Source of the DNA: a virus
Length of the DNA: 64,000 bases
Virus record (IMG/VR): IMGVR_UViG_3300018424_007835
Span: 1-64,000 of that record
Direction: 5' to 3' (one strand)
The notes beneath the pieces were generated by a model. That model did no database searches and was not told the origin of the DNA. It was given only the letters and a program-made list of their open reading frames with translations. Positions 1-64,000 of this stretch are shown piece after piece; within the stretch, counting starts at the first letter, position 1, and each line of letters opens with the position of its first letter. The translations under genes were made by a program, and so were the position numbers.

Positions 1-581
1 AGGCCGGTGAATCCGTATGCGTATTTTGATGATAGTTTGTTGATGGTGTAGCCTTTTGTGCGGATGTGGTCGATCATCCACGTGTCGGCGGTGGTTAGTT
101 GTACGCTGTGGTGTGCTAGTGTGCCGTCTCCGAGGAGGCATCCGAGTAGGTAGGGGTCGATTGGTGTTGGCTGTGATTCCATTTGTACTGGTTGTACGAT
201 TGGGATGTACCATCGGCAGTCTCCGTTTGGTTTTTGGTAGTAGGTTTCGTACGTGTAACCTCTGGTGGTCTGGGTGAGATGGCTGAACCCCTCGTTTTTT
301 TGTTGGCCACCTTCGTACATTTGTTGTGTGGTTAGTGTTTTCCAGGGTCCGTTACATTTGCGGGCGTTTACGTCTTGTACGTTCCAGAGGTGTTCAGGGT
401 TTACGTCTACGTGGGTGCCGTCTGTGAATTCGACTCGTAGTACTCGTGTAGTGCCTTGTGGGTGTACGGCTACTACTTTGGTGGGTTTACCGTCCGATCC
501 GATTACTAGGTCGTTTACTTTGACTTCGCCGTGAGTGGTCCACCCGGTTGGTGTAAGTATCATAGTACTTAGTATACACGC
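1..581 (-). mobile_element. Intein (Ala1, LAGLIDADG endonuclease) in the SNF2 Walker A motif, partial
   Basis: GLGK|ACILSTMILTPTGW...FTDGTHVDVNPEHLW (block B His/Trp)...IDPYLLGCLLGDG; C-terminus is outside the window. Confidence 0.85.
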
Positions 582-1190
582 CTTGCCTAGTCCCATCTGG
601 TCGGCTATGAAAGTTTTGCGTTTTTCGGCGGCGTATGCTACGCCTGCTTTTTGGTAGGGGTAGAGTTCTATTTGTAGGGTGGGGATGTGGATGTCGGCGT
701 CGGTGGCTTGGTTGAGGTTTTGTGCGTGTTGTGCTTGTTGGGTTTCGTTTTGGGCTTGTGTGCGTAGGGTTTGGGGGAAGGGGAGGTTGTGTTGGTCTGC
801 CCATTTGATGATGTCGTGGATGGTGGTGTAGGGGGTTTCCCAGGTGTTTGTGGTTGGGTTCCATTGTACGCCGGGGATGGATTTGAGGTGGGCGATTTGG
901 AGTTGGTTGTAGGGGGTGTTGATTTTGAGTTTGTTTTTTTCAAGTGTTATGGTGGTGGTGGCGTGTGGGTGTTGTGGGAGTTGGAGTTGTTGTAGTTGTT
1001 CGTCCACGTTTATGTTCCAGGTGTGGGCGAATTGGATGGCTTGTTGGTGTTGGCGTAGTGGTATGGTCCAGTGTTTGTTGAGTTTGTCCCATTTGGCTGT
1101 GGGGATGGTTGCTTTGAGGGCGTTGACTTCTTCTTGGTTGTAGGGGGTGTGGAGGGTTATTTGGTTTCCGGTTAGTTTTAGTTCTTTCAT
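1..1190 (-). CDS. SNF2-family (SMARCAL1/HARP-like) helicase, intein-interrupted, runs off the left edge
   Basis: Not in the ORF track because there is no stop in the window. My translation from ATG 1190 (ATGA overlap with the upstream gene) is open to base 1: two HARP-like repeats (TPYNQEEVNALK..AKWD..KHW; TPYNQLQIAHLKSIPGVQWN..TW), Q-motif ELYPYQKAGV, Walker A IADQMGLGK. Confidence 0.88.
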   Translation of the reverse strand, partial: MKELKLTGNQITLHTPYNQEEVNALKATIPTAKWDKLNKHWTIPLRQHQQAIQFAHTWNINVDEQLQQLQLPQHPHATTTITLEKNKLKINTPYNQLQIAHLKSIPGVQWNPTTNTWETPYTTIHDIIKWADQHNLPFPQTLRTQAQNETQQAQHAQNLNQATDADIHIPTLQIELYPYQKAGVAYAAEKRKTFIADQMGLGKACILSTMILTPTGWTTHGEVKVNDLVIGSDGKPTKVVAVHPQGTTRVLRVEFTDGTHVDVNPEHLWNVQDVNARKCNGPWKTLTTQQMYEGGQQKNEGFSHLTQTTRGYTYETYYQKPNGDCRWYIPIVQPVQMESQPTPIDPYLLGCLLGDGTLAHHSVQLTTADTWMIDHIRTKGYTINKLSSKYAYGFTG

Positions 1191-1480
1191 TGGTAGTTGG
1201 GTAGGTCGTTGATGATGATGGGGGTGTTTGGGCCCATGTATGACCCGTGGATGTTGTAGTAGAAGTGGTCGATGGCGTCTTCATATGATATGTCGTCTTC
1301 CATGATGATGTCAAGGATTTTTTGGGTTGAGTAGACGAGTAGGGTTGGGCGGGTGCCGTTGGGGTGCCATACGTCGGCGGTGGCGATGATGGCGTTGTCG
1401 AAGCCGTCGAGTTTGAGGGCGTTGTTGTTTTCTTGTGCGGCGTGTTGTATGGCTAGTGCGGCTTTTGGGTTTGTGATCAT
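1187..1480 (-). CDS. Conserved phage hypothetical protein
   Basis: Motif DGFDNAII...VYS..KI...EDA..HFYYNI.GSYMG..TP resembles a common environmental-phage family; ATGA-coupled to neighbours. Confidence 0.75.
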   Translation of the reverse strand: MITNPKAALAIQHAAQENNNALKLDGFDNAIIATADVWHPNGTRPTLLVYSTQKILDIIMEDDISYEDAIDHFYYNIHGSYMGPNTPIIINDLPNYQ

Positions 1481-2370
1481 GATACTGGTGTGGGGATGTA
1501 GTGTCGGGTCATGGTGTGTGCGTGTTCTGCTGCTTCGATGGTGCTGATGTGGGTTTGTACTAGGTTGGCCATTGTTTGTTCCCAGGTGTAGCCTCCTGCT
1601 AGGACGTAGGCGATTGGGGTGTTTGTGGCTTTGGCGTGCATGAATACCATGCTGTCTCGTTGTTGCATTGTTGCGTATGAGATGATGGGGTAGGGGTCTG
1701 TGCCTGCGTTGTACAGGATTAGGTCGGTGTTTGGGTTTATGTTTTCTAGGGTTTGGTCTACGTGCCGTAGGTATTGGTTGTCGTTTGTTACGATGTTGAT
1801 GGTGTGGGTTTCGTCTTCCCGGTAGCTGTCGTATTTGTTGGTGGAGATGTCGTATTGTTCTACTCTGTGGTCGATGCCGTAGTGTCGTAGTGAGCGGACG
1901 GTGCCGCCTCCGCAGTGGGCGTCGAAGTCTAGGATGGTGATGTGCGTGTCGTTGTACCAGTTTGCTGTGATGGCTAGACCGTTGACGGTGCAGTATCCTG
2001 CGCCTGTGTTTGGGTCGGCGTGGTGTAGTCCTGATGATAGGCTTCCTGCTATTCCTTGGTTTAGTGCGGTTTGGGTGGCGGCGATTACTCCTGCTGTGGA
2101 GTTGCGTGCCATTTCCCAGATGCCTGGCTCCCAGTTGAAGCCGTTGCTGTTTGCTAGTTGGCTTGGGATGCCGGTTTTGAGGGCACCGTAGTAGTCTATG
2201 TCCAGCCCGTGCCTGATGGCTTTGTCTGCGACGTGGATCATGTGGTGGGGGTCGGTGATGTTGTTTGCACCGATGGTGTTTACAATGTTCTCACTTTTGC
2301 GGGTGGTGTCGAATGCGTCTTCTGCTCCGACGTAGTGGTGGTTCCAGTAGATTTTGTGACTGTAGGCCAT
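1477..2370 (-). CDS. Histone deacetylase/AcuC/AphA-family Zn-dependent deacylase
   Basis: SGLHHA, GYCTVN, LDFDAHCGGGT, YNAGTDP and LAGGY motifs; start at ATG 2370 with AAGGAG RBS. Confidence 0.9.
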   Translation of the reverse strand: MAYSHKIYWNHHYVGAEDAFDTTRKSENIVNTIGANNITDPHHMIHVADKAIRHGLDIDYYGALKTGIPSQLANSNGFNWEPGIWEMARNSTAGVIAATQTALNQGIAGSLSSGLHHADPNTGAGYCTVNGLAITANWYNDTHITILDFDAHCGGGTVRSLRHYGIDHRVEQYDISTNKYDSYREDETHTINIVTNDNQYLRHVDQTLENINPNTDLILYNAGTDPYPIISYATMQQRDSMVFMHAKATNTPIAYVLAGGYTWEQTMANLVQTHISTIEAAEHAHTMTRHYIPTPVS

Positions 2371-2384
2371 TACGCTCCTTTTTG

Positions 2385-3125
2385 TCAGGGGGCGACCCTG
2401 TTGTTGGTTTCGTATGCTTCCCAGGTGATGGGCATGTGTTGTTGTAGGTGGGATGCTAGTGCTTGTGCGTATTGTTGGATTTCCCATTGGGCGTGTTCGT
2501 CTGCTCGTAGGGAGATGAAGTTGAGTAGGGCTCTGGCGTTGGTGGTGGCGTAGAATTCTGTGTAGGTTCCTACTGGCAGCACCATGCGTGCTACTTCTTT
2601 TGCTACTCCTTGTTTGATTAGGGTTTTGTATGCGAAGAAGGAGTGTGCGTATGCTGATTGCATGCCGTCGATTGGGTATTGGGCGGCGGGGAGGGGGTGG
2701 AAGGTGTATGCCCCTGGTTTTCCGACTTGTGTGCGGATTTGGGCGGGGGCAGGGATGTATCCTTCGGTTTCAATTTCGGCGTATCGTCCTGAGTATTCGT
2801 TGTATGACCATCCGATTCGGTGTCTGAACCATTCTCTTACAACAAAGATGGGTGCTTTGACGTGGAAGCGGAAGAAGTTGTGTTCAAATGGGGTGCCGTG
2901 CTTTTCTCGCATGAGAAATTGTATGAGTTTGTCGTCTCCGTCTTCCATTGTTTCGTGTCGTTTTCCGAACGATACTCGGGCGGCGTTTACTACGCTTAGG
3001 TCGTCTGCTGAGACAGCGTCTAGCCGAACGAATCCTTTGTCTAACACGTCTATTGAGTCCCCTACGGGAACGGGAGGTGCTGCCTGGCTTTGGGCTTTTG
3101 GTATGTCTTTCCAGCGCATATTCAT
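2385..3125 (-). CDS. thyX: FAD-dependent thymidylate synthase
   Basis: HGTPFEH, RHRIGWSYNEYSGRY (RHRx7SxR signature), EVARMVLP, HAQWEIQ. Confidence 0.97.
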   Translation of the reverse strand: MNMRWKDIPKAQSQAAPPVPVGDSIDVLDKGFVRLDAVSADDLSVVNAARVSFGKRHETMEDGDDKLIQFLMREKHGTPFEHNFFRFHVKAPIFVVREWFRHRIGWSYNEYSGRYAEIETEGYIPAPAQIRTQVGKPGAYTFHPLPAAQYPIDGMQSAYAHSFFAYKTLIKQGVAKEVARMVLPVGTYTEFYATTNARALLNFISLRADEHAQWEIQQYAQALASHLQQHMPITWEAYETNNRVAP

Positions 3126-3209
3126 ACTCCTATGATCACTTTCCTACTATTAATCTTATAGGACAGTGTTTGGTTGTGGGTTTAGACATACTTTTTGGTG
3201 CGCTGTTTG

Positions 3210-3809
3210 TCATGCTGTGGTGATGCCGTGGATGTCCGTGGTGTTTGTGACGCTGTATCCGTTAAGGTTACGGCTGGGGGGAACCACGTGAGATGGTCCG
3301 TCGTAGCCGCCTTCGTCGTACAGGTGTTGCAGTAGGACTGCTGGCAGGTGTTGGGGAAGTAGAACGTCTTCTCCGTTGGCTGAGGTGTCAACTTGGATCA
3401 CAATTCCTTCTAGACCTTTGTGGGGGTAACCGTTGAAGTCTTCAATCCAGTACACGGTGCGGCCACCGATTCGTGCTAGTTCGGCGTGTGGTCTACAAGC
3501 GGTTGCTTTCCAATCAATTGTTCGCTTGTTGGTGTTGTCGTCAATGACTGGGACATCGCCGGGAATGCCAAGGATGGGGGAAATGTGCTTGTTGGCTTGG
3601 TGTCGCCAGGTAGTGAGCCAGTGTAGGTCGGTGGACTGGTACATGGCTTGCACTAGGTGGGGCATGTACTCGGGTACCCAGACGGTGTAGTCTCCTGCTT
3701 CGTGGGGAGGTGTGGGCCACCCGAACTCAACTCGGCCGCCTGTGAACAGGTGGTTGAGGCTGTTGATTACGCCGTCAACGTCGAGGAATACTGTTGGCTT
3801 GAACTTCAT
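3210..3809 (-). CDS. HAD-superfamily phosphatase (Swiss-army-knife RNA-repair-like HAD domain)
   Basis: FLDVDGVIN motif I, WLTTW motif II, WK motif III, WIED motif IV; ATG 3809 with AAGGAG. Confidence 0.82.
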   Translation of the reverse strand: MKFKPTVFLDVDGVINSLNHLFTGGRVEFGWPTPPHEAGDYTVWVPEYMPHLVQAMYQSTDLHWLTTWRHQANKHISPILGIPGDVPVIDDNTNKRTIDWKATACRPHAELARIGGRTVYWIEDFNGYPHKGLEGIVIQVDTSANGEDVLLPQHLPAVLLQHLYDEGGYDGPSHVVPPSRNLNGYSVTNTTDIHGITTA

Positions 3810-3832
3810 TTTTGCTCCTTTGTTATGCCTTA

Positions 3833-3861
3833 ATTGTAGCACAGTTTGGGAGATTTGTCAA
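3833..3861 (-). promoter_or_regulatory. Sigma70/SigA-type promoter for the HAD gene
   Basis: TTGACA (3861-3856), 17 nt, TACAAT (3838-3833) with extended TG. Confidence 0.8.
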
Positions 3862-3867
3862 ATTGGT

Positions 3868-3965
3868 AAAATATTACAGCCCCTTCCGCTGGGAGGGGAC
3901 CAAGCAAAAAGGGGCTGCACCCTCAGAAATACCCAAAAGTGCTGATTTGCGTATTGAGAAGGTTA
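3868..3965 (-). ncRNA. Candidate small RNA with two hairpins and a C-rich loop
   Basis: Promoter TTGACG (3999-3994), 17 nt, TAGTAT (3976-3971); no ORF; 3' hairpin UGCAGCCCCUUU/GAAGGGGCUGUA enclosing UCCCCUCCC. Confidence 0.5.
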
Positions 3966-4000
3966 TATGTATACTAATCGGCCGTTTGGTGGCCGTCAAC

Positions 4001-4071
4001 TGTTACGCCCATTAATTTTAAGTTACGCTTGTCATTTAAGTGTAACTTAAACCGTTCGTAAGTTACACTTA
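4001..4071. repeat. Four GTWAC-core boxes at exact 20-bp spacing (TAAGTTACRCTT in alternating orientation)
   Basis: GTTAC 4002, GTTAC 4022, GTAAC 4042, GTTAC 4062; 4037-4049 and 4059-4071 form a perfect 13-bp inverted repeat. Confidence 0.85.
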
Positions 4072-6870
4072 CCAATCCATTACCTGATCATCAAACTCTT
4101 CGTTAGCTAAAGCTTCGTTAAGTTCTTCATCGGTGCGGGTCTGTTGTTGCCCTGAGTCGTACTGGCTGAACTCTATTACTTCAAACGGCCAAGTTGATCC
4201 ACGTTTGCACAATGTGGGCCACTCCCTGGCTTCTCGTTGACCACGATAGTGCTTAAAGTCGATTAGCTCAGGGTCGGTGGGGTCGGGGGAGAGTGCTATT
4301 CCGAACTCTGACCATCTGGACCAAACGGCTGAGCCAAAGGGGCGTAGGTCACGCTGACCTCCTGATCCCAACGGGGCGTGGTGTTCAATCCAGAGGGCGC
4401 AGTTGTATGTGTGTCGGATGTAATCTAGGAATCGGGCAATTTCAATAGATACTGATTCTGCTGTTCGTCCGCCTGGGTCGATGAACGATTTGTAGAGGGG
4501 GCCGAAGAAGAGGATGTCAGGGTCGATTGCTGCAACGTGCTCTTCTACTAGTGCCCGGTCTTGTGGTGTGAGAAGGTTGACCCCGTCTGGCTTCATAAGC
4601 AAGTGGGCGTCCATGCCTTCGTGCATTTTGTATGCTTTGATGGAATCATAGATGCGCATTGATGTTCGGCGGATAATCCGTTCAGGGTTCTCCAAGTCAA
4701 TCATCAGTGTTCTGGCTTTTGGCATTCTGTCTCTGCGGAATGGGTGAATGCCTGCGGCTGACATTAGCGCAACTTGTCGGGCAAGGGTTGTGTTGTGGGT
4801 AGGGATGAAACTTTCTCCAATAAGATAAGTGTTATCTGGGCCGTCCACAGAAATGCACAGCATTGGCTCTGGCTCGATTTTCTCCACAGCCGTAATGTAG
4901 CGATACTTAGATCGTGGCGTCCGAAGGGGCTTGATTCTGTCTGACTTGCGCTGCAGGCTGAACACCGGCAAATCTGTGGTGAAATAGATTCGGTAGCGCT
5001 TTCCTACAGCTTTTCCGTTTAGTACACTGTCCCTTTCATTGAGGGTGGCCTTGATTCCAAATGTCATCAATAACTCATGAACATCATTGGCAAGTGCCTT
5101 GTTGCAGACGCAGAACTCTGAACTTCCCCCAGTGTCAATGGTACCATCAGTGTCCATAAGTCCCTGAAGTAGTGCTAGCCGCTGACTGTAGGAGGAACGC
5201 AGGTACTGCATGGGGATGCGCTTGTTCCCCAAGATTCCCAGTTCACGTAGTTGTGTTTGTAGCCCTAAGACACCCCACATAGGAACCTTACCGTTTCGCA
5301 CTGAAGACTCCCTCAAGCGCACATCGTAGCTACCCGACACCCTGTCAATGATCTGCTTATCACTGTCAGCATTGGAGATACCACCGTTGGCGCTGTTCCC
5401 ATCCCCAAGCCAAACACCTAAGGTGTAAGGGTCGACCAGAAGATCAGCCTCTGGTAGTTGAAGTGGTTCTGTTGTGGGCACAGCGTGATTTAGTGCTTTT
5501 GAGACTCTGTTTGAAATGAGACTATCTCTAATTTCGGCGGTTGTGCGCACCTTACCGACTCGCCGTTTTTCACGCTCTTTGATTGTTTCCGTGTACCAGT
5601 TGTGTTCAGCGTCGGCGTCTACGTAGCTGCCGTCTGAGAAGTGTACACGGTATGAGTCAGGATTTGGTTCAACGGGGGAGACGTATGTGACGTTTACGGG
5701 GTTACCGAATCGGTCGATAACCTTATCTCCGACTTTAATGTCACCAAGTTTTGTCCATCCGTAAGGTGTAGGTATCATACTACTTATTGTAGCACGCTTA
5801 CCGGCACCTTCGGACGCAACTACGATTACTCGCTCCTGTCTCTCCAGCAGATTTGGAATCACCCAATCGTAGGATAGATCAAAGTCTGTCTCTAGGAACG
5901 GTGACCACTCAACAAGGTTACCGGTGTCACGGTGCTCCCGGTCCCGGGTAGACAAGAAGGTGTCTACTGAGGAGGCGACTCGGCCTGCGAGCACTCCTTC
6001 CGAAAGATCAGTGCCTTGAAGGTTTTGCAAACTTTCAATTAGGGTGTCTAGGGCTGAATGATCTACATCTGATTCTTGTTCGGGGGTTTCGTCAAATGGG
6101 ATGAGTTCGTTGGCTAGATCAGCACCCGAAGCGATAAGGTCCGCAACGTCCTTGAACTTCCCAGGCTTGAAAACCTTTACTTTGCATCCAGCAGCGAGAA
6201 GCTCGCTGTTGACGGCCCGAGCGTGAATGTAGCCGGGCTCGTCGTTGTCGCATATAATCGCAACCTTTGCCCCCGCTAGAGCCTCTGTGTGGTTCGAGGT
6301 CCACTTGTTTTGTCCTTCTCCTCCTGCGCCACCAGGGTTGGTGGTTGCAATATACCCAATAGATTCCAGGGCGTGAACGTCTTTTTCGCCTTCTACAACA
6401 TAAATTGTGTGACCGTTCATCTTGGCTTCAAGCACTTCAGGCAGACGGTACAAGGGCTTCTCAATACCGCTTGTGGTCCAGACCCATCCTCCCTGCCCAT
6501 CGGGGGCACGTTGCTTGAAGGTTTTCTTTCCATCACTGTCAACGTACCGCAGCACTTCCATGACGAGGTTATCTGTGGCATCATAGTAGGGGTACGACTC
6601 TTGAAGAGTTGCCTTCTTTTTTGGTTTTGTTGGAGACTGCTTAGTCTTTGGCCACAATTCTTGAGGGGTGACATCAATCGACTCACAAATTTCGTTCAGG
6701 TCACAACCGCCGCCTCTGAGACACTTCATCAAGACCTGACCCTGCTTGCCCACAGACACTCTCAGAGAAGGATTTTCATCATCAGCCCGACATGGGCAAG
6801 TTGCGTTCCACTGCTGCGGACCAGCCTTAGAATGATTAAGGCGTGCCAGCACGTTATCAATTGGGTCCAT
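4069..6870 (-). CDS. Primase-helicase (Zn-finger, Toprim, RecA/AAA_25 helicase), intein-interrupted
   Basis: CPC..C..GC zinc finger, VVEGEKDV, ICDNDEPG, KDVAD Toprim motifs; Walker A SEGAGK|T; IDLEN; IEHH; FGS; probable start ATG 6870. Confidence 0.92.
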   Translation of the reverse strand: MDPIDNVLARLNHSKAGPQQWNATCPCRADDENPSLRVSVGKQGQVLMKCLRGGGCDLNEICESIDVTPQELWPKTKQSPTKPKKKATLQESYPYYDATDNLVMEVLRYVDSDGKKTFKQRAPDGQGGWVWTTSGIEKPLYRLPEVLEAKMNGHTIYVVEGEKDVHALESIGYIATTNPGGAGGEGQNKWTSNHTEALAGAKVAIICDNDEPGYIHARAVNSELLAAGCKVKVFKPGKFKDVADLIASGADLANELIPFDETPEQESDVDHSALDTLIESLQNLQGTDLSEGVLAGRVASSVDTFLSTRDREHRDTGNLVEWSPFLETDFDLSYDWVIPNLLERQERVIVVASEGAGKRATISSMIPTPYGWTKLGDIKVGDKVIDRFGNPVNVTYVSPVEPNPDSYRVHFSDGSYVDADAEHNWYTETIKEREKRRVGKVRTTAEIRDSLISNRVSKALNHAVPTTEPLQLPEADLLVDPYTLGVWLGDGNSANGGISNADSDKQIIDRVSGSYDVRLRESSVRNGKVPMWGVLGLQTQLRELGILGNKRIPMQYLRSSYSQRLALLQGLMDTDGTIDTGGSSEFCVCNKALANDVHELLMTFGIKATLNERDSVLNGKAVGKRYRIYFTTDLPVFSLQRKSDRIKPLRTPRSKYRYITAVEKIEPEPMLCISVDGPDNTYLIGESFIPTHNTTLARQVALMSAAGIHPFRRDRMPKARTLMIDLENPERIIRRTSMRIYDSIKAYKMHEGMDAHLLMKPDGVNLLTPQDRALVEEHVAAIDPDILFFGPLYKSFIDPGGRTAESVSIEIARFLDYIRHTYNCALWIEHHAPLGSGGQRDLRPFGSAVWSRWSEFGIALSPDPTDPELIDFKHYRGQREAREWPTLCKRGSTWPFEVIEFSQYDSGQQQTRTDEELNEALANEEFDDQVMDW
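4792..5796 (-). mobile_element. Class-3-type intein (Arg1) with LAGLIDADG homing endonuclease, 335 aa
   Basis: GAGK|RATISSMIPTPYGW...AEHNW...LGVWLGDG...LLQGLMDTDG...MLCISV...IPTHN|T; excision restores GAGKT. Confidence 0.92.
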
Positions 6871-7324
6871 CAGAGAACCTTTCCAAAATCCATGCCTCTC
6901 GTGTTTTCTCATAAATGGATGTAAACATTGTTCTGTCTGCGTTCGTGGTCAGCGCTGTTGCTCCAGTCCCGAGTCTGCGAATGGTCTGCGCCAACACAGG
7001 ATGAGGTTTTGCATAATCATACGTTCCAGCGTATATTTTCTGACCGATGGATTGCAGGATTGTCCAGGCTTCTTCAGGCTCAGGCGGAAGCTCCTCATCA
7101 GAGTTATGAGAAAGAACTTGTAGGCGCAACTCCCCTGGACGGGGCATCCACTTGCGGCCTGCCAGACCCATTTGCTTCACCGCAGCTTTCGTGGTGGCGT
7201 AATCAAGGTCTTGCACGAACTCCCAGTAACCTTGAGCCCTTGCTGTTATGCTGGCTATGTCTAAGGATTTGTCCCACGTCACACTCATGAATGTCACGAG
7301 GTCTTGGCACTCTTGTTTTTCCAT
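6857..7324 (-). CDS. Replicative helicase loader/inhibitor (G39P-like) protein
   Basis: W...QDLDY...KAAV...KWMPRPGELR...EEAW pattern; directly upstream of the primase-helicase; leaderless promoter TTGACA-17-TATCCT. Confidence 0.6.
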   Translation of the reverse strand: MEKQECQDLVTFMSVTWDKSLDIASITARAQGYWEFVQDLDYATTKAAVKQMGLAGRKWMPRPGELRLQVLSHNSDEELPPEPEEAWTILQSIGQKIYAGTYDYAKPHPVLAQTIRRLGTGATALTTNADRTMFTSIYEKTREAWILERFSDGPN

Positions 7325-7360
7325 AGCTACAGGATATCACACTTTCTCATATTTGTCAAT

Positions 7361-7389
7361 AAAAGGCAAAAGCCCCCCAAAAGGGGGGC
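7361..7389 (-). terminator. Intrinsic terminator after ssb
   Basis: GCCCCCC-TTTT-GGGGGGC hairpin followed by a U-rich tract on the minus strand. Confidence 0.8.
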
Positions 7390-7414
7390 CTCAACCTTCA
7401 GACCTTTCCGATCA

Positions 7415-7861
7415 TCAAAAATCATCGAAAGGGTCGGAAGCGGGTACAGTTGCTCGACGCTGCGGAGCCTGGTTGCTACGTCCCTGAGGGGCCGAGCCTC
7501 CCTGCCCGTTGCCTCGACGGCGAGTCATCGTCTCAATCCCGTTGCAGCTAACCGCAATGTGATCTGCCACGATTTCAACGGTGGATCGCTTTTGCCCCTC
7601 GGTATCCTCCCAGGAGCGCTGTTCCAACCGTCCCTTGACTACGACAGGCATGCCCTTCTCTAGAACGTTGGCGGCGTTCTCGGCGGTGTACCGCCACGCA
7701 CAAACGTTGAAGAAAGAGGTTTCTTCCTGCCATTCGCCGTTGGCCTGATATCGACGGTTTGACGCTACCGAGAAGCTCAGTCGAGCGTTGCCGTTCGGTG
7801 TGAACTTCATCTCGGGGTCGGCCGTGATGTTGCCAATTACTGTGATTTCTGCATTGCTCAT
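7415..7861 (-). CDS. ssb: Single-stranded DNA-binding protein
   Basis: ITVIGNITADPEMKFTPNG..., KGMPVVVKGRLEQRSWE, acidic tail DPFDDF; ATG 7861 with AGGAG. Confidence 0.96.
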   Translation of the reverse strand: MSNAEITVIGNITADPEMKFTPNGNARLSFSVASNRRYQANGEWQEETSFFNVCAWRYTAENAANVLEKGMPVVVKGRLEQRSWEDTEGQKRSTVEIVADHIAVSCNGIETMTRRRGNGQGGSAPQGRSNQAPQRRATVPASDPFDDF

Positions 7862-7976
7862 ATCGTCTCCTAACGTTTCTCTATTTGCAGATATGTGTAT
7901 TATAGCACGGTGTGGGCCGGGTGTCAAATCAAACTATTGCTGGACACAGGTGGGCTAATATCGTAAAATACCTGAT

Positions 7977-8198
7977 ATGAACGAAAACCGTGAACAAGCC
8001 CGTATGGCTTTATATGATTACTTTGTTGACACTTTGGTAGACTTGGCTGACCCTGAAGAAGGCGAAGAGCCCCAATGCCGTGATGACATGATGTCTGTTG
8101 TGGCCATCCTATTTGAAGGCGCAGGACTTACTGCCATGAATACTGACGATGGGTCAGTCGTGTTTGAGTGTCTAGGTTTATCGGCCAGCGACTTGTAG
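7977..8198 (+). CDS. Acidic hypothetical protein
   Basis: ORF with TAAAAT 7 nt upstream of the ATG (leaderless). Confidence 0.65.
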   Translation: MNENREQARMALYDYFVDTLVDLADPEEGEEPQCRDDMMSVVAILFEGAGLTAMNTDDGSVVFECLGLSASDL

Positions 8199-8783
8199 CC
8201 GCCTGTGCGCCATGAAGTGGCGTCGACACATGACCTGATACTCGACTAATGTTGAGTTGTCGATAACTTCATCTCCACCAGATGAAGCAGGCTGCCCCTC
8301 AATGAACAGTGCATTATGAGTAGCATGTTCCCCACACCAGCAGCGCATCTGATTGTCTAACTGCACTATCTTGTCGCACACCTCTAGAATCCTAGCCGTG
8401 GCTGTGAACAGGTTTCCTTTGTACGAAGTTAGCAGCCCGTAAGCGAACACTTCGATGTTCTTAAGGTCAGCGATTTCTACTAACTCATCAACTTGCTCCA
8501 GGCTTAAAAATTGTGCTTCGTCCACGAACAGGAACTTTAGAGAAGTTTGATTTGTGTGATTGTGAGAGTCGATAAGTTGCACAATTGAATCGTCTGGTTT
8601 TACACCAGTAGACAAAGCGACGCCGCCCATCCGACTTGAGCAAACTGATTCGCCCATTCTGTCATGACGGTTAATGAGAAGTACTTGGTCTGGGTAAGCA
8701 CTTTCCAGGTTAAAGTGGGTTTGTAGTAGGTGTGTTGTTTTGCCAGATGACATTGTTCCGGTTAGAAAAGTGATGGTGGCCAT
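8178..8783 (-). CDS. tdk: Thymidine kinase
   Basis: GTMSSGKTT P-loop, SSRMG, VDEAQFL, AYGL, CWCG...MCRRH zinc site. Confidence 0.93.
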   Translation of the reverse strand: MATITFLTGTMSSGKTTHLLQTHFNLESAYPDQVLLINRHDRMGESVCSSRMGGVALSTGVKPDDSIVQLIDSHNHTNQTSLKFLFVDEAQFLSLEQVDELVEIADLKNIEVFAYGLLTSYKGNLFTATARILEVCDKIVQLDNQMRCWCGEHATHNALFIEGQPASSGGDEVIDNSTLVEYQVMCRRHFMAHRRLQVAGR

Positions 8784-8784
8784 T

Positions 8785-9003
8785 TTATTCCTGTTGGGCT
8801 GAGTTCCATAGGGCGGAACGCTCAGGACGGTATGTAGGTGCTACGGTTGCTGGAATAGGGGTTCCCCCATTAATTCGGGGAGCGCTTATAATTTTTTTGA
8901 CCCCAGCACCGCAGTCTGGGCAAGTGGTTAAAGTGTCGTCAAACATGCTTTGGAATACTTCAAAGACTCCGCAGACGGCACAAGAATAATCATACTTCGG
9001 CAT
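8785..9003 (-). CDS. FmdB-family zinc ribbon protein
   Basis: MPKYDYSCAVCG.FEVFQSM.....TCPDCG..VKKIISAP. Confidence 0.88.
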   Translation of the reverse strand: MPKYDYSCAVCGVFEVFQSMFDDTLTTCPDCGAGVKKIISAPRINGGTPIPATVAPTYRPERSALWNSAQQE

Positions 9004-9092
9004 GTTCATTAGTATATTACCTTTTGGTAGTCTTGGCAAGATCTATATTTGGTACCATATTGTTAAGTGCTGTTTTGCGATTGGGGGGGTTG

Positions 9093-10367
9093 GTGAAGCG
9101 AGGGGATTTTCTCAGGCGAGCGTCCAAAGCGACGTTTGTCTGTTTTTTGTTGTTAGCTTGGTTTGCTCCAGCTCAGGCGTGGGCGAACTCATACGTGGTC
9201 ACGGCTGAGGCTGACTGGTGGTTCACTGTTTCTGAAGAGTCTCTGGAGGTTGAGATTCTGGGAAATAGTAATGCGGCGTGCGCTGACTCCAATAGGTCCG
9301 ATCCGTATTTGTGGCTGTACAACGACGATACGGGCGAGCTGGTTGATTTCAATGATGACGGTGCGCATAATGAGGATGCTCAGTGCTTTTCTTCTCGGTT
9401 GTATGTTGTTTTGGGTGCCGGTACCTACCGGTTGAGGTCAGGGTACTATCCTGTTGAGCAGGGCGTAGGGTTTGAGGGGCCTGCCCCGTATGATTTAATT
9501 TCTTCCGTTGTGTTGCAAGGTGAAGACTTGGACCCTATTTCGCCGCCTGCAACGCAGCCTTTTGAGTCAGTTCCTAATGAAGAAATTGATGCCCCATCAA
9601 CTACAACAACGACAACTGTGCCAACGACAACCACCACAACAACTACGACGACTGTGCCGCCAACAACAACCGTGCTGCTGACCACAACTACCACTACTAC
9701 AACAACGACGTTGCCGCCGGTAACAACGACAACGGAAGCGCCACTATCATCAACAACTACTACTGCCACTCCCACAACCACGACTACAACAACTACAATA
9801 GCGCCTACGACCACTAGCACAACTACTACAACAACTACCCTGCCTACAACTACAACAACGGTGACAATTGCGTTGCCGCCAACCACCACGCAACCATCAG
9901 AAACAAATATTTTAACAGCTATTGATGTAAGTGATGAAGATGTAGTCTTGGCCGGGATTGATGAGGCGGAGATAAAAGTAATCGAAGTCCTTCAGGAAAT
10001 TGATTCCCATTTAGCAACTGAGTTTGCTCAGGTTGTTGACGGTGACGTTACCGTGGAGGATTTGCGAACGCTGTTAGAAGATGAGGGCTTTGAGGATTTA
10101 CCGCCTGCCGCAAAAGACTCTCTAGCGATAGCTCTGTCTGATGCCCCTGATGAGGTGAAAGAAGAGTTTGAGGAAACGATAAATATTTTCTATGATGGCT
10201 ATGACCATTACACTCCAACTGGGTCCCGGGTTAACGTCGAGACTCGTCGGACAGTCGTTGCGGTTGTGGCAGGTGCGGGAGCGGTGGCGGCAGCGGGCCA
10301 ATCTGGTGGGGTGGGTGGAATTGAAAATCATCTTAAAAGAAAAGCACAACACGGGGGGAACCGATGA
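9093..10367 (+). CDS. Secreted/membrane-anchored protein: signal peptide, PPC-like beta domain, Thr-rich linker, acidic helical region, C-terminal hydrophobic segment
   Basis: AQAWA signal cleavage site, DPYLWLY...NDDG motif, about 95-aa T/P-rich stretch, VVAVVAGAGAVAAA; start probably GTG 9093. Confidence 0.8.
   Translation: MKRGDFLRRASKATFVCFLLLAWFAPAQAWANSYVVTAEADWWFTVSEESLEVEILGNSNAACADSNRSDPYLWLYNDDTGELVDFNDDGAHNEDAQCFSSRLYVVLGAGTYRLRSGYYPVEQGVGFEGPAPYDLISSVVLQGEDLDPISPPATQPFESVPNEEIDAPSTTTTTTVPTTTTTTTTTTVPPTTTVLLTTTTTTTTTTLPPVTTTTEAPLSSTTTTATPTTTTTTTTIAPTTTSTTTTTTTLPTTTTTVTIALPPTTTQPSETNILTAIDVSDEDVVLAGIDEAEIKVIEVLQEIDSHLATEFAQVVDGDVTVEDLRTLLEDEGFEDLPPAAKDSLAIALSDAPDEVKEEFEETINIFYDGYDHYTPTGSRVNVETRRTVVAVVAGAGAVAAAGQSGGVGGIENHLKRKAQHGGNR
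9598..9893 (+). repeat. Low-complexity ACN codon run encoding a poly-Thr mucin-like linker
   Basis: Runs of ACA/ACT/ACC/ACG interrupted by Pro/Val codons. Confidence 0.9.
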
Positions 10368-10564
10368 AACTTTTAAAGCATATTAAGGGCATTGCTAAGT
10401 CAATGTTTAAGGAAATATTTTATTTGGGGTGGACGCTGGCAGGCACTGGACTTGTCTTAATTACGCTGTCGTCTTCAACCTTGACCTACGGTATTTGGAT
10501 TTCGGCCGCAGGGCTAGCGTTGCATTTAGTTAGCATTATGTTTGATTATTTCGATGGAGAATAA
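10364..10564 (+). CDS. Small two-TM membrane protein
   Basis: Two hydrophobic segments; ATGA-coupled to the previous gene. Confidence 0.7.
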   Translation: MKLLKHIKGIAKSMFKEIFYLGWTLAGTGLVLITLSSSTLTYGIWISAAGLALHLVSIMFDYFDGE

Positions 10565-10565
10565 A

Positions 10566-10820
10566 ATGGATGAGATTAACAAACTTATACTTAATACTGT
10601 AGGTAGAATTTTTGCTGTTTTTGTGATGAACGCTATGGCAATTATTGGAGGCTCCAGCCTTATTGGGGGAATTGATCCGTGGAAAGCGGCGTTCTTGGCA
10701 GGAGTAACAAGTTGCACAACTGTGCTGCAAAAGCTAGCCGCTGCTTACGCTGATGATGGTAAAATCACTGCGGACGAAATTGATTCTGCTTTTGCTTTAG
10801 GTCAGCATAAAAAGTCCTAG
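10566..10820 (+). CDS. Holin-like membrane protein
   Basis: Two TM segments and a DDGKITADEID tail; GGAG RBS before ATG 10566. Confidence 0.6.
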   Translation: MDEINKLILNTVGRIFAVFVMNAMAIIGGSSLIGGIDPWKAAFLAGVTSCTTVLQKLAAAYADDGKITADEIDSAFALGQHKKS

Positions 10821-10934
10821 TTGGGTTTACATATTTGTACTGCTGGGCGTGCCGGGCATATGTGGTAGACTAAATATAGGCGACAGGGCAACCTTCCTGT
10901 TGCCTGTATTTATCCCCTAACAAGGAGAAGAAAT

Positions 10935-11132
10935 ATGGATGTTACCATCTATAAGCAGGTAGCTGAGCGGGCGCTCATGACTTTCGCACAGACATTTCTG
11001 GCGATGTTCGTTGTGACTGACCTTACTTCAGCAAAGGGTGCCCTTACGGCGGCGGCCGCTGCAGGACTTTCTGTAGTGAAGTCGTTTGCTGCCACTAAGA
11101 TTGGCGATCCTTCTACCGCATCTGTCGTATAA
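10935..11132 (+). CDS. r1t-like holin
   Basis: ERALMTFAQTFLA...AAAAGLSVVKS...GDP pattern of actinophage r1t holins; AAGGAG RBS. Confidence 0.8.
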   Translation: MDVTIYKQVAERALMTFAQTFLAMFVVTDLTSAKGALTAAAAAGLSVVKSFAATKIGDPSTASVV

Positions 11133-11182
11133 TTTTTTACGCATCCCTTGCATGAGGTAGGGAAGTGTGCTATTATATGACT

Positions 11183-11272
11183 GTTAGGGGGTAAGTCTTT
11201 TCCGCTCCGTTGTGACTTCCCTACTAACGAGGAAGACCCCGGTCACTTAGGTGGCTGGGGTTCTTTCTTTTT
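11183..11272 (+). ncRNA. Candidate ~90-nt sRNA (hairpin with CUCC loop plus intrinsic terminator)
   Basis: TTGCAT (11148), 17 nt, TATTAT (11171); stem GUUAG..AAGUC/GACUU..CUAAC; terminator ACCCCGGUCAC-UUAG-GUGGCUGGGGU plus U tract. Confidence 0.6.
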
Positions 11273-11548
11273 CTTGCGGCGGGCGGGGATATGCTTAAGG
11301 CGATCAGGGCGAACGGCTACCCACTGCTCTCGCCCGTATGCGCCGCCCCACAGATCCACCCACTCGTTGTCTTCGGGCAGATTAGTGTTTGTGGTATGCC
11401 CGTGGAACGTGAAGGTGCCCTGCTGGCCTTTGATGCGGCACTTGTCACCCTTATTTAGAATGACTTGGGGTGAGAGTTGGTAGCTGTCGCTTTCTACCCA
11501 CCCTGGCTTACCTTCCCACTTGCTGGGTTTGATGGTTTTGCGTGTCAT
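11243..11548 (-). CDS. Hypothetical protein (SH3/KOW-like, actinophage type)
   Basis: L.KGDKCRIKGQQGTFTF...EWVDLWGG; leaderless TATACT upstream. Confidence 0.7.
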   Translation of the reverse strand: MTRKTIKPSKWEGKPGWVESDSYQLSPQVILNKGDKCRIKGQQGTFTFHGHTTNTNLPEDNEWVDLWGGAYGREQWVAVRPDRLKHIPARRKKKKEPQPPK

Positions 11549-11581
11549 GTTTACAAGTATACCACATAGGTGGGACAGTTG

Positions 11582-12556
11582 TTACATTTGTGCGTAGATC
11601 TTATCTGCGATCTCTTCACGGACATTGGGGTTGTCGTCTAGGTAGGCTTTGGTGTTTACCCGGCCTTGACCAATGTTTTCACCGCTGTATGCAAACCATG
11701 CGCCCTTCTTGTCGATGATTCCCATATCCACGCCGATGTCTACAATGTCACCTGTTCTGGAGATTCCTTCGCCGTAAGCGATTTCAAACTCTGCCTGGCG
11801 GTGAGGGGGAGCGACCTTGTTCTTCACAACTTTCACTCGGACTTTGTTTCCCATAGCTTCGCCGTCGGTTTTGAGGGTTTCGATTCTCCTAATGTCCAAC
11901 CGTACAGAGGCGTAGAACTTTAGAGCCTTGCCTCCGGTTGTCACCTCAGGGCTGCCGAACATGACACCAATCTTCTCCCTAAGCTGATTGATCATAATCA
12001 GAATGGTCTTAGAGTGATTTAGGTTGGCAACAATCTTTCGCATCGCCTGAGACATAAGACGGGCGTGTAGTCCGACGTGGCTGTCTCCCATCTCGCCGTC
12101 AATTTCTGCACGAGGAGTTAGAGCCGCAACAGAGTCCACGACTACAACGTCTAGGGCACCTGATTCAATTAGACGGTTTGTGATTGTCAGTGCTTGTTCT
12201 CCGGTGTCCGGTTGGGATACGAGTAGGTTGTCTACGTCGCATCCGATTGCCCTAGCGTACACTGGATCTAGTGCGTGCTCTGCGTCAATAAAGGCACATT
12301 GGCCACCTGCCTTCTGGGCGGCAGCGATAACGTGCAGCGCAATCGTTGTTTTTCCGCTGGACTCGGGTCCGTAGATTTCTGTGACTCTGCCTTTGGGTAG
12401 CCCACCAACGCCGAGGGCTAGGTCTAGGGCGATTGAGCCGGTGGAGATGGTTTCGATCTGCATTGTGGCGTTGTCGCCAAGGCGCATGATGGAGCCTGTG
12501 CCAAACTGTTTTTCAATTTGGCCTATTGCGTCTTCTAGAAGTTTATTCTTGTCCAT
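11582..12556 (-). CDS. recA: Recombinase A (bacterial type)
   Basis: [52 protein letters not shown]. Confidence 0.98.
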
Positions 12557-12562
12557 CTTCGT

Positions 12563-12591
12563 ATTCTAGCTTCTTGGTTGCCCGTAGTCAA
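12563..12591 (-). promoter_or_regulatory. Leaderless sigma70-type promoter of recA
   Basis: TTGACT (12591-12586), 17 nt, TAGAAT (12568-12563), 6 nt before the ATG. Confidence 0.75.
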
Positions 12592-12613
12592 GCCTGTGAA
12601 CTATAATATGTTT

Positions 12614-12979
12614 ATGGCAAATAAACGTGGTCCCAAGCGGACGGTTAAGGCGTCCATTCGTGTTGGCGAGTGGGGAGGTACGGGCTGGCAGCTGGAGTTA
12701 GAGTGTGGGCATGTTGTGCCGTCAGACCGCCGGGCTGTTGTGGGAGAGACACGGGTATGTTGTAAAATCTGCGCTACGCCAGACACACCGCAGCGATTAG
12801 TGGAGGTTTTGAGCGACTGGGAGAACGGATGGGAACCCTGGGACCCTACTGCTGAGATAAAGATGAAAGCAAAACTAGCGTCACTTGTTGGTGTGCCACT
12901 TGATCAAGTTGAGATCAACAATGGCACTGCCACTATCTTTGTGGATGCACAGCAGCTTAAGCGGATAATGGCCAACTAG
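12614..12979 (+). CDS. Hypothetical protein with putative Zn ligands (CGH...CKIC)
   Basis: TATAAT 6 nt before ATG 12614; divergent from recA. Confidence 0.65.
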   Translation: MANKRGPKRTVKASIRVGEWGGTGWQLELECGHVVPSDRRAVVGETRVCCKICATPDTPQRLVEVLSDWENGWEPWDPTAEIKMKAKLASLVGVPLDQVEINNGTATIFVDAQQLKRIMAN

Positions 12980-13584
12980 CGACAGTTGATAAAGTTTTCT
13001 CTGTGCCGCCGATAAAATAGCAGGCCCTGCCGCACTTGTGTGACCGTGGCACCAAGCGCCAACATTCCATTCCACAGACTCAAGTCTTCGGCCCCGGCGT
13101 TACCCTCAAGGAAATTATGGTGTCGTTTGTAGCCAACTTTTTGGGCTAGGGCCGTTTTGTACATCATTGATCCATGATGACCTTTTCTTTCCCAGTACAA
13201 GTCTCCGTTTGTTGGGGTTGTGGGTACGGGATGATTTTTCTTAAACTCTCCCGTAATAATGATGTCGTATGTGACAATGTCAGTGCTGTGTTGAGTTAAG
13301 GTTTCGACTGTGTCAGATCGTAACCAGTTATCCGCCCCAATAAACATTGTGTATTCAGTGTCTACTTTCATAAGCATGTCTTGGAAGTTGTCAGCGGTCC
13401 CTAGGTTTTCTTCCCTTAGGGTGTACTCAACCTCTGGATAAACTTTTGGTAAGTGGGCGCAGTCGCCGACCCCGTCATCAACAAAAAGAATTTTTTCTGG
13501 TTTAACGGTTTGTGATAACAGGCTTTCAATGCAGTGCGCAGCAAGATGCCCGTAATAATACGAGGCTACTACAACTGTTAGCAT
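12976..13584 (-). CDS. GT2-family glycosyltransferase
   Basis: LTVVVASYYYG, FVDDG, ENLG, GADN (DxD-like), AEDLSLW, FYRRH. Confidence 0.9.
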   Translation of the reverse strand: MLTVVVASYYYGHLAAHCIESLLSQTVKPEKILFVDDGVGDCAHLPKVYPEVEYTLREENLGTADNFQDMLMKVDTEYTMFIGADNWLRSDTVETLTQHSTDIVTYDIIITGEFKKNHPVPTTPTNGDLYWERKGHHGSMMYKTALAQKVGYKRHHNFLEGNAGAEDLSLWNGMLALGATVTQVRQGLLFYRRHRENFINCR

Positions 13585-14312
13585 TATGGAATCCTTTCTG
13601 GGTTTATCTGATGTATAACTTTTCCGTCAACAAGATACTCAGGGTAGTCTAGCACGCTGGCTGACTTGCAAAAGCCATTCATGTAGGTCATTCGTGAGTT
13701 TCCTGAGGTGTTTTCTTCGCTTCCGTGTATAATGTTTACCGACCATAACATCACTGAACCACGGGTTGCTGTGTACTTTGTTCCGTAGAGGTTCTGCCTG
13801 TTGAATTGGCGAAGGTTTTTAGGGACTGGGAAGATTGGCCACATGTGTGAGCCTTCGATAAACTCTACAGCGCCGTTACTTGGGGTGATGTCATCTACCG
13901 CAATAATTGTCTGCAAGTAATCGGAGGATATAGATGCCGTAAAAACACCGCTTTCCCGAAATATAGTGTCTCGGTGCCAGGCGAATGTATCTAAGTCTTC
14001 AGCTTCCCTAAAGTAAACTTGATTATTAATCTGGCGGACATTGTCCCCTAAGAAACTTTGTACAATATCAACCATTCTCTGGTCAATTCTGTACTTGTTT
14101 AAGATTGGGTTTGCTAGCGCCGGGAAAAAGATTAATGACTTTTTGTTGTAAGCTTGCTCGCTAGGAATGTGGGGGTAGCCAGAATTTGCTATTTGTTCGT
14201 CGGTTGTGGCATATGCGGCAGCCTTCATTTCGTCGCACTCATCCGCTGTGAATACGTCAGGTATCGTTGTGACACCTTTTATGTCTAGTTCTTCTTTATG
14301 CGAATGGTACAT
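13584..14312 (-). CDS. PhyH-family 2OG-Fe(II) dioxygenase
   Basis: AWHRD (HxD), NGAVEFIEGSH, IIHGS..N.....R; likely start ATG 14312. Confidence 0.88.
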   Translation of the reverse strand: MYHSHKEELDIKGVTTIPDVFTADECDEMKAAAYATTDEQIANSGYPHIPSEQAYNKKSLIFFPALANPILNKYRIDQRMVDIVQSFLGDNVRQINNQVYFREAEDLDTFAWHRDTIFRESGVFTASISSDYLQTIIAVDDITPSNGAVEFIEGSHMWPIFPVPKNLRQFNRQNLYGTKYTATRGSVMLWSVNIIHGSEENTSGNSRMTYMNGFCKSASVLDYPEYLVDGKVIHQINPERIP

Positions 14313-14817
14313 AGTTGCTATACAGTTTGAAGTTTGCGTCTGGGTGACTTCCTTCTGCCACACCCTGTGTAACAGAATAGGCTTTTTCGTAACCAGCTTT
14401 TTTGACTAGCTCCACAACTCTGTCGTCGTAGTCCCCGTAGGGGTAGCGTAAATACTTTGTTGGGAAGGGGGCAGTGATTTCTTGAATAATTTCACGGTCA
14501 CTCAGAAGGGGTAACGACGTGTGTGACCATGTGTGCCAGCCAATTTCAAAGTCGTACATTGCACACAGGGATTTAACCTCAGTGAGTGTACAGTATCGCT
14601 CTAGCTTGGGTACCATGTGTAGATCAAAGGTGTTATCTTTACCCATGAAGTTTCCCATTACAAACATAATCCCTGATTTGCCCTTTAGTACATCATGGTT
14701 GTCTAGAACGTTTCGGTAGACTCCGTCAAAGCCAATGGGTTCGTCGCACGCCAGGATCTGTGCCCTGGTGTGGTAGTTAGAGTGGTGTGTGTCTCCGATA
14801 TTGTGTGCAAGTCTCAT
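14296..14817 (-). CDS. NodB-type polysaccharide deacetylase
   Basis: GFDG, EIGWHTWSH, RYPYGDY, GYEKAYS; likely start ATG 14817 (ATGA overlap). Confidence 0.85.
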   Translation of the reverse strand: MRLAHNIGDTHHSNYHTRAQILACDEPIGFDGVYRNVLDNHDVLKGKSGIMFVMGNFMGKDNTFDLHMVPKLERYCTLTEVKSLCAMYDFEIGWHTWSHTSLPLLSDREIIQEITAPFPTKYLRYPYGDYDDRVVELVKKAGYEKAYSVTQGVAEGSHPDANFKLYSNYVPFA

Positions 14818-15302
14818 TGGTACTCCCATACGGTTATGTTGTGAACGTACTCTCTGTATAGGATATCGAAGCTCCGTATTGGGTTCCCGAACGTGTATGG
14901 TTGTAGCCACGATGATATGCCTGCAATGAATACGGTTGTTCCAGTTGTGCAGGCATCGTGGATGTTCTGGGCTATTGCCGCATGGTCATACTGTGGGTAA
15001 AGCAGCCCAGTTGCCATGACGAAATCGTAGTGACCTTCGGGGGCCAGTACCCGCCTTACGTTGGGCGGTAGTCTAGAGGAGGCGTTGTCGCTTACTTCAA
15101 GTGCATGGATCTCGGGGGCTGGCAGGTCTTTGGTTATCCACCCTTCGCCTGCACCTATGTCTAAGGCCTTGTTAAAGTTAGGGCCAACGTCCTCCACTAT
15201 AGCTAGGTAGAAGGACTTCCTGTACTGGTCTTCCGGGTCCTTTTGGTAGTTCCAGGGGTCCGCCTGCTCGTACCATTGTTCTAGTTCGTGTAGAGGTTGC
15301 AT
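14814..15302 (-). CDS. NodS-like SAM-dependent methyltransferase
   Basis: YEQADPWNY N-terminal motif, ALDIGAGEG motif I, YDFVMATGLLY. Confidence 0.82.
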   Translation of the reverse strand: MQPLHELEQWYEQADPWNYQKDPEDQYRKSFYLAIVEDVGPNFNKALDIGAGEGWITKDLPAPEIHALEVSDNASSRLPPNVRRVLAPEGHYDFVMATGLLYPQYDHAAIAQNIHDACTTGTTVFIAGISSWLQPYTFGNPIRSFDILYREYVHNITVWEYQ

Positions 15303-15319
15303 CGTTATATGCTACCTGG

Positions 15320-15765
15320 TTCTTGGTGTGTTTGGCAACTAGTCACCCACCCTTTCGTGTGGTAGTAGTTGACGCTACTTACACGAAAGCTCAGGCTGTA
15401 CCCGCTCTAGTATTATTAGATCCCCTGCATCATCGACCCCAAGCATCCCCTATTTTTTCAGGAATGCCCACTCTCCCCAGATATGGCTCTGGATGCCCGT
15501 GTGCCGGAACCGCATGGGCGTTTGCTAGTTCCGAACCTATCTCCTCAAGTCCTAGTGTTCAGCGTGCAGGGACTGGGACCCCGTCAAGGGTGTTGTTCCA
15601 GTGTATCGTGCGATCCATACCGTCACTCTTTGGGTAGGCGTGCCCGTCGTGTCTCTTTCTCACCAGTTGCGTAACGAGTGTGACCCTCCGGTCCATCAGC
15701 AGTTCTTTATGTCATCGGGATTCCCCGGTTGCGTTGCGTTGCGGTGCGCTCCTTTTGTTGGTTTG
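15320..15765 (-). ncRNA. Candidate large structured non-coding RNA (~450 nt)
   Basis: Consensus promoter at 15800-15772, no credible ORF, nested long-range helices and at least five local hairpins (see findings). Confidence 0.55.
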
Positions 15766-15771
15766 CTGGGT

Positions 15772-15800
15772 ATTCTAGTGGGTTTAGGGCGGGGTGTCAA
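15772..15800 (-). promoter_or_regulatory. Consensus sigma70 promoter
   Basis: TTGACA (15800-15795), 17 nt, TAGAAT (15777-15772). Confidence 0.85.
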
Positions 15801-15828
15801 TGCCTGTTTTGGGTTGTTTGCTTGACAA

Positions 15829-15844
15829 ATAGTCTTTAGACTAT
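15829..15844. promoter_or_regulatory. Palindromic operator candidate over the whiB -10 box
   Basis: ATAGTCT-TT-AGACTAT perfect inverted repeat containing TAGACT. Confidence 0.5.
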
Positions 15845-15867
15845 GTGAAGCAACGAAAGGAAGCAAC

Positions 15868-16101
15868 GTGTTTAATGAAATTAAGGCACCTGCATGGTAT
15901 CGTACTGCTCCTTGTCGTGGACAGGATCGTTTGTTTTTCTCGGCTAAGCCGTCAAAGCGTAAGGCGGCTGTCCGCATTTGTGTGTTAGAGTGTGAACATA
16001 CTGAGGAGTGTTTGGGTATTGCAGTATCCGCTAAGCTTATTGACGGGGTTTGGGGCGGAAAGACGGGGCCAGAAATTGAACGAATAGTTGAGATTACGTG
16101 A
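15868..16101 (+). CDS. whiB: WhiB-family Fe-S transcription factor
   Basis: W...APC...FF...AVRIC..C.....C...GVWGG. Confidence 0.93.
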   Translation: MFNEIKAPAWYRTAPCRGQDRLFFSAKPSKRKAAVRICVLECEHTEECLGIAVSAKLIDGVWGGKTGPEIERIVEIT

Positions 16102-16466
16102 TTGAGTTCGATGATTTGGCAGATGATGTAATTGGTGTACTGCGTCGGGGGTTGATGGAAGTAGTCTTTTTTGTTGTACCTGCTTCCGCAATTGAGGGAA
16201 AAGATTTCGAGCTGCTTGTTTGGACCGACTCCACGGTTAGTATTGGGGTGTCTGCGGATTATTTAGACGGACCACTTAGGGACATGGTTGCTGAAGCCAT
16301 TCTTGAAAGAGACCACGGGTCGTCGGCTTCGTGGGAAGAGCATGCAATGGAGTTGTTCGTTATGCATTTGAGTGACATTTTGAATGAAGTTATGCATAGG
16401 AGTTTTGACAAGTGGTCGTATTTAAACCTTGATTCTGGATTAAAGCGGATTTTAGGGGAGCATTGA
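16098..16466 (+). CDS. Hypothetical protein
   Basis: GTGA-coupled to whiB; acidic ORF. Confidence 0.7.
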   Translation: MIEFDDLADDVIGVLRRGLMEVVFFVVPASAIEGKDFELLVWTDSTVSIGVSADYLDGPLRDMVAEAILERDHGSSASWEEHAMELFVMHLSDILNEVMHRSFDKWSYLNLDSGLKRILGEH

Positions 16467-16522
16467 CTTAGATCGGTCAGCATGATAAACTATGGTATTG
16501 CTACTATTTACTAGGGAGATAT

Positions 16523-17017
16523 ATGGCTGATCGAACATTGCAGCACATAGATACAGTTACCGATCTTTTACTTGAACTACGGTTACTGCTTGGCACTCTC
16601 CCTTCTAGCTCTACTGATGAGGAGCTTCTTGAAGTTGCAGGAGCCCTTCATCATGTCAAAAGTATTGCGACTCAAACATTCAGTGAGTTTCAGACGATAG
16701 TGGCAGAATCCATTGACGCTTCCGCTCCTGTAGAAATATCTACGGGTACCATTGAAGTTAAGTCTGGGGCACCTCGTAAATCGTGGGATCATAGCCGACT
16801 TGCCGCTGAGGTTGGGCGTCGTGTTGCAGATAGGAATATGAACATTGACTCTGGGGAAATGAGTTTGTCTCCGCAGGAGCTTATTCAACAGGTTCTGGAG
16901 TTTGTTGGTCTTTCGTATTGGAAGGTAGGTAAGTTGAAGGAGCTTCACATTGATGCGGATGATTTTTGTGAAGTTGGAGAATCCAAGAAAAATCTTGTTG
17001 TAAGGAGAGATGTATGA
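16523..17017 (+). CDS. Hypothetical protein in the recombination operon
   Basis: GGGAG RBS; coupled to the Rad52-like gene. Confidence 0.75.
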   Translation: MADRTLQHIDTVTDLLLELRLLLGTLPSSSTDEELLEVAGALHHVKSIATQTFSEFQTIVAESIDASAPVEISTGTIEVKSGAPRKSWDHSRLAAEVGRRVADRNMNIDSGEMSLSPQELIQQVLEFVGLSYWKVGKLKELHIDADDFCEVGESKKNLVVRRDV

Positions 17018-17673
17018 ATATGTTAGCTGAGTTGTCAGAGCCGTTCCCAGTCGAGGTGGAGCGGCAGTTGCGTAAGGGTAGTGCTATGCTTACGTACATT
17101 CCAGTATCAGAAGTAATTACCCGGCTTAACAAGGTGCTGGGTGTGGACATGTGGTCCTATGAAGTTATGAAAGTTGAGCGGGATAGTTTAGATCCCGAGT
17201 TTGTGGTCGCACATGTGCGCCTTACTGCCACTTTTATTCCAACAAACGAAGCGCCCAATCTTGTGGTTGTGCGTGAAGGAATTGGTGGGCAGAAGATTAA
17301 GCGCACAAAGAGCGGGGATATTGTTGACCTTGGTGATGAATTTAAAGGCGCTGTATCTGACGCTCTAAAAAAAGCGGCGCAGTCTCTGGGAGTTGGGCTT
17401 TATCTTGCCCGATCAGAAGAGGCCCTGTATCTGGAAGAAGTTGAAGATGTTGAATCAGCCATCAGTGAAGAACATTTCGAAAAACTTCGCACAGTACTTA
17501 ACTCGTTGAGCACCGCAGAAATGCATCAGGCCAGGGAGCATTGGGACTCAATTTCTAATGATCTTCCTTTTGAACGGTTGAATATTACGAGAGCACTGTT
17601 GGATCAGATGCTCGACTTTGTTCGTAGTGTTCGACAGCCCACCGAAACAGGCGTCGTGTTTGATGCAGAGTAG
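17014..17673 (+). CDS. Rad52/Rad22-family single-strand annealing protein
   Basis: LTYIP...VITRLNKVLG..WS, KGAVSDALKKAA..LGVGLYL. Confidence 0.9.
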   Translation: MNMLAELSEPFPVEVERQLRKGSAMLTYIPVSEVITRLNKVLGVDMWSYEVMKVERDSLDPEFVVAHVRLTATFIPTNEAPNLVVVREGIGGQKIKRTKSGDIVDLGDEFKGAVSDALKKAAQSLGVGLYLARSEEALYLEEVEDVESAISEEHFEKLRTVLNSLSTAEMHQAREHWDSISNDLPFERLNITRALLDQMLDFVRSVRQPTETGVVFDAE

Positions 17674-18451
17674 TATGGATCTGGGCCCTATCCCTTATGA
17701 GCCTCCACGGTATATGTCGCCGTCGTCTATTGGGACATTCCAACAGTGCCCAATGAAGTTCAAGTTTTCCAGGCTTGACCGGTTACCGACAGAGTCGACT
17801 GAGGCGCAACATCTGGGCTCGTTTGTTCATGAAGTTTTAGAAGACTTGTTTGCGTTGCCCGCAGAGGAGCGTACCGAGTCAGCCGCTCGTAGTATCGCTC
17901 GGTGGCAGTGGAATATGAAGTGGAATGAAAAGTTCAATGAACTTGCCGAGAAGGGGACAGAAAACGAATTCCGATGGAAGGCGTGGTGGTGCATTGAGAA
18001 CTACTTCGGCATGGAGGACCCAACATCTTTTGAGGCTGCTGGCATAGAAGCAAAGATGGATGGTGCGATTGACGGAGTGCCTATCTTTGGAATTATTGAC
18101 CGATGGACGTTGGAAAATGACAAGCTTGTAATATCCGACTACAAGACCGGCAAGAAACCTCGCCCTCAGTATGAGTGGGAAAAAAAGATGCAGATCACTA
18201 TCTACAGCATTCTTTTGGCAGAGCAGGAGGAGCGAGAAGTTGAGCGGGCCGAATTGTTGTACTTGAAGTCGGGCGAGTTTGCACGATATGAGATAGATGC
18301 TGAACTTGAGTCTGCTGTCCGAGTTGAGGTTAGCAACACTTGGGATAAGGTTACTACGAGTTGTGCTTCGGGTGAGTTCCAGACGATCACGGGGCCGCTA
18401 TGTAACTGGTGTGATTATAAGCCTATTTGCCCGGAGTGGTCCAATGCCTGA
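17663..18451 (+). CDS. PD-(D/E)XK RecB-family exonuclease with Fe-S cysteines
   Basis: SPSSI..FQQCP, GSFVHEVLE, GIIDR, DYKTG, QITIY, CNWCDYKPIC. Confidence 0.9.
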   Translation: MQSSMDLGPIPYEPPRYMSPSSIGTFQQCPMKFKFSRLDRLPTESTEAQHLGSFVHEVLEDLFALPAEERTESAARSIARWQWNMKWNEKFNELAEKGTENEFRWKAWWCIENYFGMEDPTSFEAAGIEAKMDGAIDGVPIFGIIDRWTLENDKLVISDYKTGKKPRPQYEWEKKMQITIYSILLAEQEEREVERAELLYLKSGEFARYEIDAELESAVRVEVSNTWDKVTTSCASGEFQTITGPLCNWCDYKPICPEWSNA

Positions 18452-18902
18452 TGTTACGTTTGCTCAAATTGTTTCTGAGGATATTAAGGGCACGTTGGAT
18501 CAGCGGGAGCAAGATATGCTTCGTTTACCTGAGAATGTGCAGCGTTGGCGGGATACGCTGAGTAATATTATTGAGACTGTGGATGAGCAGATTACTGCAA
18601 TTAATGAGTCAGTTGCTTCGGTGCGGAAAATGTATCCTGATTTTGAAAGCAATCCGGTTTCTGAGAATTTGGCGGGTAAACTGTCAAAGACTGCAAGGTT
18701 TCGTTTTCATGCTGAGAAGCGTTTAGCGGAAGCTGATCGTCTTTTATCTATGGGTTCGTTGCCTGACCCTTCGTTGTCGTTGGCCGCTTTTTTGAAGGCG
18801 GCAATTGAACAGCACTTGAGCGATAAGGATGATACTGAGATGGGTCCTGATTATCATGATGAGCGTCTGCGTGATGCGTTGTCAGGGAAATGGAGTTTTT
18901 GA
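18444..18902 (+). CDS. Hypothetical coiled-coil protein
   Basis: ATG 18444 with GGAG RBS overlapping the previous stop. Confidence 0.7.
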   Translation: MPDVTFAQIVSEDIKGTLDQREQDMLRLPENVQRWRDTLSNIIETVDEQITAINESVASVRKMYPDFESNPVSENLAGKLSKTARFRFHAEKRLAEADRLLSMGSLPDPSLSLAAFLKAAIEQHLSDKDDTEMGPDYHDERLRDALSGKWSF

Positions 18903-19999
18903 TGAAGATTGGCTTGGTTGCAGAAGACTTTAATACGCAAAGCAGAGATATGTTGGGTCGCCCCGTTTGGAGTGGTCCGACATGGGTGCGTTTGGCTCAG
19001 TACAGTGATCATTTTAAGGAAATGGGTGTAGATCACCGTTGTGGGATGCTGGGAAGCTTTGCAAACTTCGACGTTTTAGGGGTTGTGGACGCATCAGGTA
19101 AAGCGTGGTTTGACTGCGATGTCATTGTACTGCAGCGGTACATGGATGATAAATTGAAAAGAGATATGCGCAGGGGGCAGGCTGCGGGTCAAATTTTTAT
19201 TAATGATGTTGACGACTGGTATTGGGGGTTGAGCAAAAAGAACGCCGCTTACAATGCCACCGATCCTAGCCGTAACCGCTCCAAAAACAGAAATATTTAT
19301 GCTGAAATAATTAGCATGAGTGATGGTGTCATTGCTTCAACTCCGTTCTTGCAGGAAAAGTTGCTCCACTGGAATGACCGCACACTTCTTCATGGTAACT
19401 ATGTTGATCTAAAGCGATTTAAAAAGTATTTCAAACACGAAGATAAAGAAAAAATTGTTGTTGGATGGGTCGGCTCTATGATTCACCGGAGTGGTGATCT
19501 GGACATTCTTCGGCCGCACGTTAAGGATATTGGCGAGTTCGCTAGTTGGCACCACACCGGCCACATTCCTCATGCAGGTTACCCAAAGTTTCATTCTGAA
19601 CTTGGCATTGCAGAAAGTGACGTAACTTACTTTCCTTTCCAAAACCCTCAGTCGCTCATGGCTGGAATTAATTTTGATGTTGGAATTGTGCCACTTGTCA
19701 ACATTCCGTTTAATCATGCCAAGTCGTATGTAAAGGGGATTGAATATGCCGCCGCTAATGTTCCTTTCGTTGCTTCGTGGAGCCCGCAATACCAGCAATT
19801 GTCTGAAGAACATGGTATAGGCGTGGTAGTCTCTAAAGCTTCTGAATATGTGAGCGAACTGAAAAAGTTCTGCGATTTCGACTACCGGCAAGAGGTCGCA
19901 GAAGCCAATCGAAACGCCGTGCAAGCGTTCGATACTAAACTTGGCGCCATTCATCTTTATGAGTGCATTCAAGAAATTGTCAGGCAGGTTCGGCCATGA
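18902..19999 (+). CDS. GT-B (GT4-like) glycosyltransferase
   Basis: VLQR, DVDD, VIASTPFL, VGWVGS..H..DL, DVGIVPL...FNHAKS.VK.IEY. Confidence 0.88.
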   Translation: MKIGLVAEDFNTQSRDMLGRPVWSGPTWVRLAQYSDHFKEMGVDHRCGMLGSFANFDVLGVVDASGKAWFDCDVIVLQRYMDDKLKRDMRRGQAAGQIFINDVDDWYWGLSKKNAAYNATDPSRNRSKNRNIYAEIISMSDGVIASTPFLQEKLLHWNDRTLLHGNYVDLKRFKKYFKHEDKEKIVVGWVGSMIHRSGDLDILRPHVKDIGEFASWHHTGHIPHAGYPKFHSELGIAESDVTYFPFQNPQSLMAGINFDVGIVPLVNIPFNHAKSYVKGIEYAAANVPFVASWSPQYQQLSEEHGIGVVVSKASEYVSELKKFCDFDYRQEVAEANRNAVQAFDTKLGAIHLYECIQEIVRQVRP

Positions 20000-20484
20000 A
20001 ACGAGGTAAACCTTTACGCCGCACTCCATTTAAAAGCAGCAGAACTAGCGGATCTTTAAAAAGATCACCTTTAAACTATAGGTCAGCCGGTATGCACGAT
20101 GCTTACGTTAAGAGGCGTGCTTTAGTTAAGCAGATGCTTGCTCAAACACCGTATTGTCAAGCATGCACAGCTATCTACGTGTTCCCACGGCTTATTAAAG
20201 GTGAGCCTCTTGGAGTGGTGAATACTCGACCTTCAATTGATTTGCATGAGTTGGTAAATCGCTCTCAAGGTGGGGATATTTTAAATAGCGATGAGATTAT
20301 TGTAGTCTGCCGTGAATGCCACAGATGGATTACTAAAAATCCTATAGATGCGGAAAGGCTTGGGTTGCATGTTCCAGGGTGGATGAACACTGTAGAAGGA
20401 ATTAAGGAAGCAACAAGAGTTCGTATTTCGTGGGAGAAGGGGATTTCCGCTGTTCCGTTTTGGATTGAGGATACGGAGGAATAG
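19996..20484 (+). CDS. HNH-like endonuclease
   Basis: CQAC...DLHE...RSQGG...VCRECHRWI with a basic N-terminus. Confidence 0.8.
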   Translation: MKRGKPLRRTPFKSSRTSGSLKRSPLNYRSAGMHDAYVKRRALVKQMLAQTPYCQACTAIYVFPRLIKGEPLGVVNTRPSIDLHELVNRSQGGDILNSDEIIVVCRECHRWITKNPIDAERLGLHVPGWMNTVEGIKEATRVRISWEKGISAVPFWIEDTEE

Positions 20485-20864
20485 TGGCTACTTCGTACGG
20501 TAAGGCCGCCAAAGCTAAGGCGACAAAGTTACATAGTTTGCTGGTGCGCACTAGGGATAACTTCACATGTCGGTGGTGCGGCGCAACGAGGGACGAAGGC
20601 AAGCAGATTCAGTGTGCTCATATTATTTCTCGGAGCATAGCGGCTACTCGCACAGATGAGAGAAACGCAATTGCTCTTTGTGCTTCTTGTCATTGGAAGC
20701 AATCCAAAAATCCTTTGGTGTGGGCCCGTTGGCTAGAATCACAGTTTAGCCGGGAGTACTTGGACGATCTGCTTGAGCGAGGCGTTCCTGGGGTTACTGT
20801 TAATTGGGATGATGAGTGCGATAGACTGCAACACGCTCTTGACCTCCTTATGGGGGATTGGTAG
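20484..20864 (+). CDS. NinG/HNH-family nuclease
   Basis: RD.FTCRWCG...QCAHIISR...TR...NAIALCASCH. Confidence 0.8.
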   Translation: MATSYGKAAKAKATKLHSLLVRTRDNFTCRWCGATRDEGKQIQCAHIISRSIAATRTDERNAIALCASCHWKQSKNPLVWARWLESQFSREYLDDLLERGVPGVTVNWDDECDRLQHALDLLMGDW

Positions 20865-20873
20865 AATACCTAT

Positions 20874-21221
20874 ATGAATAGCCGTAACGCCCCTATTAGT
20901 ATTGTTGAGGTAGAGTCTGAGTTGATTAGACTTACTTCTGATATTGAAGTAGAGACTGAAGCCTTTGAGGTCTTGGCCAAGGACCACGCAAAGAAAGAGG
21001 CTGAGTATAAGAAAGAGTGGTTTAAGGAGTTTCTTGCCGCTGAGGGGGCGGTTAAGGTTAAGGAGAGCTGGGCGGGGTACAAGACTTCTGAGCTTTATTA
21101 TGAGGCGGTGGTCGCTGAGGCTCTAGTAAAAGCGAAGCGGGAGAAACTCCATTCGTTACGGACGGCCTGTGATTCTTTGCGCACACTTGCGGCTAATGTT
21201 CGGTCACAAGTGAAGTTTTAG
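20874..21221 (+). CDS. Hypothetical coiled-coil protein
   Basis: Leaderless TAGAAT 6 nt before the ATG; helical, ending RTLAANVR. Confidence 0.7.
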   Translation: MNSRNAPISIVEVESELIRLTSDIEVETEAFEVLAKDHAKKEAEYKKEWFKEFLAAEGAVKVKESWAGYKTSELYYEAVVAEALVKAKREKLHSLRTACDSLRTLAANVRSQVKF

Positions 21222-21229
21222 GAGGTCGG

Positions 21230-22030
21230 GTGATTCACAATATTCATTCTAATATTGCTTCGCTGGCAGTAGATATTGACATGCTGATCCCGCTGGAGAA
21301 CAATGCCCGCAGAGGTGACGTGGATGCTATTATGGCGTCCTACAGTAAGTTTGGGCAAGTTAAGCCCATCGTTGCCGTTGAAAACGACAGTGGTGGGCTT
21401 ACTGTTATTGCGGGCAACCACCAGTTAGAAGCCGCTCGGCGCTTGGGTTGGCAGCAGATAGCCGTGTCAGTGGCGGACCTTGACAGTGACGATGCTTTAG
21501 CCTTTGCGTTAGCAGATAATAGAATTTCTGATATGGGCTCCACAGATAACGACTTACTTTACAAAATGCTAACTGATGTCTTACCGGCTGATGAAGACTT
21601 TTTTGATGCGTTGGGTTGGGATGATTTTTCAGTTGCCGCAATAGAAAATTCTGTTATTTCTGCGGGGATGGCTAATGATAGCAATGCTGGCTGGTCTGCA
21701 CCTCAGGTTGTGATAAACGAAAGCGCCCCATTACCACCCACGTATTCGGATAGCACAGAAGAGCCGCCTTCTACACCTCTTGTTGCAGACCCTACCAAAA
21801 TCACGCCTGAAGCGTCCACTGAAACAATTGTGACTCAAGGTAGTACTAGCACTGCGTCCTCTGGTGTCTCTAACGCATCAATTCAATTTACCCTAGTGTT
21901 TGAAAATGCTGCCCAGCAGTCGATGTGGTATTCGTTTCTTAAGTGGTTGAGAGAGTCTCCTGTGTATGAGGGTTCAACCACTACTGAGCAGCTGCTTGAC
22001 TTTATCGCTCAGCATTCAGAACGAGGTTAG
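21230..22030 (+). CDS. ParB/Srx N-terminal domain protein
   Basis: NARRGD...FGQVKPIV...VIAGNHQLEAA..LGW...ALADNR; AGGAGG RBS. Confidence 0.88.
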   Translation: MIHNIHSNIASLAVDIDMLIPLENNARRGDVDAIMASYSKFGQVKPIVAVENDSGGLTVIAGNHQLEAARRLGWQQIAVSVADLDSDDALAFALADNRISDMGSTDNDLLYKMLTDVLPADEDFFDALGWDDFSVAAIENSVISAGMANDSNAGWSAPQVVINESAPLPPTYSDSTEEPPSTPLVADPTKITPEASTETIVTQGSTSTASSGVSNASIQFTLVFENAAQQSMWYSFLKWLRESPVYEGSTTTEQLLDFIAQHSERG

Positions 22031-22031
22031 C

Positions 22032-23204
22032 GTGCCTCGCCGTCGCATGTTTTTAGATATCAATTGTGTGGACGCTGCACGCCAACGCATACGCCACGTT
22101 TACGACACTTTCGACACTGTCTGCGTTCAGTTTAGTGGCGGTAAGGACTCCACGGCATGTTTGCACTTAGCTAAGGAAGTGCATGAAGAGCGGGGACTGG
22201 GCCCAGTGAAGGTTATTTTCCGAGATGAGGAAATGCTTTCGCCCGCCATTGAAGATTATGTCACACGGGTCAGCCAGTACGACTGGGTGGACATGGAATG
22301 GTATTGTCTTCCGGTGGGGCAGGAGCTTTGGGTTTTGGGCAGACGTGAGTATATTTTGCTTTGGTCTAAGAAGCGTGAGGATGATGGAAGGTTGTTTAGG
22401 CCGGTTCCAGAGGGTGCTATTACTGCTGCTCATTTTGGACTAGACCCATATAAGAGCATTCCCCGTAAAATAGATGAGTATACGATGCAGGGCAAGAAAG
22501 GACGCACTGCATTCATTACTGGGATTCGTGCAAATGAGTCTATGATTCGTTACAGAACGGTTACACAGAAACTACACGAAAATTACATCAACCGTCCGTT
22601 TCAGTTGTCAAAAGCGATACCTATGCGATTTGCTAAGATCATTTATGATTGGACTGCTGATGATGTTCTGAAGTTTATTACGGAAGAACATGGTAGCGAG
22701 TACTGCGCTTACTATGACTATGCTGCGATGTCTGGGGCTAATCAGCGGGTAGGTATTCCATTGCACTCAGTTGCCGCCCGCCGGTTGAATGATGTTTTGC
22801 GAACCGAACCAGAGTTCTATGATGGTTTGGTTCGGTGCTTTCCACAGATTGAAGCGCAACGGCAATTGTGGAGCGAGTTTGATATTGAAGCATTGATTGA
22901 TGAGTACGCTGTCGAGGGCTGGAAAGGGGTAAAGCGCTGCATAGACGAAAATGTTCTGACTACTGGTTTGCACCGGTTAGCGATGGTGTTCACAAACGAT
23001 TTCAAGAAGCATCATGCGAAAGATCCTTGGGGGTACCCGATTGACCACCTTTTGAGAACATTACTTCTTAATTCGTTCTTGGGTTCCCCCACACCAGTCG
23101 GCCCTAAGACTAAAGCGCACAACAAGCGTGTCGCCCTGTTGGAGCAGGAGCATCAACAGCTTATGGACGCTGACAGTCTTGACATACAGGATGATACCCG
23201 GTAG
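22032..23204 (+). CDS. PAPS-reductase-family (PP-loop) protein, IbrA-like
   Basis: FSGGKDS PP-loop, FRDEE, GIRANES..R, IYDW. Confidence 0.88.
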   Translation: MPRRRMFLDINCVDAARQRIRHVYDTFDTVCVQFSGGKDSTACLHLAKEVHEERGLGPVKVIFRDEEMLSPAIEDYVTRVSQYDWVDMEWYCLPVGQELWVLGRREYILLWSKKREDDGRLFRPVPEGAITAAHFGLDPYKSIPRKIDEYTMQGKKGRTAFITGIRANESMIRYRTVTQKLHENYINRPFQLSKAIPMRFAKIIYDWTADDVLKFITEEHGSEYCAYYDYAAMSGANQRVGIPLHSVAARRLNDVLRTEPEFYDGLVRCFPQIEAQRQLWSEFDIEALIDEYAVEGWKGVKRCIDENVLTTGLHRLAMVFTNDFKKHHAKDPWGYPIDHLLRTLLLNSFLGSPTPVGPKTKAHNKRVALLEQEHQQLMDADSLDIQDDTR

Positions 23205-23213
23205 AGTAATCAA

Positions 23214-23735
23214 ATGAATGTTACAGAAACAAGCTCATTGACACCCGCAAAGTGGATGTCGACGTGCTATATTGTAAGTCCTGACTACTCTAAGTTGCAA
23301 GGGTCGATTCGGAAGTTTGGTATTCTTAGCCCTATCGTCATTCAACCCAATGGTACAATTATTGATGGGTACCACCGATGGAAGCTGGCTAACGAGAATA
23401 AGATTTTGAAGGTTCCGGTAGTTGTTGTAGATGTAGACGACATTGAAGCGATGCTCCTCCACGTTGACATGAACAGATATCGTGGTATTGTTGTTGCTAA
23501 GTATTTGTCTCGTATTGTTCAGAGGATTATGCAATCTGGTCGTTACGATGACGAAGCGCTTCGGCTTAAGATGGGTTTGTCTACTGATGAGTTTGATGTT
23601 TTGGCGGATGGTACTTTGGTGAAGATGCGTAAGATTAAGCAGCACTCGTATTCGCCTGCATGGGTGCCGATTGAGTCTACCACTGGGGATGATATTACTG
23701 TGGAGCGTCCGACGGGTCATTCTGAACAGGTTTAG
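23214..23735 (+). CDS. ParB-like nuclease domain protein, IbrB-like
   Basis: SIRKFGILSPIV...IIDGYHRW...NRYRG...YSPAW. Confidence 0.85.
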   Translation: MNVTETSSLTPAKWMSTCYIVSPDYSKLQGSIRKFGILSPIVIQPNGTIIDGYHRWKLANENKILKVPVVVVDVDDIEAMLLHVDMNRYRGIVVAKYLSRIVQRIMQSGRYDDEALRLKMGLSTDEFDVLADGTLVKMRKIKQHSYSPAWVPIESTTGDDITVERPTGHSEQV

Positions 23736-23748
23736 AAAGGAAGCTACT

Positions 23749-24081
23749 ATGGAAATGAATGCGTATCAGGCTGCTGCTAGGGAAACTGCAATTTTTCCAC
23801 CCTCTCAAGGTGTTGTTTACACTACTCTTGGGTTGGCTGGCGAGGCAGGTGAAGTTGCGGATAAGGTGAAGAAGGTTATCCGTGACGGTGGCGGGGACTT
23901 TTTTAAGGACCCTAAGATTGCTGAAGATATTAAGCGGGAGCTTGGTGATGTTCTTTGGTATGTTGCTGTGCTTTCGGCAGAGTTGGGGCATTCGTTGGAT
24001 GAGGTAGCTTCTTTGAATATTGAAAAGCTGGCCGCCCGCTCACAGAAGGGTAAGTTGGGTGGTTCCGGCGACTACCGCTAG
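23749..24081 (+). CDS. MazG-like nucleotide pyrophosphohydrolase
   Basis: LGLAGEAGEVADKVKK..RD, ELGDVLWY, NIEKL..R...GSGD. Confidence 0.92.
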   Translation: MEMNAYQAAARETAIFPPSQGVVYTTLGLAGEAGEVADKVKKVIRDGGGDFFKDPKIAEDIKRELGDVLWYVAVLSAELGHSLDEVASLNIEKLAARSQKGKLGGSGDYR

Positions 24082-25024
24082 CTGGAGATCAGTGGGTACT
24101 CCGGTTAAGGGCCGGGATGCTGACACTGTTCTAAAAGCAGCTAAAGCAGATTATAAAGTAGTACTTAGCCCTGTAACAGTTCCTCACCCGCTTGATTCCA
24201 ATATTTTGGTTGATGTACCGGGCCGCTTTTGCACAGGGCGTTTGGTGCCTGATGTTACCGTGGCAACTGGGTATCGGTTAGATAACTGGGAAGTGGTAAA
24301 AGACCGCTATGTCGTAGTGTCTAACGCTGAATTTTATGCCAGGACTGAAAAAATTGCTAAGGCGTTTGGAGAAAAAGCATATCTAGACAGTTGTGGGGTT
24401 TTGGATAATGGTCGAAAGTTTTTTGTTGTAATCGCTACTGGCACTTTAGAGTTTATTCTGGGTGGCGATTATGATTACATTGACAGCTATGTTGTGGCTA
24501 TGACCTCTCATGACGGGTCGATCCCTATTTGTTATTACAACTTGGACGTTCGTCGGCGCAATCATGCTGTGTATAGGTTTGAGTGTGGGAATGCTAGCTT
24601 TTCCTTAAGGAAAAGGCACACCCCAAATCATGGTGATAACCAAGTTGAAATTTCAGAAGTAGTGGGTTTGCGACGATCATGGGATGCGGCACTCAAGAGG
24701 GCTATGACACTCTTGATGACACCGCTTTCTACTGATAAGCTTCATCAAGTTTGCAATGCGCAATGGAATCCAGACTCGGTGTCCTCCAAAGCCCAACGAG
24801 AGCATGTTGATCATGTGCATGATACAATTCAAGATTTGTATTTGCGGGATTACAACTCTAAAGTGTATGGCCAAAGCAAGTGGGCTGCATTTAACGCTAT
24901 TTGTGAGTACATTGATTTTCACCGAGATATTCCCGTTTTAGAGGCTGCTCAACATTCTTTGGAAGTTGACAACTTCAACCACCGCACAAAGATTAAACTA
25001 TATGAGAAGCTTCTTCATATCTGA
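24059..25024 (+). CDS. DUF932/DUF945-family phage protein
   Basis: RY.VVSN, G.LDNGRKFF, TSHDGS, RHT, WAAFNAICEYID; start uncertain (GTG 24059 or TTG 24020). Confidence 0.75.
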   Translation: MVPATTASWRSVGTPVKGRDADTVLKAAKADYKVVLSPVTVPHPLDSNILVDVPGRFCTGRLVPDVTVATGYRLDNWEVVKDRYVVVSNAEFYARTEKIAKAFGEKAYLDSCGVLDNGRKFFVVIATGTLEFILGGDYDYIDSYVVAMTSHDGSIPICYYNLDVRRRNHAVYRFECGNASFSLRKRHTPNHGDNQVEISEVVGLRRSWDAALKRAMTLLMTPLSTDKLHQVCNAQWNPDSVSSKAQREHVDHVHDTIQDLYLRDYNSKVYGQSKWAAFNAICEYIDFHRDIPVLEAAQHSLEVDNFNHRTKIKLYEKLLHI

Positions 25025-25038
25025 TAGGTGGTGTTGTT

Positions 25039-25308
25039 ATGAAAGTTTGGATTGATCAAGACTTGTGTACCGGAGACGGTTTATGCGAGGAAATTTGCCC
25101 AGGGGTGTTTGGTATGGGCGTAGACGGACTGGCCTACGTTAAGGAAGTTGACTGGCCCACAGTCTACACCACCGACGGTGTGAATGTTTCAGACGACCCC
25201 ATTTTGCAAATGGCTAGTGGACTGGCTAATGTTCCAGACGATTTACTTGAAGCGGTTATTGAGTCTGCAGAAGAGTGTCCTGGCGAGTGCATCTTCATAG
25301 AGCCTTGA
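25039..25308 (+). CDS. Single-cluster ferredoxin (CxxDxxC...CP)
   Basis: MKVWIDQDLCTGDGLCEEICP...AEECPGECI. Confidence 0.93.
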   Translation: MKVWIDQDLCTGDGLCEEICPGVFGMGVDGLAYVKEVDWPTVYTTDGVNVSDDPILQMASGLANVPDDLLEAVIESAEECPGECIFIEP

Positions 25309-28300
25309 TCAGATTATAATTTCTATCTTCTTCCTTAGCCCCATTCCCAATCCGGCGCAAGTGTTAAAAGCGTGGACAGCGGCGTCAACTTGGTCATCGT
25401 GTACTTGGGCTTCGGGGAACGCCGATAGTTCGTCAACGAAGTCAGTGTTCCATGCACCACGTACTAGTTTTACGTTTCCATTGGCAACGGCTGCAGACAT
25501 TGGCTTTGCTCTAGTAAGTTTATCACCTGTGGCTCGCACACCTTTAAAGTCATAGCCTGGCAATACGTACCTGGCGTATTGGTCAATCAAGTTTTTACCG
25601 GCGCTTCCTGGTTCTTGTTCCATTTCTATACTTATTTCGACACCATCTTCTTCTGCGGTTTGCCGAATGAACTTTTCAACCTTTTCGCCTTTTGCCCGAA
25701 TTCTGCGTACATCAAGAATGTAGAATACCCCATTATCGAAGGCGGCGAGGCACCCAACGGTCCAGTCGGGGTCAGGGTACGATGGGGATGGTTCTGTTCC
25801 TGCAAGGTCCCAGAATCTGACAATCCTAGTATCTTTGCTAAATGATGGTATTTCTGTGAAGTCAATGACTTCAAAAGATGTGCGGTCAAACATGGAGCCC
25901 AATGCAGTTGACCACCAGTCACCAAACTCTAATCGTTTGCGCTCTACGGGGTCAAGCTCTTGAAGAACTGCCCGGTACGAGTCTGGATCAATGCCAGGGT
26001 TGTCGGTCAGCATAGATGGGATAAATATGCGACCGGTTTTCTCGCCTTCCACGAGAAAGCGCTGCCTAACCCAGTTTGGTGCCGGGTTCGTCGCCGCCCT
26101 CATACGCAGCGGCACTTGAGACAACGGCCCACTGGCAGGACGCCTGAGACGGGAGAACATGTAGCGGTAGTCTGACTCTCGGATTTCTGTAACCTCATCC
26201 ATTCCGATGAATTGAAACTCCGAGTTACCAGTCCATACAACCCTACCATTGTGGCGTGTTAGGAATGTGTGGTATGGTGGTACTGTAAGACAGTATACTT
26301 TCCCCTTGTAAGGAGTGGCAACAAGCGGCTGATTGTCAATGTTTAAGCTGATTCCAGTATCCATTCCAACTTTGTAAAGCAAATAAACATGGTATGCTGT
26401 TACACGACGCTTTTTACCGTCTGGTGTTACTGTGGAATCTTGACGTACATCAAGTGTTGCCCTAAATCCGCAGTGTTGGGCAAGTCGCATCACATCGTCG
26501 GCTAGTTGCTTAGACACTGTTACGTAATGAGCACTTTCCGGGGTTCTCCATGTCCCATCACCCTCCACAAGAGATTGCAGTAGCACTCTTGTTAGATCAG
26601 ATGTCCATGTAAAAACTTCGTCGGGTATACGTTTGTTGTGCGCTCCTTTACCAGTATTTTCGTCTAACCATTGTGCAAGTTTTTTATTACTTGTCTGCAA
26701 GTATCTAGGATTGTCGTACACATGCCCGCCCGACCTTTCAATAATTAATTTCAAATTATCTTTCTCTTGACGTGAGCGTTTGTCGTGTAACGCAATGTGT
26801 ATTTCTCCACCAGATGTACACCCTTCTGCGATGTACCACCCAATGAACGCCGCCCAATCCTCGGCAGTAAAGACTAAATCTTTACTTCTTTGATGTCCCC
26901 TACTTGATCCAGGAAATAGCGCTGCACCGGGATTTATCCCACCAGAAAACATAGCAGCCTGTGGAAATCTTGCAACTTTAGGTAGGTCTTCAGTTCTATA
27001 CTTTTTTAAATCTTTTCGACGTTGTGTGGATACCCACCATGTGTGATCACCCGTAGATGCAAAAGATACGTCTGATCCTGGTCTTGGAGAATATAGTGGT
27101 TCATCAACGTCATACTCCCATACGTGCGTCACACCTTTGTAATCCCATGTTCTAGTTTCAGGGTCCATAGATGCAACTTTTTCACCAACTTGAATTTCAT
27201 CTATTCGTTTCCAGCCATTATCTGTCATAACTTCTGTATCAGGTGCGAGCGGGCCTTTGTACCGTAGATAGTCGTTGACGTTATTTAGGTAACCGAATGT
27301 GATTCTAGCTCCCGATGGGAATGTGGCAGTGTACTGGTTGGCGTTCCAATGCACATCATCATATTGCATAATCCAGTCCCTGAACCTGTCCATCAGAGCG
27401 CCGGGAAGTGCAAGGTCGGCGTATGTTCTACGGAAGAGAATAGCTGAGTAGCCTGGCACGTCCACGTACTGTAATGCGGCCATAATTAGTGCGGAGGAGT
27501 TGTGTGTTGGGATTAAGTTTTCTGTGCAGAGGAACAGTTCATCTGGTGCGGATACTTTAAAGCAGCGCATATCGGTTGCTTCAACTCTTTCTGCTTTCTT
27601 TATGTAGCGGAAGTTGTTTGTACGACGTGTTGCGATAGATTGTGATTCAGCTTTTCTTGGAAGTTTAAACACTATTCTATTTGCAGCAAATTTTACCATC
27701 CACTTGGGACCACAGTCTTGACCGTAAAGCTTAGCACGACCTTCTCGAACATTAACCTTCATTCCAAGTGAACGAGCAAGATGCGCAACGCCATCAACTA
27801 AACCCTTATTAGTATTAGTAAACTCCACACTAGACTTTGATACGTTACCGTCAGTATCCATCAGACCTTGCAGTAATTCTAGGCGTTGCTCTTCCGATGC
27901 CCACAAGTAGTCATTAGGGATATGCTTGTTATTTAATAGATTGTTCTCCTTTAATAAATGCGTTAGGTTCTCTAGAGTAACAACTCTATAGTTTGGATCA
28001 CCCTCTCCTGATGATCGTGGTCTGCTGCTTTTAATTGCATATGGTGTGTTTTCCCATATTTCTTTATCTACTCCACAAATTGTGCCGCTGCGAGAAAACC
28101 CATCCCCCAACCATGCTCCTAGTGTGTATGGATCAATGGGTAGGTCAATAGATGCAAGTTCTAGTGGGAGTGTTACAGGAATAGCGTGGTTTGCTCGACC
28201 TCCACGAACTGTAAGTGTGTCAACAATCTCTTGCGTTGTACGCACTGTACCGGTTGGTGGTGGTTTACGGTTTTTAATAGATTCAACTTTGTTACGCTCA

Positions 28301-28782
28301 GCTACCGCAATTGACTTATATTGGCCTTGTGCGCCCGTAGCTCTTGATGGCCTATTCTGTCTGCGCATAGTCCTAAACGTGTCGTTTCGTTTTGTTAACG
28401 CCTCCAACTCTTTAGCGTCGTATGTTAACCATAGATGTTCGTCATTTGTAACTACTGTTGAACCGTCATCAAATGTAAACTTCCATCCAGGTACGTTTTG
28501 GATTTCAGACATCGCCAAGACAGTGTATGTTTTCCCATTTCTACCAAATACTGTGTTGCCTACTTCTATATCTCTTACTTTTTTAAATCCTTCGGGTGTT
28601 GGTAAAACTTCATCTAAGCTTATCAGCTTACCTCCACCGGCCGCTCCACCGAATAGCACTTCTTGTGCTTCTGTTTTGAGGAAAACTTTTTGTGTTATGC
28701 TTGGTTCTTCTACCCAGTAGTTGGAGCGTCGTGGCTCAAGGTATTGTCTGATTTTTTCCCAATCCTGGGCGTCTGTAGACAT
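25309..28782 (-). CDS. Terminase large subunit with two inteins
   Basis: Exteins join to GGAAGGGKS (Walker A), YKGSEFQFIGMDE (Walker B), ATNP, WDLA, HDDQVDA nuclease motifs. Confidence 0.95.
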   Translation of the reverse strand: MSTDAQDWEKIRQYLEPRRSNYWVEEPSITQKVFLKTEAQEVLFGGAAGGGKLISLDEVLPTPEGFKKVRDIEVGNTVFGRNGKTYTVLAMSEIQNVPGWKFTFDDGSTVVTNDEHLWLTYDAKELEALTKRNDTFRTMRRQNRPSRATGAQGQYKSIAVAERNKVESIKNRKPPPTGTVRTTQEIVDTLTVRGGRANHAIPVTLPLELASIDLPIDPYTLGAWLGDGFSRSGTICGVDKEIWENTPYAIKSSRPRSSGEGDPNYRVVTLENLTHLLKENNLLNNKHIPNDYLWASEEQRLELLQGLMDTDGNVSKSSVEFTNTNKGLVDGVAHLARSLGMKVNVREGRAKLYGQDCGPKWMVKFAANRIVFKLPRKAESQSIATRRTNNFRYIKKAERVEATDMRCFKVSAPDELFLCTENLIPTHNSSALIMAALQYVDVPGYSAILFRRTYADLALPGALMDRFRDWIMQYDDVHWNANQYTATFPSGARITFGYLNNVNDYLRYKGPLAPDTEVMTDNGWKRIDEIQVGEKVASMDPETRTWDYKGVTHVWEYDVDEPLYSPRPGSDVSFASTGDHTWWVSTQRRKDLKKYRTEDLPKVARFPQAAMFSGGINPGAALFPGSSRGHQRSKDLVFTAEDWAAFIGWYIAEGCTSGGEIHIALHDKRSRQEKDNLKLIIERSGGHVYDNPRYLQTSNKKLAQWLDENTGKGAHNKRIPDEVFTWTSDLTRVLLQSLVEGDGTWRTPESAHYVTVSKQLADDVMRLAQHCGFRATLDVRQDSTVTPDGKKRRVTAYHVYLLYKVGMDTGISLNIDNQPLVATPYKGKVYCLTVPPYHTFLTRHNGRVVWTGNSEFQFIGMDEVTEIRESDYRYMFSRLRRPASGPLSQVPLRMRAATNPAPNWVRQRFLVEGEKTGRIFIPSMLTDNPGIDPDSYRAVLQELDPVERKRLEFGDWWSTALGSMFDRTSFEVIDFTEIPSFSKDTRIVRFWDLAGTEPSPSYPDPDWTVGCLAAFDNGVFYILDVRRIRAKGEKVEKFIRQTAEEDGVEISIEMEQEPGSAGKNLIDQYARYVLPGYDFKGVRATGDKLTRAKPMSAAVANGNVKLVRGAWNTDFVDELSAFPEAQVHDDQVDAAVHAFNTCAGLGMGLRKKIEIII
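26224..27252 (-). mobile_element. Class-3-type intein (Pro1, penultimate Gly) with LAGLIDADG domain, 343 aa
   Basis: YKG|PLAPDTEVMTDNGW...TGDHTW...GWYIAEG...LVEGDG...VYCLTV...WTGN|S. Confidence 0.92.
27499..28626 (-). mobile_element. Class-3-type intein (Leu1) with LAGLIDADG domain, 376 aa
   Basis: GGGK|LISLDEVLPTPEGF...DEHLW...LGAWLGDG...GLMDTDG...MRCFKV...IPTHN|S. Confidence 0.92.
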
Positions 28783-28823
28783 ATGTGCTTGTCTCCTACC
28801 TGTTTTAACGGTAAAGTATACCT

Positions 28824-28982
28824 ATGAAAAAATTTTTCACACGTTCGTCTGCTGCAAATTCTCTTATGGTAGCGGCCATTCTTTTGATTGGCGTTGGTGT
28901 TAGTATACTAAGTTTAGGGTGGGGCTTGGCAAGTGCTGGCGCTGCGTGTGGAATTTATGGATATTTGTTAGGGGCTGAATAA
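28824..28982 (+). CDS. Small two-TM protein preceding the portal (52 aa)
   Basis: Below the ORF-track cutoff: MKKFFTRSSAANSLMVAAILLIGVGVSILSLGWGLASAGAACGIYGYLLGAE; TAATG overlap with the portal. Confidence 0.7.
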   Translation: MKKFFTRSSAANSLMVAAILLIGVGVSILSLGWGLASAGAACGIYGYLLGAE

Positions 28983-30619
28983 TGGCTTGGAATTCTGGGG
29001 TGAATAAAGCGGTAGGTTCTCAGTTGGGGGCGGGGGAGAAGGCTGCTAAGATTTCGGTTGGTGCTCCTATTTCTTATAGTCCGTCAGTTCAGGTGAACAG
29101 TCAAATGAATAAGGGTTATTCTGATGGCTGGGATATAACGAAGGCTTATAAGGAAGCTATGGCAAAGGTGACGTGGGTTTACCGTGCTATTAATGTGATT
29201 GCTTCTAATCAAGCCAGTTTGCCTATGATTTTACGTAAGGATAACAGTCCGTTTGGTGAGATTGTTAACGATAATCCTTTGTTGAAGATTTTTAATAATA
29301 CCACAAATCTTGGTGAGAACGCTTGGGCGTTTAGGTCTAGGCTTAGTTCTCAGCTGCTGCTTAGCAGTCGAGGTGTTTTTGTTGAGGTTGTACGAGATCG
29401 TGTCGGTACCCCTGTTGCGCTACATTTATTGCCCCCTCAGAACACTGCACCCATTCCTGATGAAAAGAAGTTTGTGAAAGGGTTTGAGGTTAAGATTACA
29501 GCGTATCAGGCTAAGATTTTGAAGCCAGAGGATGTTATTTGGATTCGTCAGCCGCATCCTTTGGACCCGTATTTGTCTATGACGCCTATGGAGTCTGCGG
29601 GGATGGCGATTGAAGTTGAGACGTTGGCAAAAATTTATAATCGCAACTTCTTGTTAAACGATGGCCGCCCGGGTGGGTTGTTGGTTCTTCGTAGCGAGAT
29701 TGATGAGGCGGACAAGGAAGAGTTGCGCAGTAGGTTCCGTGGTGATCTGAGCCGTACCGGTGCTGTGGGTGTGATTTCGTCTGACGACGGTGCAGATTTT
29801 GTGGACACTGCTGCGAGCCCACGGGATGCTGCCTATCAGGCGATGCGTACTATTTCTAAGGAAGAGATTCTTGCTGCGTTTGGTGTGCCTGAGTCAGTTA
29901 TTGGTAACGCATCTGGTCGAACGTTTGCTAACGCTGCCGAGGAGGGCAAGGTGTTTTGGATGGAGACTATGGGTCCCCATTTGCAGTTAATTGCTCGCAG
30001 TTTTGATCGTATTGATGATACATATTTTGTGGATTTTGATACTAGTGGCGTGCCTATTATGATTTTGGCGAAGCAGGAGCGTGAGCGACATAATTTGACT
30101 GAGTTCCAGCAGGGGCTTATCTCTGTTAATGAGTATCGTGAATCGTCTGCTCGTAAGAAAGTTGTTTCAGAGCTTGCTGATTCGCTTTTGTCTAATCCTA
30201 ACTTGACTCCGGTTGGTAATACGGAGAAGCCTATGGTTAGCGAAGAACAGGGGGCTGTGCCTCCTGGTGCCCCACCAATGCCTGGGGCTCCGCCGATGGA
30301 AGGTGCCCTACCGGCTGACGGCGCACCCCCGATGACACCTGAGCAAGCGGCTCGTTTTGCGGCAGGCGCAGCAGTGCCTCCCCAGATTGAAGCTGGGGTT
30401 TCTTTGCAGCAGCAAGCCACAGCAGCGCTGCAAGAGCAGGTTACCGAATTTAGCCCAGAGGAGGGTGCGTTTGTACCATTTGGGTCTGTTCAAGGGACAC
30501 AGCAAATTGAGTTGCCTGCATCTGAAGTTCCTAGCGAGCTAGAGGAGTTGGAGGAGGATGAGAAGAGCCTCCCTTTAGATTTGAAGATAAAGGAGCTGGA
30601 GAAGCTTCTGCTAAAGTAG
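28982..30619 (+). CDS. Portal protein (HK97 family) with Pro/Glu-rich tail
   Basis: WVYRAINVIA..QASLP, EEILAAFGVP, TFANA, ISVNEYR. Confidence 0.94.
   Translation: MAWNSGVNKAVGSQLGAGEKAAKISVGAPISYSPSVQVNSQMNKGYSDGWDITKAYKEAMAKVTWVYRAINVIASNQASLPMILRKDNSPFGEIVNDNPLLKIFNNTTNLGENAWAFRSRLSSQLLLSSRGVFVEVVRDRVGTPVALHLLPPQNTAPIPDEKKFVKGFEVKITAYQAKILKPEDVIWIRQPHPLDPYLSMTPMESAGMAIEVETLAKIYNRNFLLNDGRPGGLLVLRSEIDEADKEELRSRFRGDLSRTGAVGVISSDDGADFVDTAASPRDAAYQAMRTISKEEILAAFGVPESVIGNASGRTFANAAEEGKVFWMETMGPHLQLIARSFDRIDDTYFVDFDTSGVPIMILAKQERERHNLTEFQQGLISVNEYRESSARKKVVSELADSLLSNPNLTPVGNTEKPMVSEEQGAVPPGAPPMPGAPPMEGALPADGAPPMTPEQAARFAAGAAVPPQIEAGVSLQQQATAALQEQVTEFSPEEGAFVPFGSVQGTQQIELPASEVPSELEELEEDEKSLPLDLKIKELEKLLLK
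30552..30577 (+). promoter_or_regulatory. Putative -1 programmed ribosomal frameshift signal (SD plus C CCU UUA)
   Basis: Heptamer 30571-30577 in X XXY YYZ phase with the portal frame; AGGAGG 13 nt upstream; the -1 frame is the MuF frame. Confidence 0.7.
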
Positions 30620-31398
30620 ACTTTTCTTCTTGGGACGAAAAAACTCTGTATAGAGTGAACTCTTTTGAAGATAGGGTGTCTGCTGCACTTGATAAAATTT
30701 TTGATGAGCAGGAGCGTTTAGCGCTTGCCGCTGTTAACTCGGATGTGTCGAAGTCCATTCTAGCGGCTGGCGTCTCTGCTGGAGTTGAGAATATTATCAC
30801 TTCTGCTGATTTGAGACAAGTTTCCGAGAAGCTTCTTCCATTGATGCAAGATATTTATCGCAAAGCTGTTGAGGATACAGTCGAAGAGGGCTATGGCTCT
30901 GAAGTTAGTGAGCCTACCGAAACAGCGGCTGGGTCTCAACAGATTGTGGTTGTAAATAATTTCAATGATACTACGCAAGAAGAAATTAAGTCGGCGTTGA
31001 CTACTGCGGCTGTTTTGACCGACGGCGATGGCGGTGATGTGGATGTTGCTTTGAAGTTAGCTTTAGCGTACTCATTGATAAAGTCTATTTTCAATAAACT
31101 GCGGGCGTCTCGTAAAAATCTTATTTTAGAGACTGCAGTGTATGGTTCCTATAATCAGGGTCTTTTCGATGCCGCTGTAGCCAATGAGGTGGCGACATCC
31201 CGCACCCTAATGAAGCAGTGGGTGTCCATGTTGGACGGTAAGGTTAGGGACAGCCATAGGGCTCTCCACGGGGATAAAGTGCAGGTAGGTGCTCCTTTTT
31301 TTGTAAATGGTGTTGCTATTAGGTTCCCCAAGGACCCCCTTGCCCCTCCCAATTTAACTATTGGCTGCAGGTGCGTGCTTAAGTTTTCAATAAACTAA
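30571..31398 (+). CDS. MuF/SPP1 gp7-like minor head protein, probably expressed as a portal fusion
   Basis: KQWVS..DGKVRDSH..LHG...PF......FP.DP....N..IGCRC; frame open from 30562; GTG 30655 lacks an RBS. Confidence 0.88.
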   Translation, partial: PFRFEDKGAGEASAKVDFSSWDEKTLYRVNSFEDRVSAALDKIFDEQERLALAAVNSDVSKSILAAGVSAGVENIITSADLRQVSEKLLPLMQDIYRKAVEDTVEEGYGSEVSEPTETAAGSQQIVVVNNFNDTTQEEIKSALTTAAVLTDGDGGDVDVALKLALAYSLIKSIFNKLRASRKNLILETAVYGSYNQGLFDAAVANEVATSRTLMKQWVSMLDGKVRDSHRALHGDKVQVGAPFFVNGVAIRFPKDPLAPPNLTIGCRCVLKFSIN

Positions 31399-31474
31399 AT
31401 TATATAAAGTCATATTTGAAGCCTGCCATTGTAGTGTAAGCTATTTTGGTAGGTCTAGTCTTTTTAGGAGAGTT

Positions 31475-33025
31475 ATGAGCGTCATTGAAGTTACAGATGT
31501 AGCGTCTGACACAAGCTTTAAAGCTATTTCCGGTCAGATTGGCATTGATAAAGCTCAAGGAATTGTTGAGGCTTTTGTTTCTGGTATCGGCAACAAAGAT
31601 TCAGTTGGCGATATTGTAGTTTCTGGGGCGTTTAACGGCTCACTTAAGCGTCGCAAGCCTCGTGTGGTGTGGGGGCATGATTGGAATCAGCCTATTGGCA
31701 AGGTTTTAGAAATTTATGAAGTCTCAAAGTCTGATCCTCGTCTTCCCGCAAAAATGAAAGATGCTGGAATTGGTGGGTTATACGCTAAGGTTCAGTTCAA
31801 TTTGAATACCGAAAGAGGCCGAGAAGCCTTTGCCAATGTGGCCTTTTATGGCAATGATCAAGAGTGGTCGATTGGGTATAAAACGATTGTTGCAGATTTT
31901 GACGCTGTATGGCAAGCGAACATGTTGAAAGAAGTAGAGCTTTACGAGATTTCACCGGTACTTCATGGCGCAAATCAGCTGACTGGAACAATCTCTGTCA
32001 AAGACGATGAAAACGGTCGCACATCCAAGGGTTGGCACACTGGAGATGACGATAAGGATGGTCCTATGAATAGTGTGGACGCAATGTCAGAGCGAGTTGG
32101 CCAGGCTCTATCGCAGGCGCTTCGTAAGCCTGTTCAGATCTTGGAAATTGATGGCGATAATGTTGTTTTCCAAACGGGAGAAGATATGGTGTGGTCCGCT
32201 ACCATGTCAATGGAAAACGGACAAATGATGGTTGGCCGTCCCACTAGGGTAAAGCCAACGACGACATATACTCCTATGGGGGATGACGCTCCTCCTTCTA
32301 TGATGATCAAAGACCCTGACGCAAAGGGGATTCTTGAAGACGAGTACGCCTTTGCTACTGCTAAGATTGCTGCGGCGTGGTCGATTACTTTAGGCTGCAC
32401 TGGGTATCACACCCACGGTGGTGGATTTGTTCCTTGCGATACTCATGAACAATATCTTGCCGCAATCAAAAAGTTTGAAGAAAACGGCGGGGTAAATCGG
32501 GGTCCTGCCCATGACGACATTTTAAATGTTGATGTTGATGAAACTAAGGGTGCAGGTACTGGCTGTTCATGTGACACCGAGGAAAAGGGTTACGGGCACA
32601 GACCAAAAGAAAAGCCAGAGTACCTTAAAGACCCAATGGCCCTTCTACTCATGGCCTACAACGAGATGTTGAAGCTACGTGGGGCATCGGACCTTCGTGA
32701 CGCAACACTAGCCCTCATCAGCGAAGTTGAGGGGTTTCTCACCGAAGCGCCGATGGCTCGCCCAGGAGAGCAGGGCGAAAAGACTGAAACTGGTCTGGTC
32801 GTCCACGTAAAGTGCGGAGAGGCTGCCACCTTGGATCTTGGTCGTGCTTTGGGTAATCTTCCGGTTGTGGCTCGGAAAAGTGAATCCGGTGTTGATATTC
32901 ACTTTACGGATGAGATGAAGGAAGAGTGGTTGATGGAGAAAGTTGCCATCGCCTTGTCGGAGCTTAAGTTCGACGTTGATATTGCAGTAACTAGACCGAT
33001 TGACACCGGTTCGGGTGTTCAGTAA
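31475..33025 (+). CDS. HK97-family prohead protease with long C-terminal extension
   Basis: DSVGDIV..GAF, WGHDW..PIG, WSIGY, LYEISPVLHGAN. Confidence 0.93.
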   Translation: MSVIEVTDVASDTSFKAISGQIGIDKAQGIVEAFVSGIGNKDSVGDIVVSGAFNGSLKRRKPRVVWGHDWNQPIGKVLEIYEVSKSDPRLPAKMKDAGIGGLYAKVQFNLNTERGREAFANVAFYGNDQEWSIGYKTIVADFDAVWQANMLKEVELYEISPVLHGANQLTGTISVKDDENGRTSKGWHTGDDDKDGPMNSVDAMSERVGQALSQALRKPVQILEIDGDNVVFQTGEDMVWSATMSMENGQMMVGRPTRVKPTTTYTPMGDDAPPSMMIKDPDAKGILEDEYAFATAKIAAAWSITLGCTGYHTHGGGFVPCDTHEQYLAAIKKFEENGGVNRGPAHDDILNVDVDETKGAGTGCSCDTEEKGYGHRPKEKPEYLKDPMALLLMAYNEMLKLRGASDLRDATLALISEVEGFLTEAPMARPGEQGEKTETGLVVHVKCGEAATLDLGRALGNLPVVARKSESGVDIHFTDEMKEEWLMEKVAIALSELKFDVDIAVTRPIDTGSGVQ

Positions 33026-33054
33026 GCTATTCCATAGAATATACAGGAGTAACA

Positions 33055-34986
33055 ATGAGTGAAAACTTTGATGAAGATCTTCAGCGGTTTGAGGAATTGA
33101 GCGCTGCAATGGAGCCCTCTGAGGGTGATGAAAAGGGTGTGCATATGGATGAGGTCCGCAAGGGCGCTCCGTCCGTGTTTATGACTGATATTCGGTTTAA
33201 GGAGTCTTTGGAAACTGGAGACCTTCTTTCGGAAGAAGCGTTTGCTGATCTTGATGAGGATGACCAAAAGAGCTATGAGCTTGTAGAGATTCTTGATGAG
33301 AAGGGCGAAGAGCCGATGGGGTGGGCATACCGCTTTAAGGCTGATGACATCGAAGATGTTGAAGAAGCTCTTGAGGTTGAGGAAAAGACTGAGACTGATG
33401 AAGATACTGAGGTACCTGAAGAAAAGTCGGATGAACCAGAGGACTTTGAAGAGAAGACTGAAGAGGTAGAAGCTACTGAGGAAAAGGTTGATGATACATC
33501 TGACCCTGTTGCGGAACAGTTGCTCAGCAAAAGGGCTGCTGACATTTTGGCTCGCATGCGTGCCCCTATGGAGGAAGCCGTTGAGGAAGAAGAAAAGGCT
33601 CCTTCAATTTTCTTGACCGATATTCGGTTCAAGGAGATGGTAGAAGATGGTGAGCTTATTGAAGAGGAAGAATTTGCGTCTTTGGATGAAGATGCAAAGG
33701 GGGCTTTCCAGCCTGTAGATGTTTTTGAGGAAGGCACGGGTAAGGGTTACGGTATGCGGTATCGTCGCAGGAGTCCTATGGAAATTTCCGCTATGCGCAA
33801 GGGTGGAGATGACACTGGCGAAAAGGCGGCTGAGGGCGGTGACGATGCTGAGGACGTGTTTGCCTCCGCAGAGGCGGCAGAAGCACGGGCTGCTGAGCTT
33901 GGTTGCGCAGGGACGCACCGGGCTGGCGCTATGTGGATGCCTTGCGCTACTCATGATGAGTGGATGGAGTTAAGTGCTGCTGCTAAACCAGACGAACCCG
34001 AAGCTGCACCTGCTCCCGCTCCCGCTCCCGCTGCTGCCGCCCCACCGGCAGCAGGCGGAATGGCAATGCCAGCCAAGGAAGAATTCCTTTGTGGCTACCA
34101 GCGCAAGTCTGTTTCTGAATCTTGTGGTTTTTGTACAGGCGGTTGCGCATCTCAAGACGGCCTTCCAGGGCTAGCAGACATTGAAGCCCAGGTTAAGGAA
34201 GCGTACCTTAATTCTGAAATTATCGGATCTGGCTACTCATCCAACGACGACGTGTTTGTTGTTGATGTGAAGCGTGAAGATGGTTCGCTTATTGAAGTAT
34301 TTTTGACTGGCGACGGCGATGAGTTGGGGTGGCTACGTCTGAATGAGAGTTCGCTGGAAAGCAAGTCGGCTGAACCAGTTGATATTATTTCTAAAGCAAC
34401 GGCTGAAAAGCTTGCTCTGGATGCGGTTGATCAGCTAGGCTTTAAGGCTGAGGCAATGTCTATTACAGTGGATGTGTACGCTGAGCAAGATGTCTATGTA
34501 GTCGAAGCAGACTCTGAAGAGAAGAGCTTTGATGTTTTTGTTTCAGCTGACGGTAAGGTGCTTGGCTATGACGAGTACAGCTATTCTGAGCCGATGGAGT
34601 TGTCCGAAGAAGATGAGATCAAGGCGCTGGAAGCTGAGCTTGCAATTAAGCGCTTGTACTCTCGGGAGCAGCGTGAAGAAATGGCGGCCTCTGGAGAAGC
34701 TTTAGAAGATGGATCATTCCCAATTGCGGATGAAGCGGATTTAGCCAACGCAGTTCAGGCGTTTGGGCGGGCGGCTGATCCTGATTCCGCAAAAGAGCAC
34801 ATTATGAAGCGGGCCAAGGAACTGAAGCGGGAAGATATGATTCCTGAGGACTGGAAAACATCCACGGAAGAAGTCATGGAGGCTGCGCCCGCTGATGGGG
34901 CAGATGGTGAAGAAAAGGCAGCAGAAGATTTAGAGTTGCTGCGTTCACTTTTGGAGTTTGAAGAACTTGAGGGTGGCATTTCTTAA
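33055..34986 (+). CDS. Acidic scaffold-like head protein with internal repeats
   Basis: Very Glu/Asp-rich; duplicated APS(V/I)F(M/L)TDIRFKE unit; GCxGxH..WMPC module; C-terminal ALEDGSFPI module. Confidence 0.75.
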   Translation: MSENFDEDLQRFEELSAAMEPSEGDEKGVHMDEVRKGAPSVFMTDIRFKESLETGDLLSEEAFADLDEDDQKSYELVEILDEKGEEPMGWAYRFKADDIEDVEEALEVEEKTETDEDTEVPEEKSDEPEDFEEKTEEVEATEEKVDDTSDPVAEQLLSKRAADILARMRAPMEEAVEEEEKAPSIFLTDIRFKEMVEDGELIEEEEFASLDEDAKGAFQPVDVFEEGTGKGYGMRYRRRSPMEISAMRKGGDDTGEKAAEGGDDAEDVFASAEAAEARAAELGCAGTHRAGAMWMPCATHDEWMELSAAAKPDEPEAAPAPAPAPAAAAPPAAGGMAMPAKEEFLCGYQRKSVSESCGFCTGGCASQDGLPGLADIEAQVKEAYLNSEIIGSGYSSNDDVFVVDVKREDGSLIEVFLTGDGDELGWLRLNESSLESKSAEPVDIISKATAEKLALDAVDQLGFKAEAMSITVDVYAEQDVYVVEADSEEKSFDVFVSADGKVLGYDEYSYSEPMELSEEDEIKALEAELAIKRLYSREQREEMAASGEALEDGSFPIADEADLANAVQAFGRAADPDSAKEHIMKRAKELKREDMIPEDWKTSTEEVMEAAPADGADGEEKAAEDLELLRSLLEFEELEGGIS

Positions 34987-34998
34987 CGAGGAGGCGTT

Positions 34999-35172
34999 GT
35001 GCGTCCTGTGGAAATTTCAGAAAGGATTGCTGAAGCTAATCAAACTCTAGCAGCACTTAATTCTAGTGCTGTAATTGGCTACCATCGGGAGCGTGAACCA
35101 GTAGAATATGTGTACGAGGGAGATAAAGTTTCGTATTTATCTCTTGATGTTAGCGAGGGCCTTGATGACTGA
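34999..35172 (+). CDS. Small hypothetical protein (57 aa)
   Basis: Below the ORF-track cutoff; GAGGAGG RBS, GTG start, overlaps the start of the giant ORF. Confidence 0.6.
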   Translation: MRPVEISERIAEANQTLAALNSSAVIGYHREREPVEYVYEGDKVSYLSLDVSEGLDD

Positions 35173-38100
35173 TATGCATGTTAAAGCTCCAGAAGTGGGT
35201 CCTAACGCTGACGCTCTCACGAGCCTCACCCGAGGACGAGGGCCTCGCCGTGGCAACCTTGAGGCGTTGTTCCGCTATTGGAGACCCATCCTCAAAAAGC
35301 CAGGTGGCTTCCGTCGTTGCGTCGTTATTTTGATGGATAACCCAAAGTTTGGTGGTAAGCCTCAGCGTATTTGTGCGTGGTTGCATCATGAGCTTACTGG
35401 CAAGTGGCCTAATGAGGGTAACCATCATGGCCGTGGCGGCCGCTCCGGTGGGGGCCGTCGCCGCCGCCGTGGTCGCCGTAAAAAGTCGTTTTCTGTCGAC
35501 ACTCTGGTGGGAAACTCCCTAAGGGAGACCGTTCGGGAGTCTAGGTCTTTGGGTGGGGTTATGTCTCAGCCTATTGATGGTCGCCAAAATGTTGTTGAGA
35601 TGAAAGCTGCCATGTTTTTGCAGCGTTATGAAAGTCATGTTTTTCCAGAAGTAGTTACAGATGTTAAGCGGGTGGGTATATTTGGTGGTTCTTCCAGACT
35701 TGCTCAGGGGGCTCAAGCTGTAGGTACCGCTATTGCCCCTGGGGATATTTCTGATGTTCGGAGTCCTGTTCGTAGCCAAATTTATGAAATGCTTACCCCC
35801 GGTTTCGGATTTAATATTCCGGGCCGCACCCCTCGCCGCCGTGGGGGTAGGGGTGCTCGTAATAAGTTTAGGTGCCCTCCTGGGTACGAGAACGGCGGAA
35901 CTTTTACTAATTCTGAGTTTAGTACTTGTGGTGCCCAAATATTAGGCATACCAAAGTTTGGGCCGGGTGCGCCGACTCTTGCTGCTGCTAGAGAGTTGGC
36001 TTCGCTTGCTAGCACTGCGGGCCTTGTTCAGGAAATTGGTGATCTTCGAAATAACTCTAATCCGCTAGATATTATTCGTGCTGCTCAGATTCCGCAGGCC
36101 CCCAAGAAGGGGTCCCCAACTCGTGCCCAGACTTCTATTGATTTTGTTCTTCAGCAATATTCTGAGTTAGATTTTCCGATTAAGGCAGTTCGTCGGGACG
36201 GTGTGATTCTAGAACCGGTTGTACCCGTTCAGCGTTTAGCGCAGATGAATGAGTTTGATGACTTAGCGGACGGTAATCTTATTGATAAGTATTCTTCAGG
36301 TGTTATTGGTGCAGAACTAGTGCCCGCTTTTAGTTCGGGGTTGAGGGCTGTGTATGTATTCATCCCTGGTGTTGGCGCTGTTAAAATTAATCGGGTAGGT
36401 GGAGAGCTGTCCCCTGAAGAGCGAGCGGGTCTACTACGAAGGTTCTCTGAAGGGATAAGCCGTGCCCCGGACATGCCTGATCCATCTGAAGATTTGAGGG
36501 CGTGGGCAGACGCTTCAAATGGCAGGTTTACAGTTGAGTTTGGCGAGGTGACCTCTAATGGGTTTAATGTTTCTGAGCCAAAGAATGAGCTTTTGCGTGT
36601 TGTGGCGGCTGGTGGGATTAAGAAGACCGTTCCACGGTGGGTGTATGAAACCTTTATGTCTCGTTCAGCCCCACGTCGTGCAAAGAATGCACCTATTTTT
36701 GAGATTGAGTCTGAAGAGAAGTCGTTAAAAGTTTTTGCGTTTGATCTTCCAACTCAGCCATTTGAGGCGGAGTTGCTAATGAGGGGCGCTCAGGCCTACA
36801 ACAAAAATATATCTACTAAGGTGGCTACGTTTAGGTCCCTTTCGTTTAAGGCTCCTTCTGCTCGTAGGATTGGCCGCACGATTGGTGAAACTGCGGGTTC
36901 GGTTGGCGGCGGCGTTTCTGCTGTTTTTGACTCTGGAGCTAATAGGTTTAGGTGCCCGCCTGGTACTCGTCATGGTGGTCGGTTTTCTGATCAGTTTGGC
37001 CGAAATTGTGGGGGTGTGGCGGGTCCTCAGGCGTTGAATCGCTTGCAACAGCTTACAAACTTTTTTCAGGAGGCGCAGTCCACTATAAATCGGTTGAACC
37101 TTTCGGGGGGTAATGGAGATCTTGATCGGGTTACGGATATACCGGAGTTGCGAGAAGCGCTAGAGGATGCTAAAGCGCAAATAGCAGAGTTTGATACTGG
37201 CGATGCTGGGATGCTTGGTCCTGGGCTTCTACAGCCAACGGAGCGTACTCCGTTGATTGGGTTGCGTTACGTTGAAATTCTTGAAAGAATGAAAGCGGAT
37301 GAGCGCCGTCGAGAGATTTTTGAAAATGTTGATTGGAACAACCTTGAAGAAGTTAGAGAATTGTTTAGTACGCTTGCAACTGTGGAGGCTGGCAGGTTAG
37401 AGGTTAATCCTCCTCAGACTCCTGGGGAGCGTAGGCGTGCGGCACTTGTTGACAATAATATTGATTTGTTTGGGGCAACTTTACAGGAGGCGGTTGGAAA
37501 AAACTTGGGAACTATTGATGCTCCTGCCCGTCCTCGCCGTGCTAGACGGGTAGAGGACCCTGATGCCGTAGATCCTTCTCCAGAGGTGCTTGAGCGGTTG
37601 CGGCAAGGTAGCGAGCTTCTACCAGGATTACGGGATCAGCTACGTCGTTATGACCAGTTCGACAATCTTCGCCCCGGCGATGAGCATCCTGACCGACCTG
37701 GGTTTTTCCTTACTGAAAATGGCGGCTTTGAAGATCGGTTTGGTAGGCCGATGCCTCTTTTGGGGGGCGGCCGTAGCGGTTCTGGGCGAACAAATGATCG
37801 GAACGCTGTAGATATTACTCCAGAGGTGCTTGAGCGGTTGCGGGAGTACGCCGATCCTGATAGTGAGCTTATGCAGCGATTCAGCGAGCAACGAAGCCGT
37901 CAAGAGATCATTGACAATCTTCGCCCCGGCGATGAGCATCCTGATTTCCCCGGCTATTATCTAGACGACAATGGTGGGTTGAGGGACCGAACTGGGAGGC
38001 CGCTACCATTGAGGGCAGGACAAGCCGACTTACCTCCACGCCGCCCCCGTGTTAATCCTAACTCTGAAGCCGGATTTGTGGAAGCTGCCCGGGCCGAGGT

Positions 38101-41100
38101 TCCTGATGGGCCAGACGCAGCGTTTGAACGTGACAAGGCTGAGTGGAAGGCACGTAAGCGGTATTGGATGCGCACTCTTGCAGAGATCGACGACTATGAT
38201 GATCGACGCTGGGTTCAGCGGTTGACAGACGAAAACTTACAGCGATACGCTGACCATTTGTCGGCGGAAGATCAGCGGGGAGACGAAATAAATAGTTTTC
38301 AGGAGAAAATGCGGGAGTTTGTTCGGGCTGAAATGGAATTTCGTGGTCTCCGACGGCCTGACGCTATTGAGCCAGGGGATCTTCCAGATGAAGCTGATGA
38401 GCAGTTTGATGTTGCCGAGTTTCAGGCAGACCTTGTTCAACGCCTTGAAGAAGGTGGGCTTGACCTGGGCAGTTTTTCGCAAGCAGAGTTGGACGACATT
38501 CTTAAAAAGCTGGACAGGGTTTTAGAGGATAATTCTGAGCCTGATGATGGAGTTGTCTGGGCGGGTATTAGAGATGCGCTCAGAGATGAGCAACGACGCC
38601 GTGATGCTCTGCGTATTGGTTCAGGCGTTGGTATTAATGAGCGATTTGATTTGAATGATCCCGATGGGGTTATTGACGCTTTAGAAGAGCTTGATGAGCG
38701 TTTGGATGTGGCGGAGGATCTCACGACCAGAAACCTTCTTGAAAGAATGTCAAACGAAGACTTAGGTTTCTACTTGCGTGCTGTTGACCGAGCAATAGAA
38801 GAGTTTGATGATATTGACTTGGCTCGTCTTAGAGATGATTTATCTCGTGAAGTCAATCGGCGCAATGGTGAAAAACCTGACACCCCTGATGTTGTGAATA
38901 AGCATTTCGATGAACTAGTCAACCGTTGGGAAGCCCTCGACGCCGGGGATATGGGGGCTCTACTATTTGCCCAGCTTTCCGATGACGACGTTGTAAAGTT
39001 CAGAAACGCCTTAGCACGATATGACGGTAATGATCCTCGGGCTGAAATGTTCCGCAGAGAGCTTGATAAAGTGTTTGAGGAGCGTTTTGGTGAAGGCGGA
39101 TCGAAACAGCATTCACATCTCCCAGGTCAAGAATTAGATGAAAAGTTTGATTTGTTTGTCTCTAAAGATATTGAAGCAGCCTTGCGGGAAATGAACGAAC
39201 GGATGTTTGCGTTCGATGATTCTGACCGTCTAGGAGTAACGCAAGAGTTCTGGGCTAGCCTATCAGATAGAGACTTAATGTTTTACGAACAGCTTATATT
39301 ACGTGCTGGTAGCGTGTTTGGTGAGGATAATTCTGAGCTGCGTTTGGTTTTGCGAGACTTCTTCACCGATATCAGGGAGGAAGTAGTTCGCAGAGGACCA
39401 AACATGGGTCGTCGCCCTGCGCCTCGTACTGACGCCCCAAGCGAAGCAGCTATTCGTAATGTGCGCAATAGGTTCCCACGTCGTGGTTTACCAGGGCGGG
39501 CTTACTGGCGGGATGAGGATTATGATAGGGGGGATGGACCTGAGCTTGATCGTCGTTTTGGTAGGTATTATGATGATGGCAGTGGGGTTCTTAATGAGCG
39601 TGGCCGTTTGGTCAATAGGGTAATTAAGGAGGATCGTGCAGAGGGTGATCTGAGGCCGGTGGATGATGACGCCCAGTTTAATCGGTTTGCTGATCCTGAG
39701 TTAGCTATACCAGCCGCCGTGGGGAACATCTTGTGGAAGCTTTCTCAGCAACTGAATGATAATCCTGAAGTGTTTGCTGCGGCGGTGTTGAACGCTTTTC
39801 AAGAGGCTGCAAATATGTTCAGAGGTGGGGTCACCGCTCGTGAGAAACTTAATCTAGACGCTTTGCGTTCCTATGTTGATAGTATTGGTGATCCGCAAGC
39901 TAAGCGGCTTGCCACTATGCGGTTAAGAAATTTCAGGGCCTTGAATGCTGCTTTGGATGCCCTTGATAGGGGTGATAACGATAGGGCACTTCGTGCTTTG
40001 GCTATGCTTAATCCTGTAGCTAGGAATAACTTGCAGCAATTGGTGGATGGTGCTCCTTCTCCTGAGGCTTTGCGATCTCCACGTCGTGTGTCGCCTGATT
40101 CGTTGGATAGGTTTACTCCTGATTTTATTGTGGACGCCGACGCTTACGATCTGAGTTTAGCTTTTGAAGAGGTCCGTGAGGCGGCTCGTAATGCACCCCC
40201 TGGCCCCCAGCGTGTTCAGGCGTTGCAGCTTTTGCGAGAGATGCGTCAAGAGTTGGCCCGCCGTCATCGTGCTGCCCGGATTATGCAGACGGATGAGGAG
40301 TATCTGGATAGGGTTATGGACCGTGCTCTTAATACGCAAATTAACAGCTTCGGTGACGCAGGGGCGTTACCTGCGGAAATGAACCGGTTGACTATTTTGG
40401 AATTGCGTGATGCCCTAGCTACCGAGCGTGGTAGGGTTGCTGACGGCACGGGTTCGATAGAGCGTGTTCAGCGCCTTGAGGCTGCGATTGCTGCTGTTAC
40501 GGACGTTTATAATGCCCAAATTGGCCGTGATGGCCGCCGCTATGAGCAGAAACTTGAAGATGCTTGGTCTGCTATTTGGGGGTCGCCTGAGGATGGTATG
40601 GTTGTGCCTCATGCTGTAGACGACGCCTCTGGGGTTGCGGAGATACTTCGCAACGACTTTGGCATTTCGTTGGAGGATTGGCCTGAGCTTCGGCGTGATT
40701 TAGCTCGCCGGATTGATGGGTTGTCGGTTGATGATTATGCCCGTTTGACGGGTGATGATAACTTGGGGCCAGAGTATTTATTGTTTAATATTGATCGTGT
40801 CTTTGAAGATGCTCGTAGGTCCGAAATTTTCGAGATGAATTTACCGCTAGCGGATCGGAGCCGTGAGGCACTGGAGGAGCGGTTGGCGTATCTTGATAAT
40901 TTCGAAATTGATGAAATTGCTAGATTGGCAAGACGCACAGAGGCACCGTCTCCTAATAGGCTCCAGCTAGATGAGCGGTTGCAGAATAATCGCAATAGAG
41001 AAATTGGTGAGCTTGAACTTGAGCTTCGCCGTCGTGGGGCTGAGCAGATGGGCAGCAATATTGAGTTTCCCGTCAACGCTGAAAATATTGGGTACGGCTG

Positions 41101-43942
41101 GATGAGCCCGGACGACTGGAACAACCTAAATGCTATGCCGACTAGAGATTTGCTTAATATGCAGCGGCGCATTTTGGCAGACAAAGAAGATACTCGGGCA
41201 TATGCCGATAAGCTTGGGGAAATTAGTGAGATTCTCGATAGACGTAACCGGTTTGGGCCGACTGAGTTGCAGCAGCCAATCCATAATCGTAGTGATGCGG
41301 CGTTGGAGAATTTGCGGAACGTTTTGTCTAGTGAATTTATTAACCGGCGTGGGATGAACCCTGGTGCAGTTTTGAGCATGCAACGTCTTCGTGATGAGGT
41401 TGATGCAGAAATTGGGCGACGTGAAGCCCGCAATCAGGTTGGCCGGGCTGTAGGTAATAATGCTGATTTAGATGGCAGGCTTGGTCAGATTGCCAGGTAC
41501 GATTGGAAAGAGGCAGCGGAGACTCGCCGGGCTAAGCGGAGGCAAAAGATTAAGGCTTTGGCCCAGCGCAGGTATGGGGATGATACGCCTTGGGACATTA
41601 CGGCCAGCGAACTGTCTTTGTTGGGTGATCGGGAAGCTGAGTCTAGAGTTCGTGCGATGTATTCTGATGGCGTTGAAATGAATGTGGGCGAGATTGAGAT
41701 TGATGGTGTAGTTTATCAGAAGATTATCCAGCCTGAAATTAATGATGTTTATATCCAGCGTGAGTCTGACACTGGCCGTATTTCGTACATTAATGCTGAG
41801 GGGGTTAATAACTTTATTTTGCGTGCTCCAGATGGCACAGAGTTTAGTGAACGAGGCTCCCCAAGTCACCTTGATGGCGGTATTGCGAGGACACTGAATT
41901 TCAAGTACAATGCCGACGGGAGGCTTTCAGCGAACAGCCACGCCTATCATAGTTATCTTGGTTTCAAAAAAACCATTGATGGGCCCAATGGGCAAAAGGT
42001 TGACTTCAGCGGCGGGGGCGCTTCTAACGAGTTTAATGACAACGCTGCCTTGTGGTATGGAGGATTGGGCATTCCTAAGTATAAGGTGTCTGCAGCGGCA
42101 GATGGGGTTGCGGTGTGGGCTCGGCATGGTTACCGTAATAGCGATTCCCGTCAAATTATTAGGCTTAACGAGAGAATGGAACTAATGCTTGAGCGGTACA
42201 ATGGCTACAAGCTGGCTAAGGGAGATGGCAGGGAGATCACCGCCGAGATGCTACAGGCGAAAGCTTTAATCAAGGACGATATCAGGGCCGCCCGCATTGA
42301 TACGATGCTTAGCGTGCATCGTGACCCCGATAGCCGTGCGGACCAGCTTCCAGCTCACCACGATTTTTTGGTGGCTCTGGATGGGCCTAATGGGGAGCGT
42401 AATGCGGTTGCGTTCCAGGCGTTCAAGGGTAGAGGGTTCAGAAGCTTTGCTATTGGAGGACCCGGACAGGATGGGGTGCCTGCAGAAGAGATAGCTGCTT
42501 TAGAAGCTGATGATCCTGACATTTTGGACAAAATGCAACAACTTGGCTATGACGACCACGGTGGTTTGTCGGGGGCACTGTTTGAGGCGGGTACTTACGA
42601 TGTTCAGGAGCTTTTCCCACGGGGATGGTTTGATGAGCCTGATCCAGCTTCTAGGCCAGAAACAATTAATCAGCGGCTGAAAACGGCTGAGCGGTGGAGT
42701 GTTAATCCTAATCGTGTTCCTTTAGATGCAAATAATGACCCGGCAGGTGCCTTGCCTTCTGTTGCGGTTGGTGCCAATGGGATTGATGATCAGGCAACTG
42801 CTGTTCAGCGGCTGCGTGATGGTGGCGACATTATGGAGATTCCTGACTTTTTCGTGGCACAGGCAATCTTTGATAATTCAGATCATCCCGGGTCAGGTCA
42901 TTGGGACCGGTCAGACGTTGTTAACGCTACGCCTCGTTATGAAGTTATTACGGGCATTCAGCGGGGGATTAACAATGCTGGTGCTGATCTGACCGATCTA
43001 CCTAGTGGTATGACTTTCTTCCGAGACTCTGAGACTGGTCAGCTGTATGGGTTCAAGTTTGCTAATGGGTATTCATTTGGTCATTATGGTGGCGCTGTTG
43101 AGGTTACTGCTCGTATGTTGCAGGAGCGGATGGGTATGCAGGCAGGTCAGATTCGTTGGGACGGCCCGATGGGTGAGGACAATAACCCGAATGTGCCTAA
43201 TCCGGGTACGACTCGTGGGTTGGTTATAGAGATGGCTCATAACTGGGTTCCTGAGGGGCGTGGTTTGGGCGATACTAATACTAATCTAAGGTTGCAGGAT
43301 GCGGACGGTTTTGGGCGCAATATAAGAGCGACTTCTGGCAATTCCAGCTATTTTGAGGGGGGAATAGTAACTGAGCCTGACGGTACTGAGGTGGCTGTGG
43401 GGCCAGTAAATTTGGAAGATATGTTCCAGATGACTTTGTTGGATATGCTGTTGGGGAACCCAGACCGGCACGAGGGAAACTTTGGGATTTATGTTGATCC
43501 TGAAACAAATGAGCAGCGTTTGGTGCCTTGGGATAATGAGGCAGGTCTGATAGGTGGTGCCAGATTCGGCCGAGGGGGCCAGGTAGAGATGGGAAGGGTT
43601 TTGCGGCAGCAGGCTATGGCAGATGGGGACCCTGCAGAGCAGATGAAGCTGCTTCAAGCTGGGGGTTATGTGAGTTCTATTCATACGGCGTTGGAGGAGC
43701 GTATTCAGAGTGATCGAGAGGGGGCTCGGGAGGCTCTTAGTGCTGTGATGGAGCGCATGGCGTTTGGTGAAGAAATCGCACGTTTGGGTGATGATATTCA
43801 AGATATGGTTTCGGATGTGGGTGACGATTTGAGTCGTGACAACCAGTGGGAATTGGCGTCTCAGTTGCTCCAGCAGCGGTATGATTGGTTGTTGGAGCAG
43901 TTTGAGTCTAATAATCTAGACTATATTTTGGATCTAATATAG
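35165..43942 (+). CDS. Giant multidomain (polyvalent) head-locus protein, about 2925 aa, with GNAT-like and C-terminal HipA/PI3K-like kinase domains
   Basis: Two FRCPPG..GG.F motifs, internal repeats, GGGAS...VSAAADGVAVWARHGY, LLDMLLGNPDRHEGNF...VPWDNE. Confidence 0.8.
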   Translation: MTDMHVKAPEVGPNADALTSLTRGRGPRRGNLEALFRYWRPILKKPGGFRRCVVILMDNPKFGGKPQRICAWLHHELTGKWPNEGNHHGRGGRSGGGRRRRRGRRKKSFSVDTLVGNSLRETVRESRSLGGVMSQPIDGRQNVVEMKAAMFLQRYESHVFPEVVTDVKRVGIFGGSSRLAQGAQAVGTAIAPGDISDVRSPVRSQIYEMLTPGFGFNIPGRTPRRRGGRGARNKFRCPPGYENGGTFTNSEFSTCGAQILGIPKFGPGAPTLAAARELASLASTAGLVQEIGDLRNNSNPLDIIRAAQIPQAPKKGSPTRAQTSIDFVLQQYSELDFPIKAVRRDGVILEPVVPVQRLAQMNEFDDLADGNLIDKYSSGVIGAELVPAFSSGLRAVYVFIPGVGAVKINRVGGELSPEERAGLLRRFSEGISRAPDMPDPSEDLRAWADASNGRFTVEFGEVTSNGFNVSEPKNELLRVVAAGGIKKTVPRWVYETFMSRSAPRRAKNAPIFEIESEEKSLKVFAFDLPTQPFEAELLMRGAQAYNKNISTKVATFRSLSFKAPSARRIGRTIGETAGSVGGGVSAVFDSGANRFRCPPGTRHGGRFSDQFGRNCGGVAGPQALNRLQQLTNFFQEAQSTINRLNLSGGNGDLDRVTDIPELREALEDAKAQIAEFDTGDAGMLGPGLLQPTERTPLIGLRYVEILERMKADERRREIFENVDWNNLEEVRELFSTLATVEAGRLEVNPPQTPGERRRAALVDNNIDLFGATLQEAVGKNLGTIDAPARPRRARRVEDPDAVDPSPEVLERLRQGSELLPGLRDQLRRYDQFDNLRPGDEHPDRPGFFLTENGGFEDRFGRPMPLLGGGRSGSGRTNDRNAVDITPEVLERLREYADPDSELMQRFSEQRSRQEIIDNLRPGDEHPDFPGYYLDDNGGLRDRTGRPLPLRAGQADLPPRRPRVNPNSEAGFVEAARAEVPDGPDAAFERDKAEWKARKRYWMRTLAEIDDYDDRRWVQRLTDENLQRYADHLSAEDQRGDEINSFQEKMREFVRAEMEFRGLRRPDAIEPGDLPDEADEQFDVAEFQADLVQRLEEGGLDLGSFSQAELDDILKKLDRVLEDNSEPDDGVVWAGIRDALRDEQRRRDALRIGSGVGINERFDLNDPDGVIDALEELDERLDVAEDLTTRNLLERMSNEDLGFYLRAVDRAIEEFDDIDLARLRDDLSREVNRRNGEKPDTPDVVNKHFDELVNRWEALDAGDMGALLFAQLSDDDVVKFRNALARYDGNDPRAEMFRRELDKVFEERFGEGGSKQHSHLPGQELDEKFDLFVSKDIEAALREMNERMFAFDDSDRLGVTQEFWASLSDRDLMFYEQLILRAGSVFGEDNSELRLVLRDFFTDIREEVVRRGPNMGRRPAPRTDAPSEAAIRNVRNRFPRRGLPGRAYWRDEDYDRGDGPELDRRFGRYYDDGSGVLNERGRLVNRVIKEDRAEGDLRPVDDDAQFNRFADPELAIPAAVGNILWKLSQQLNDNPEVFAAAVLNAFQEAANMFRGGVTAREKLNLDALRSYVDSIGDPQAKRLATMRLRNFRALNAALDALDRGDNDRALRALAMLNPVARNNLQQLVDGAPSPEALRSPRRVSPDSLDRFTPDFIVDADAYDLSLAFEEVREAARNAPPGPQRVQALQLLREMRQELARRHRAARIMQTDEEYLDRVMDRALNTQINSFGDAGALPAEMNRLTILELRDALATERGRVADGTGSIERVQRLEAAIAAVTDVYNAQIGRDGRRYEQKLEDAWSAIWGSPEDGMVVPHAVDDASGVAEILRNDFGISLEDWPELRRDLARRIDGLSVDDYARLTGDDNLGPEYLLFNIDRVFEDARRSEIFEMNLPLADRSREALEERLAYLDNFEIDEIARLARRTEAPSPNRLQLDERLQNNRNREIGELELELRRRGAEQMGSNIEFPVNAENIGYGWMSPDDWNNLNAMPTRDLLNMQRRILADKEDTRAYADKLGEISEILDRRNRFGPTELQQPIHNRSDAALENLRNVLSSEFINRRGMNPGAVLSMQRLRDEVDAEIGRREARNQVGRAVGNNADLDGRLGQIARYDWKEAAETRRAKRRQKIKALAQRRYGDDTPWDITASELSLLGDREAESRVRAMYSDGVEMNVGEIEIDGVVYQKIIQPEINDVYIQRESDTGRISYINAEGVNNFILRAPDGTEFSERGSPSHLDGGIARTLNFKYNADGRLSANSHAYHSYLGFKKTIDGPNGQKVDFSGGGASNEFNDNAALWYGGLGIPKYKVSAAADGVAVWARHGYRNSDSRQIIRLNERMELMLERYNGYKLAKGDGREITAEMLQAKALIKDDIRAARIDTMLSVHRDPDSRADQLPAHHDFLVALDGPNGERNAVAFQAFKGRGFRSFAIGGPGQDGVPAEEIAALEADDPDILDKMQQLGYDDHGGLSGALFEAGTYDVQELFPRGWFDEPDPASRPETINQRLKTAERWSVNPNRVPLDANNDPAGALPSVAVGANGIDDQATAVQRLRDGGDIMEIPDFFVAQAIFDNSDHPGSGHWDRSDVVNATPRYEVITGIQRGINNAGADLTDLPSGMTFFRDSETGQLYGFKFANGYSFGHYGGAVEVTARMLQERMGMQAGQIRWDGPMGEDNNPNVPNPGTTRGLVIEMAHNWVPEGRGLGDTNTNLRLQDADGFGRNIRATSGNSSYFEGGIVTEPDGTEVAVGPVNLEDMFQMTLLDMLLGNPDRHEGNFGIYVDPETNEQRLVPWDNEAGLIGGARFGRGGQVEMGRVLRQQAMADGDPAEQMKLLQAGGYVSSIHTALEERIQSDREGAREALSAVMERMAFGEEIARLGDDIQDMVSDVGDDLSRDNQWELASQLLQQRYDWLLEQFESNNLDYILDLI
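37578..37944 (+). repeat. Recent internal tandem duplication in the giant ORF
   Basis: 26-bp identity 37578-37603 / 37818-37843 and 32-bp identity 37661-37692 / 37913-37944. Confidence 0.9.
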
Positions 43943-43957
43943 GGGAAGGGTGCAGTC

Positions 43958-44206
43958 ATGAGGCGTTACGTGTTTTTTGATAAGTTTGATAAGACTCAGA
44001 GGGGGATTCTAACCTTAGAGGATAACGGAGATTTTTCTGCTGAGCCAGCGGATATGTTGCCGTATTTTGCTGGTATGGTGCGCTGGCTGGGCCCTGATGA
44101 TAAGCCAACTTCTATATTTGATTTTGTTAAAAGTGGGTTGTATAATATGGATGTGGTTCGTCTTGCTGATGACGGAGAAATGTATTACATTGGGGAGGGC
44201 GACTGA
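43958..44206 (+). CDS. Small hypothetical protein (immunity-like position)
   Basis: Immediately after the kinase-ended giant ORF. Confidence 0.7.
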   Translation: MRRYVFFDKFDKTQRGILTLEDNGDFSAEPADMLPYFAGMVRWLGPDDKPTSIFDFVKSGLYNMDVVRLADDGEMYYIGEGD

Positions 44207-44817
44207 TGTACAAGTATTATGCGCTTGCTGATGGAAACATGATAGTCGCTCGGGTTAGCGATTCGGGGGACTCCGCAGTTTTTTTCGCTAAGCGGGGTTG
44301 GCAGGACGATGTGGATGCCTTTGAGGAAACCGTAGAAGTACGGAAAGCCCGTCAAGAATCGGCTCCGTATGACGAGGCTGTTCTTAAGAATGCCTTTTCT
44401 GATTTGGTTGAGATTAGTTCAGCCCTATTTGATAGTGCCGTAGGACAAATCAACACTTTCAATCAAGAGTACGATAACAATCAAGCACAGCTTGAGGGTA
44501 TGACTGATCATGATATGGGGTTTTTTATTACTGAGTTTCCTGCACGCCGCCCACGTTTAGCTTCCTATGAGGATATTAACAAGCTGTGGACTGCTATGTT
44601 TGTGGTTTCTACGGGAGGGGGCGATGATGAAGGTGTTCGCACACCTGAGCAAACTCGTGCCGATCTAAAGGCGTTGTATTCTTTGTTGAAGAACGCTGAG
44701 AACACAAACGACGGTTCCACTATTCGTAATTTGGTTCGTTCTTTGGGTGATTTTGATACAGGTATTGTACCGGACCGTGGTTTGGTTGAGCCTGTTCAAA
44801 GGAGGGGTAATGGCTAA
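44206..44817 (+). CDS. Acidic hypothetical protein
   Basis: TGATG-coupled, GGAGG RBS. Confidence 0.75.
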   Translation: MYKYYALADGNMIVARVSDSGDSAVFFAKRGWQDDVDAFEETVEVRKARQESAPYDEAVLKNAFSDLVEISSALFDSAVGQINTFNQEYDNNQAQLEGMTDHDMGFFITEFPARRPRLASYEDINKLWTAMFVVSTGGGDDEGVRTPEQTRADLKALYSLLKNAENTNDGSTIRNLVRSLGDFDTGIVPDRGLVEPVQRRGNG

Positions 44818-46315
44818 GGACCCATTGGAAGATCAGACAGTTCCGACTAAAGAGATGGCAGAAGAGTTATCTCGTATTTTGGGTTGTTCGGGGGCGCATA
44901 AAATTGGCGATGATGCGTGGGGCCCGTGTGAGTCTTCATCAGATTTAAAGAGGCTTATTCGTATGGGCAATCCTGCGTTTCGTGAATGGAAGAAACGTCA
45001 GGGTAAAGGTGGGTTTGAGGACTTGTTGCGCTTGAAGGCCGTTGGTGCCCGCAAAGGAATGTTTGATACGCAGGCTGAAGCTGAAATGGCGGCTGTGCGA
45101 TTGGGTTGCTTTGGGGCACATCAGGCGGGGCAGGGGCGGTGGGCTCCTTGTGGTACTCCAGAAGAGCATAATGCTGTTCATGCTTCAGAGCCAAATGGTA
45201 GAAGGGTTTTACGGGCAGCTAAGCCTGCCCGTCGTGTTATTACTAATCCTAAGGTGTGGGAAAACTTACGGGAGCGTGGGCCGCTTCGCATAGAGACGCT
45301 ACCTGGGGGTGGTTTAGTTTCTGGTAAGGCTGCCGCATCGGATTCGTTTAAGCCCACGGCTGGTATGGTTGAGGAAGCAAAGCGGGCTTTGGATTGGCGT
45401 AAAGAGTTTGGCCGTGGGGGTACTATGGTTGGTATTGCACGGGCAAGGGACATAGCTAATGGCCGCAATTTGCCGTATGCTACGGTGAAGCGTATGAAGG
45501 CGTTTTTTGATAGGCATCAGAGTGATTCTAAAGCGGAGGGGTATCGGCCGGGGGAGAAGGGTTTTCCTTCTAATGGTCGGATTGCTTGGGCGCTGTGGGG
45601 CGGTGATGCTGGGTATACGTGGGCTAAGGCTATTGTTCGCCGGGTGGAGGGTAAAGAGAAGTCTATTTTTGATTCGATTGAAGAGAAGCGTTTCTATACT
45701 CGTAAGCGTAGGGATGAGTACGCTAAGCGTGGATGGGCGCTTCCTGATGGGTCGTTTCCGATTAGGGATGTGGGGGATTTGCGAAACGCAATTCAGGCTT
45801 ACGGGTTAGGTAAGAATCGGGCTGCAGCTAAGCGTCATATTATGAAGCGGGCGAGGGCGTTGGGGCGGACCGATTTGATTCCTGATAATTGGAAGCAGAG
45901 AGAGAAAGCTGCCCGTCGAGGCGGTGATCCTAAAACTCCAGCTAAGCCGTCTGAGCGTATATCGGGGTCTAGTAGAAATAAGCCAGGGTCAGCGTCCGGG
46001 AAACGAAACAATATTGAGTTATCTGCGGCGGTGAAGAACTCCTTAAAAGATAAGGTTAAGACACACAATGAGAAAATGCGGAGTAGCGATAAGCCCGACC
46101 GGACTGTTACGCTGGGGCGTTTAACGGCTGTTTGGCGTAGGGGTGCTGGCGCTTTTTCGCAAACGCACCGCCCGAACATGTCTAGGCAACAGTGGGCGAT
46201 GGGCAGGGTGAATGCTTTTCTAAAATTGGTGTCTAGTGGAAAACCTTCAAACCCGAAGTACACGACCGATAACGATTTGTTGCCCGAGAAGCATCCACGT
46301 TATTCTAAGGGTTGA
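44810..46315 (+). CDS. Basic modular head-associated protein built from small phage domains
   Basis: Two GCxGAH..W.PC modules, VKRMKAFF.RH...IAWALWGG domain, ALPDGSFPI domain, RRGAGAF...QWAMGRVNAF domain; AGGAGG RBS before ATG 44810. Confidence 0.8.
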   Translation: MAKDPLEDQTVPTKEMAEELSRILGCSGAHKIGDDAWGPCESSSDLKRLIRMGNPAFREWKKRQGKGGFEDLLRLKAVGARKGMFDTQAEAEMAAVRLGCFGAHQAGQGRWAPCGTPEEHNAVHASEPNGRRVLRAAKPARRVITNPKVWENLRERGPLRIETLPGGGLVSGKAAASDSFKPTAGMVEEAKRALDWRKEFGRGGTMVGIARARDIANGRNLPYATVKRMKAFFDRHQSDSKAEGYRPGEKGFPSNGRIAWALWGGDAGYTWAKAIVRRVEGKEKSIFDSIEEKRFYTRKRRDEYAKRGWALPDGSFPIRDVGDLRNAIQAYGLGKNRAAAKRHIMKRARALGRTDLIPDNWKQREKAARRGGDPKTPAKPSERISGSSRNKPGSASGKRNNIELSAAVKNSLKDKVKTHNEKMRSSDKPDRTVTLGRLTAVWRRGAGAFSQTHRPNMSRQQWAMGRVNAFLKLVSSGKPSNPKYTTDNDLLPEKHPRYSKG

Positions 46316-46496
46316 GCGGTTTTGCTAGTAGTGTGATATACGTTATTTTTGGTTTTTGCGGCGCTGTAAGAGATTATTGTTAAAGTTCCCGTGGTTGCCT
46401 TTACTTTGGTGCTAGCATAATAGTTGACTGGTGTCACTGCTTTTTGGGTCGCCTGTCATTAAACAGTAAACATGTTAAACTCAAACCTTAGGAGGA

Positions 46497-47900
46497 ATGA
46501 ACATGAGTTTTGATGAGAGTCGTCTCAATGAGCTGAAGGGTGCTTTGTCTGAGAAGATGGCAGAGCAGCGTCAGATTGCTGATTCGATGCAGATTGAGGG
46601 GACTACCCTTATTGCTGACGCAGAGAAGAAGGCTGCGTTCCAGAAGAATATGGTTGACATCAAGGAAATTAAGGGTCTCATTGAGGGTCTTGGTGAGCTT
46701 GAGGAAGTTCAGAAGTGGGCTTCGGAGCCGAATCAGAAGAGCGTGGCTGCTGCGGCAGATGCGGCTGCTGATCGTCGTCCGCAGGCTTCGACTGTGGGTG
46801 GTGCCTTTTTGGATTCGCCTGAGTTCAAGGATTTGCAGGGTGGCCGAAATGGTTACACCATGCGCTCGCCTTTTGAGGTGAAGAGCCTTCTTACCAAGGA
46901 TATTCATCAAGGTACTCCTGGTGGGACCGGTTTTGCAGCCCCTGATATGTTTGGTGGAGTTGAGCGTGACGGTATTGTGCAGCTTCCGCAGCGTAGCCGC
47001 CGGGTTCGGGATCTTTTCCCTGCCCGCACGACTAATGCTGCGGTTGTTGAGTACTTCCGTCAGACCGGCTATGTGCTTAGCACCTACGGTACCGGTCGTG
47101 CAGTCACTCCTGGTACGCCGGGTGGTGACGGATGGCGTGCCGGGTTTGCGTCTGCGGCTTCGGCTTACATGGTACCTGAGCGTGATGGGAGTGAGTTTGG
47201 CATGAAGCCACAGTCAAGCCTTTCCTTTGTTGGCCGTCAGGCTCCGGTGCGCACTATTGCTCACTGGGAAGCTGCTCACCGTAATGTGTTGTCGGATGAG
47301 CCTCAGCTTCGTGGGATCATTGACAATGAGCTTCTGTACGGCCTTCGCCTTATGGAGGATCAGCAGATCCTTAATGGCGACGGCAGCGGCGACCAGCTTG
47401 ACGGTATCCTCAACGACAGCGACATTCAGGCTTATACCCACCCGAACTTCTCACCGGGCTACGCTTCGGCCGCTTCAGCGAACGAGTCCACTGACACGAA
47501 GGCTGACGCAATTCGTCGTGCGCTTACTCTCGCCTACCTGGCGAACTACGAGCCCACTGGCGTGATTGTCAACCCGATTGACTGGGAAGACATTGAGCTG
47601 ACGAAGAACAGCCAGGGCACCTACCTCCTTGCGATGTCGGTTGCTGGTGGCGCTGAGTCACGGGTGTGGCGGGTTCCCGTCATCGACACCCCTGCGATTG
47701 CTCAGGGCACGGCGCTGGTTGGTGCCTTCGGTACCGGCGCTCAGCTGTACGACCGTGAGGCGGCTTCGATCCGTATTTCGGAGAACTACGATGACTTCTT
47801 CACTCGGAACGCTATTGTTGTTCTGGCTGAAGAGCGCCTTGCCCTTGCGGTGAAGCGCCCCGAGTCGTTCGTTGCAATTACCTTAGGTGAACAACCATAA
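46497..47900 (+). CDS. Major capsid protein (HK97 fold with delta domain)
   Basis: Coiled-coil N-terminus; KPQS, VRTIAHW, EDQQILNGDG, FTRNAIVVLAEERLALAVKRPESF. Confidence 0.95.
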   Translation: MNMSFDESRLNELKGALSEKMAEQRQIADSMQIEGTTLIADAEKKAAFQKNMVDIKEIKGLIEGLGELEEVQKWASEPNQKSVAAAADAAADRRPQASTVGGAFLDSPEFKDLQGGRNGYTMRSPFEVKSLLTKDIHQGTPGGTGFAAPDMFGGVERDGIVQLPQRSRRVRDLFPARTTNAAVVEYFRQTGYVLSTYGTGRAVTPGTPGGDGWRAGFASAASAYMVPERDGSEFGMKPQSSLSFVGRQAPVRTIAHWEAAHRNVLSDEPQLRGIIDNELLYGLRLMEDQQILNGDGSGDQLDGILNDSDIQAYTHPNFSPGYASAASANESTDTKADAIRRALTLAYLANYEPTGVIVNPIDWEDIELTKNSQGTYLLAMSVAGGAESRVWRVPVIDTPAIAQGTALVGAFGTGAQLYDREAASIRISENYDDFFTRNAIVVLAEERLALAVKRPESFVAITLGEQP

Positions 47901-47925
47901 TCGTAGTTTAACGGCTTAGAGTTTT

Positions 47926-47955
47926 GCCCCCGGGTTTCGGCCCGGGGGCTTTCTC
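47926..47955 (+). terminator. Intrinsic terminator after the capsid gene
   Basis: GCCCCCGGG-TTTCGG-CCCGGGGGC followed by TTTCTC. Confidence 0.88.
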
Positions 47956-47984
47956 TATTAGTCGTGGCTTTGCTATAATAGGGT

Positions 47985-48725
47985 ATGCCAATATTTAATT
48001 TTGACGATGAAGATTCTGATGTTCCGATCCCTACGTGGACGCCCGATCAGATACAGAGCTTAGAGTCAATTAATCCTTTCTATGTACCTGGCATCGTTAA
48101 CCTGTTAAAGTTTTTAGTTCACGAAAAAGGAACTTTGCTGGACAGCGTGCTTGATTTAACTTTTGTTTTACATTCTGTTGCCAACATGGATAATAGCGAC
48201 TACACACTTAGCAGGACAGACGGTCTTGTTGCTATTGCGAGTGAGTTTTGTTTGATTGACTGTCTGTATGACGGATCGGTTTTAGCAGGAATTGAGATGT
48301 TAGATAACGCTGTACTGTTTTTGGCTTTGAACGATCAAGCAAATTTTGCTTTGGAAGCGGCAGTTTGCTTAAAAGACAAAAACTCCTCAATCATGCAAAC
48401 ATCGGCTGTGCTACCGTCACTTTCGCTGTTTGGGCATTGGGAAGAATTTGCGTCAACGGTACTCGCTTGCCTATTGACAAATGCTTCCACATCTAGTAAA
48501 ATGTCTACACTGTTTAAAGTGATCAAACATCTAGACATTGGAGTGAACTCAGAAATAGAGTTTGTTGACCACATAAGAAAGCTGTGTGCGGTTAATCTGC
48601 TGTCCTTAAACATATCCGAAAGTAGTGATGCTGTAGTAAGCATTAATCACCAACCCGCAGGGCTGTTTCTTCTATTTTCGAACCAAGAAAAACTGGCTAG
48701 ACGTTTAGCGGAGTTGTCCATCTGA
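47985..48725 (+). CDS. Hypothetical protein
   Basis: Leaderless TATAAT-AGGGT-ATG. Confidence 0.7.
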   Translation: MPIFNFDDEDSDVPIPTWTPDQIQSLESINPFYVPGIVNLLKFLVHEKGTLLDSVLDLTFVLHSVANMDNSDYTLSRTDGLVAIASEFCLIDCLYDGSVLAGIEMLDNAVLFLALNDQANFALEAAVCLKDKNSSIMQTSAVLPSLSLFGHWEEFASTVLACLLTNASTSSKMSTLFKVIKHLDIGVNSEIEFVDHIRKLCAVNLLSLNISESSDAVVSINHQPAGLFLLFSNQEKLARRLAELSI

Positions 48726-48841
48726 TAACTTTTTTGGACAACTGGTCTTTTCACAATAACTTGACTACTTACCGTTAGCACTGCCCGTTAGAATACAAGA
48801 ACCATCATTTTTACGAAGACATATATTTAGGAGGATTCGCC

Positions 48842-51709
48842 GTGTCTTTTCTCATCTCAGACGATCATGCCAACTCTTACGCCGACAAGATGCCACCTTG
48901 GGGATTCAACGGTTTAGGGTACGTTACTTATAAACGGACGTATGCACGCCCGATTTTTTTGAATAACTCCGATGTTATTGAACGGACAGAGGAGTGGCAT
49001 GAGACTGTGCAGCGGGTCGTTAACGGGGCCCAAGACATTGGCGCACAACTGTCTGAGGATGAGGCTATTCGTCTTTATGATTATCTTTTCAATTTGAAGG
49101 GCAGCGTTGCTGGACGTATGCTGTGGCAGCTGGGCACTCCGAACAACAAGCGTTTGGGTGGGGATAGTTTGGTGAATTGCCTTGGGGGTGAAACTGAGGT
49201 TGTTACTCGGGAGGGCATTAAGCGAATTGATGACCTAGCTGCTATTGGTTATGCTACGGTTATGACTGATTATGGTAAGTGGGTTAATGCTGATATCCGA
49301 AGCTTCGGTGAGCAGCGGCTTGCTGAAATCGTGCTTCGTCGTGGGAAGCAGGTAAAAACTGTTCGTGCTACCGCTGAGCATCGGTGGATTGTTCGTGGTA
49401 AGAACGGTCGGGAAGAGTTCTTTACTGAGTCTTTGCGACCGGGAATGAAGCTTGTTAGCATAAAAGGGCAAGGCACACATACTGCTGATATGAGCAACGA
49501 TGGTGTTCGTGCTGGTCTAGTTTACGGTGACGGTACGGTTTATAACACGGGCGCTCGTGCGTTTGTTGCTAATGCTGATCTTGCAGAGCTTGAACATTTT
49601 TTCCTTGATTACAAGTCAAGTGAAAGTGAGCACGGTGCGACTTTCTACGGCCTTCCACGGTCTTATAAAGCTTCCCCTGATTACAATGAGTTCCGTGGTT
49701 ATTTGTACGGTTGGCTCGCAGGGTATTTTGCTGCTGACGGGTATGCTCGTGATGGGAAGGGCGCTCAGTTGAATAGCACCAATATTAACTCGTTGCGTGC
49801 CGCCAAGGACGTTGCGACTATTATTGGTGTTGCTACTGGCCCTATTTACGAACAAAATCGTATCAGCAATCTTACCGGCAAGGAGAGCACCATTTATACT
49901 TTGCCGCTCCATATTGAAGATCCAGAGTTTTTCCTTTTGTCGAAGCATCGTGGAGATTTTGTGGGGCGTGCCAGCGTTGCTGATTGGAAGGTTGAGTCCG
50001 TTGGGGAGTATGGTGCTCCTGAGCCTGTTTTCTGTGCGGTTGTCCCTGAGACACACACGTTCGCTTTGTCCGATAATCTACTAACCGGGAATTGCTGGTT
50101 TGTGGATGTGCAGAAGCCTACCGACTTTTCGTGGGCAGTTGAAAGGCTCATGTTGGGCGGTGGGGTTGGTTTCTCGTGTGATAAACCTGAGCGTCTTGGT
50201 GTGGTGCGGTCTGCGTGGGTGGATCGTGTAGATGCTGATGATTCTGATTTCATTGTGCCTGATACCCGTGAGGGGTGGGGTGAAGTCATTCGTAAGGTGT
50301 TTGAGTGCTACTTGGGTGATGATGACAATCCACGTAAGATGACTTATGCTACTCATTTGATCCGCCCTGCTGGTGTTCCTATTAAGACTTTTGGTGGCAC
50401 TGCTTCTGGTCCCGATATTCTTATTTCTGGTATTGAGAAGATTTGCAAGGTACTTGATGGGGCTATCGGCCGTACGATGACTTCTGTTGAGGTTCTTGAC
50501 TGTATGAATATTATTGGGTCAATTGTTGTCGCTGGTAATGTTCGTCGTTCGGCGGAGATTGCTGTTGGTAGTCTGGATGATGAAGAGTATCTGATGGCGA
50601 AGCGGTGGGACCTTGGCAATATTCCAATTGAGCGGGCGATGTCGAATAATACTGTTTTTGTCAATGAGTATCAGATGCAGAATATGCCTCAGCTTGTTTG
50701 GGAAGGCTATGAGGGAAACGGGGAGCCTTACGGGTTTTTCAATCTTGAGGCTTCACGTAAGTTTGGGCGCATGGGTGAGGTTCGTCCCGATTACAGTATT
50801 GTGGGTGTGAATCCTTGTGCGGAGATTCCGTTGGCTAACCGTGAGTCTTGTAATCTGTCGGAGATTTTTTTGCCGATGATTGATTCTCGGGAGGAACTGG
50901 TTGACCTTACGCTGCTGCTTTATAAGGTTCAGAAGGCAACAGCAGCTTTGTCGTATCTTGATCCTGCGTCGGATAAGATCACTTCTAAGAACATGCGGCT
51001 GGGTCTCGGGGTTACCGGGGTTGCTCAGGCGTTGGATAAGGTTGAGTGGCTGGATCAGGCGTATGTGAAGTTGCGTGAGTTTGATATTGATTGGTCGGCT
51101 GAGCGAGGTTGGCCTGAGTCTATTCGCCTTACCACGATTAAGCCGTCTGGTACGCTCAGCTTGCTGCCTGGTGTGACTCCTGGGGTGCATCCTGGTTTCT
51201 CTCAGTATTTTGTGAAGCGGATGCGTATGGCTGCCACGGATGTGCTTGTTAACTATTGCCGCAGTAAAGGTTTCCACGTTGAGCCTTTGCGTAACTTTGA
51301 TGGTTCTGAGGATGACCGTACCGTGGTGGTGGAGTTCCCTTGTGCGTTCCCTGAGGGTACTGTGCTTGCTGAGAATATGTCGGCGGTAGAGCAGATGGAT
51401 TTGGTGCGTAAGCTGCAAAGGTTGTGGGCTGATAACTCGATTTCGGTAACCGTGTACTACCGTAAGGAAGAGCTTGAGGAGATTAAGGCGTATCTTGCGG
51501 AGTACTGGTCTGAGATGAAGTCGGTTTCGTTCCTTTTGCACAGCGAGCATGGTTTTGATCAGGCTCCGATGGGCGAGCTTACGCTTGAGGAGTATGTGGC
51601 CATGTTGGCGGCTACGACTCCTCTGGGGGAGAAGTTGTCAGGGTCAACGATGATGTCGGACGATGACCTAGACGACTCTTGTGCTACAGGGGCGTGTCCC
51701 GTTAGATGA
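48842..51709 (+). CDS. nrdJ: Class II (B12-dependent) ribonucleotide reductase, intein-interrupted
   Basis: YKRTYAR, GRMLW, N|C, GGGVG, GNVRRSA, NPCAEI, ESCNL, TTIKPSGT, C-terminal CATGACP. Confidence 0.94.
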   Translation: MSFLISDDHANSYADKMPPWGFNGLGYVTYKRTYARPIFLNNSDVIERTEEWHETVQRVVNGAQDIGAQLSEDEAIRLYDYLFNLKGSVAGRMLWQLGTPNNKRLGGDSLVNCLGGETEVVTREGIKRIDDLAAIGYATVMTDYGKWVNADIRSFGEQRLAEIVLRRGKQVKTVRATAEHRWIVRGKNGREEFFTESLRPGMKLVSIKGQGTHTADMSNDGVRAGLVYGDGTVYNTGARAFVANADLAELEHFFLDYKSSESEHGATFYGLPRSYKASPDYNEFRGYLYGWLAGYFAADGYARDGKGAQLNSTNINSLRAAKDVATIIGVATGPIYEQNRISNLTGKESTIYTLPLHIEDPEFFLLSKHRGDFVGRASVADWKVESVGEYGAPEPVFCAVVPETHTFALSDNLLTGNCWFVDVQKPTDFSWAVERLMLGGGVGFSCDKPERLGVVRSAWVDRVDADDSDFIVPDTREGWGEVIRKVFECYLGDDDNPRKMTYATHLIRPAGVPIKTFGGTASGPDILISGIEKICKVLDGAIGRTMTSVEVLDCMNIIGSIVVAGNVRRSAEIAVGSLDDEEYLMAKRWDLGNIPIERAMSNNTVFVNEYQMQNMPQLVWEGYEGNGEPYGFFNLEASRKFGRMGEVRPDYSIVGVNPCAEIPLANRESCNLSEIFLPMIDSREELVDLTLLLYKVQKATAALSYLDPASDKITSKNMRLGLGVTGVAQALDKVEWLDQAYVKLREFDIDWSAERGWPESIRLTTIKPSGTLSLLPGVTPGVHPGFSQYFVKRMRMAATDVLVNYCRSKGFHVEPLRNFDGSEDDRTVVVEFPCAFPEGTVLAENMSAVEQMDLVRKLQRLWADNSISVTVYYRKEELEEIKAYLAEYWSEMKSVSFLLHSEHGFDQAPMGELTLEEYVAMLAATTPLGEKLSGSTMMSDDDLDDSCATGACPVR
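49178..50092 (+). mobile_element. Intein (Cys1, penultimate Gly) with LAGLIDADG domain, 305 aa, at the RNR active-site Cys
   Basis: LVN|CLGGETEVVT...TAEHRW...GLVYGDG...GYFAADG...VFCAVV...LTGN|C. Confidence 0.93.
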
Positions 51710-51865
51710 CCTAAAGCTGTTGTATTATAGCCTTAAAAGTTGCGGCGGGTTGCACCTTGACGGTATAGAGTATTTTTGTACCGGCAAGGTGACTAACCCC
51801 CTAAGGAGGATGATTGTGGATATCGGTTAAGGTGCCGGTAACCGATAAGGCGATCAAGTATCTGA

Positions 51866-51902
51866 GCGGGGTTCGGTCTCTTGCACCGGGCCCCGCTTCT
51901 TC
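51866..51902 (+). terminator. Intrinsic terminator downstream of nrdJ
   Basis: GCGGGGTTCGGT-CTCTTGC-ACCGGGCCCCGC then TTCTT. Confidence 0.7.
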
Positions 51903-51914
51903 CTATAATAGGGT

Positions 51915-52280
51915 ATGAACTCTATGCGGGATTTCCATAAGGCTAAGCTGCATGTGGATTTGCAGTATTTGGCGGATATGATTGAAACTGTAGGGCTTTC
52001 AGAGACAGCTCCCATTGCAGATGATGGGGCTGTCTCTTTGTCGTATGGGCTTGCTTTAATCTGTGGTGCTAGGGCTAAGCCGTTCGTAGATGCCTTTCCC
52101 TACTGGTTGGAAGAGGTCCCTGCCGGGTATCGCTCACGGTTCTGCGCTTGCTGGGATGCTTTAGAGTTTGAGTTTGGTGAAGACATTGTGGTGTGGTCTG
52201 ATAATGCGGGAACGTCGGAGACTGTGAGGCGTATACGCAGTTTGGCGAAAGAGATTGAACATTTCAAATTGTCCTCTTGA
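51915..52280 (+). CDS. Hypothetical protein
   Basis: Same leaderless CTATAATAGGGTATG context as 47985. Confidence 0.7.
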   Translation: MNSMRDFHKAKLHVDLQYLADMIETVGLSETAPIADDGAVSLSYGLALICGARAKPFVDAFPYWLEEVPAGYRSRFCACWDALEFEFGEDIVVWSDNAGTSETVRRIRSLAKEIEHFKLSS

Positions 52281-52311
52281 CATCTTACCGCATATCGACT
52301 AAGATACGTGT

Positions 52312-52698
52312 ATGAACCACACCGCACGTTGGAATCAGTATTATACAGCTTTGCTGCAGTACAAGAGCAGGTATGGTGATGCTAAAGTCCCAAGTGGGCA
52401 CGTTGAATTTTTGGATTCTGGTGTTCCTTTGAATTTGGGCAATTGGGTTAGCTACATGCGGACACGATACAAGCAGGGTTTGTTGTCGGCTGAGCGTGTT
52501 GCTTTGCTGGAAAATATTTCATCTTGGAGTTGGGGGCCTGTGCGTCCTGGCCCGAAGTCAAAGGAAGTGGTGATTCAGCGGAATAGCGACATTGTGTGGT
52601 TGCGAGAGCATGAGGGTATGGCGTTGGAACAAATTGCCAAACGGTACAATCTATCTCGTCAACGTGTGTACCAAATAGTAAAGGAGAATAAGTTATGA
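52312..52698 (+). CDS. Helicase-associated (HA) domain fused to an HTH DNA-binding domain
   Basis: W...Y..L..YK.RYG...VP...LGNWV..MR.RYKQGLLSAER..LL; LEQIAKRYNLSRQRVYQI. Confidence 0.82.
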   Translation: MNHTARWNQYYTALLQYKSRYGDAKVPSGHVEFLDSGVPLNLGNWVSYMRTRYKQGLLSAERVALLENISSWSWGPVRPGPKSKEVVIQRNSDIVWLREHEGMALEQIAKRYNLSRQRVYQIVKENKL

Positions 52699-53003
52699 GT
52701 AGTGTTAATCCCGCCGCTGAAGCAGAATGGGAAAAAGTATTGAATAAGCTTTCGCAGGAAAACAAGCAAGGAAACTTGATTGTCACAACAGCTTCTGCGA
52801 TTTTTGCGATCTCGCTTGTGTCTGGCATATTGGCGTTTGCCGCTATGCTGGTGAATGCGGCGGTTCTTAGGGCGTGGCCGACGATTACCGTAGCCAGTCC
52901 GGGTATTGGTTACAGCGACGCTTTTATTATTTCGTCGGCAACTCTGGTTGCTTCGATGATGTTTTCAGCGACGTTGAGCGCTGTGAAGCGAGGGTCGCTG
53001 TGA
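52695..53003 (+). CDS. Two-TM membrane protein
   Basis: Two long hydrophobic segments; AAGGAG RBS. Confidence 0.7.
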   Translation: MSSVNPAAEAEWEKVLNKLSQENKQGNLIVTTASAIFAISLVSGILAFAAMLVNAAVLRAWPTITVASPGIGYSDAFIISSATLVASMMFSATLSAVKRGSL

Positions 53004-53509
53004 GTAGTACGACGACTGCTTCTGTGGACAGCCGTGTAGGAACCTGGGATGCTGCTGCACTGACGCATATTAATTATGTTTGGTATGGTCATCGCCCCGG
53101 GTTTCTCGCAAAGCCTCTCCTTGTGGATATTCGCATGCATGAGGACTATCTTATTGACACCTATTTCACTTTGGGGAAGGAGTTGACAGACAGCACTGAG
53201 TGGATTAGGTTGGCGCAGCTTGCATTGGAGTGTCGACCCGAACTTGATTCTGATTTTGTTTGGCGAACTTTGTGCAGTAAGCAGAATGATTATGGGCCCG
53301 ATAACATTGCCCGTTTTTCCCATAAGGGCCTCATTTTGAGGCTCCACGATAAGGTTGCTCGTTTAGAAAATCTGGTAGCTAATAATCGTGCGGCTACGAA
53401 TGAGCCGGTGGAGGACACGTATATGGACATTATTGGCTATTCGATTATTGGTTTGATGTTGTTAGATGGGAGTTTCTTTTTGCCTATGGGATACTCCTGG
53501 CAGGAGTAA
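53000..53509 (+). CDS. Nucleotide-modification-associated domain protein (DUF1599/Nmad-like, dATP/dGTP diphosphohydrolase-like)
   Basis: KQNDYG...RLHDKVARLENL...EPVEDTYMDIIGYSII. Confidence 0.78.
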   Translation: MSSTTTASVDSRVGTWDAAALTHINYVWYGHRPGFLAKPLLVDIRMHEDYLIDTYFTLGKELTDSTEWIRLAQLALECRPELDSDFVWRTLCSKQNDYGPDNIARFSHKGLILRLHDKVARLENLVANNRAATNEPVEDTYMDIIGYSIIGLMLLDGSFFLPMGYSWQE

Positions 53510-53569
53510 ACGAAAGCTCGCCTCCTAATGCGGTAATATATTGTAGAAGATAGGTTTAAGGAGGCAAGT

Positions 53570-53719
53570 ATGCCAGAGCCAATTGATATTGATGATACAG
53601 AGATAGATGTTTCCGATTTGCCGTCTAGACCTCGCCGCCCTCGCCGTCGTCGCCGTGGAGGTGGCCGAGAGGCCCTTGCTCGTGCCATCAACAGCATCCG
53701 CCGACGCCGTCAACGGTAA
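53570..53719 (+). CDS. 49-aa acidic/Arg-rich bipartite peptide
   Basis: Below the ORF-track cutoff; AAGGAGG RBS; MPEPIDIDDTEIDVSDLPSRPRRPRRRRRGGGREALARAINSIRRRRQR. Confidence 0.75.
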   Translation: MPEPIDIDDTEIDVSDLPSRPRRPRRRRRGGGREALARAINSIRRRRQR

Positions 53720-53753
53720 TTTTAGTTTGTCTTAGCAAGATTGGTAGTTAGGT

Positions 53754-54401
53754 ATGGCGTTAATTACGGTAAGTGACATTGTTACATACATGGACATTTC
53801 GTTCACTAACACTCAAGAAGATGCAGCCGAAATTGTGATTGAAGGGCTGCAGGCTGAACTTGAGGCATACCTTCGACGCCCTATTGAGCAACAGTCGTTT
53901 ACTGAGACGTATAGAATTCCTGATCAGAGCCGAGGTGTTCCTAGTAACCAGTATCACTTTAACTATTCCACGGTTCCTGAGATTGACTCCCCGATGTCTT
54001 CTGGCGTCTACCGGTATCCTAGATTTTATACTCTGTATCTAAACAGTAGCCCGGTTATTTCGGTGTCGTCGGTTAGTCGCACAGCGTCTTCTCCTACGGC
54101 GTCTGCTGTGGCGTTGGTTGCAGAGACTGATTATATTGTTAGGGACTTTGGTATTGATTTGTATGATGTGTTTTCAAATGACCGTATAACGGTCACGTAT
54201 ACGGCTGGGCTGGATGGGGCGAACATTAAGGTGTTTAAGTTGTTAATGTTGCGTGCGGCTACCCGGGAAATGCAGAACATGCATGATGACGTGGTTGGCT
54301 TGAAGGACTTAACAACCCGTAATGTTGCGCCGATGGAGACAGGTTTTACTGAGCGGGAGCTTATGAGCATAAAGAAGTACCGCCGAGTGAGGGTGTCGTA
54401 G
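53754..54401 (+). CDS. Head-tail adaptor/connector protein
   Basis: MALITVSDI..Y..., EAYLRRP...ETY, SPVISVSSV, ITVTYTAG, KKYRR. Confidence 0.8.
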   Translation: MALITVSDIVTYMDISFTNTQEDAAEIVIEGLQAELEAYLRRPIEQQSFTETYRIPDQSRGVPSNQYHFNYSTVPEIDSPMSSGVYRYPRFYTLYLNSSPVISVSSVSRTASSPTASAVALVAETDYIVRDFGIDLYDVFSNDRITVTYTAGLDGANIKVFKLLMLRAATREMQNMHDDVVGLKDLTTRNVAPMETGFTERELMSIKKYRRVRVS

Positions 54402-54402
54402 T

Positions 54403-54918
54403 ATGGCGACAAGCACGAAAATAGATGTTGATACGAAGAGGCTGCGAATTTTTTTTGCGCAGATGATACGGCGTAGTAGCAACTTTTCACCAGTTTTTAC
54501 GAAGGCGCTGCGAGACATTGAGAAGGAAGAAGCTAGACATTTTGCAAGTAGGGGCAGTGGGACGTGGCCTCCCCTTGCTGCTTCCACTAGGGCTCAGAAG
54601 CGGCGAGAGGGTTTCCAAGCGGATCTTCTGCAGCGCACGGGAGCGTTGCGTGATAGTTTGGTATCGGGAGGCCCTGGTGGGGTTCGTAATCTTACCCCAA
54701 AGACAATGGAGTTTGGTACTAGCGTAGAGTACGCTGGGTACCATTTTCATGGGGCACAGAAAGGCAACTGGCGGCTGCCAGTTAGAAATCCTTTGGTCCG
54801 GGCTGAAACTTTTGCCAATAGCGTTGCTCAGGATACTGGTGGGTGGATTGTTTATGGTAAAGGGTGGCAGGAAAAGCGGGCGGCTTCAGCGGTTCGTAAT
54901 TTGAGCGATATTCTCTAG
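54403..54918 (+). CDS. Virion morphogenesis/neck protein (P2 gpS/Mu gpG-like)
   Basis: F...G..WPPLAAST...K...LQRTGALRDS...GTSVEYAGYH..G...LPVR. Confidence 0.8.
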   Translation: MATSTKIDVDTKRLRIFFAQMIRRSSNFSPVFTKALRDIEKEEARHFASRGSGTWPPLAASTRAQKRREGFQADLLQRTGALRDSLVSGGPGGVRNLTPKTMEFGTSVEYAGYHFHGAQKGNWRLPVRNPLVRAETFANSVAQDTGGWIVYGKGWQEKRAASAVRNLSDIL

Positions 54919-54934
54919 GATCGGAGGTTGACAA

Positions 54935-55810
54935 ATGATGTCAGGTCCTCGCCTAGCTAAGGCGTATGTATCTAATTATTTGGCTAATGATCTTCCGTCA
55001 CGGCTTATCACATATCGGAATCATTGGGGGTTGAGCAGTTCTCAGCTTCCTTCACCGGTTCGCTATTTTACATACGAGCCGTTTGCTTTGGACAAGTGGC
55101 CTACAGTTATTACTGTGGTTATGAATACGGCCAGTGTTCGGCGGGATGGTTATGAGGTTGATGCTGATCCGTCGTTCAGGGTTACTTACAATATGCGCAC
55201 TTACATTTGGGCCCGAGATGGTGGTGCCCAAGTTGTTACTGAACAGCGTGACAATCTGACTACTGTTGTTAGGGAAGCTTTGATGGATGGGCCGTCGTTG
55301 TCGGCTTATGATTCTGGGGTTCCGTGTTACCCGAAGATTGATGAAAGTACGATTAGAGAAGAGTTTTCTGATCTTACTCTGATTAAAGGGGAGCGTCTTT
55401 TGGCGGGGGGCTACGTTTCGTATGACTTAGCTCTTGAAGAAATTGTGGACCATGACGCTTTGGGGTTTGTGCAAACGCATGAGAATACGGTGTCTAAGCT
55501 GCCTGTTACACCGAATGCACCCACTAATGTTATTGCGGTTGCTGGGGATACTCAGATAACTTTGGGGTGGACAGAGTCTACATGGAATGGGGGGGTCTAT
55601 GAGATTACTGGGTTTAATATTCAACAAAGCACGGATTCTGGTGCGACGTGGAGTACTGTGGTGGCTGATACCGGCAATACTGATCCTGTGTATACCGTTA
55701 CTGGGTTGACTAATGGGACTTCGTATTTGTTCCGTCTGGCTTCTGTGAATGCGGCGGGGGTAGGAGCGTATTCTGCATCGTCGCTGGCGAAGGTGCCCAC
55801 GGCAGGATAG
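54935..55810 (+). CDS. Tail completion-like protein with C-terminal fibronectin type III domain
   Basis: PNAPTNV.AVAGDTQITLGW...VTGLTNGTSYLFRLASVNAAGVGAYS; position among neck genes. Confidence 0.75.
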   Translation: MMSGPRLAKAYVSNYLANDLPSRLITYRNHWGLSSSQLPSPVRYFTYEPFALDKWPTVITVVMNTASVRRDGYEVDADPSFRVTYNMRTYIWARDGGAQVVTEQRDNLTTVVREALMDGPSLSAYDSGVPCYPKIDESTIREEFSDLTLIKGERLLAGGYVSYDLALEEIVDHDALGFVQTHENTVSKLPVTPNAPTNVIAVAGDTQITLGWTESTWNGGVYEITGFNIQQSTDSGATWSTVVADTGNTDPVYTVTGLTNGTSYLFRLASVNAAGVGAYSASSLAKVPTAG

Positions 55811-55819
55811 GATATAGTT

Positions 55820-58800
55820 ATGGCAGCTATTCCTGGCCGCTGGGGCGGTCTTCGTTCAGAACCTTATAAACCTAATCCGCCTGATGCTGACCTTGATGGC
55901 ATCATTCAGGAGCAGACGTTGTGGGAGCGCCCTAAGGGGTTTGTTTTTGCGATGGTGGATGCTGCTGGTAGGTTGGCTGAGGTTGCGGATGGTGCTGATC
56001 ACCCGCCTGGGGTTGATGTGTTTAGGCAGAATTTTGTGTTGGCGAGGCGTGGCGATAACGGTGTGTTGGAGCGTGTTGATAATGCTCCGAGGCCGTCGTG
56101 GGATCGGGATGATTTGTCGGCCCGGGATAGGTTTGGTACGGTGGGTGATAGGCTTGGGACTATTGCTAGCCCGAAGTCTCCTTATGTGCCGATGGCTGCG
56201 GAGGTTGTTGATCCGCCGATTGATCGGCGGGCTGAGTTACGTAAGAGGTATCCTGGTATTTCTGATGCCGGGTTGGAGATGATGTTGTGGGAGCCCACGG
56301 ATGATCCTGATGAGATTGATAGGCGGCTTGGGTTTATTGAGGATTTGTATGGTGAGGATGTTTCTACGAATTTGAGGCAGTTTTTGGATGGGGTTCCGCC
56401 GGGGGATCGGGTTGATGCTGATTTTTCTGAGATGGCCGATGATCTTCCTGAGGAACCTTTTTATGTTACTGTTTTTGATGATAATTTGGGGGATTATCCA
56501 ACTGATGATGAGGGTGTGCCCGTTTTTGATCGCCGTATTGAAGATGTTGTGTATGCGTTTCGGACGCCATCGGAGGCCGCTGCGGTGTGTCCGCTTCCGG
56601 GTGCTGGTATAAATGTTGCTAGTGGTATGCCTGCTGGTTTGCGTGTGAAGCAGGAGGAGGGGGAGAAGTCGGGCTCGGGCTGTGGCCCCGGGGTGCGGCT
56701 CGGCAGGGGGGCTGCGCTAGCTGAGGCTTTTGCCCTACTCCCTGATGATAATACGGGCGATGTTCGGCTTCCCGCCGATGTAGCTGCGATGGATGCCCAG
56801 GATGCAGCTGAACAGGCGGGGGACCGTGGGCATGCTCTGCGACATTTGATTGATAAGTATAAAAGGGCGCACGCTAACAGGCAGGGGGAGGCAACGGATA
56901 AGCTTATTGGAGACATGAGCGACGACAAGGTTGCCCTGGAGATACTTCGGGAGTGGCAGCAGGACGAAAGGAATCTAAAAAAGCTTAAGGATATATTTGG
57001 CGAAGATATGACCTGGGACCTTTTTGAGGAGATGGCGGCTAGCCAAATTGATGAGCTTTTTGAAAATGAGGAGTTTACAAACCTACTGAAATCTGAAGAG
57101 ATCCAAAATTACTACAACCACGCCCGCATGTCGTTGCGGTATAGGGTGTCAGTGCTTAGACATATGGTGCGGGAGACCAGGAGGACATCTGAAGAGGAGG
57201 GCCGCTGGGCGGGGGTGAAGAAGTTTGCGAGCATGATAGCGGTGATGTCAGCCAGGGATGACTGGGAGAACAATATGCGCAGAGCTAATGCGCTGGCTGA
57301 TCTTTTGAGTAGGGACAAACCCTTTGAAGTTAGTGTTGATCGTCTTATGGCTCACACTCTTGCAAATGATGGCAGGGGGTTGCCCGGCTTGGGTACAAAC
57401 TCTACACTTCAGCAGAGAGTTGATGCGATTCACGAGTTTTTATTGAAGGCGTATAAGGATAACCCAGAGGGACTCGCTGAAGCCAACGCCATGTTGGATG
57501 AGTTGATAGGAAAACTAAACGAGGTAAGTGAAGATGTTAGAATCGAATTAACTCGGGATGGAGATGGTGCCCCGAAGTTGTTGATAAAAAGACGAAACGA
57601 GGTAAGTCGAGTTTTCGAAGAGATTGATGGTGCCCCTCACAGCAAGGACCGTCCCTTGGAAACCCTTCCGAAAGGTTTCTCTTTTGAGAGCTTGAGGAAG
57701 CATCTAGATGTTTTAACGGACGAGCAGCGTGTGAGACTAGTGGTTCAGCCTAGCGCCTGGAGCAACGAAGGCGAAGAAGAAGCGGTGGACATACCTACTT
57801 TGGAGGCGTTGATAAACTTGCATTTGACTAGCAGCTCCGGTGCCGGGTCGATTCGGGCCGGTGGCGGGTCGGGCAATATTATTGGGGCGTTGGAAATTTT
57901 TTATGGCCATAAAACTATAGACGAGTTGTCTGGCCCTAAAACTGATGCGTTTTTTTGGTCGTTGTTTAGTGACGAGGTTAAGCGGCGGGGTGCTGTGGAT
58001 ACGCATGTACTGGTCGGGATGATTGATCCAAATCGGGTGCTTACTTTCATTTTTCACAAGGATAGCGGAAAAGACCGATTAAATATTGCGCCGGAGGGGT
58101 CAGATGTCAAGATTCCGTTTGATCCTGATAACATAGATTGGCAAAATGCTTACAAGGCTAAGTATGGTGGAGATTTCGAAAAGATTGATGGTGGGTGGAG
58201 GTGGGTGCCTACTGCGGGACCGAGGGAGAAAGGTGCGGAGTTTGTAGAAGGCGAGGCGTACATTGACTTTGTGAAAAAAGACGATAACTGGGCTATGCGT
58301 GGCACTGCCCCTGCTCTGCGGGCGGAGGGGAGCGGCACGGGCAGGGCTGGCTTTAAGAACATGATTAGAGGCGGCTCCGATGTACGGATAGAGGGTCTAG
58401 AGGGTGAAAAGTTGTCCAGTGATCGGGGATGGTCTTATACCCTAGAACGGGTGCTAGAGCAGACTGCGGAGAAGCATAACGTTTCTCCTGAAGTTTTGCA
58501 GGCAGCTATTTGGGAGTACATCCGAACTCGTAGATCTGAAGTTGTGATGGTCGAGGGTGGTTTTGATTATCCGATTAGGTCAGACCCTCATAATGCTGTA
58601 CGAACTAACACTTACCTTACTGCTCCATCTGATTTAGTTAGGCGGTTTCCTAGACTTAGAACTAGGTCATCCCACGGCCCTAAGGGCGATCTGCAAAGCA
58701 AAGATATTTTGTGGCGTAGGGCAGAGCTTACGACAAGGGGTGTAATAGGTGAGCCTCTGACGGATGAGGATGTTCGTTTCCAAAGGCTGCTCAGTGTTTT

Positions 58801-61747
58801 AACTGAAGACGACATAAGAGTACTAGCCAAGTTGCGTGACCGCCGAAGAGGCTCGGATATCAACTACCCCCTCGGGAAGGACCGCCAAGTTGACTATGAA
58901 GCGATGGGATTGTCGCCGGGTCTCAAGCAGCTACTGGAGGATGATCCTGCCGTCGTGGGCCTCCTCGATGAGACGCTCATAATGTTTAACCCTGATGAGA
59001 AGTATGTTGATCGAAACGGGGTCGAACACACTGGCGTGGAGGTTGTAATTGCCATGCTAAAAGAACACCCCCCAAACACATTTCCCGTTGGGGAGGGGGG
59101 GCTAGGGTACGTACATGTGCATACGGATGTACCTGAAGGTGAGGGCTGGTCAGCAGTTACTGATGAAGATGATAATATTCTAGGGTATTTACGTACGGCC
59201 GACATTGCATGGTTAGAGAAGGCTCGTGTTTTAACTAGGTCTTGCGGTAGTCCCATAAACGAGTCATCGGCGTTTAGGGGCATTGAGCTAAAAGATAGAG
59301 CAGGGAGTAGTAGCTGTAATATTGTGTTCGGCGGGCTCCCTAGCGGTTTGCGTATTTCTCCACACTCTGAGGTTGCTGTCCCTGAAAATTTTGCTGATAT
59401 GTCCCCTGAGGCTGCAGACGTAGTCGCCCATAATATTTTGGCTGGGAGAGATAGGTCAGAGTGGGGTGCCGAGACCCGTCTCAGTAGGGTGGGACTGTTC
59501 CAAGAGCACCCTCAGCATCGGGGTTTTTATTTGGGGGAAGACGGAAACTTTTACGATGCTTCAGACAACATGCTGGCCGATGATGGAGACATTGTGCCGT
59601 CACCGGAGTTTTTGGAAGAGAGCGATAGGGCGCTGCGTGCCCTTTCTGAAGGTATTAGAAAGTTCGATGCCGATGCCGCTAAGCGTGCTTCTCAGCGCCA
59701 GGACAGATTGTACGGGTCTAGTTCTGATGAGCCTGAGGCGTCACCTGAACTTATAGGTCAGTTGCGGGTGGCTGAAGCGATAGGTGATAATTTTGTGGCG
59801 AGCGTTAGAGAAATGGATGACCGGTATCGGGAACGAGTGGAACGGCCCGATGGCCGTGGTCAGTTTGTTTACGATCTTGACGAAGCGGCAAGGCGGGAGA
59901 AAATTAGAGAGATAGAAGAGGCGAGAGAGCAGTTCTCTCAGTCTCTGCAAAAGTTTTTTGATGAAGAGCGCCGTTACGATCCTGATAATCCTCCTACTGT
60001 TTTTATGAACACACGGTCTGTGGCTGCCCGTGAAGGGGCGCAACGTAGAAGTGGGGGCCGCCCACTCACTGAGGCTGAGGCACTAGAAGAGGCCGACAGG
60101 TATAGAGATATTTTTAAAGAAAGCCAGACAGCCTTGGATGAGCAGGCGAAGCGGAGTGAGGAGTGGCGCAATTCGGAGCGGCCTATGTTTATGGGACCTG
60201 ACCGTTCCTATTGGTCCACGTCGAATATTGATTCTTTATCTGACTCTGATAGGGCAAGTAGGCGTTCTGATATTCAAGAGGGTCTCGATAATCTTTGGGG
60301 GGAGTATGGGACCGGCAAGGGTGGAGATGTCACGCAAAGAGTGGGGGACAGCGGCGGAGCTTACTTCCAACCCCCTTCAGATAAAGCGCCGGAAGAGTTA
60401 CTGTCTACGTTTGCTAGCGAAAAGACTAGTGTCTTAGAGGAGCAGCTTCGCACCGGCCGCCGCCGCACCGCAGGTGGAGAAGTTGAAATGTCTGACGCTG
60501 ACCGCCGGGAAGCACAAACTATTCTCGACTATTTGAAAAACACTTCCCCAGAGCAGCAGAAGAAAGATATTGTAGATTTCTTACGCAGAAATGTTGAAGA
60601 TGAAGACACCGTTGTTGCCTGGCGTGCCAGCCCACAGACTATTGGTCTTGTCGCTGAGGATGGACGAATTAAGACTACGCACGAGTTGGAGTTTAGTCGC
60701 CCAACTGGGAGAACACGAGCAGACGACGTTGGTGCCACTAGCCCACCGACGATGCGTAGAGCATACGAAACTTCCATAGGGATTCCTGTTGATACCCCAG
60801 ATGATGAACGTCCGGTTTCTGGGCTGGTTTCTTACGGTCCCCGCCGCCGTAGGGCTGCTGCCGATATTCTTGCTCAGCGTCAGGCTGAGTTGACTCCAGA
60901 AGAGTTTGCTCTGTATGATGTGCGCTCCGACCCATTGTACATGCAGGCAGTTAGTGGTGCGGCGGAAGATTACGGCACAGCTATGGTGGAGTTTAAGCGT
61001 GACACGAATAGGAATGCCACGTTTGTTATCGGTGACTCTTTGAATATTGGTGGTGTTCCTGCTGGTATGGAGAATGCTTCTGATGAGGAGTTGTTGCGGA
61101 TGGTGTTTGATGACACGTATCGGAATGCCCCTAATTCTGCTGATGTGACTTCGCATGACCGGTTTATGGAGATGATGATTTTGGGTCGGGATGAGGCGCT
61201 TGGTGAGGGTTATGCGGGGTCTTGGCGGTTGCCTGATTCTAAGGTGGGCCGGGATTCGGGTTATCATGAGGCTCTTTTGCCTGGTGGTAGTGGTATTGCT
61301 GATGTGGAGACTGTGTTTTTGGATGGGCAGTATAATACGCAAGTTCCTGGCTACCGTAGTGGTCGGCCTTCTTTGGAGGTGTTGCAGGAGCAGGACCGGT
61401 GGATGAGCTTGATTCCTGACGAAGAACGTGATATGCTAGAGGAGATAGTTCGACTTAGAGGTGCTGATAGTTCCGAGGTGCAGTCTGCGTTAAATGCGTG
61501 GAAGCAGCTTCTTAACCAGTTTGATGAGTCTGAGAGTCGTAGGGAAATAGAGGAGACGTTAAAGAAATTGAATCAGGACTTGAAAATTCAGTGGCTTGAA
61601 AATAGGGGTGTAAGTTTGGAGCGCCGTATTGCCGCTGCTAAGGAACGTCTGGGCACTGATGATCCTATTGATCTTCTTATGCGACGTAATTTGGAAAAGC
61701 TGTTAGAGGGTATTCGTAAGCAACACGCAAACCTGCTTGGGCGTTGA
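55820..61747 (+). CDS. Giant multidomain (polyvalent) protein, 1975 aa, with glycosylase-like central and ART-like (DUF3626-type) C-terminal domains
   Basis: N-terminal DADLDGIIQEQTLWERP; AVMSA...W.NN, GPKTDAF, VDTH, QAAIW; RPVSG...YG...FK...ATFVIGDSL...YHEA. Confidence 0.72.
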   Translation: MAAIPGRWGGLRSEPYKPNPPDADLDGIIQEQTLWERPKGFVFAMVDAAGRLAEVADGADHPPGVDVFRQNFVLARRGDNGVLERVDNAPRPSWDRDDLSARDRFGTVGDRLGTIASPKSPYVPMAAEVVDPPIDRRAELRKRYPGISDAGLEMMLWEPTDDPDEIDRRLGFIEDLYGEDVSTNLRQFLDGVPPGDRVDADFSEMADDLPEEPFYVTVFDDNLGDYPTDDEGVPVFDRRIEDVVYAFRTPSEAAAVCPLPGAGINVASGMPAGLRVKQEEGEKSGSGCGPGVRLGRGAALAEAFALLPDDNTGDVRLPADVAAMDAQDAAEQAGDRGHALRHLIDKYKRAHANRQGEATDKLIGDMSDDKVALEILREWQQDERNLKKLKDIFGEDMTWDLFEEMAASQIDELFENEEFTNLLKSEEIQNYYNHARMSLRYRVSVLRHMVRETRRTSEEEGRWAGVKKFASMIAVMSARDDWENNMRRANALADLLSRDKPFEVSVDRLMAHTLANDGRGLPGLGTNSTLQQRVDAIHEFLLKAYKDNPEGLAEANAMLDELIGKLNEVSEDVRIELTRDGDGAPKLLIKRRNEVSRVFEEIDGAPHSKDRPLETLPKGFSFESLRKHLDVLTDEQRVRLVVQPSAWSNEGEEEAVDIPTLEALINLHLTSSSGAGSIRAGGGSGNIIGALEIFYGHKTIDELSGPKTDAFFWSLFSDEVKRRGAVDTHVLVGMIDPNRVLTFIFHKDSGKDRLNIAPEGSDVKIPFDPDNIDWQNAYKAKYGGDFEKIDGGWRWVPTAGPREKGAEFVEGEAYIDFVKKDDNWAMRGTAPALRAEGSGTGRAGFKNMIRGGSDVRIEGLEGEKLSSDRGWSYTLERVLEQTAEKHNVSPEVLQAAIWEYIRTRRSEVVMVEGGFDYPIRSDPHNAVRTNTYLTAPSDLVRRFPRLRTRSSHGPKGDLQSKDILWRRAELTTRGVIGEPLTDEDVRFQRLLSVLTEDDIRVLAKLRDRRRGSDINYPLGKDRQVDYEAMGLSPGLKQLLEDDPAVVGLLDETLIMFNPDEKYVDRNGVEHTGVEVVIAMLKEHPPNTFPVGEGGLGYVHVHTDVPEGEGWSAVTDEDDNILGYLRTADIAWLEKARVLTRSCGSPINESSAFRGIELKDRAGSSSCNIVFGGLPSGLRISPHSEVAVPENFADMSPEAADVVAHNILAGRDRSEWGAETRLSRVGLFQEHPQHRGFYLGEDGNFYDASDNMLADDGDIVPSPEFLEESDRALRALSEGIRKFDADAAKRASQRQDRLYGSSSDEPEASPELIGQLRVAEAIGDNFVASVREMDDRYRERVERPDGRGQFVYDLDEAARREKIREIEEAREQFSQSLQKFFDEERRYDPDNPPTVFMNTRSVAAREGAQRRSGGRPLTEAEALEEADRYRDIFKESQTALDEQAKRSEEWRNSERPMFMGPDRSYWSTSNIDSLSDSDRASRRSDIQEGLDNLWGEYGTGKGGDVTQRVGDSGGAYFQPPSDKAPEELLSTFASEKTSVLEEQLRTGRRRTAGGEVEMSDADRREAQTILDYLKNTSPEQQKKDIVDFLRRNVEDEDTVVAWRASPQTIGLVAEDGRIKTTHELEFSRPTGRTRADDVGATSPPTMRRAYETSIGIPVDTPDDERPVSGLVSYGPRRRRAAADILAQRQAELTPEEFALYDVRSDPLYMQAVSGAAEDYGTAMVEFKRDTNRNATFVIGDSLNIGGVPAGMENASDEELLRMVFDDTYRNAPNSADVTSHDRFMEMMILGRDEALGEGYAGSWRLPDSKVGRDSGYHEALLPGGSGIADVETVFLDGQYNTQVPGYRSGRPSLEVLQEQDRWMSLIPDEERDMLEEIVRLRGADSSEVQSALNAWKQLLNQFDESESRREIEETLKKLNQDLKIQWLENRGVSLERRIAAAKERLGTDDPIDLLMRRNLEKLLEGIRKQHANLLGR

Positions 61748-61756
61748 GGTGTCTAG

Positions 61757-62164
61757 ATGAAAAATAATCCGCCGCACAATTATTATCCGTTGGCTTTTAA
61801 CGATGACGAAGTATTGTTGTTTGACGCAGATAGTTACGCAAAGAATGGTTCGTTAAAGGGCATGCTTGTTGGTTTGAGCGATGTTCGGCAGGTTCGTCAT
61901 ATCAGCATGTTTTTGTCACATGTGCCGGGTATGTTTTTTGTTAAACATCCGTTGGCCCAATTTTTCAATGTTGATTTGTATGCAAGTGAGGGTATTCCTG
62001 AAGAGTTGTTTACTGAGGATCTTCCCGAGATTCGGCTGGAGCGTGTATCGAAGTTTTTGAAGAACTTTTTGAATAAGATAGGGGTTTCGGTGGATGGGGA
62101 ACCGTTTGAGTTTAGGCGACCTATTGAAGATTCTAGGGTTGATAGTGAGATTGAAAGTTTGTAG
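61757..62164 (+). CDS. Hypothetical protein (immunity-like position)
   Basis: GAGGTG RBS directly after the giant ORF. Confidence 0.7.
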   Translation: MKNNPPHNYYPLAFNDDEVLLFDADSYAKNGSLKGMLVGLSDVRQVRHISMFLSHVPGMFFVKHPLAQFFNVDLYASEGIPEELFTEDLPEIRLERVSKFLKNFLNKIGVSVDGEPFEFRRPIEDSRVDSEIESL

Positions 62165-62178
62165 AAAGGTAATTTGTG

Positions 62179-62346
62179 ATGGCACCGCATAAAAAGTTTA
62201 CATTAGAAAGTGGCACTGAAGTTTCTGTTGATCGGCTTATTGCCGACAGCCTTGTGCGCCCTCGGGCTAGTTGGCCCATTCCAGAGGCAATGACGGAGAA
62301 TGCGCAGGTAGAGTTGTGGAAGAGAGCCCGGTATGCCGAAGTATAG
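62179..62346 (+). CDS. Small hypothetical protein (55 aa)
   Basis: Below the ORF-track cutoff; GAAAGG RBS; fills the gap between flanking ORFs. Confidence 0.5.
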   Translation: MAPHKKFTLESGTEVSVDRLIADSLVRPRASWPIPEAMTENAQVELWKRARYAEV

Positions 62347-62554
62347 AAAGATCACAGGTGGTGGTAAAACTTACGTAGAAGCGATTCCTGCATGGCAGCA
62401 AGATTGGGAAAATCACGAGCTAGATCAGTGGGATGATGTTTATCGTGGGTTTGAACAGTGGGAAATTCTAGACCTAGTAGAAGAGTATCCTGACGCTACC
62501 CCCGACGAGTTAAAAGAAATGGCGTTGGCTGCACGAGAAAACGATTCCGACTGA
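62333..62554 (+). CDS. Small acidic hypothetical protein
   Basis: ORF-track 73 aa, co-oriented with neighbours. Confidence 0.55.
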   Translation: MPKYRKITGGGKTYVEAIPAWQQDWENHELDQWDDVYRGFEQWEILDLVEEYPDATPDELKEMALAARENDSD

Positions 62555-62674
62555 TAGTTCCATCCATATTCCGTCGTTGCATGGTAACATAATACTTGAC
62601 AGAGCAGACTTTCGTCTGGCCCTCAGGGCAAGTCAATACGTATTGATATCGACAACGAAAATTGGAGGCTAAAA

Positions 62675-64000
62675 ATGCCGGGAATTAATGTCACCACTGC
62701 AGTACGCACTGGTCCTGTCGGCACTACGGACATCGTATCAGGTCAGGCGTTCATGATTGGTGCAACAGAGCGAGGGCCGGTGGATGAGCCGCTTTTGCTT
62801 AGGTCTTTTCAGGACTACACCACGTATTATGGTAACTATCAGGCTAATTCGCTGTATATGCATGCGAAGACTTTTTTTGATGAGGGTGGTTCTCGTTTGT
62901 ATGTGCGTAGGGCGCATGCGGGTACGGCGGCTTCAGCAACGGTTGGTTCGCTTGCTTTGAATGACAGCGCATCGTCTGCGACTATGATTGTGGAGGCTAA
63001 GACTCCGGGTCCGTGGTCGGCTAATTTGACTGTTCAGGTGCAGAACAATAGTGATGATAGCAATATTGCTGCTGGTTCGTTTAGGATTTTGATTCGTCTT
63101 GATGGTGAGCTTCTTTTGTCGACTCGGGATTTGGTTGATGTGAGTGATGCTATTAATGTGATTAATTCTTCGTCTGTTAATCATTTGATTGAGGCTTCTG
63201 ATGATGTTACTTCTTCTAACAACCCTGATTCGCTGGCGGCGACTGCGCTTTCTACAGGTGTAGCTCCTGCTCCTACTGATACTACGATTGCCGAGGATTT
63301 GGTGGGCACCTCTGCGGGGGCAGTTTCCCGGTATGGGGATGGGGCGTTTAGCCCAAATTTGAAGAGTGGTGCCGTTTTGGCTCCTGAGAATGGTGTGACT
63401 GCTGTTTGGGCTGCTCTGCGTGATCATGCTGTGGCGAATAATCGTATTGCGATTTGTGATTTCAGCTCGGGCGACTCAGCTGCTACTGCTCGTTCGGCTG
63501 CGGCAGCCTATTATAGTGATTCGAGTGCGCACTATATGGCGTTCTACTGGCCTTACGTAAAGGTTCCCGTTCCTAACTCTTCCGAGTTGGCTACTGGCAC
63601 TTCGGCCCTGATCGGTTCCACTTTGACTATCGCCCCGTCTTCATATGCGGCTGCTGCGAGGGCACGGGCGGTTCAGGAAGCCACTGGACCTTGGCGTGCG
63701 GGTGCCGGTCAGATTTCTTCGGCTAAGACGATCACTGCGTTGGCTCAGGATGTGACGGCGGCAACGGGTGATATTATGGACAACGCCAGGGTTAATGCTT
63801 TGCGTAAGGTTGGCACTTCTATTCGGGTGTATGGTGCCCGCTCTGTGTCAAATGATGAAACGAACTGGCGGTACATCACTCAGCGAGACACCCTTAACTA
63901 CATTACGGTTGGGGTTGCGGACCGAATGGAACAGTACCTGTTTGAAACGGTTGACGCACGAGGAAATCTTTTCGGACGAATTCGTGGTGCGATTAAGGCG
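62675..64000 (+). CDS. Contractile tail sheath protein, runs off the right edge
   Basis: Not in the ORF track. ATG 62675 with GGAGG: MPGINVTT...FMIGATERGP...FFDEGGSRLYV...PGPW...FYWPYV...GPWRAGAG...VNALR...VYGARS...WRYI. Confidence 0.92.
   Translation, partial: MPGINVTTAVRTGPVGTTDIVSGQAFMIGATERGPVDEPLLLRSFQDYTTYYGNYQANSLYMHAKTFFDEGGSRLYVRRAHAGTAASATVGSLALNDSASSATMIVEAKTPGPWSANLTVQVQNNSDDSNIAAGSFRILIRLDGELLLSTRDLVDVSDAINVINSSSVNHLIEASDDVTSSNNPDSLAATALSTGVAPAPTDTTIAEDLVGTSAGAVSRYGDGAFSPNLKSGAVLAPENGVTAVWAALRDHAVANNRIAICDFSSGDSAATARSAAAAYYSDSSAHYMAFYWPYVKVPVPNSSELATGTSALIGSTLTIAPSSYAAAARARAVQEATGPWRAGAGQISSAKTITALAQDVTAATGDIMDNARVNALRKVGTSIRVYGARSVSNDETNWRYITQRDTLNYITVGVADRMEQYLFETVDARGNLFGRIRGAIKA

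What the first reader, a model, noticed from the sequence alone, without database searches (positions are those of the whole stretch)
15320..15800. Candidate novel ~450-nt structured ncRNA divergent from whiB
Seen: the largest non-coding gap in the window, headed by TTGACA-17-TAGAAT on the minus strand, while the downstream methyltransferase has its own leaderless -10. On the minus strand two nested 9-bp long-range helices close the domain with G-U pairs: GCAACUGGU (15670-15662) with ACUAGUUGC (15343-15335), and CGCCUACCC (15640-15632) with GGGUGGGUG (15352-15344). Inside are CCCUGCA/UGCAGGG (15571-15565 / 15429-15423) and hairpins at 15352-15389, 15443-15467, 15477-15492, 15493-15521 and 15572-15602. 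Caveat: three local hairpins pair better on the plus strand, so a structured ssDNA origin is an alternative. I do not recognise it as tRNA, tmRNA, RNase P, 6S or a group I/II intron.
Basis: partly seen in the sequence, partly recalled or inferred. Interest (0 to 1): 0.75.

Follow-up and report, generated by a model that had tools for sequence, protein, structure and literature searches.

The report
New large folded RNA in marine actinophages
The gene-free stretch next to whiB is a real, separately promoted gene for a folded RNA of about 420 bases. It matches no known RNA family, is kept almost unchanged in about 90 uncultured marine phage contigs, and its function is unknown.

Summary
The main claim holds. 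Window 15344-15766 (minus strand) encodes a structured non-coding RNA of about 420 nt with its own conserved TTGACA-17-TAGAAT promoter.

- **Conservation:** the stretch is 74-81% identical in DNA across 42 IMG/VR and 46 metagenome contigs (marine and brackish). The flanking proteins are only 21-65% identical.
- **Structure:** on 53 distinct copies, a consensus fold of 96 pairs in 16 helices is 94.4% paired. 39 pairs show compensatory double changes (0/500 shuffles reach this; slid controls give 34-42% paired). One pseudoknot has covariation.
- **Strand:** G-U outnumbers A-C by 492 to 111 cells, which sets the minus strand.
- **Not coding:** there is no codon periodicity, and the 45-aa ORF is intact in 3 of 53 copies.
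- **Not a leader:** in at least 14 phages a convergent gene abuts the RNA's 3' end. Where checked, same-strand neighbours have their own leaderless promoter.
- **No known relative:** Rfam 15 gives no match in the RNA for the window or for 14 homologues. ARAGORN finds nothing. Two motif scans of 185,579 species genomes found no copy.

Four of its five hairpins are. Function is unknown; the best guess is a stable, early, trans-acting RNA. This scan also flagged what looks like a relative on other DNA (e1-5922828), which was not followed up.

The parts
15772..15800 (-). Promoter of the RNA gene: -35 TTGACA (15800-15795), 17-nt spacer, -10 TAGAAT (15777-15772)
   Evidence: The consensus scan scores it 11/12. 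TTGAC and TAnnnT are invariant in 35 homologues. The promoter stays with the RNA where 1.2-1.9 kb separates the RNA from whiB.
15344..15766 (-). Predicted RNA of about 423 nt. The 5' end is inferred 6-7 nt after the -10 hexamer. The 3' end is inferred just after the tail of the terminal hairpin.
   Evidence: Homology and covariation span this stretch. Homology to the 99%-identical relative L015 breaks at about 15349. Assembly-graph loose ends lie at 15350 and 15782. Neither end has been mapped experimentally.
15749..15754 (-). Conserved single-stranded Shine-Dalgarno-like AAGGAG, about 13 nt from the predicted 5' end. No start codon follows it.
   Evidence: RGGAG is conserved in 52 of 53 copies within an otherwise variable A/C-rich leader. 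Its role as a 5' stabiliser is an inference.
15716..15727 (-). P1 hairpin (CGGG/CCCG), followed by the invariant GAUGACAUAAA
   Evidence: 100% of cells paired; 3 of 4 pairs have double changes.
15423..15704 (-). Long-range helices P2 (15704-15698 with 15429-15423), P3 (15694-15690 with 15438-15434) and P4 (15680-15676 with 15473-15469), which enclose the core. P5 (15670-15662 with 15502-15495) is putative because its sequence never varies.
   Evidence: P2 is 95.7% paired with 4 covarying pairs. P3 is 88.7% paired with 5. P4 is 100% paired with 2. P5 is 97.8% paired with no covariation.
15535..15639 (-). Central domain P6-P10: P6 15639-15632/15544-15535, P7 15628-15625/15550-15547, P8 15621-15607/15564-15554, P9 15602-15598/15576-15572, P10 15592-15587/15582-15577
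   Evidence: 15 pairs have double changes. On a maximum-likelihood tree P10 and P7 each show 7 independent switches at one pair.
15504..15534 (-). P11/P12 hairpin. Its loop GCCC (15519-15516) forms a pseudoknot with GGGC (15645-15642).
   Evidence: At the pseudoknot, G-C changes to A-U in 11 sequences, in two independent events. P11 is 94% paired.
15442..15492 (-). P13 hairpin (15492-15477, invariant GCCAUA loop) and P14 hairpin (15468-15442, invariant A-rich loop UGAAAAAAUA)
   Evidence: P13 is 100% paired, with U-A changing to C-G in 24 of 53 copies (3 events). P14 is 97% paired with 3 covarying pairs.
15346..15395 (-). Terminal long hairpin P15/P16 with a G-rich tail and no U tract. Presumed 3' end and protective structure, or a terminator without a U tract.
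   Evidence: 84-85% of cells are paired even though this part is imperfectly aligned; 5 pairs covary. The tail variants GGGAC, UAGGU and AAGG match GUCCC, ACCUA and CCUU when read on the alignment. No terminator-like site was found on the minus strand.
15309..15338 (-). Separate promoter TTGCCA-18-TAGCAT for the downstream four-gene cassette, with a leaderless start at the ATG at 15302. Not part of the RNA.
   Evidence: Equivalent -10 hexamers lie 6 nt before the ATG in several homologues, read by eye from the alignment.
15868..16101 (+). whiB, the divergently transcribed neighbour. It lies directly across the promoter region in most loci; in a few, 1.2-1.9 kb is inserted between them.
   Evidence: Pfam Whib, E 9.4e-11. 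Synteny.

Best explanation
This is a stand-alone gene for a large structured non-coding RNA of about 420 nt. It belongs to a previously uncatalogued family confined to one lineage of uncultured marine and brackish whiB-encoding phages that look like actinophages.

**Shown**
- It has its own near-consensus sigma-70-type promoter, back to back with the whiB promoter region.
- The fold is conserved: about 16 helices in nested long-range closures, plus a pseudoknot.
- The RNA sense is the window's minus strand.
- It does not code for protein.
- In at least a quarter of the distinct copies it cannot be the leader of the next gene.

**Inferred**
- Host RNA polymerase transcribes it early.
- A 5' Shine-Dalgarno-like AAGGAG and a long 3' hairpin keep it stable.
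- It acts in trans as a compact folded RNA: a scaffold or decoy for a conserved host or phage factor, or a ribozyme. This would happen during early infection, within the replication and recombination module (RecA/UvsX-like, Rad52-like, Cas4-like nuclease, WhiB).

Its target is unknown.
For: **Conservation**
- The intergenic DNA is 74-81% identical over 400-520 nt in relatives whose WhiB is 52-65% identical, whose methyltransferase is 59-64% identical (in the loci that keep the methyltransferase-whiB pair), and whose gpY is 21-34% identical at the protein level.

**Structure**
- 96 pairs are 94.4% canonical over 5,060 cells. 39 pairs and 409 cells show double changes, and 0 of 500 shuffles reach this. 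Slid controls give 34-42% paired and 6-12 such pairs.
- Compensatory switches are independent on a tree, up to 7 at one pair.
- One pseudoknot has G-C changing to A-U.

**Strand**
- G-U cells number 492 against 111 A-C cells. Several G-U pairs are invariant or nearly so, for example 171-255 in all 53 copies and 345-357 in 52.

**Promoter**
- It scores 11/12 in the window, and TTGAC and TAnnnT are invariant in 35 homologues.

**Not coding**
- Gap runs by length modulo 3 (remainder 1: 2: 0) number 623: 168: 73. Column entropy by codon phase is 0.59/0.56/0.63. The 45-aa ORF is intact in 3 of 53 copies.
- A neighbouring conserved coding stretch gives 0.11/0.94/0.30 under the same test.

**Stand-alone gene**
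- In at least 14 loci a conserved convergent 117-aa gene ends 10-20 nt from the RNA's 3' end.
- The window's copy of that gene lies at 12614-12970, with a four-gene cassette inserted in between.
- The downstream cassette has its own promoter.
- Module boundaries at about 15350 and 15782 are seen independently.

**No known family**
-.
Against: - No direct evidence of transcription. Only one 151-nt contig at depth 2.4 was found in a salt-marsh metatranscriptome, and this could be contaminating DNA.
- Neither the 5' nor the 3' end has been mapped.
- No canonical terminator follows the RNA, so read-through into downstream genes cannot be excluded.
- The single-sequence folding energy is not better than shuffles.
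- P5 and parts of P8 and P11 never vary, so they are unproven.
- The trans-acting role, the stabiliser role of AAGGAG and any partner are inferences. Folds of the two neighbouring small proteins gave no lead.
Confidence: 0.72

Rival explanations
1. Replication-origin RNA. The promoter-driven transcript folds, as ColE1 RNA II does, then forms a persistent RNA-DNA hybrid through its G-rich 3' part and primes or opens the phage origin.
For: - It sits at the point where leftward and rightward transcription diverge, inside the replication and recombination module: UvsX/RecA-like, Rad52-like, PD-(D/E)XK nuclease and primase-helicase genes.
- The RNA is purine-rich, with G runs near the 3' end.
- No terminator follows it.
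Against: - There is no turn in cumulative GC skew at 15 kb.
- I did not notice iterons or an AT-rich unwinding element in the alignments. No repeat search was run.
- The extent of conserved tertiary-type structure (pseudoknot, invariant joining strands) goes beyond what a primer is known to need.
- The DNA just 3' of the RNA is a variable cargo slot.
Confidence: 0.1
2. Cis-acting 5' leader of the leftward genes: a riboswitch, an attenuator, or a processive antiterminator in the manner of HK022 put or EAR.
For: - In many loci a same-strand gene starts 30-60 nt after the RNA.
- No U-tract terminator is present.
Against: - The downstream gene differs between phages: a methyltransferase, a 177-aa gene, a RecA-like gene and 65-aa genes.
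- In at least 14 loci the next gene is convergent.
- The window's same-strand neighbour carries its own -35/-10 and a leaderless ATG. Several homologues show the same by eye.
- The element and its promoter keep fixed boundaries while the flanks are swapped.
Confidence: 0.07
3. A highly diverged or permuted member of a known RNA class (RNase P RNA, tmRNA, group I or II intron, GOLLD, ROOL, 6S or Ms1) that covariance models miss.
For: - The size and complexity are in the range of these classes.
- The plus strand has short resemblances to the group I R and S elements. This is my own recollection and was not tested.
Against: - No Rfam match up to E = 10 falls inside the RNA, for the window or for 14 homologues.
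- ARAGORN finds no tmRNA.
- The strand test excludes the plus strand.
- The helix order is nested with one pseudoknot. By my reading this is unlike the group I P3-P7 arrangement or the RNase P P4 topology.
Confidence: 0.04
4. A DNA-level element: folded single-stranded DNA, such as an origin or packaging signal, or a dense array of protein-binding sites, rather than an RNA.
For: - Most compensatory changes (G-C to A-U) are symmetric between the strands.
Against: - There is strong strand asymmetry: 492 G-U against 111 A-C cells, and G-U pairs that are invariant or nearly so would be A-C mismatches on the other strand.
- A conserved promoter is aimed into the element.
- Long-range nested helices and a pseudoknot are not expected of duplex binding sites.
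Confidence: 0.03
5. A protein-coding region: the 45-aa ORF, or plus-strand ORFs of 63-111 aa.
For: ORFs of 33-111 aa can be drawn in every copy.
Against: - The 45-aa ORF is intact in 3 of 53 copies.
- Most indels are not multiples of three.
- There is no codon periodicity, whereas a neighbouring coding control shows it strongly.
Confidence: 0.01

Closest known systems
GOLLD (Rfam RF02032) and ROOL RNAs: large ornate RNAs carried by phages and prophages. Kretsch et al. (bioRxiv 10.1101/2024.12.08.627333 / PMC12286853, found) report cryo-EM structures of them as RNA-only complexes.
   Same: - Phage-borne and several hundred nucleotides long.
- Many covarying helices, with highly conserved joining regions.
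- No coding potential and no known function.
   Different: - No covariance-model similarity.
- About 420 nt, against roughly 580-800 nt (from my own knowledge).
- It sits beside whiB and recombination genes, and the window has no tRNA genes. GOLLD is often found next to tRNA genes (from my own knowledge).
- It is restricted to one marine actinophage-like lineage.
- Oligomerisation was not tested.
OLE and raiA motif RNAs: large structured ncRNAs of Gram-positive bacteria (PMC12054373, PMC10861870; titles and abstracts seen)
   Same: Large, highly conserved, pseudoknotted ncRNAs with their own transcription units and unresolved biochemical function. The raiA motif occurs in Actinobacteria.
   Different: - Those RNAs are cellular, not viral.
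- No Rfam match here.
- Two motif scans of 185,579 species genomes found no copy of this RNA.
ColE1 RNA II replication primer (from my own knowledge)
   Same: A promoter-driven, folded RNA of about 500 nt in a replication region, with G-rich segments that could hybridise to DNA.
   Different: No origin features were shown here. The 3' flank is variable cargo. There is far more conserved tertiary-type structure. No antisense RNA I equivalent was noticed.
Candidate structured RNAs of viruses catalogued from IMG/VR (Fremin and colleagues 2023, PMC10690425)
   Same: They come from the same data source and the same kind of evidence: intergenic conservation plus covariation. Pieces of this RNA may be among their 8,495 'DNAVirus_X' models.
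   Different: Their models are 29-151 nt long, so none can be the whole 420-nt RNA. I could not check their alignments because the supplements are not held.
STAB-SD 5' stabilisers (for example the cryIIIA leader of Bacillus thuringiensis; from my own knowledge)
   Same: A Shine-Dalgarno-like sequence close to the 5' end with no start codon after it.
   Different: This is only an analogy for the AAGGAG motif. It was not tested, and the host RNases are unknown.

Membership tests
Any Rfam 15 family (including GOLLD, ROOL, OLE, raiA, HEARO, IMES-1 to -4, RNase P, tmRNA, 6S, group I and II introns) | Covariance-model score at or above the family's gathering threshold | tested here: not met
   The whole window gives 0 matches at gathering thresholds. 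The region 15100-16000 gives 0 matches up to E = 10. Fourteen homologous loci give only 4 chance matches, all outside the RNA.
tmRNA / tRNA-like RNAs | tRNA-like domain and tag reading frame detectable by ARAGORN | tested here: not met
   0 tRNA or tmRNA genes in the window.
Cis-regulatory leader (riboswitch, attenuator or antiterminator) | The same downstream gene or gene class, on the same strand, with no promoter in between | tested here: not met
   Downstream genes differ between phages, and in at least 14 loci the next gene is convergent. In the window the next gene has its own promoter at 15338-15309.
Classical sRNA unit (promoter, short RNA, intrinsic terminator) | G+C-rich hairpin followed by a U tract at the 3' end | tested here: not met
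   No minus-strand terminator-like site was found. The terminal hairpin is followed by GGGUGGGUGAC.
Large, complex-folded bacterial or phage ncRNA (informal class: over 200 nt, multi-domain) | Many helices supported by covariation, long-range closures and a pseudoknot, with no coding signal | tested here: met
   16 helices, 39 covarying pairs and one pseudoknot. No periodicity and no conserved ORF.
Large, complex-folded bacterial or phage ncRNA (informal class) | A discrete, stable transcript in vivo | tested here: inconclusive
   Only a 151-nt contig at depth 2.4 from one metatranscriptome. Logan contigs cannot show strand or transcript ends.
RNA-only multimeric assemblies (GOLLD and ROOL type) | Homo-oligomerisation through conserved intermolecular contacts | not testable with these tools
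   By eye I saw no conserved self-complementary loop in the alignments. This needs native gels or cryo-EM.
RNA II-like replication primer | Persistent hybrid at an origin and processing by RNase H | not testable with these tools
   The only indirect datum is the lack of a GC-skew turn at this site.

The most novel reading that the evidence does not exclude
The RNA founds a new class of large functional RNA. It could be a ribozyme, or a self-assembling or protein-scaffolding RNA comparable in rank to GOLLD, ROOL or OLE. Marine actinophages would make it at the start of infection to take over or protect a core host process such as transcription, translation, or replication and recombination.
Probability: 0.25. 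Interest if true: 0.9.

Novelty: categorically new. Interest (0 to 1): 0.72.

Why it matters
To my knowledge few classes of large (over 400 nt), intricately folded bacterial or phage RNAs are known, and those that have been understood proved to be ribozymes, ribonucleoprotein cores or, recently, RNA-only cages.

This RNA is kept at 74-81% nucleotide identity while the proteins beside it have drifted to 21-65% identity. Its joining strands are nearly invariant and it has a covarying pseudoknot. That points to strong selection on a three-dimensional RNA.

It also gives a concrete, compact target of about 420 nt, with 53 natural variants already aligned, for chemical probing, cryo-EM and ribozyme assays. 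Finally, it marks a conserved early module (RNA, WhiB, gpY) in a phage lineage that has no cultured representative.

Tried and rejected
- **Cultured phages.** Nucleotide searches of INPHARED with the gap and with a 6-kb stretch found no match. Protein searches with gpX and gpY also found nothing. No cultured relative is at hand.
- **Cellular genomes.** Two motif scans of 185,579 species genomes gave 0 and 1 hit. The single hit (L085, in a MAG) matches only the pattern itself and is chance.
- **Expression.** One 151-nt piece at depth 2.4 in a salt-marsh metatranscriptome lies inside the RNA, and two pieces lie in the whiB-gpY region in another run. No strand, ends or level can be read from these, and DNA carry-over is possible.
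- **Single-sequence thermodynamics.** Not significant on either strand.
Rejected on family data.
- **Other candidate pairings.** AAGGAG with the 3' strand of P11, and GAUG with CAUC (columns 60-63 with 245-248), each have some support. They compete with better supported helices, so I did not adopt them.
- **Partner proteins.** gpX (117 aa, basic N-terminus, a C-x-H ... C-x2-C motif that looks like a zinc ribbon) and gpY (122-140 aa) have no Pfam or PHROG family. AlphaFold models had pLDDT 74.9 and 81.4. Neither gave a PDB match: Foldseek E was at least 0.2, and the best VIA-align Z for gpY was 4.5.
- **Conserved stretch 10368-11242.** I suspected a second large RNA, but it shows strong codon periodicity and is coding.
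- **Literature.** Four searches found no description of this RNA. The supplements of PMC10690425 are not held, so overlap with its short models could not be checked.
- **Full-length covariance model.** Not built, because the RNA exceeds the 400-column limit and the calibration time limit.

Full report
**The locus.** The window is part of a 109.7-kb IMG/VR virus record. Between a methyltransferase-like ORF (14814-15302, minus strand; Pfam Methyltransf_23) and whiB (15868-16101, plus strand; Pfam Whib) lie 565 bp without a credible gene. A consensus scan finds two minus-strand promoters there. TTGACA-17-TAGAAT at 15800-15772 matches 11 of 12 consensus positions. TTGCCA-18-TAGCAT at 15338-15309 ends six bases before the methyltransferase ATG, which fits a leaderless start. 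Taken alone, the sequence does not fold better than shuffled versions (z -0.97 on the minus strand, -0.72 on the plus strand). Nothing in the single sequence proves structure.

**Relatives.** Searching viral contigs with the two flanking proteins returned some 25 distinct contigs. In these the non-coding stretch is 74-81% identical in DNA over 400-520 nt. By comparison, WhiB is 52-65% identical in protein and the methyltransferase is 59-64% identical in the loci that keep the methyltransferase-whiB pair. The small protein after whiB (gpY) is only 21-34% identical. One metagenome scan adds 46 records, including Tara Oceans records, and the window's DNA is held in salt-marsh runs. Two motif scans of 185,579 prokaryote species genomes give no true copy; the single hit is a chance match to the pattern only. 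Cultured phages have no match at all. The portal protein is closest to those of Brevibacterium, Gordonia and Streptomyces phages (38-44% identity). With whiB, this points to an actinobacterial host.

**Structure and strand.** I aligned 53 distinct copies (alignment A2) and derived a consensus fold with RNAalifold. It has 96 pairs in 16 helices.
- P1 is a 5' hairpin.
- P2-P4, plus the invariant and therefore unproven P5, are nested long-range closures.
- P6-P10 form a central multi-helix domain.
- P11/P12, P13 and P14 are hairpins.
- A variable hairpin and a long terminal hairpin (P15/P16) follow.

On A2, 94.4% of 5,060 cells are standard pairs. 39 pairs and 409 cells have changes on both sides, and none of 500 shuffles reaches these values. 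Sliding the 3' partners by 1-3 columns drops pairing to 34-42% and leaves 6-12 such pairs. On a maximum-likelihood tree the compensatory switches are independent events: seven each at P10 210-221 and P7 174-252, four at P14 343-359, and three each at P13 and P1.

A search for extra stacks found a pseudoknot, GGGC (15645-15642) with the P12 loop GCCC (15519-15516). Its third pair changes from G-C to A-U in 11 sequences, in two independent events.

G-U cells outnumber A-C cells by 492 to 111. Several G-U pairs are invariant or nearly so and would be A-C mismatches on the other strand. The folded molecule therefore has the sense of the window's minus strand, which is the strand the conserved promoter reads.

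The three long-range 'closing' helices are paired in only 57%, 76% and 47% of cells across the family. Only 3 of their 22 pairs show double changes, no more than shuffles give. Their arms belong to P5, P6 and P2. The G-rich 3' tail pairs locally in P15. Four of the five local hairpins are right (P16, P14, P13, P9/P10). The fifth competes with the pseudoknot.

**Not coding.** The 45-aa ORF keeps its start and frame in 3 of 53 copies. Gap runs by length modulo 3 (remainder 1: 2: 0) number 623: 168: 73. Column entropy by codon phase is flat (0.59/0.56/0.63). As a positive control, another conserved stretch of this genome with no long ORF (10368-11242) gives 0.11/0.94/0.30 and is plainly made of small protein genes.

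**Stand-alone gene, not a leader.** The gene after the RNA differs between phages. In at least 14 loci it is a conserved 117-aa gene (gpX) on the opposite strand that ends 10-20 nt from the RNA's 3' end. The window has gpX at 12614-12970. A four-gene cassette (GT2, PhyH, deacetylase, methyltransferase) with its own promoter is inserted between gpX and the RNA. The 99%-identical relative L015 loses homology at about 15349. In a mixed sample the RNA forms a shared assembly node (summed depth 180-250 against 35-42 in the flanks) with loose ends at 15350 and 15782. Where 1.2-1.9 kb separates the RNA from whiB, the promoter stays with the RNA. The unit is thus promoter plus RNA, about 15800 to 15344. 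The predicted transcript runs from about 15766 to about 15344. The ancestral gene order is RecA/UvsX-like, gpX, RNA, whiB, gpY, followed by Rad52-like and Cas4-like nuclease genes.

**Comparison with known families.** Rfam 15 gives nothing at gathering thresholds for the window and nothing up to E = 10 for the region. For 14 homologues there are only 4 chance matches, all outside the RNA. ARAGORN finds no tmRNA or tRNA. Four literature searches found no description. A catalogue of more than 10,000 viral structured-RNA candidates from IMG/VR holds only models of 29-151 nt. It could contain fragments, but I could not check this. Another first-stage note of this scan (e1-5922828) flagged a look-alike promoter-driven RNA of about 420 nt on another genome. 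It shares only 7 of 113 short words and was not followed up.

**Function.** This part is inferred. The features are:
- a near-consensus host-type promoter;
- a conserved single-stranded AAGGAG about 13 nt from the predicted 5' end, with no start codon after it;
- a long 3' hairpin without a U tract;
- a purine-rich, U-poor composition (A 127, G 127, C 107, U 70);
- near-invariant joining strands.

These fit a stable, early, trans-acting folded RNA: a scaffold, a decoy or a ribozyme. I put this at about 0.7. An origin or primer RNA is about 0.1 and a cis-acting leader about 0.07. A diverged member of a known class is about 0.04, a DNA-level element about 0.03 and coding about 0.01. Models of gpX and gpY gave no fold match and no hint of a partner. 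Expression evidence is too thin to count.

**Verdict.** This is a real, new family of large structured RNA in an uncultured marine phage lineage, with strong comparative evidence and an open function.

Noticed in passing
window 12614-12970 (+) and 12976-15302 (-): The slot just 3' of the RNA is a cargo hotspot. In at least 14 relatives a convergent 117-aa gene (gpX: basic N-terminus, a C-x-H ... C-x2-C motif that looks like a zinc ribbon) abuts the RNA. In the window a four-gene cassette (GT2, PhyH dioxygenase, polysaccharide deacetylase, methyltransferase) with its own leaderless promoter is inserted between gpX and the RNA. Other phages carry a 177-aa gene, 65-aa genes or the RecA-like gene there.
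   Followed up: partly
window 16098-16466 (+): gpY, the small protein translationally coupled to whiB, is present in nearly all relatives. It is only 21-34% identical between them, has no Pfam or PHROG family, and has no PDB fold match (model pLDDT 81). The contrast with the RNA's 74-81% DNA identity is striking.
   Followed up: partly
window 10368-11242: An 875-bp stretch with no ORF of 100 aa or more is conserved (67-73% nt) in the same phages. Codon-phase entropy (for example 0.11/0.94/0.30) shows that it holds small protein genes (about 75, 96 and 87 aa), not another large RNA.
   Followed up: yes
window 62165-62932: A 768-bp stretch without an ORF of 100 aa or more. It had no match among the fetched loci, which do not reach that far. 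Not examined further.
   Followed up: no
L019:2424-2888 and L090:479-933: Natural variants of the RNA. L019 has a tandem duplication of about 35 nt covering the 5' strands of P3-P5. L090 has an insert of about 20 nt in the variable A-rich linker between P5 and the pseudoknot. Both could serve as natural mutants for structure-function work.
   Followed up: no
window 15805-15867: The whiB promoter region holds a conserved CTTGACA that lies only 9-14 nt from the conserved TAnnnT. A better spaced -35 (TTGTYT, 17 nt) sits just upstream. The conserved TTGACA may therefore be a second promoter or a regulator site between the two divergent units.
   Followed up: no
window 1-3000: Extreme strand composition: GC skew +0.26 to +0.43 and AT skew -0.41 to -0.49 in 1-kb windows, far above the rest of the window.
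   Followed up: no
window 15350-15782 in run X3: In one mixed sample the RNA is a collapsed assembly node, with summed depth 180-250 against 35-42 in the flanks and unlike sequence at both ends. Several co-occurring phages share the RNA module with different neighbours.
   Followed up: partly

Follow-up and report, generated by a model that had tools for sequence, protein, structure and literature searches.

A conserved slippery cassette at the portal-MuF junction of uncultured phages points to programmed -1 frameshifting

Organization of the portal-MuF junction

The window analysed here is the whole 64,000-nt stretch of IMG/VR virus record IMGVR_UViG_3300018424_007835 (positions 1 to 64,000), and the features of interest lie on its plus strand (Table 1). 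The portal product matches PF04860 Phage_portal in a profile search (E=4.5e-48, residues 65-387, 164.5 bits against a cutoff of 39.1) and continues from about residue 420 as a Pro/Ala/Glu-rich linker. MuF lies directly downstream, as the synteny rule of its family places it (PMC5576092). Its frame opens at 30562 and runs without interruption to a stop at 31396-31398, and its translation matches PF04233 Phage_Mu_F (residues 181-273 of the -1-frame translation, 39.0 bits against a cutoff of 29.6). An AlphaFold model of MuF (mean pLDDT 82.9) retrieved no PDB match at E <= 0.001 with Foldseek. Among cultured phages, blastn returned no nucleotide match to the window; a scan of 185,579 species genomes returned no prophage relatives. 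The window encodes no phage tRNA able to tune a shift.

Where the two frames overlap, C_CCT_TTA stands in the X_XXY_YYZ register of the portal frame, and a slip there would give a transframe product of 532 + 273 = 805 aa. Re-reading the sequence bore out the anatomy on which the original prediction was built, namely the register of the heptamer, a -1 frame that opens at 30562 and stays open to 31398, an AGGAGG (30552-30557) lying 13 nt upstream, and a GTG at 30655 that lacks a ribosome binding site. The chance of some in-register heptamer falling in the 58-nt overlap is estimated at about 4-7%, a weak coincidence when judged from one sequence.

Table 1. Features in and around the portal-MuF junction (positions in the window)
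Feature	Position	Strand	Basis
Portal gene, zero-frame product of 545 aa	28982..30619	+	ORF list; PF04860
SD-like GGAGGAGG, last G 13 nt before the heptamer, candidate 5' stimulator	30550..30557	+	direct reading
Conserved putative recoding cassette: SD-like GGAGG, purine tract, slippery heptamer	30553..30577	+	
TGA in the -1 (MuF) frame; the frame opens at 30562, 9 nt before the heptamer	30559..30561	+	direct reading
Slippery heptamer C_CCU_UUA (X_XXY_YYZ), proposed -1 shift site	30571..30577	+	portal codons CTC CCT TTA
-1-frame part of the predicted portal-MuF product, 273 codons and stop	30577..31398	+	open frame; PF04233
Portal tail made when no shift occurs (zero frame), DLKIKELEKLLLK-stop, in overlap with the MuF frame	30578..30619	+	
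Hairpin after the heptamer, present, not conserved	30591..30609	+	
Conserved W-D-E-K that opens MuF helix 1, 5' of the nominal start	30631..30642	+	
Nominal GTG start of the 247-aa MuF ORF, probably unused	30655..30657	+	
Prohead protease (S78/HK97 type) with C-terminal extension, next gene downstream	31475..33025	+	PF04586, E=3.7e-12

Conservation of the junction among relatives

The original prediction called for a check that the slippery heptamer and the -1 relation are conserved in homologous portal-MuF pairs, and the outcome was strongly positive. Relatives comprise about 60 IMG/VR contigs with 39 distinct junctions, at identities of 62-99% for the portal and 40-100% for MuF. Wherever a MuF lacking its own start comes after the portal in these contigs, it is in the -1 frame, and CCCTTTN stands in register exactly 9 nt past the opening of the MuF frame, down to identities of 62% (portal) and 40% (MuF). 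All -1 relatives have the CCCTTT unchanged and in register, followed by a seventh base that is U in 27, A in 6, C in 1 and G in 0. Every relative that bears the cassette has a -1-frame stop exactly 9 nt 5' of the heptamer (TGA in 21, TAG in 10, TAA in 3, never TGG). Two independent assemblies at 98-99% identity, L001 and L002, carry a junction identical to that of the window, and a MuF query from L062, the most divergent member, added only distant C-terminal matches. Retention of the in-register heptamer, the upstream block and the -1 relation throughout 39 distinct homologous junctions puts the arrangement far beyond chance.

Conservation is concentrated in a 24-nt block, positions -18 to +5 around the heptamer, in which each position holds 1.0-2.0 bits over the 39 distinct junctions. 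The family consensus reads GGAGGGT-RR-GAAGAG-NNN-CCCTTTN and the window GGAGGAT-GA-GAAGAG-CCT-CCCTTTA. Third codon positions of the zero frame at -15, -12, -9, -6, 0 and +3 are 100% conserved, and flanking third positions fall below 0.5 bits. A scan of IMG/VR for the cassette pattern matched 65 contigs. In 61 the match falls on the portal/MuF junction, and the remaining 4, which represent 2 distinct sequences, are chance matches in small ORFs.

Where codons differ between the heptamer and the W of MuF helix 1, the change is synonymous in 44% of cases when read in the -1 frame; the other two frames give 18% and 2%. This signature of synonymous substitution in the -1 frame begins right after the heptamer in the relatives, and MuF is under purifying selection. 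The zero-frame tail of the portal varies from 4 to 17 codons across relatives and is kept as L-x-x-x-L-x-L-L-E-x-L-L inside the window's own subclade.

Relatives with other arrangements provide natural controls. L041-46 have no cassette and a MuF ATG 10 codons before the W; L193 and L200 group with them, and there MuF has its own ATG overlapping the portal stop. L039, L047, L049 and their group lack both cassette and MuF. In-frame portal-MuF fusions occur in L037 and in three outgroups, namely L211 (738 aa; portal 57% and MuF 32% identity), Brevibacterium phage Cantare (gp7, 793 aa) and Gordonia phage Hanem (gp23, 886 aa). Among cultured phages the Cantare and Hanem portals stand nearest, at about 43% identity, and both proteins match PF04860 and PF04233. 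The anatomy of the junction, its conservation, the coding signature and these controls are all read directly from the sequences.

Candidate stimulators of the shift

What might raise slippage at this heptamer? In E. coli, C_CCU_UUU, C_CCU_UUC and C_CCU_UUA shift at 0.2-0.4% alone and at 0.7-23% with stimulators, and the variant ending in G is the poorest (PMC4066793 Table S3). The window's own variant, C_CCU_UUA, is a modest shifter in E. coli, at 0.37-2.9% (PMC4066793). By these E. coli efficiencies, the seventh-base preference of the family, U > A > C and never G, avoids the least efficient variant.

The SD-like GGAGG is the only conserved candidate and the likely stimulator. GAGG is invariant, and GGAGG is present in about 85% of junctions with unchanged spacing. 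In the window and its relatives GGAGG ends 13 nt before the heptamer, inside the range of 9-14 nt that a review of recoding gives for stimulatory SD elements at -1 shifts (PMC5009743). The motif alone is common in the window (108 sites against 127 expected). The upstream element could also be read in another way, since GAGGG can pair with the CCCUU of the heptamer; RNAalifold gives 5 invariant pairs and no covariation, and the pairs are uninformative because they are invariant. As a stimulatory structure this pairing was rejected, since a ribosome positioned there would keep it from forming. An extended anti-SD pairing, GGAGG-G-UGA, was dropped since it holds only for the TGA variants, and pairing of GGAGG with a CCUCC after the purine tract was rejected because the codon before CCU may be CTC, GCC, GTC, GAC, CAC or CGC. 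Since the upstream block codes for a conserved peptide as well, E-G/D-E-K-S-L-P, part of its conservation could be at the protein level.

Downstream, the hairpin named in the original prediction does exist in the window, but it is not conserved. The 60 nt that follow the heptamer are no more stably folded than shuffled sequences, both in the window (-12.4 kcal/mol, z about -0.6) and across the 39 junctions (mean z -0.44), and RNAalifold finds neither conserved downstream pairs nor covariation. A hairpin or pseudoknot 5-9 nt after the heptamer, which is not obligatory for this class of -1 frameshift, was not found.

The start of MuF

The GTG at 30655 is the first ATG, GTG or TTG in the MuF frame, and no purine-rich SD precedes it. 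In the AlphaFold model the first 21 residues of the frame translation are disordered, the folded part begins at W24 and the first helix spans residues 24-58; the GTG falls 8 residues inside this helix, and initiation there would cut it. The W-x-x-K at the beginning of the helix is conserved in 36 of 38 distinct junctions. Between the opening of the frame and this motif, 35 of 36 distinct junctions have no ATG, GTG or TTG, and 28 of 36 have no CTG or ATH either. The position of the first start codon also varies among relatives, from 30 to about 240 nt after the frame opens. Taken together, the GTG is probably not used as the start of MuF.

Alternative explanations

Could MuF nevertheless be a separate protein, initiated at the GTG or a non-canonical codon, or by ribosomes that reinitiate once past the portal stop, with GGAGG as its ribosome binding site? 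A GGAGG 5' of a downstream gene is the usual layout of coupled genes, and the sister group of L041-46, L193 and L200 does translate MuF from its own ATG, but that group has lost the cassette, and the carriers of the cassette have no such start, which disposes of the independent start in homologues that the original prediction had named as grounds for abandoning it. No ATG, GTG or TTG lies 5-10 nt past GGAGG in any frame, the -1 codons there being GAA GAG CCT CCC TTT. The near-total lack of start codons ahead of W-x-x-K, the drift of the first one by about 200 nt among relatives, the truncation of helix 1 by a GTG without an SD, and a -1-frame coding signature that begins right at the heptamer all speak against separate translation, which we consider very improbable. 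Nearly the same low standing falls to the idea that the cassette is kept mainly for a protein reason, such as a prohead-protease site (D/G)EK↓SL, the heptamer being incidental and MuF being made by an unrecognised recoding route. The pattern (E. or.E)K[SAGT] is enriched in two proteins: it occurs 11 times in the scaffold-like 643-aa protein, where 3.4 are expected (0/500 shuffles), and 4 times, against 0.7, over capsid protein residues 1-130, EVK↓SLL at residue 127 among them. The portal itself carries DEK↓SLP at 526-531. Protein constraint, however, cannot account for the invariant synonymous positions -15, -12, -9, -6 and +3, nor for a motif that is missing precisely in those relatives that lack MuF or start it at an ATG of its own; moreover, a protease site and a shift site do not exclude each other. 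This explanation is judged highly improbable.

Two further readings place the frame change outside translation, and each has a very low probability. An assembly or sequencing indel in a true in-frame fusion, or a pseudogene, might be suspected in a metagenomic contig whose relatives L037, L211, Cantare and Hanem carry in-frame fusions. The same -1 relation nevertheless recurs across many samples, in about 60 contigs whose junctions fall into 39 distinct sequences, two assemblies share the junction of the window exactly, MuF is under purifying selection, and the zero-frame tail past the heptamer is itself conserved within subclades. The single-base error that the original prediction had set out as its refutation is excluded by these independent contigs with diverged sequence. 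Slippage of RNA polymerase, deleting or adding a base in the mRNA, yields equivalent fusions in some phages and in Thermus dnaX, and the runs prone to it hold roughly 8-9 A/T. The longest homopolymers here are C3 and T3, and T4-T5 in relatives, far under that length; codon register and a fixed SD spacing, irrelevant to a polymerase, are defining for ribosomal shifting.

Proposed mechanism

Programmed -1 ribosomal frameshifting at C_CCU_UUA, predicted from comparative sequence evidence, very probably joins MuF to some of the portal subunits. In a ribosome that reaches the heptamer on the portal mRNA, the P-site tRNA-Pro would be paired with CCU and the A-site tRNA-Leu with UUA; some ribosomes would re-pair on CCC and UUU, continue with AGA UUU GAA and add about 20 disordered residues before the MuF domain. 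The outcome would be an 805-aa portal-MuF protein beside the 545-aa portal. As at dnaX and in IS elements, the 16S rRNA tail of the ribosome would pair with the SD-like GGAGG during elongation. We infer the slip itself, as well as its efficiency, the role of the SD and its stoichiometric purpose.

Since MuF appears to have no start of its own, it would be made only by the slip in the window's phage. The C-terminus of the portal faces the capsid interior, so each slipped product would bring one MuF into the procapsid at the portal vertex, and with one MuF per slipped product the efficiency of the shift would set its copy number. A shift of a few percent to about 10% would correspond to roughly 0.4-1.4 MuF copies per dodecamer. 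It is reasonable to infer, as originally proposed, that recoding determines what fraction of the portal subunits carries MuF.

A more speculative extension, which we regard as possible though rather unlikely, is delivery and release in the manner of Gag-Pol, in which the slip tethers about one MuF per portal dodecamer and the prohead protease then frees it in the head. The HK97-type protease would cut the conserved (D/G)EK↓SL, three residues upstream of the shift site, trimming shifted and unshifted subunits to one identical mature portal. If so, the cassette would be triple-coded, as an RNA shift signal, a protease site and a -1-frame stop fixed 9 nt upstream.

Implications

An old question of phage assembly is how one or two copies of a minor protein are placed on a 12-fold portal. 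The genome described here appears to set the number of MuF by translation, the protein being made only when a ribosome slips. Close relatives show four states, namely frameshift fusion, constitutive fusion, separate gene and no MuF, and exchanging junctions among them offers a direct test of the idea. Annotation is affected too: in about 60 contigs of uncultured viruses of this family, gene callers will shorten the MuF ORF or give it an arbitrary start codon. For recoding biology, this is a well-conserved site in bacterial viruses. An upstream SD-like block seems to be all that it relies on, and its C_CCU_UUN heptamer is uncommon among the bacterial shift sites known so far. No published portal-MuF frameshift was found in the limited set of literature searched; the word "portal" is absent from the PRFect paper and from the consulted part of the 2016 recoding review (PMC5009743).

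Comparison with known systems

The closest mechanistic parallels are E. coli dnaX (tau/gamma) and IS3/IS911, which share the X_XXY_YYZ heptamer and an SD-like stimulator 9-14 nt upstream (PMC5009743; PMC4066793). Their heptamer is A_AAA_AAG and the one here C_CCU_UUN, an invariant GAAGAG tract is added here, and no conserved downstream hairpin or pseudoknot was found at this junction. The shift lengthens the product, as in the IS elements and unlike dnaX. Recoded C-terminal extensions on a fixed minority of subunits also set stoichiometry in lambda G/GT, T3/T7 10A/10B, the head of Lactobacillus phage A2 and Listeria phages PSA/A118 (PMC5009743; Xu et al. 2004, as cited in PMC7302621). The gene pair here is a different one, and the extension is a whole assembly protein that normally has its own gene.

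Retroviral and totiviral Gag-Pol likewise use a low-efficiency -1 shift to tether a minor to a major assembly component at a set packaging ratio, as described in the same review (PMC5009743); the present case concerns a bacterial dsDNA phage with a candidate stimulator of the SD type, and proteolytic release is here hypothetical. The actinophage fusions (Cantare gp7, Hanem gp23) place PF04860 and then PF04233 on one polypeptide in the same way, and further in-frame portal-MuF fusions are reported from Microbacterium clusters EA3/EA5/EA8/EB and Streptomyces phage Gilgamesh gp46 (PMC7302621). Being constitutive, the actinophage fusions would load all 12 subunits with MuF, whereas under slip-dependent fusion most subunits should be plain portal. 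In SPP1, the MuF protein gp7 binds the portal at 1-2 or "a few" copies per capsid (PMC5576092; PMC6316719). Its gene follows that of the portal, gp6, immediately, and gp7 reaches the procapsid interior through the portal, but gp7 is translated separately and bound non-covalently, whereas in the phage described here the link would be covalent and made by translation.

A probable frameshift at the portal-MuF junction

The end of the portal gene and the MuF frame behind it are arranged as described in the original prediction, which proposed that portal and MuF are fused through a programmed -1 frameshift; judged by comparison with related sequences, this is very probably the case. The window belongs to a linear IMG/VR virus record of 109,717 bp that is ~74% complete. 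The portal codons CTC CCT TTA place the heptamer C_CCT_TTA in X_XXY_YYZ register, the MuF frame runs without a stop from a -1-frame TGA just upstream until 31398, and an internal Shine-Dalgarno (SD)-like sequence, AGGAGG, is separated from the heptamer by 13 nt. The nominal GTG start is the earliest ATG/GTG/TTG of the MuF frame and lacks an SD, while a slip would give a product of 532 + 273 = 805 residues. The chance of some in-register heptamer in the 58-nt overlap is estimated at roughly 4-7%, and the window contains 108 copies of GGAGG (127 expected). Junction anatomy in one sequence taken alone is only suggestive.

Elsewhere in the window, the 1157-aa large terminase carries LAGLIDADG/Hom_end and Hint/intein-splicing domains ahead of an RNaseH-like nuclease domain and is therefore read as intein-interrupted.

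Features of the portal-MuF region and neighboring head genes
Feature	Position	Strand	Length	Remarks
Large terminase	25309-28782	minus	1157 aa	intein and homing-endonuclease domains interrupt gene
Portal gene	28982-30619		545 aa	PF04860
GAGGG of relatives (GAGGA here)	30554-30558			complementary to CCCUU, 30571-30575
-1-frame TGA	30559-30561			MuF frame opens after it
Open frame, MuF domain C-terminal	30562-31398			PF04233
Slippery heptamer	30571-30577			C_CCT_TTA
Zero-frame tail of portal	30578-30619
W-(E/D)-x-K-x-L-Y motif	30631-30642
Nominal MuF start	30655			GTG
Prohead protease, HK97-type	31475-33025			PF04586; extension with DUF3721
Larger head proteins	downstream of prohead protease			same head-gene block
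Scaffold-like protein	33055-34986		643 aa	DUF3721
Head-region protein	44747-46315		522 aa	DUF3721
Capsid protein	46497-47900			PF05065

Conservation of the junction

A protein-guided IMG/VR scan, followed by tblastn and frame bookkeeping, yielded 80 loci with portal identities of 62-99%. Wherever MuF follows the portal gene and has no start of its own, it lies in the -1 frame, the two frames overlap by 22-58 nt, and CCCTTTN stands in register exactly 9 nt past the opening of the MuF frame. The first canonical start codon of that frame varies in position, from 30 to ~240 nt downstream. With the heptamer as anchor, 39 distinct junction sequences share a 24-nt block, GGAGGGT-RR-GAAGAG-NNN-CCCTTT, that is invariant or almost so even at zero-frame third-codon positions (-15, -12, -9, -6, 0 and +3), flanked on each side by third-codon positions with less than 0.5 bits. 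Used as a search pattern against all IMG/VR, the block finds 65 contigs; 61 matches are portal/MuF junctions, and the other four (two distinct sequences) are chance matches that lack GGAGG and fall in small ORFs. All junctions keep GAGG and ~85% the full GGAGG, at a distance of 13 nt from the heptamer; the GAAGAG tract between SD and heptamer is invariant across junctions bearing this cassette. The last base of the heptamer is U in 27 cases, A in 6, C in 1 and never G.

All cassette-bearing loci retain a -1-frame stop 9 nt upstream of the heptamer: TGA, TAG or TAA (21, 10 and 3 distinct contexts), read in the zero frame as E, R or K. TGG, the fourth purine combination, is absent from junctions though the search pattern permitted it, and occurs only in the chance matches. 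The constant stop may reflect selection for a -1 frame closed just 5' of the shift site, or a plain purine-tract constraint.

Translation of the -1 frame and rival explanations

Could MuF simply begin at a start codon of its own? The -1-frame peptides start with P-F-(S/R), run through 8-20 variable residues and reach a conserved W-(E/D)-x-K-x-L-Y, which in the window lies upstream of the GTG. Between the frame opening and the conserved W, 35 of 36 distinct junctions have no ATG/GTG/TTG, and 28 of the 36 lack even CTG or ATH. In an equal-length subclade, codons of the heptamer-to-W stretch that differ among members are synonymous in 44% of cases in the -1 frame vs 18% and 2% in the others; over 114 nt the shares are 58% vs 12% and 3%. 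The MuF-frame translation was modeled with AlphaFold from a 19-sequence alignment (mean pLDDT 82.9): residues 1-21 come out disordered, and the first helix, residues 24-58, begins at the W. Starting at the GTG (residue 32) would cost this helix its first eight residues. These patterns indicate that translation in the -1 frame begins right at the heptamer. Foldseek matched the model to no solved MuF-like structure.

A sequencing indel in a plain in-frame fusion, or a pseudogene, is ruled out by the -1 junctions shared among relatives and by natural controls. A sister group (L041-46, L193, L200) lacks the cassette; its portal ends ...PSELSNEES, and its MuF starts from a separate ATG, ten codons upstream of the W, in the +1 frame and overlapping the portal stop. 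A second sister group (L039, L047, L049, L051, L053-L059 and L063-L065) has neither cassette nor MuF, the protease following the portal directly after a gap of ~110 nt. Locus L037 (IMGVR_UViG_3300005805_008308, 4743-5240) keeps the heptamer and has 5 nt fewer after it, so its zero frame continues straight into MuF; its -1 frame stops after six codons, a -1 slip would give a short product, and its GAAGAG tract has decayed to GCAGTT. Either the locus has genuinely reverted to constitutive fusion or its one 5-kb contig is misassembled. Among more distant homologues, constitutive fusion is found in L211, a single 738-aa ORF with 57% identity to portal and 32% to MuF. The closest cultured relatives, Brevibacterium phage Cantare gp7 (793 aa) and Gordonia phage Hanem gp23 (886 aa), also hold PF04860 and PF04233 within one annotated gene. 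The predicted 805-aa product thus has a domain layout that actual proteins of this lineage share. On a portal tree (quick search, midpoint-rooted, long outgroup branches) the frameshift state occurs in every deep sublineage of the clade; each of the three exceptions forms a monophyletic group, and all sit within one subclade (support 84). The in-frame fusions lie outside the clade, and a tree of this kind does no more than hint at the order of events.

In the window's own subclade (L003, L004, L005, L028) the zero-frame tail beyond the heptamer has 14-17 residues with a conserved amphipathic L-x-x-x-L-x-L-L-E-x-L-L and overlaps the MuF-frame linker, making a short stretch coding in two frames.

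Probable shift site and candidate stimulators

Shifting would proceed by tandem re-pairing: the P-site tRNA would move from CCU to CCC and the A-site tRNA from UUN to UUU. The H_HH.U_UU.Y class is among the 15 best bacterial motifs (PMC4066793). In E. coli, -1 shifting with no stimulator, IS911 stimulators and the IS3 pseudoknot, respectively, is 0.21%, 3.0% and 11.7% for CCCUUUU; 0.19%, 1.4% and 23.2% for CCCUUUC; 0.37%, 0.68% and 2.9% for CCCUUUA; and 0.15%, 0.30% and 0.70% for CCCUUUG (PMC4066793 Table S3).

The upstream GGAGG is the only conserved candidate stimulator, and its 13-nt spacing falls within the 9-14 nt published for dnaX and many IS elements, where an SD stimulates -1 shifting (PMC5009743); that it acts as such is somewhat favored. 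The downstream hairpin also proposed is present in the window but has z ~ -0.6 and no counterpart in relatives. Folds across junctions show no conserved structure in the 60 nt after the heptamer (mean z = -0.44), and the sole pairs that RNAalifold returns for the junctions are five between GAGGG and CCCUU, all invariant and showing no covariation. This pairing, with a 12-nt loop in relatives and one pair broken in the window, cannot form while the ribosome occupies the site. A host search found no relatives in 185,579 species genomes, and the window contains no tRNA genes.

Possible MuF dose and release

The muf genes lie directly after portal genes (PMC5576092), and SPP1 gp7 binds the portal and reaches the procapsid as one or two copies, or "a few" (PMC5576092; PMC6316719). 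If shifting were 3-12% efficient, each dodecamer would receive ~0.4-1.4 MuF, a number that we infer may fit an SPP1-like copy number; we lean towards a stoichiometric role for the frameshift.

The motif (E.|.E)K[SAGT] occurs 11 times in the scaffold-like protein (3.4 expected; 0/500 shuffles reach 11) and four times within residues 1-130 of the capsid protein (0.7 expected), including EVK|SLL at residue 127, and is absent from most of the tested non-head proteins, consistent with HK97-type protease sites after Lys. The 33-residue DUF3721 (PF12518) recurs in three head-region proteins. Three residues ahead of the shift site the portal carries DEK|SLP, which in relatives reads GEK|SLP. Release of MuF by the prohead protease after assembly is nevertheless unlikely, because the portal count is not significant (2 vs 1.3 expected) and the K-S pair is absent in two relatives.

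Comparison with known systems

A full-text literature search found no report of a portal-MuF frameshift; the word "portal" is absent from the accessible part of a 2016 recoding review (PMC5009743), and the PRFect paper contains no "portal" and mentions MuF only in connection with VIP2 fusions. As a frameshifted gene pair, portal-MuF thus appears undescribed. The mechanism itself, a -1 frameshift from SD plus heptamer, is already known from dnaX and IS911, and it follows the same logic as lambda G/GT, T3/T7 10A/10B, phage A2 and Gag-Pol.
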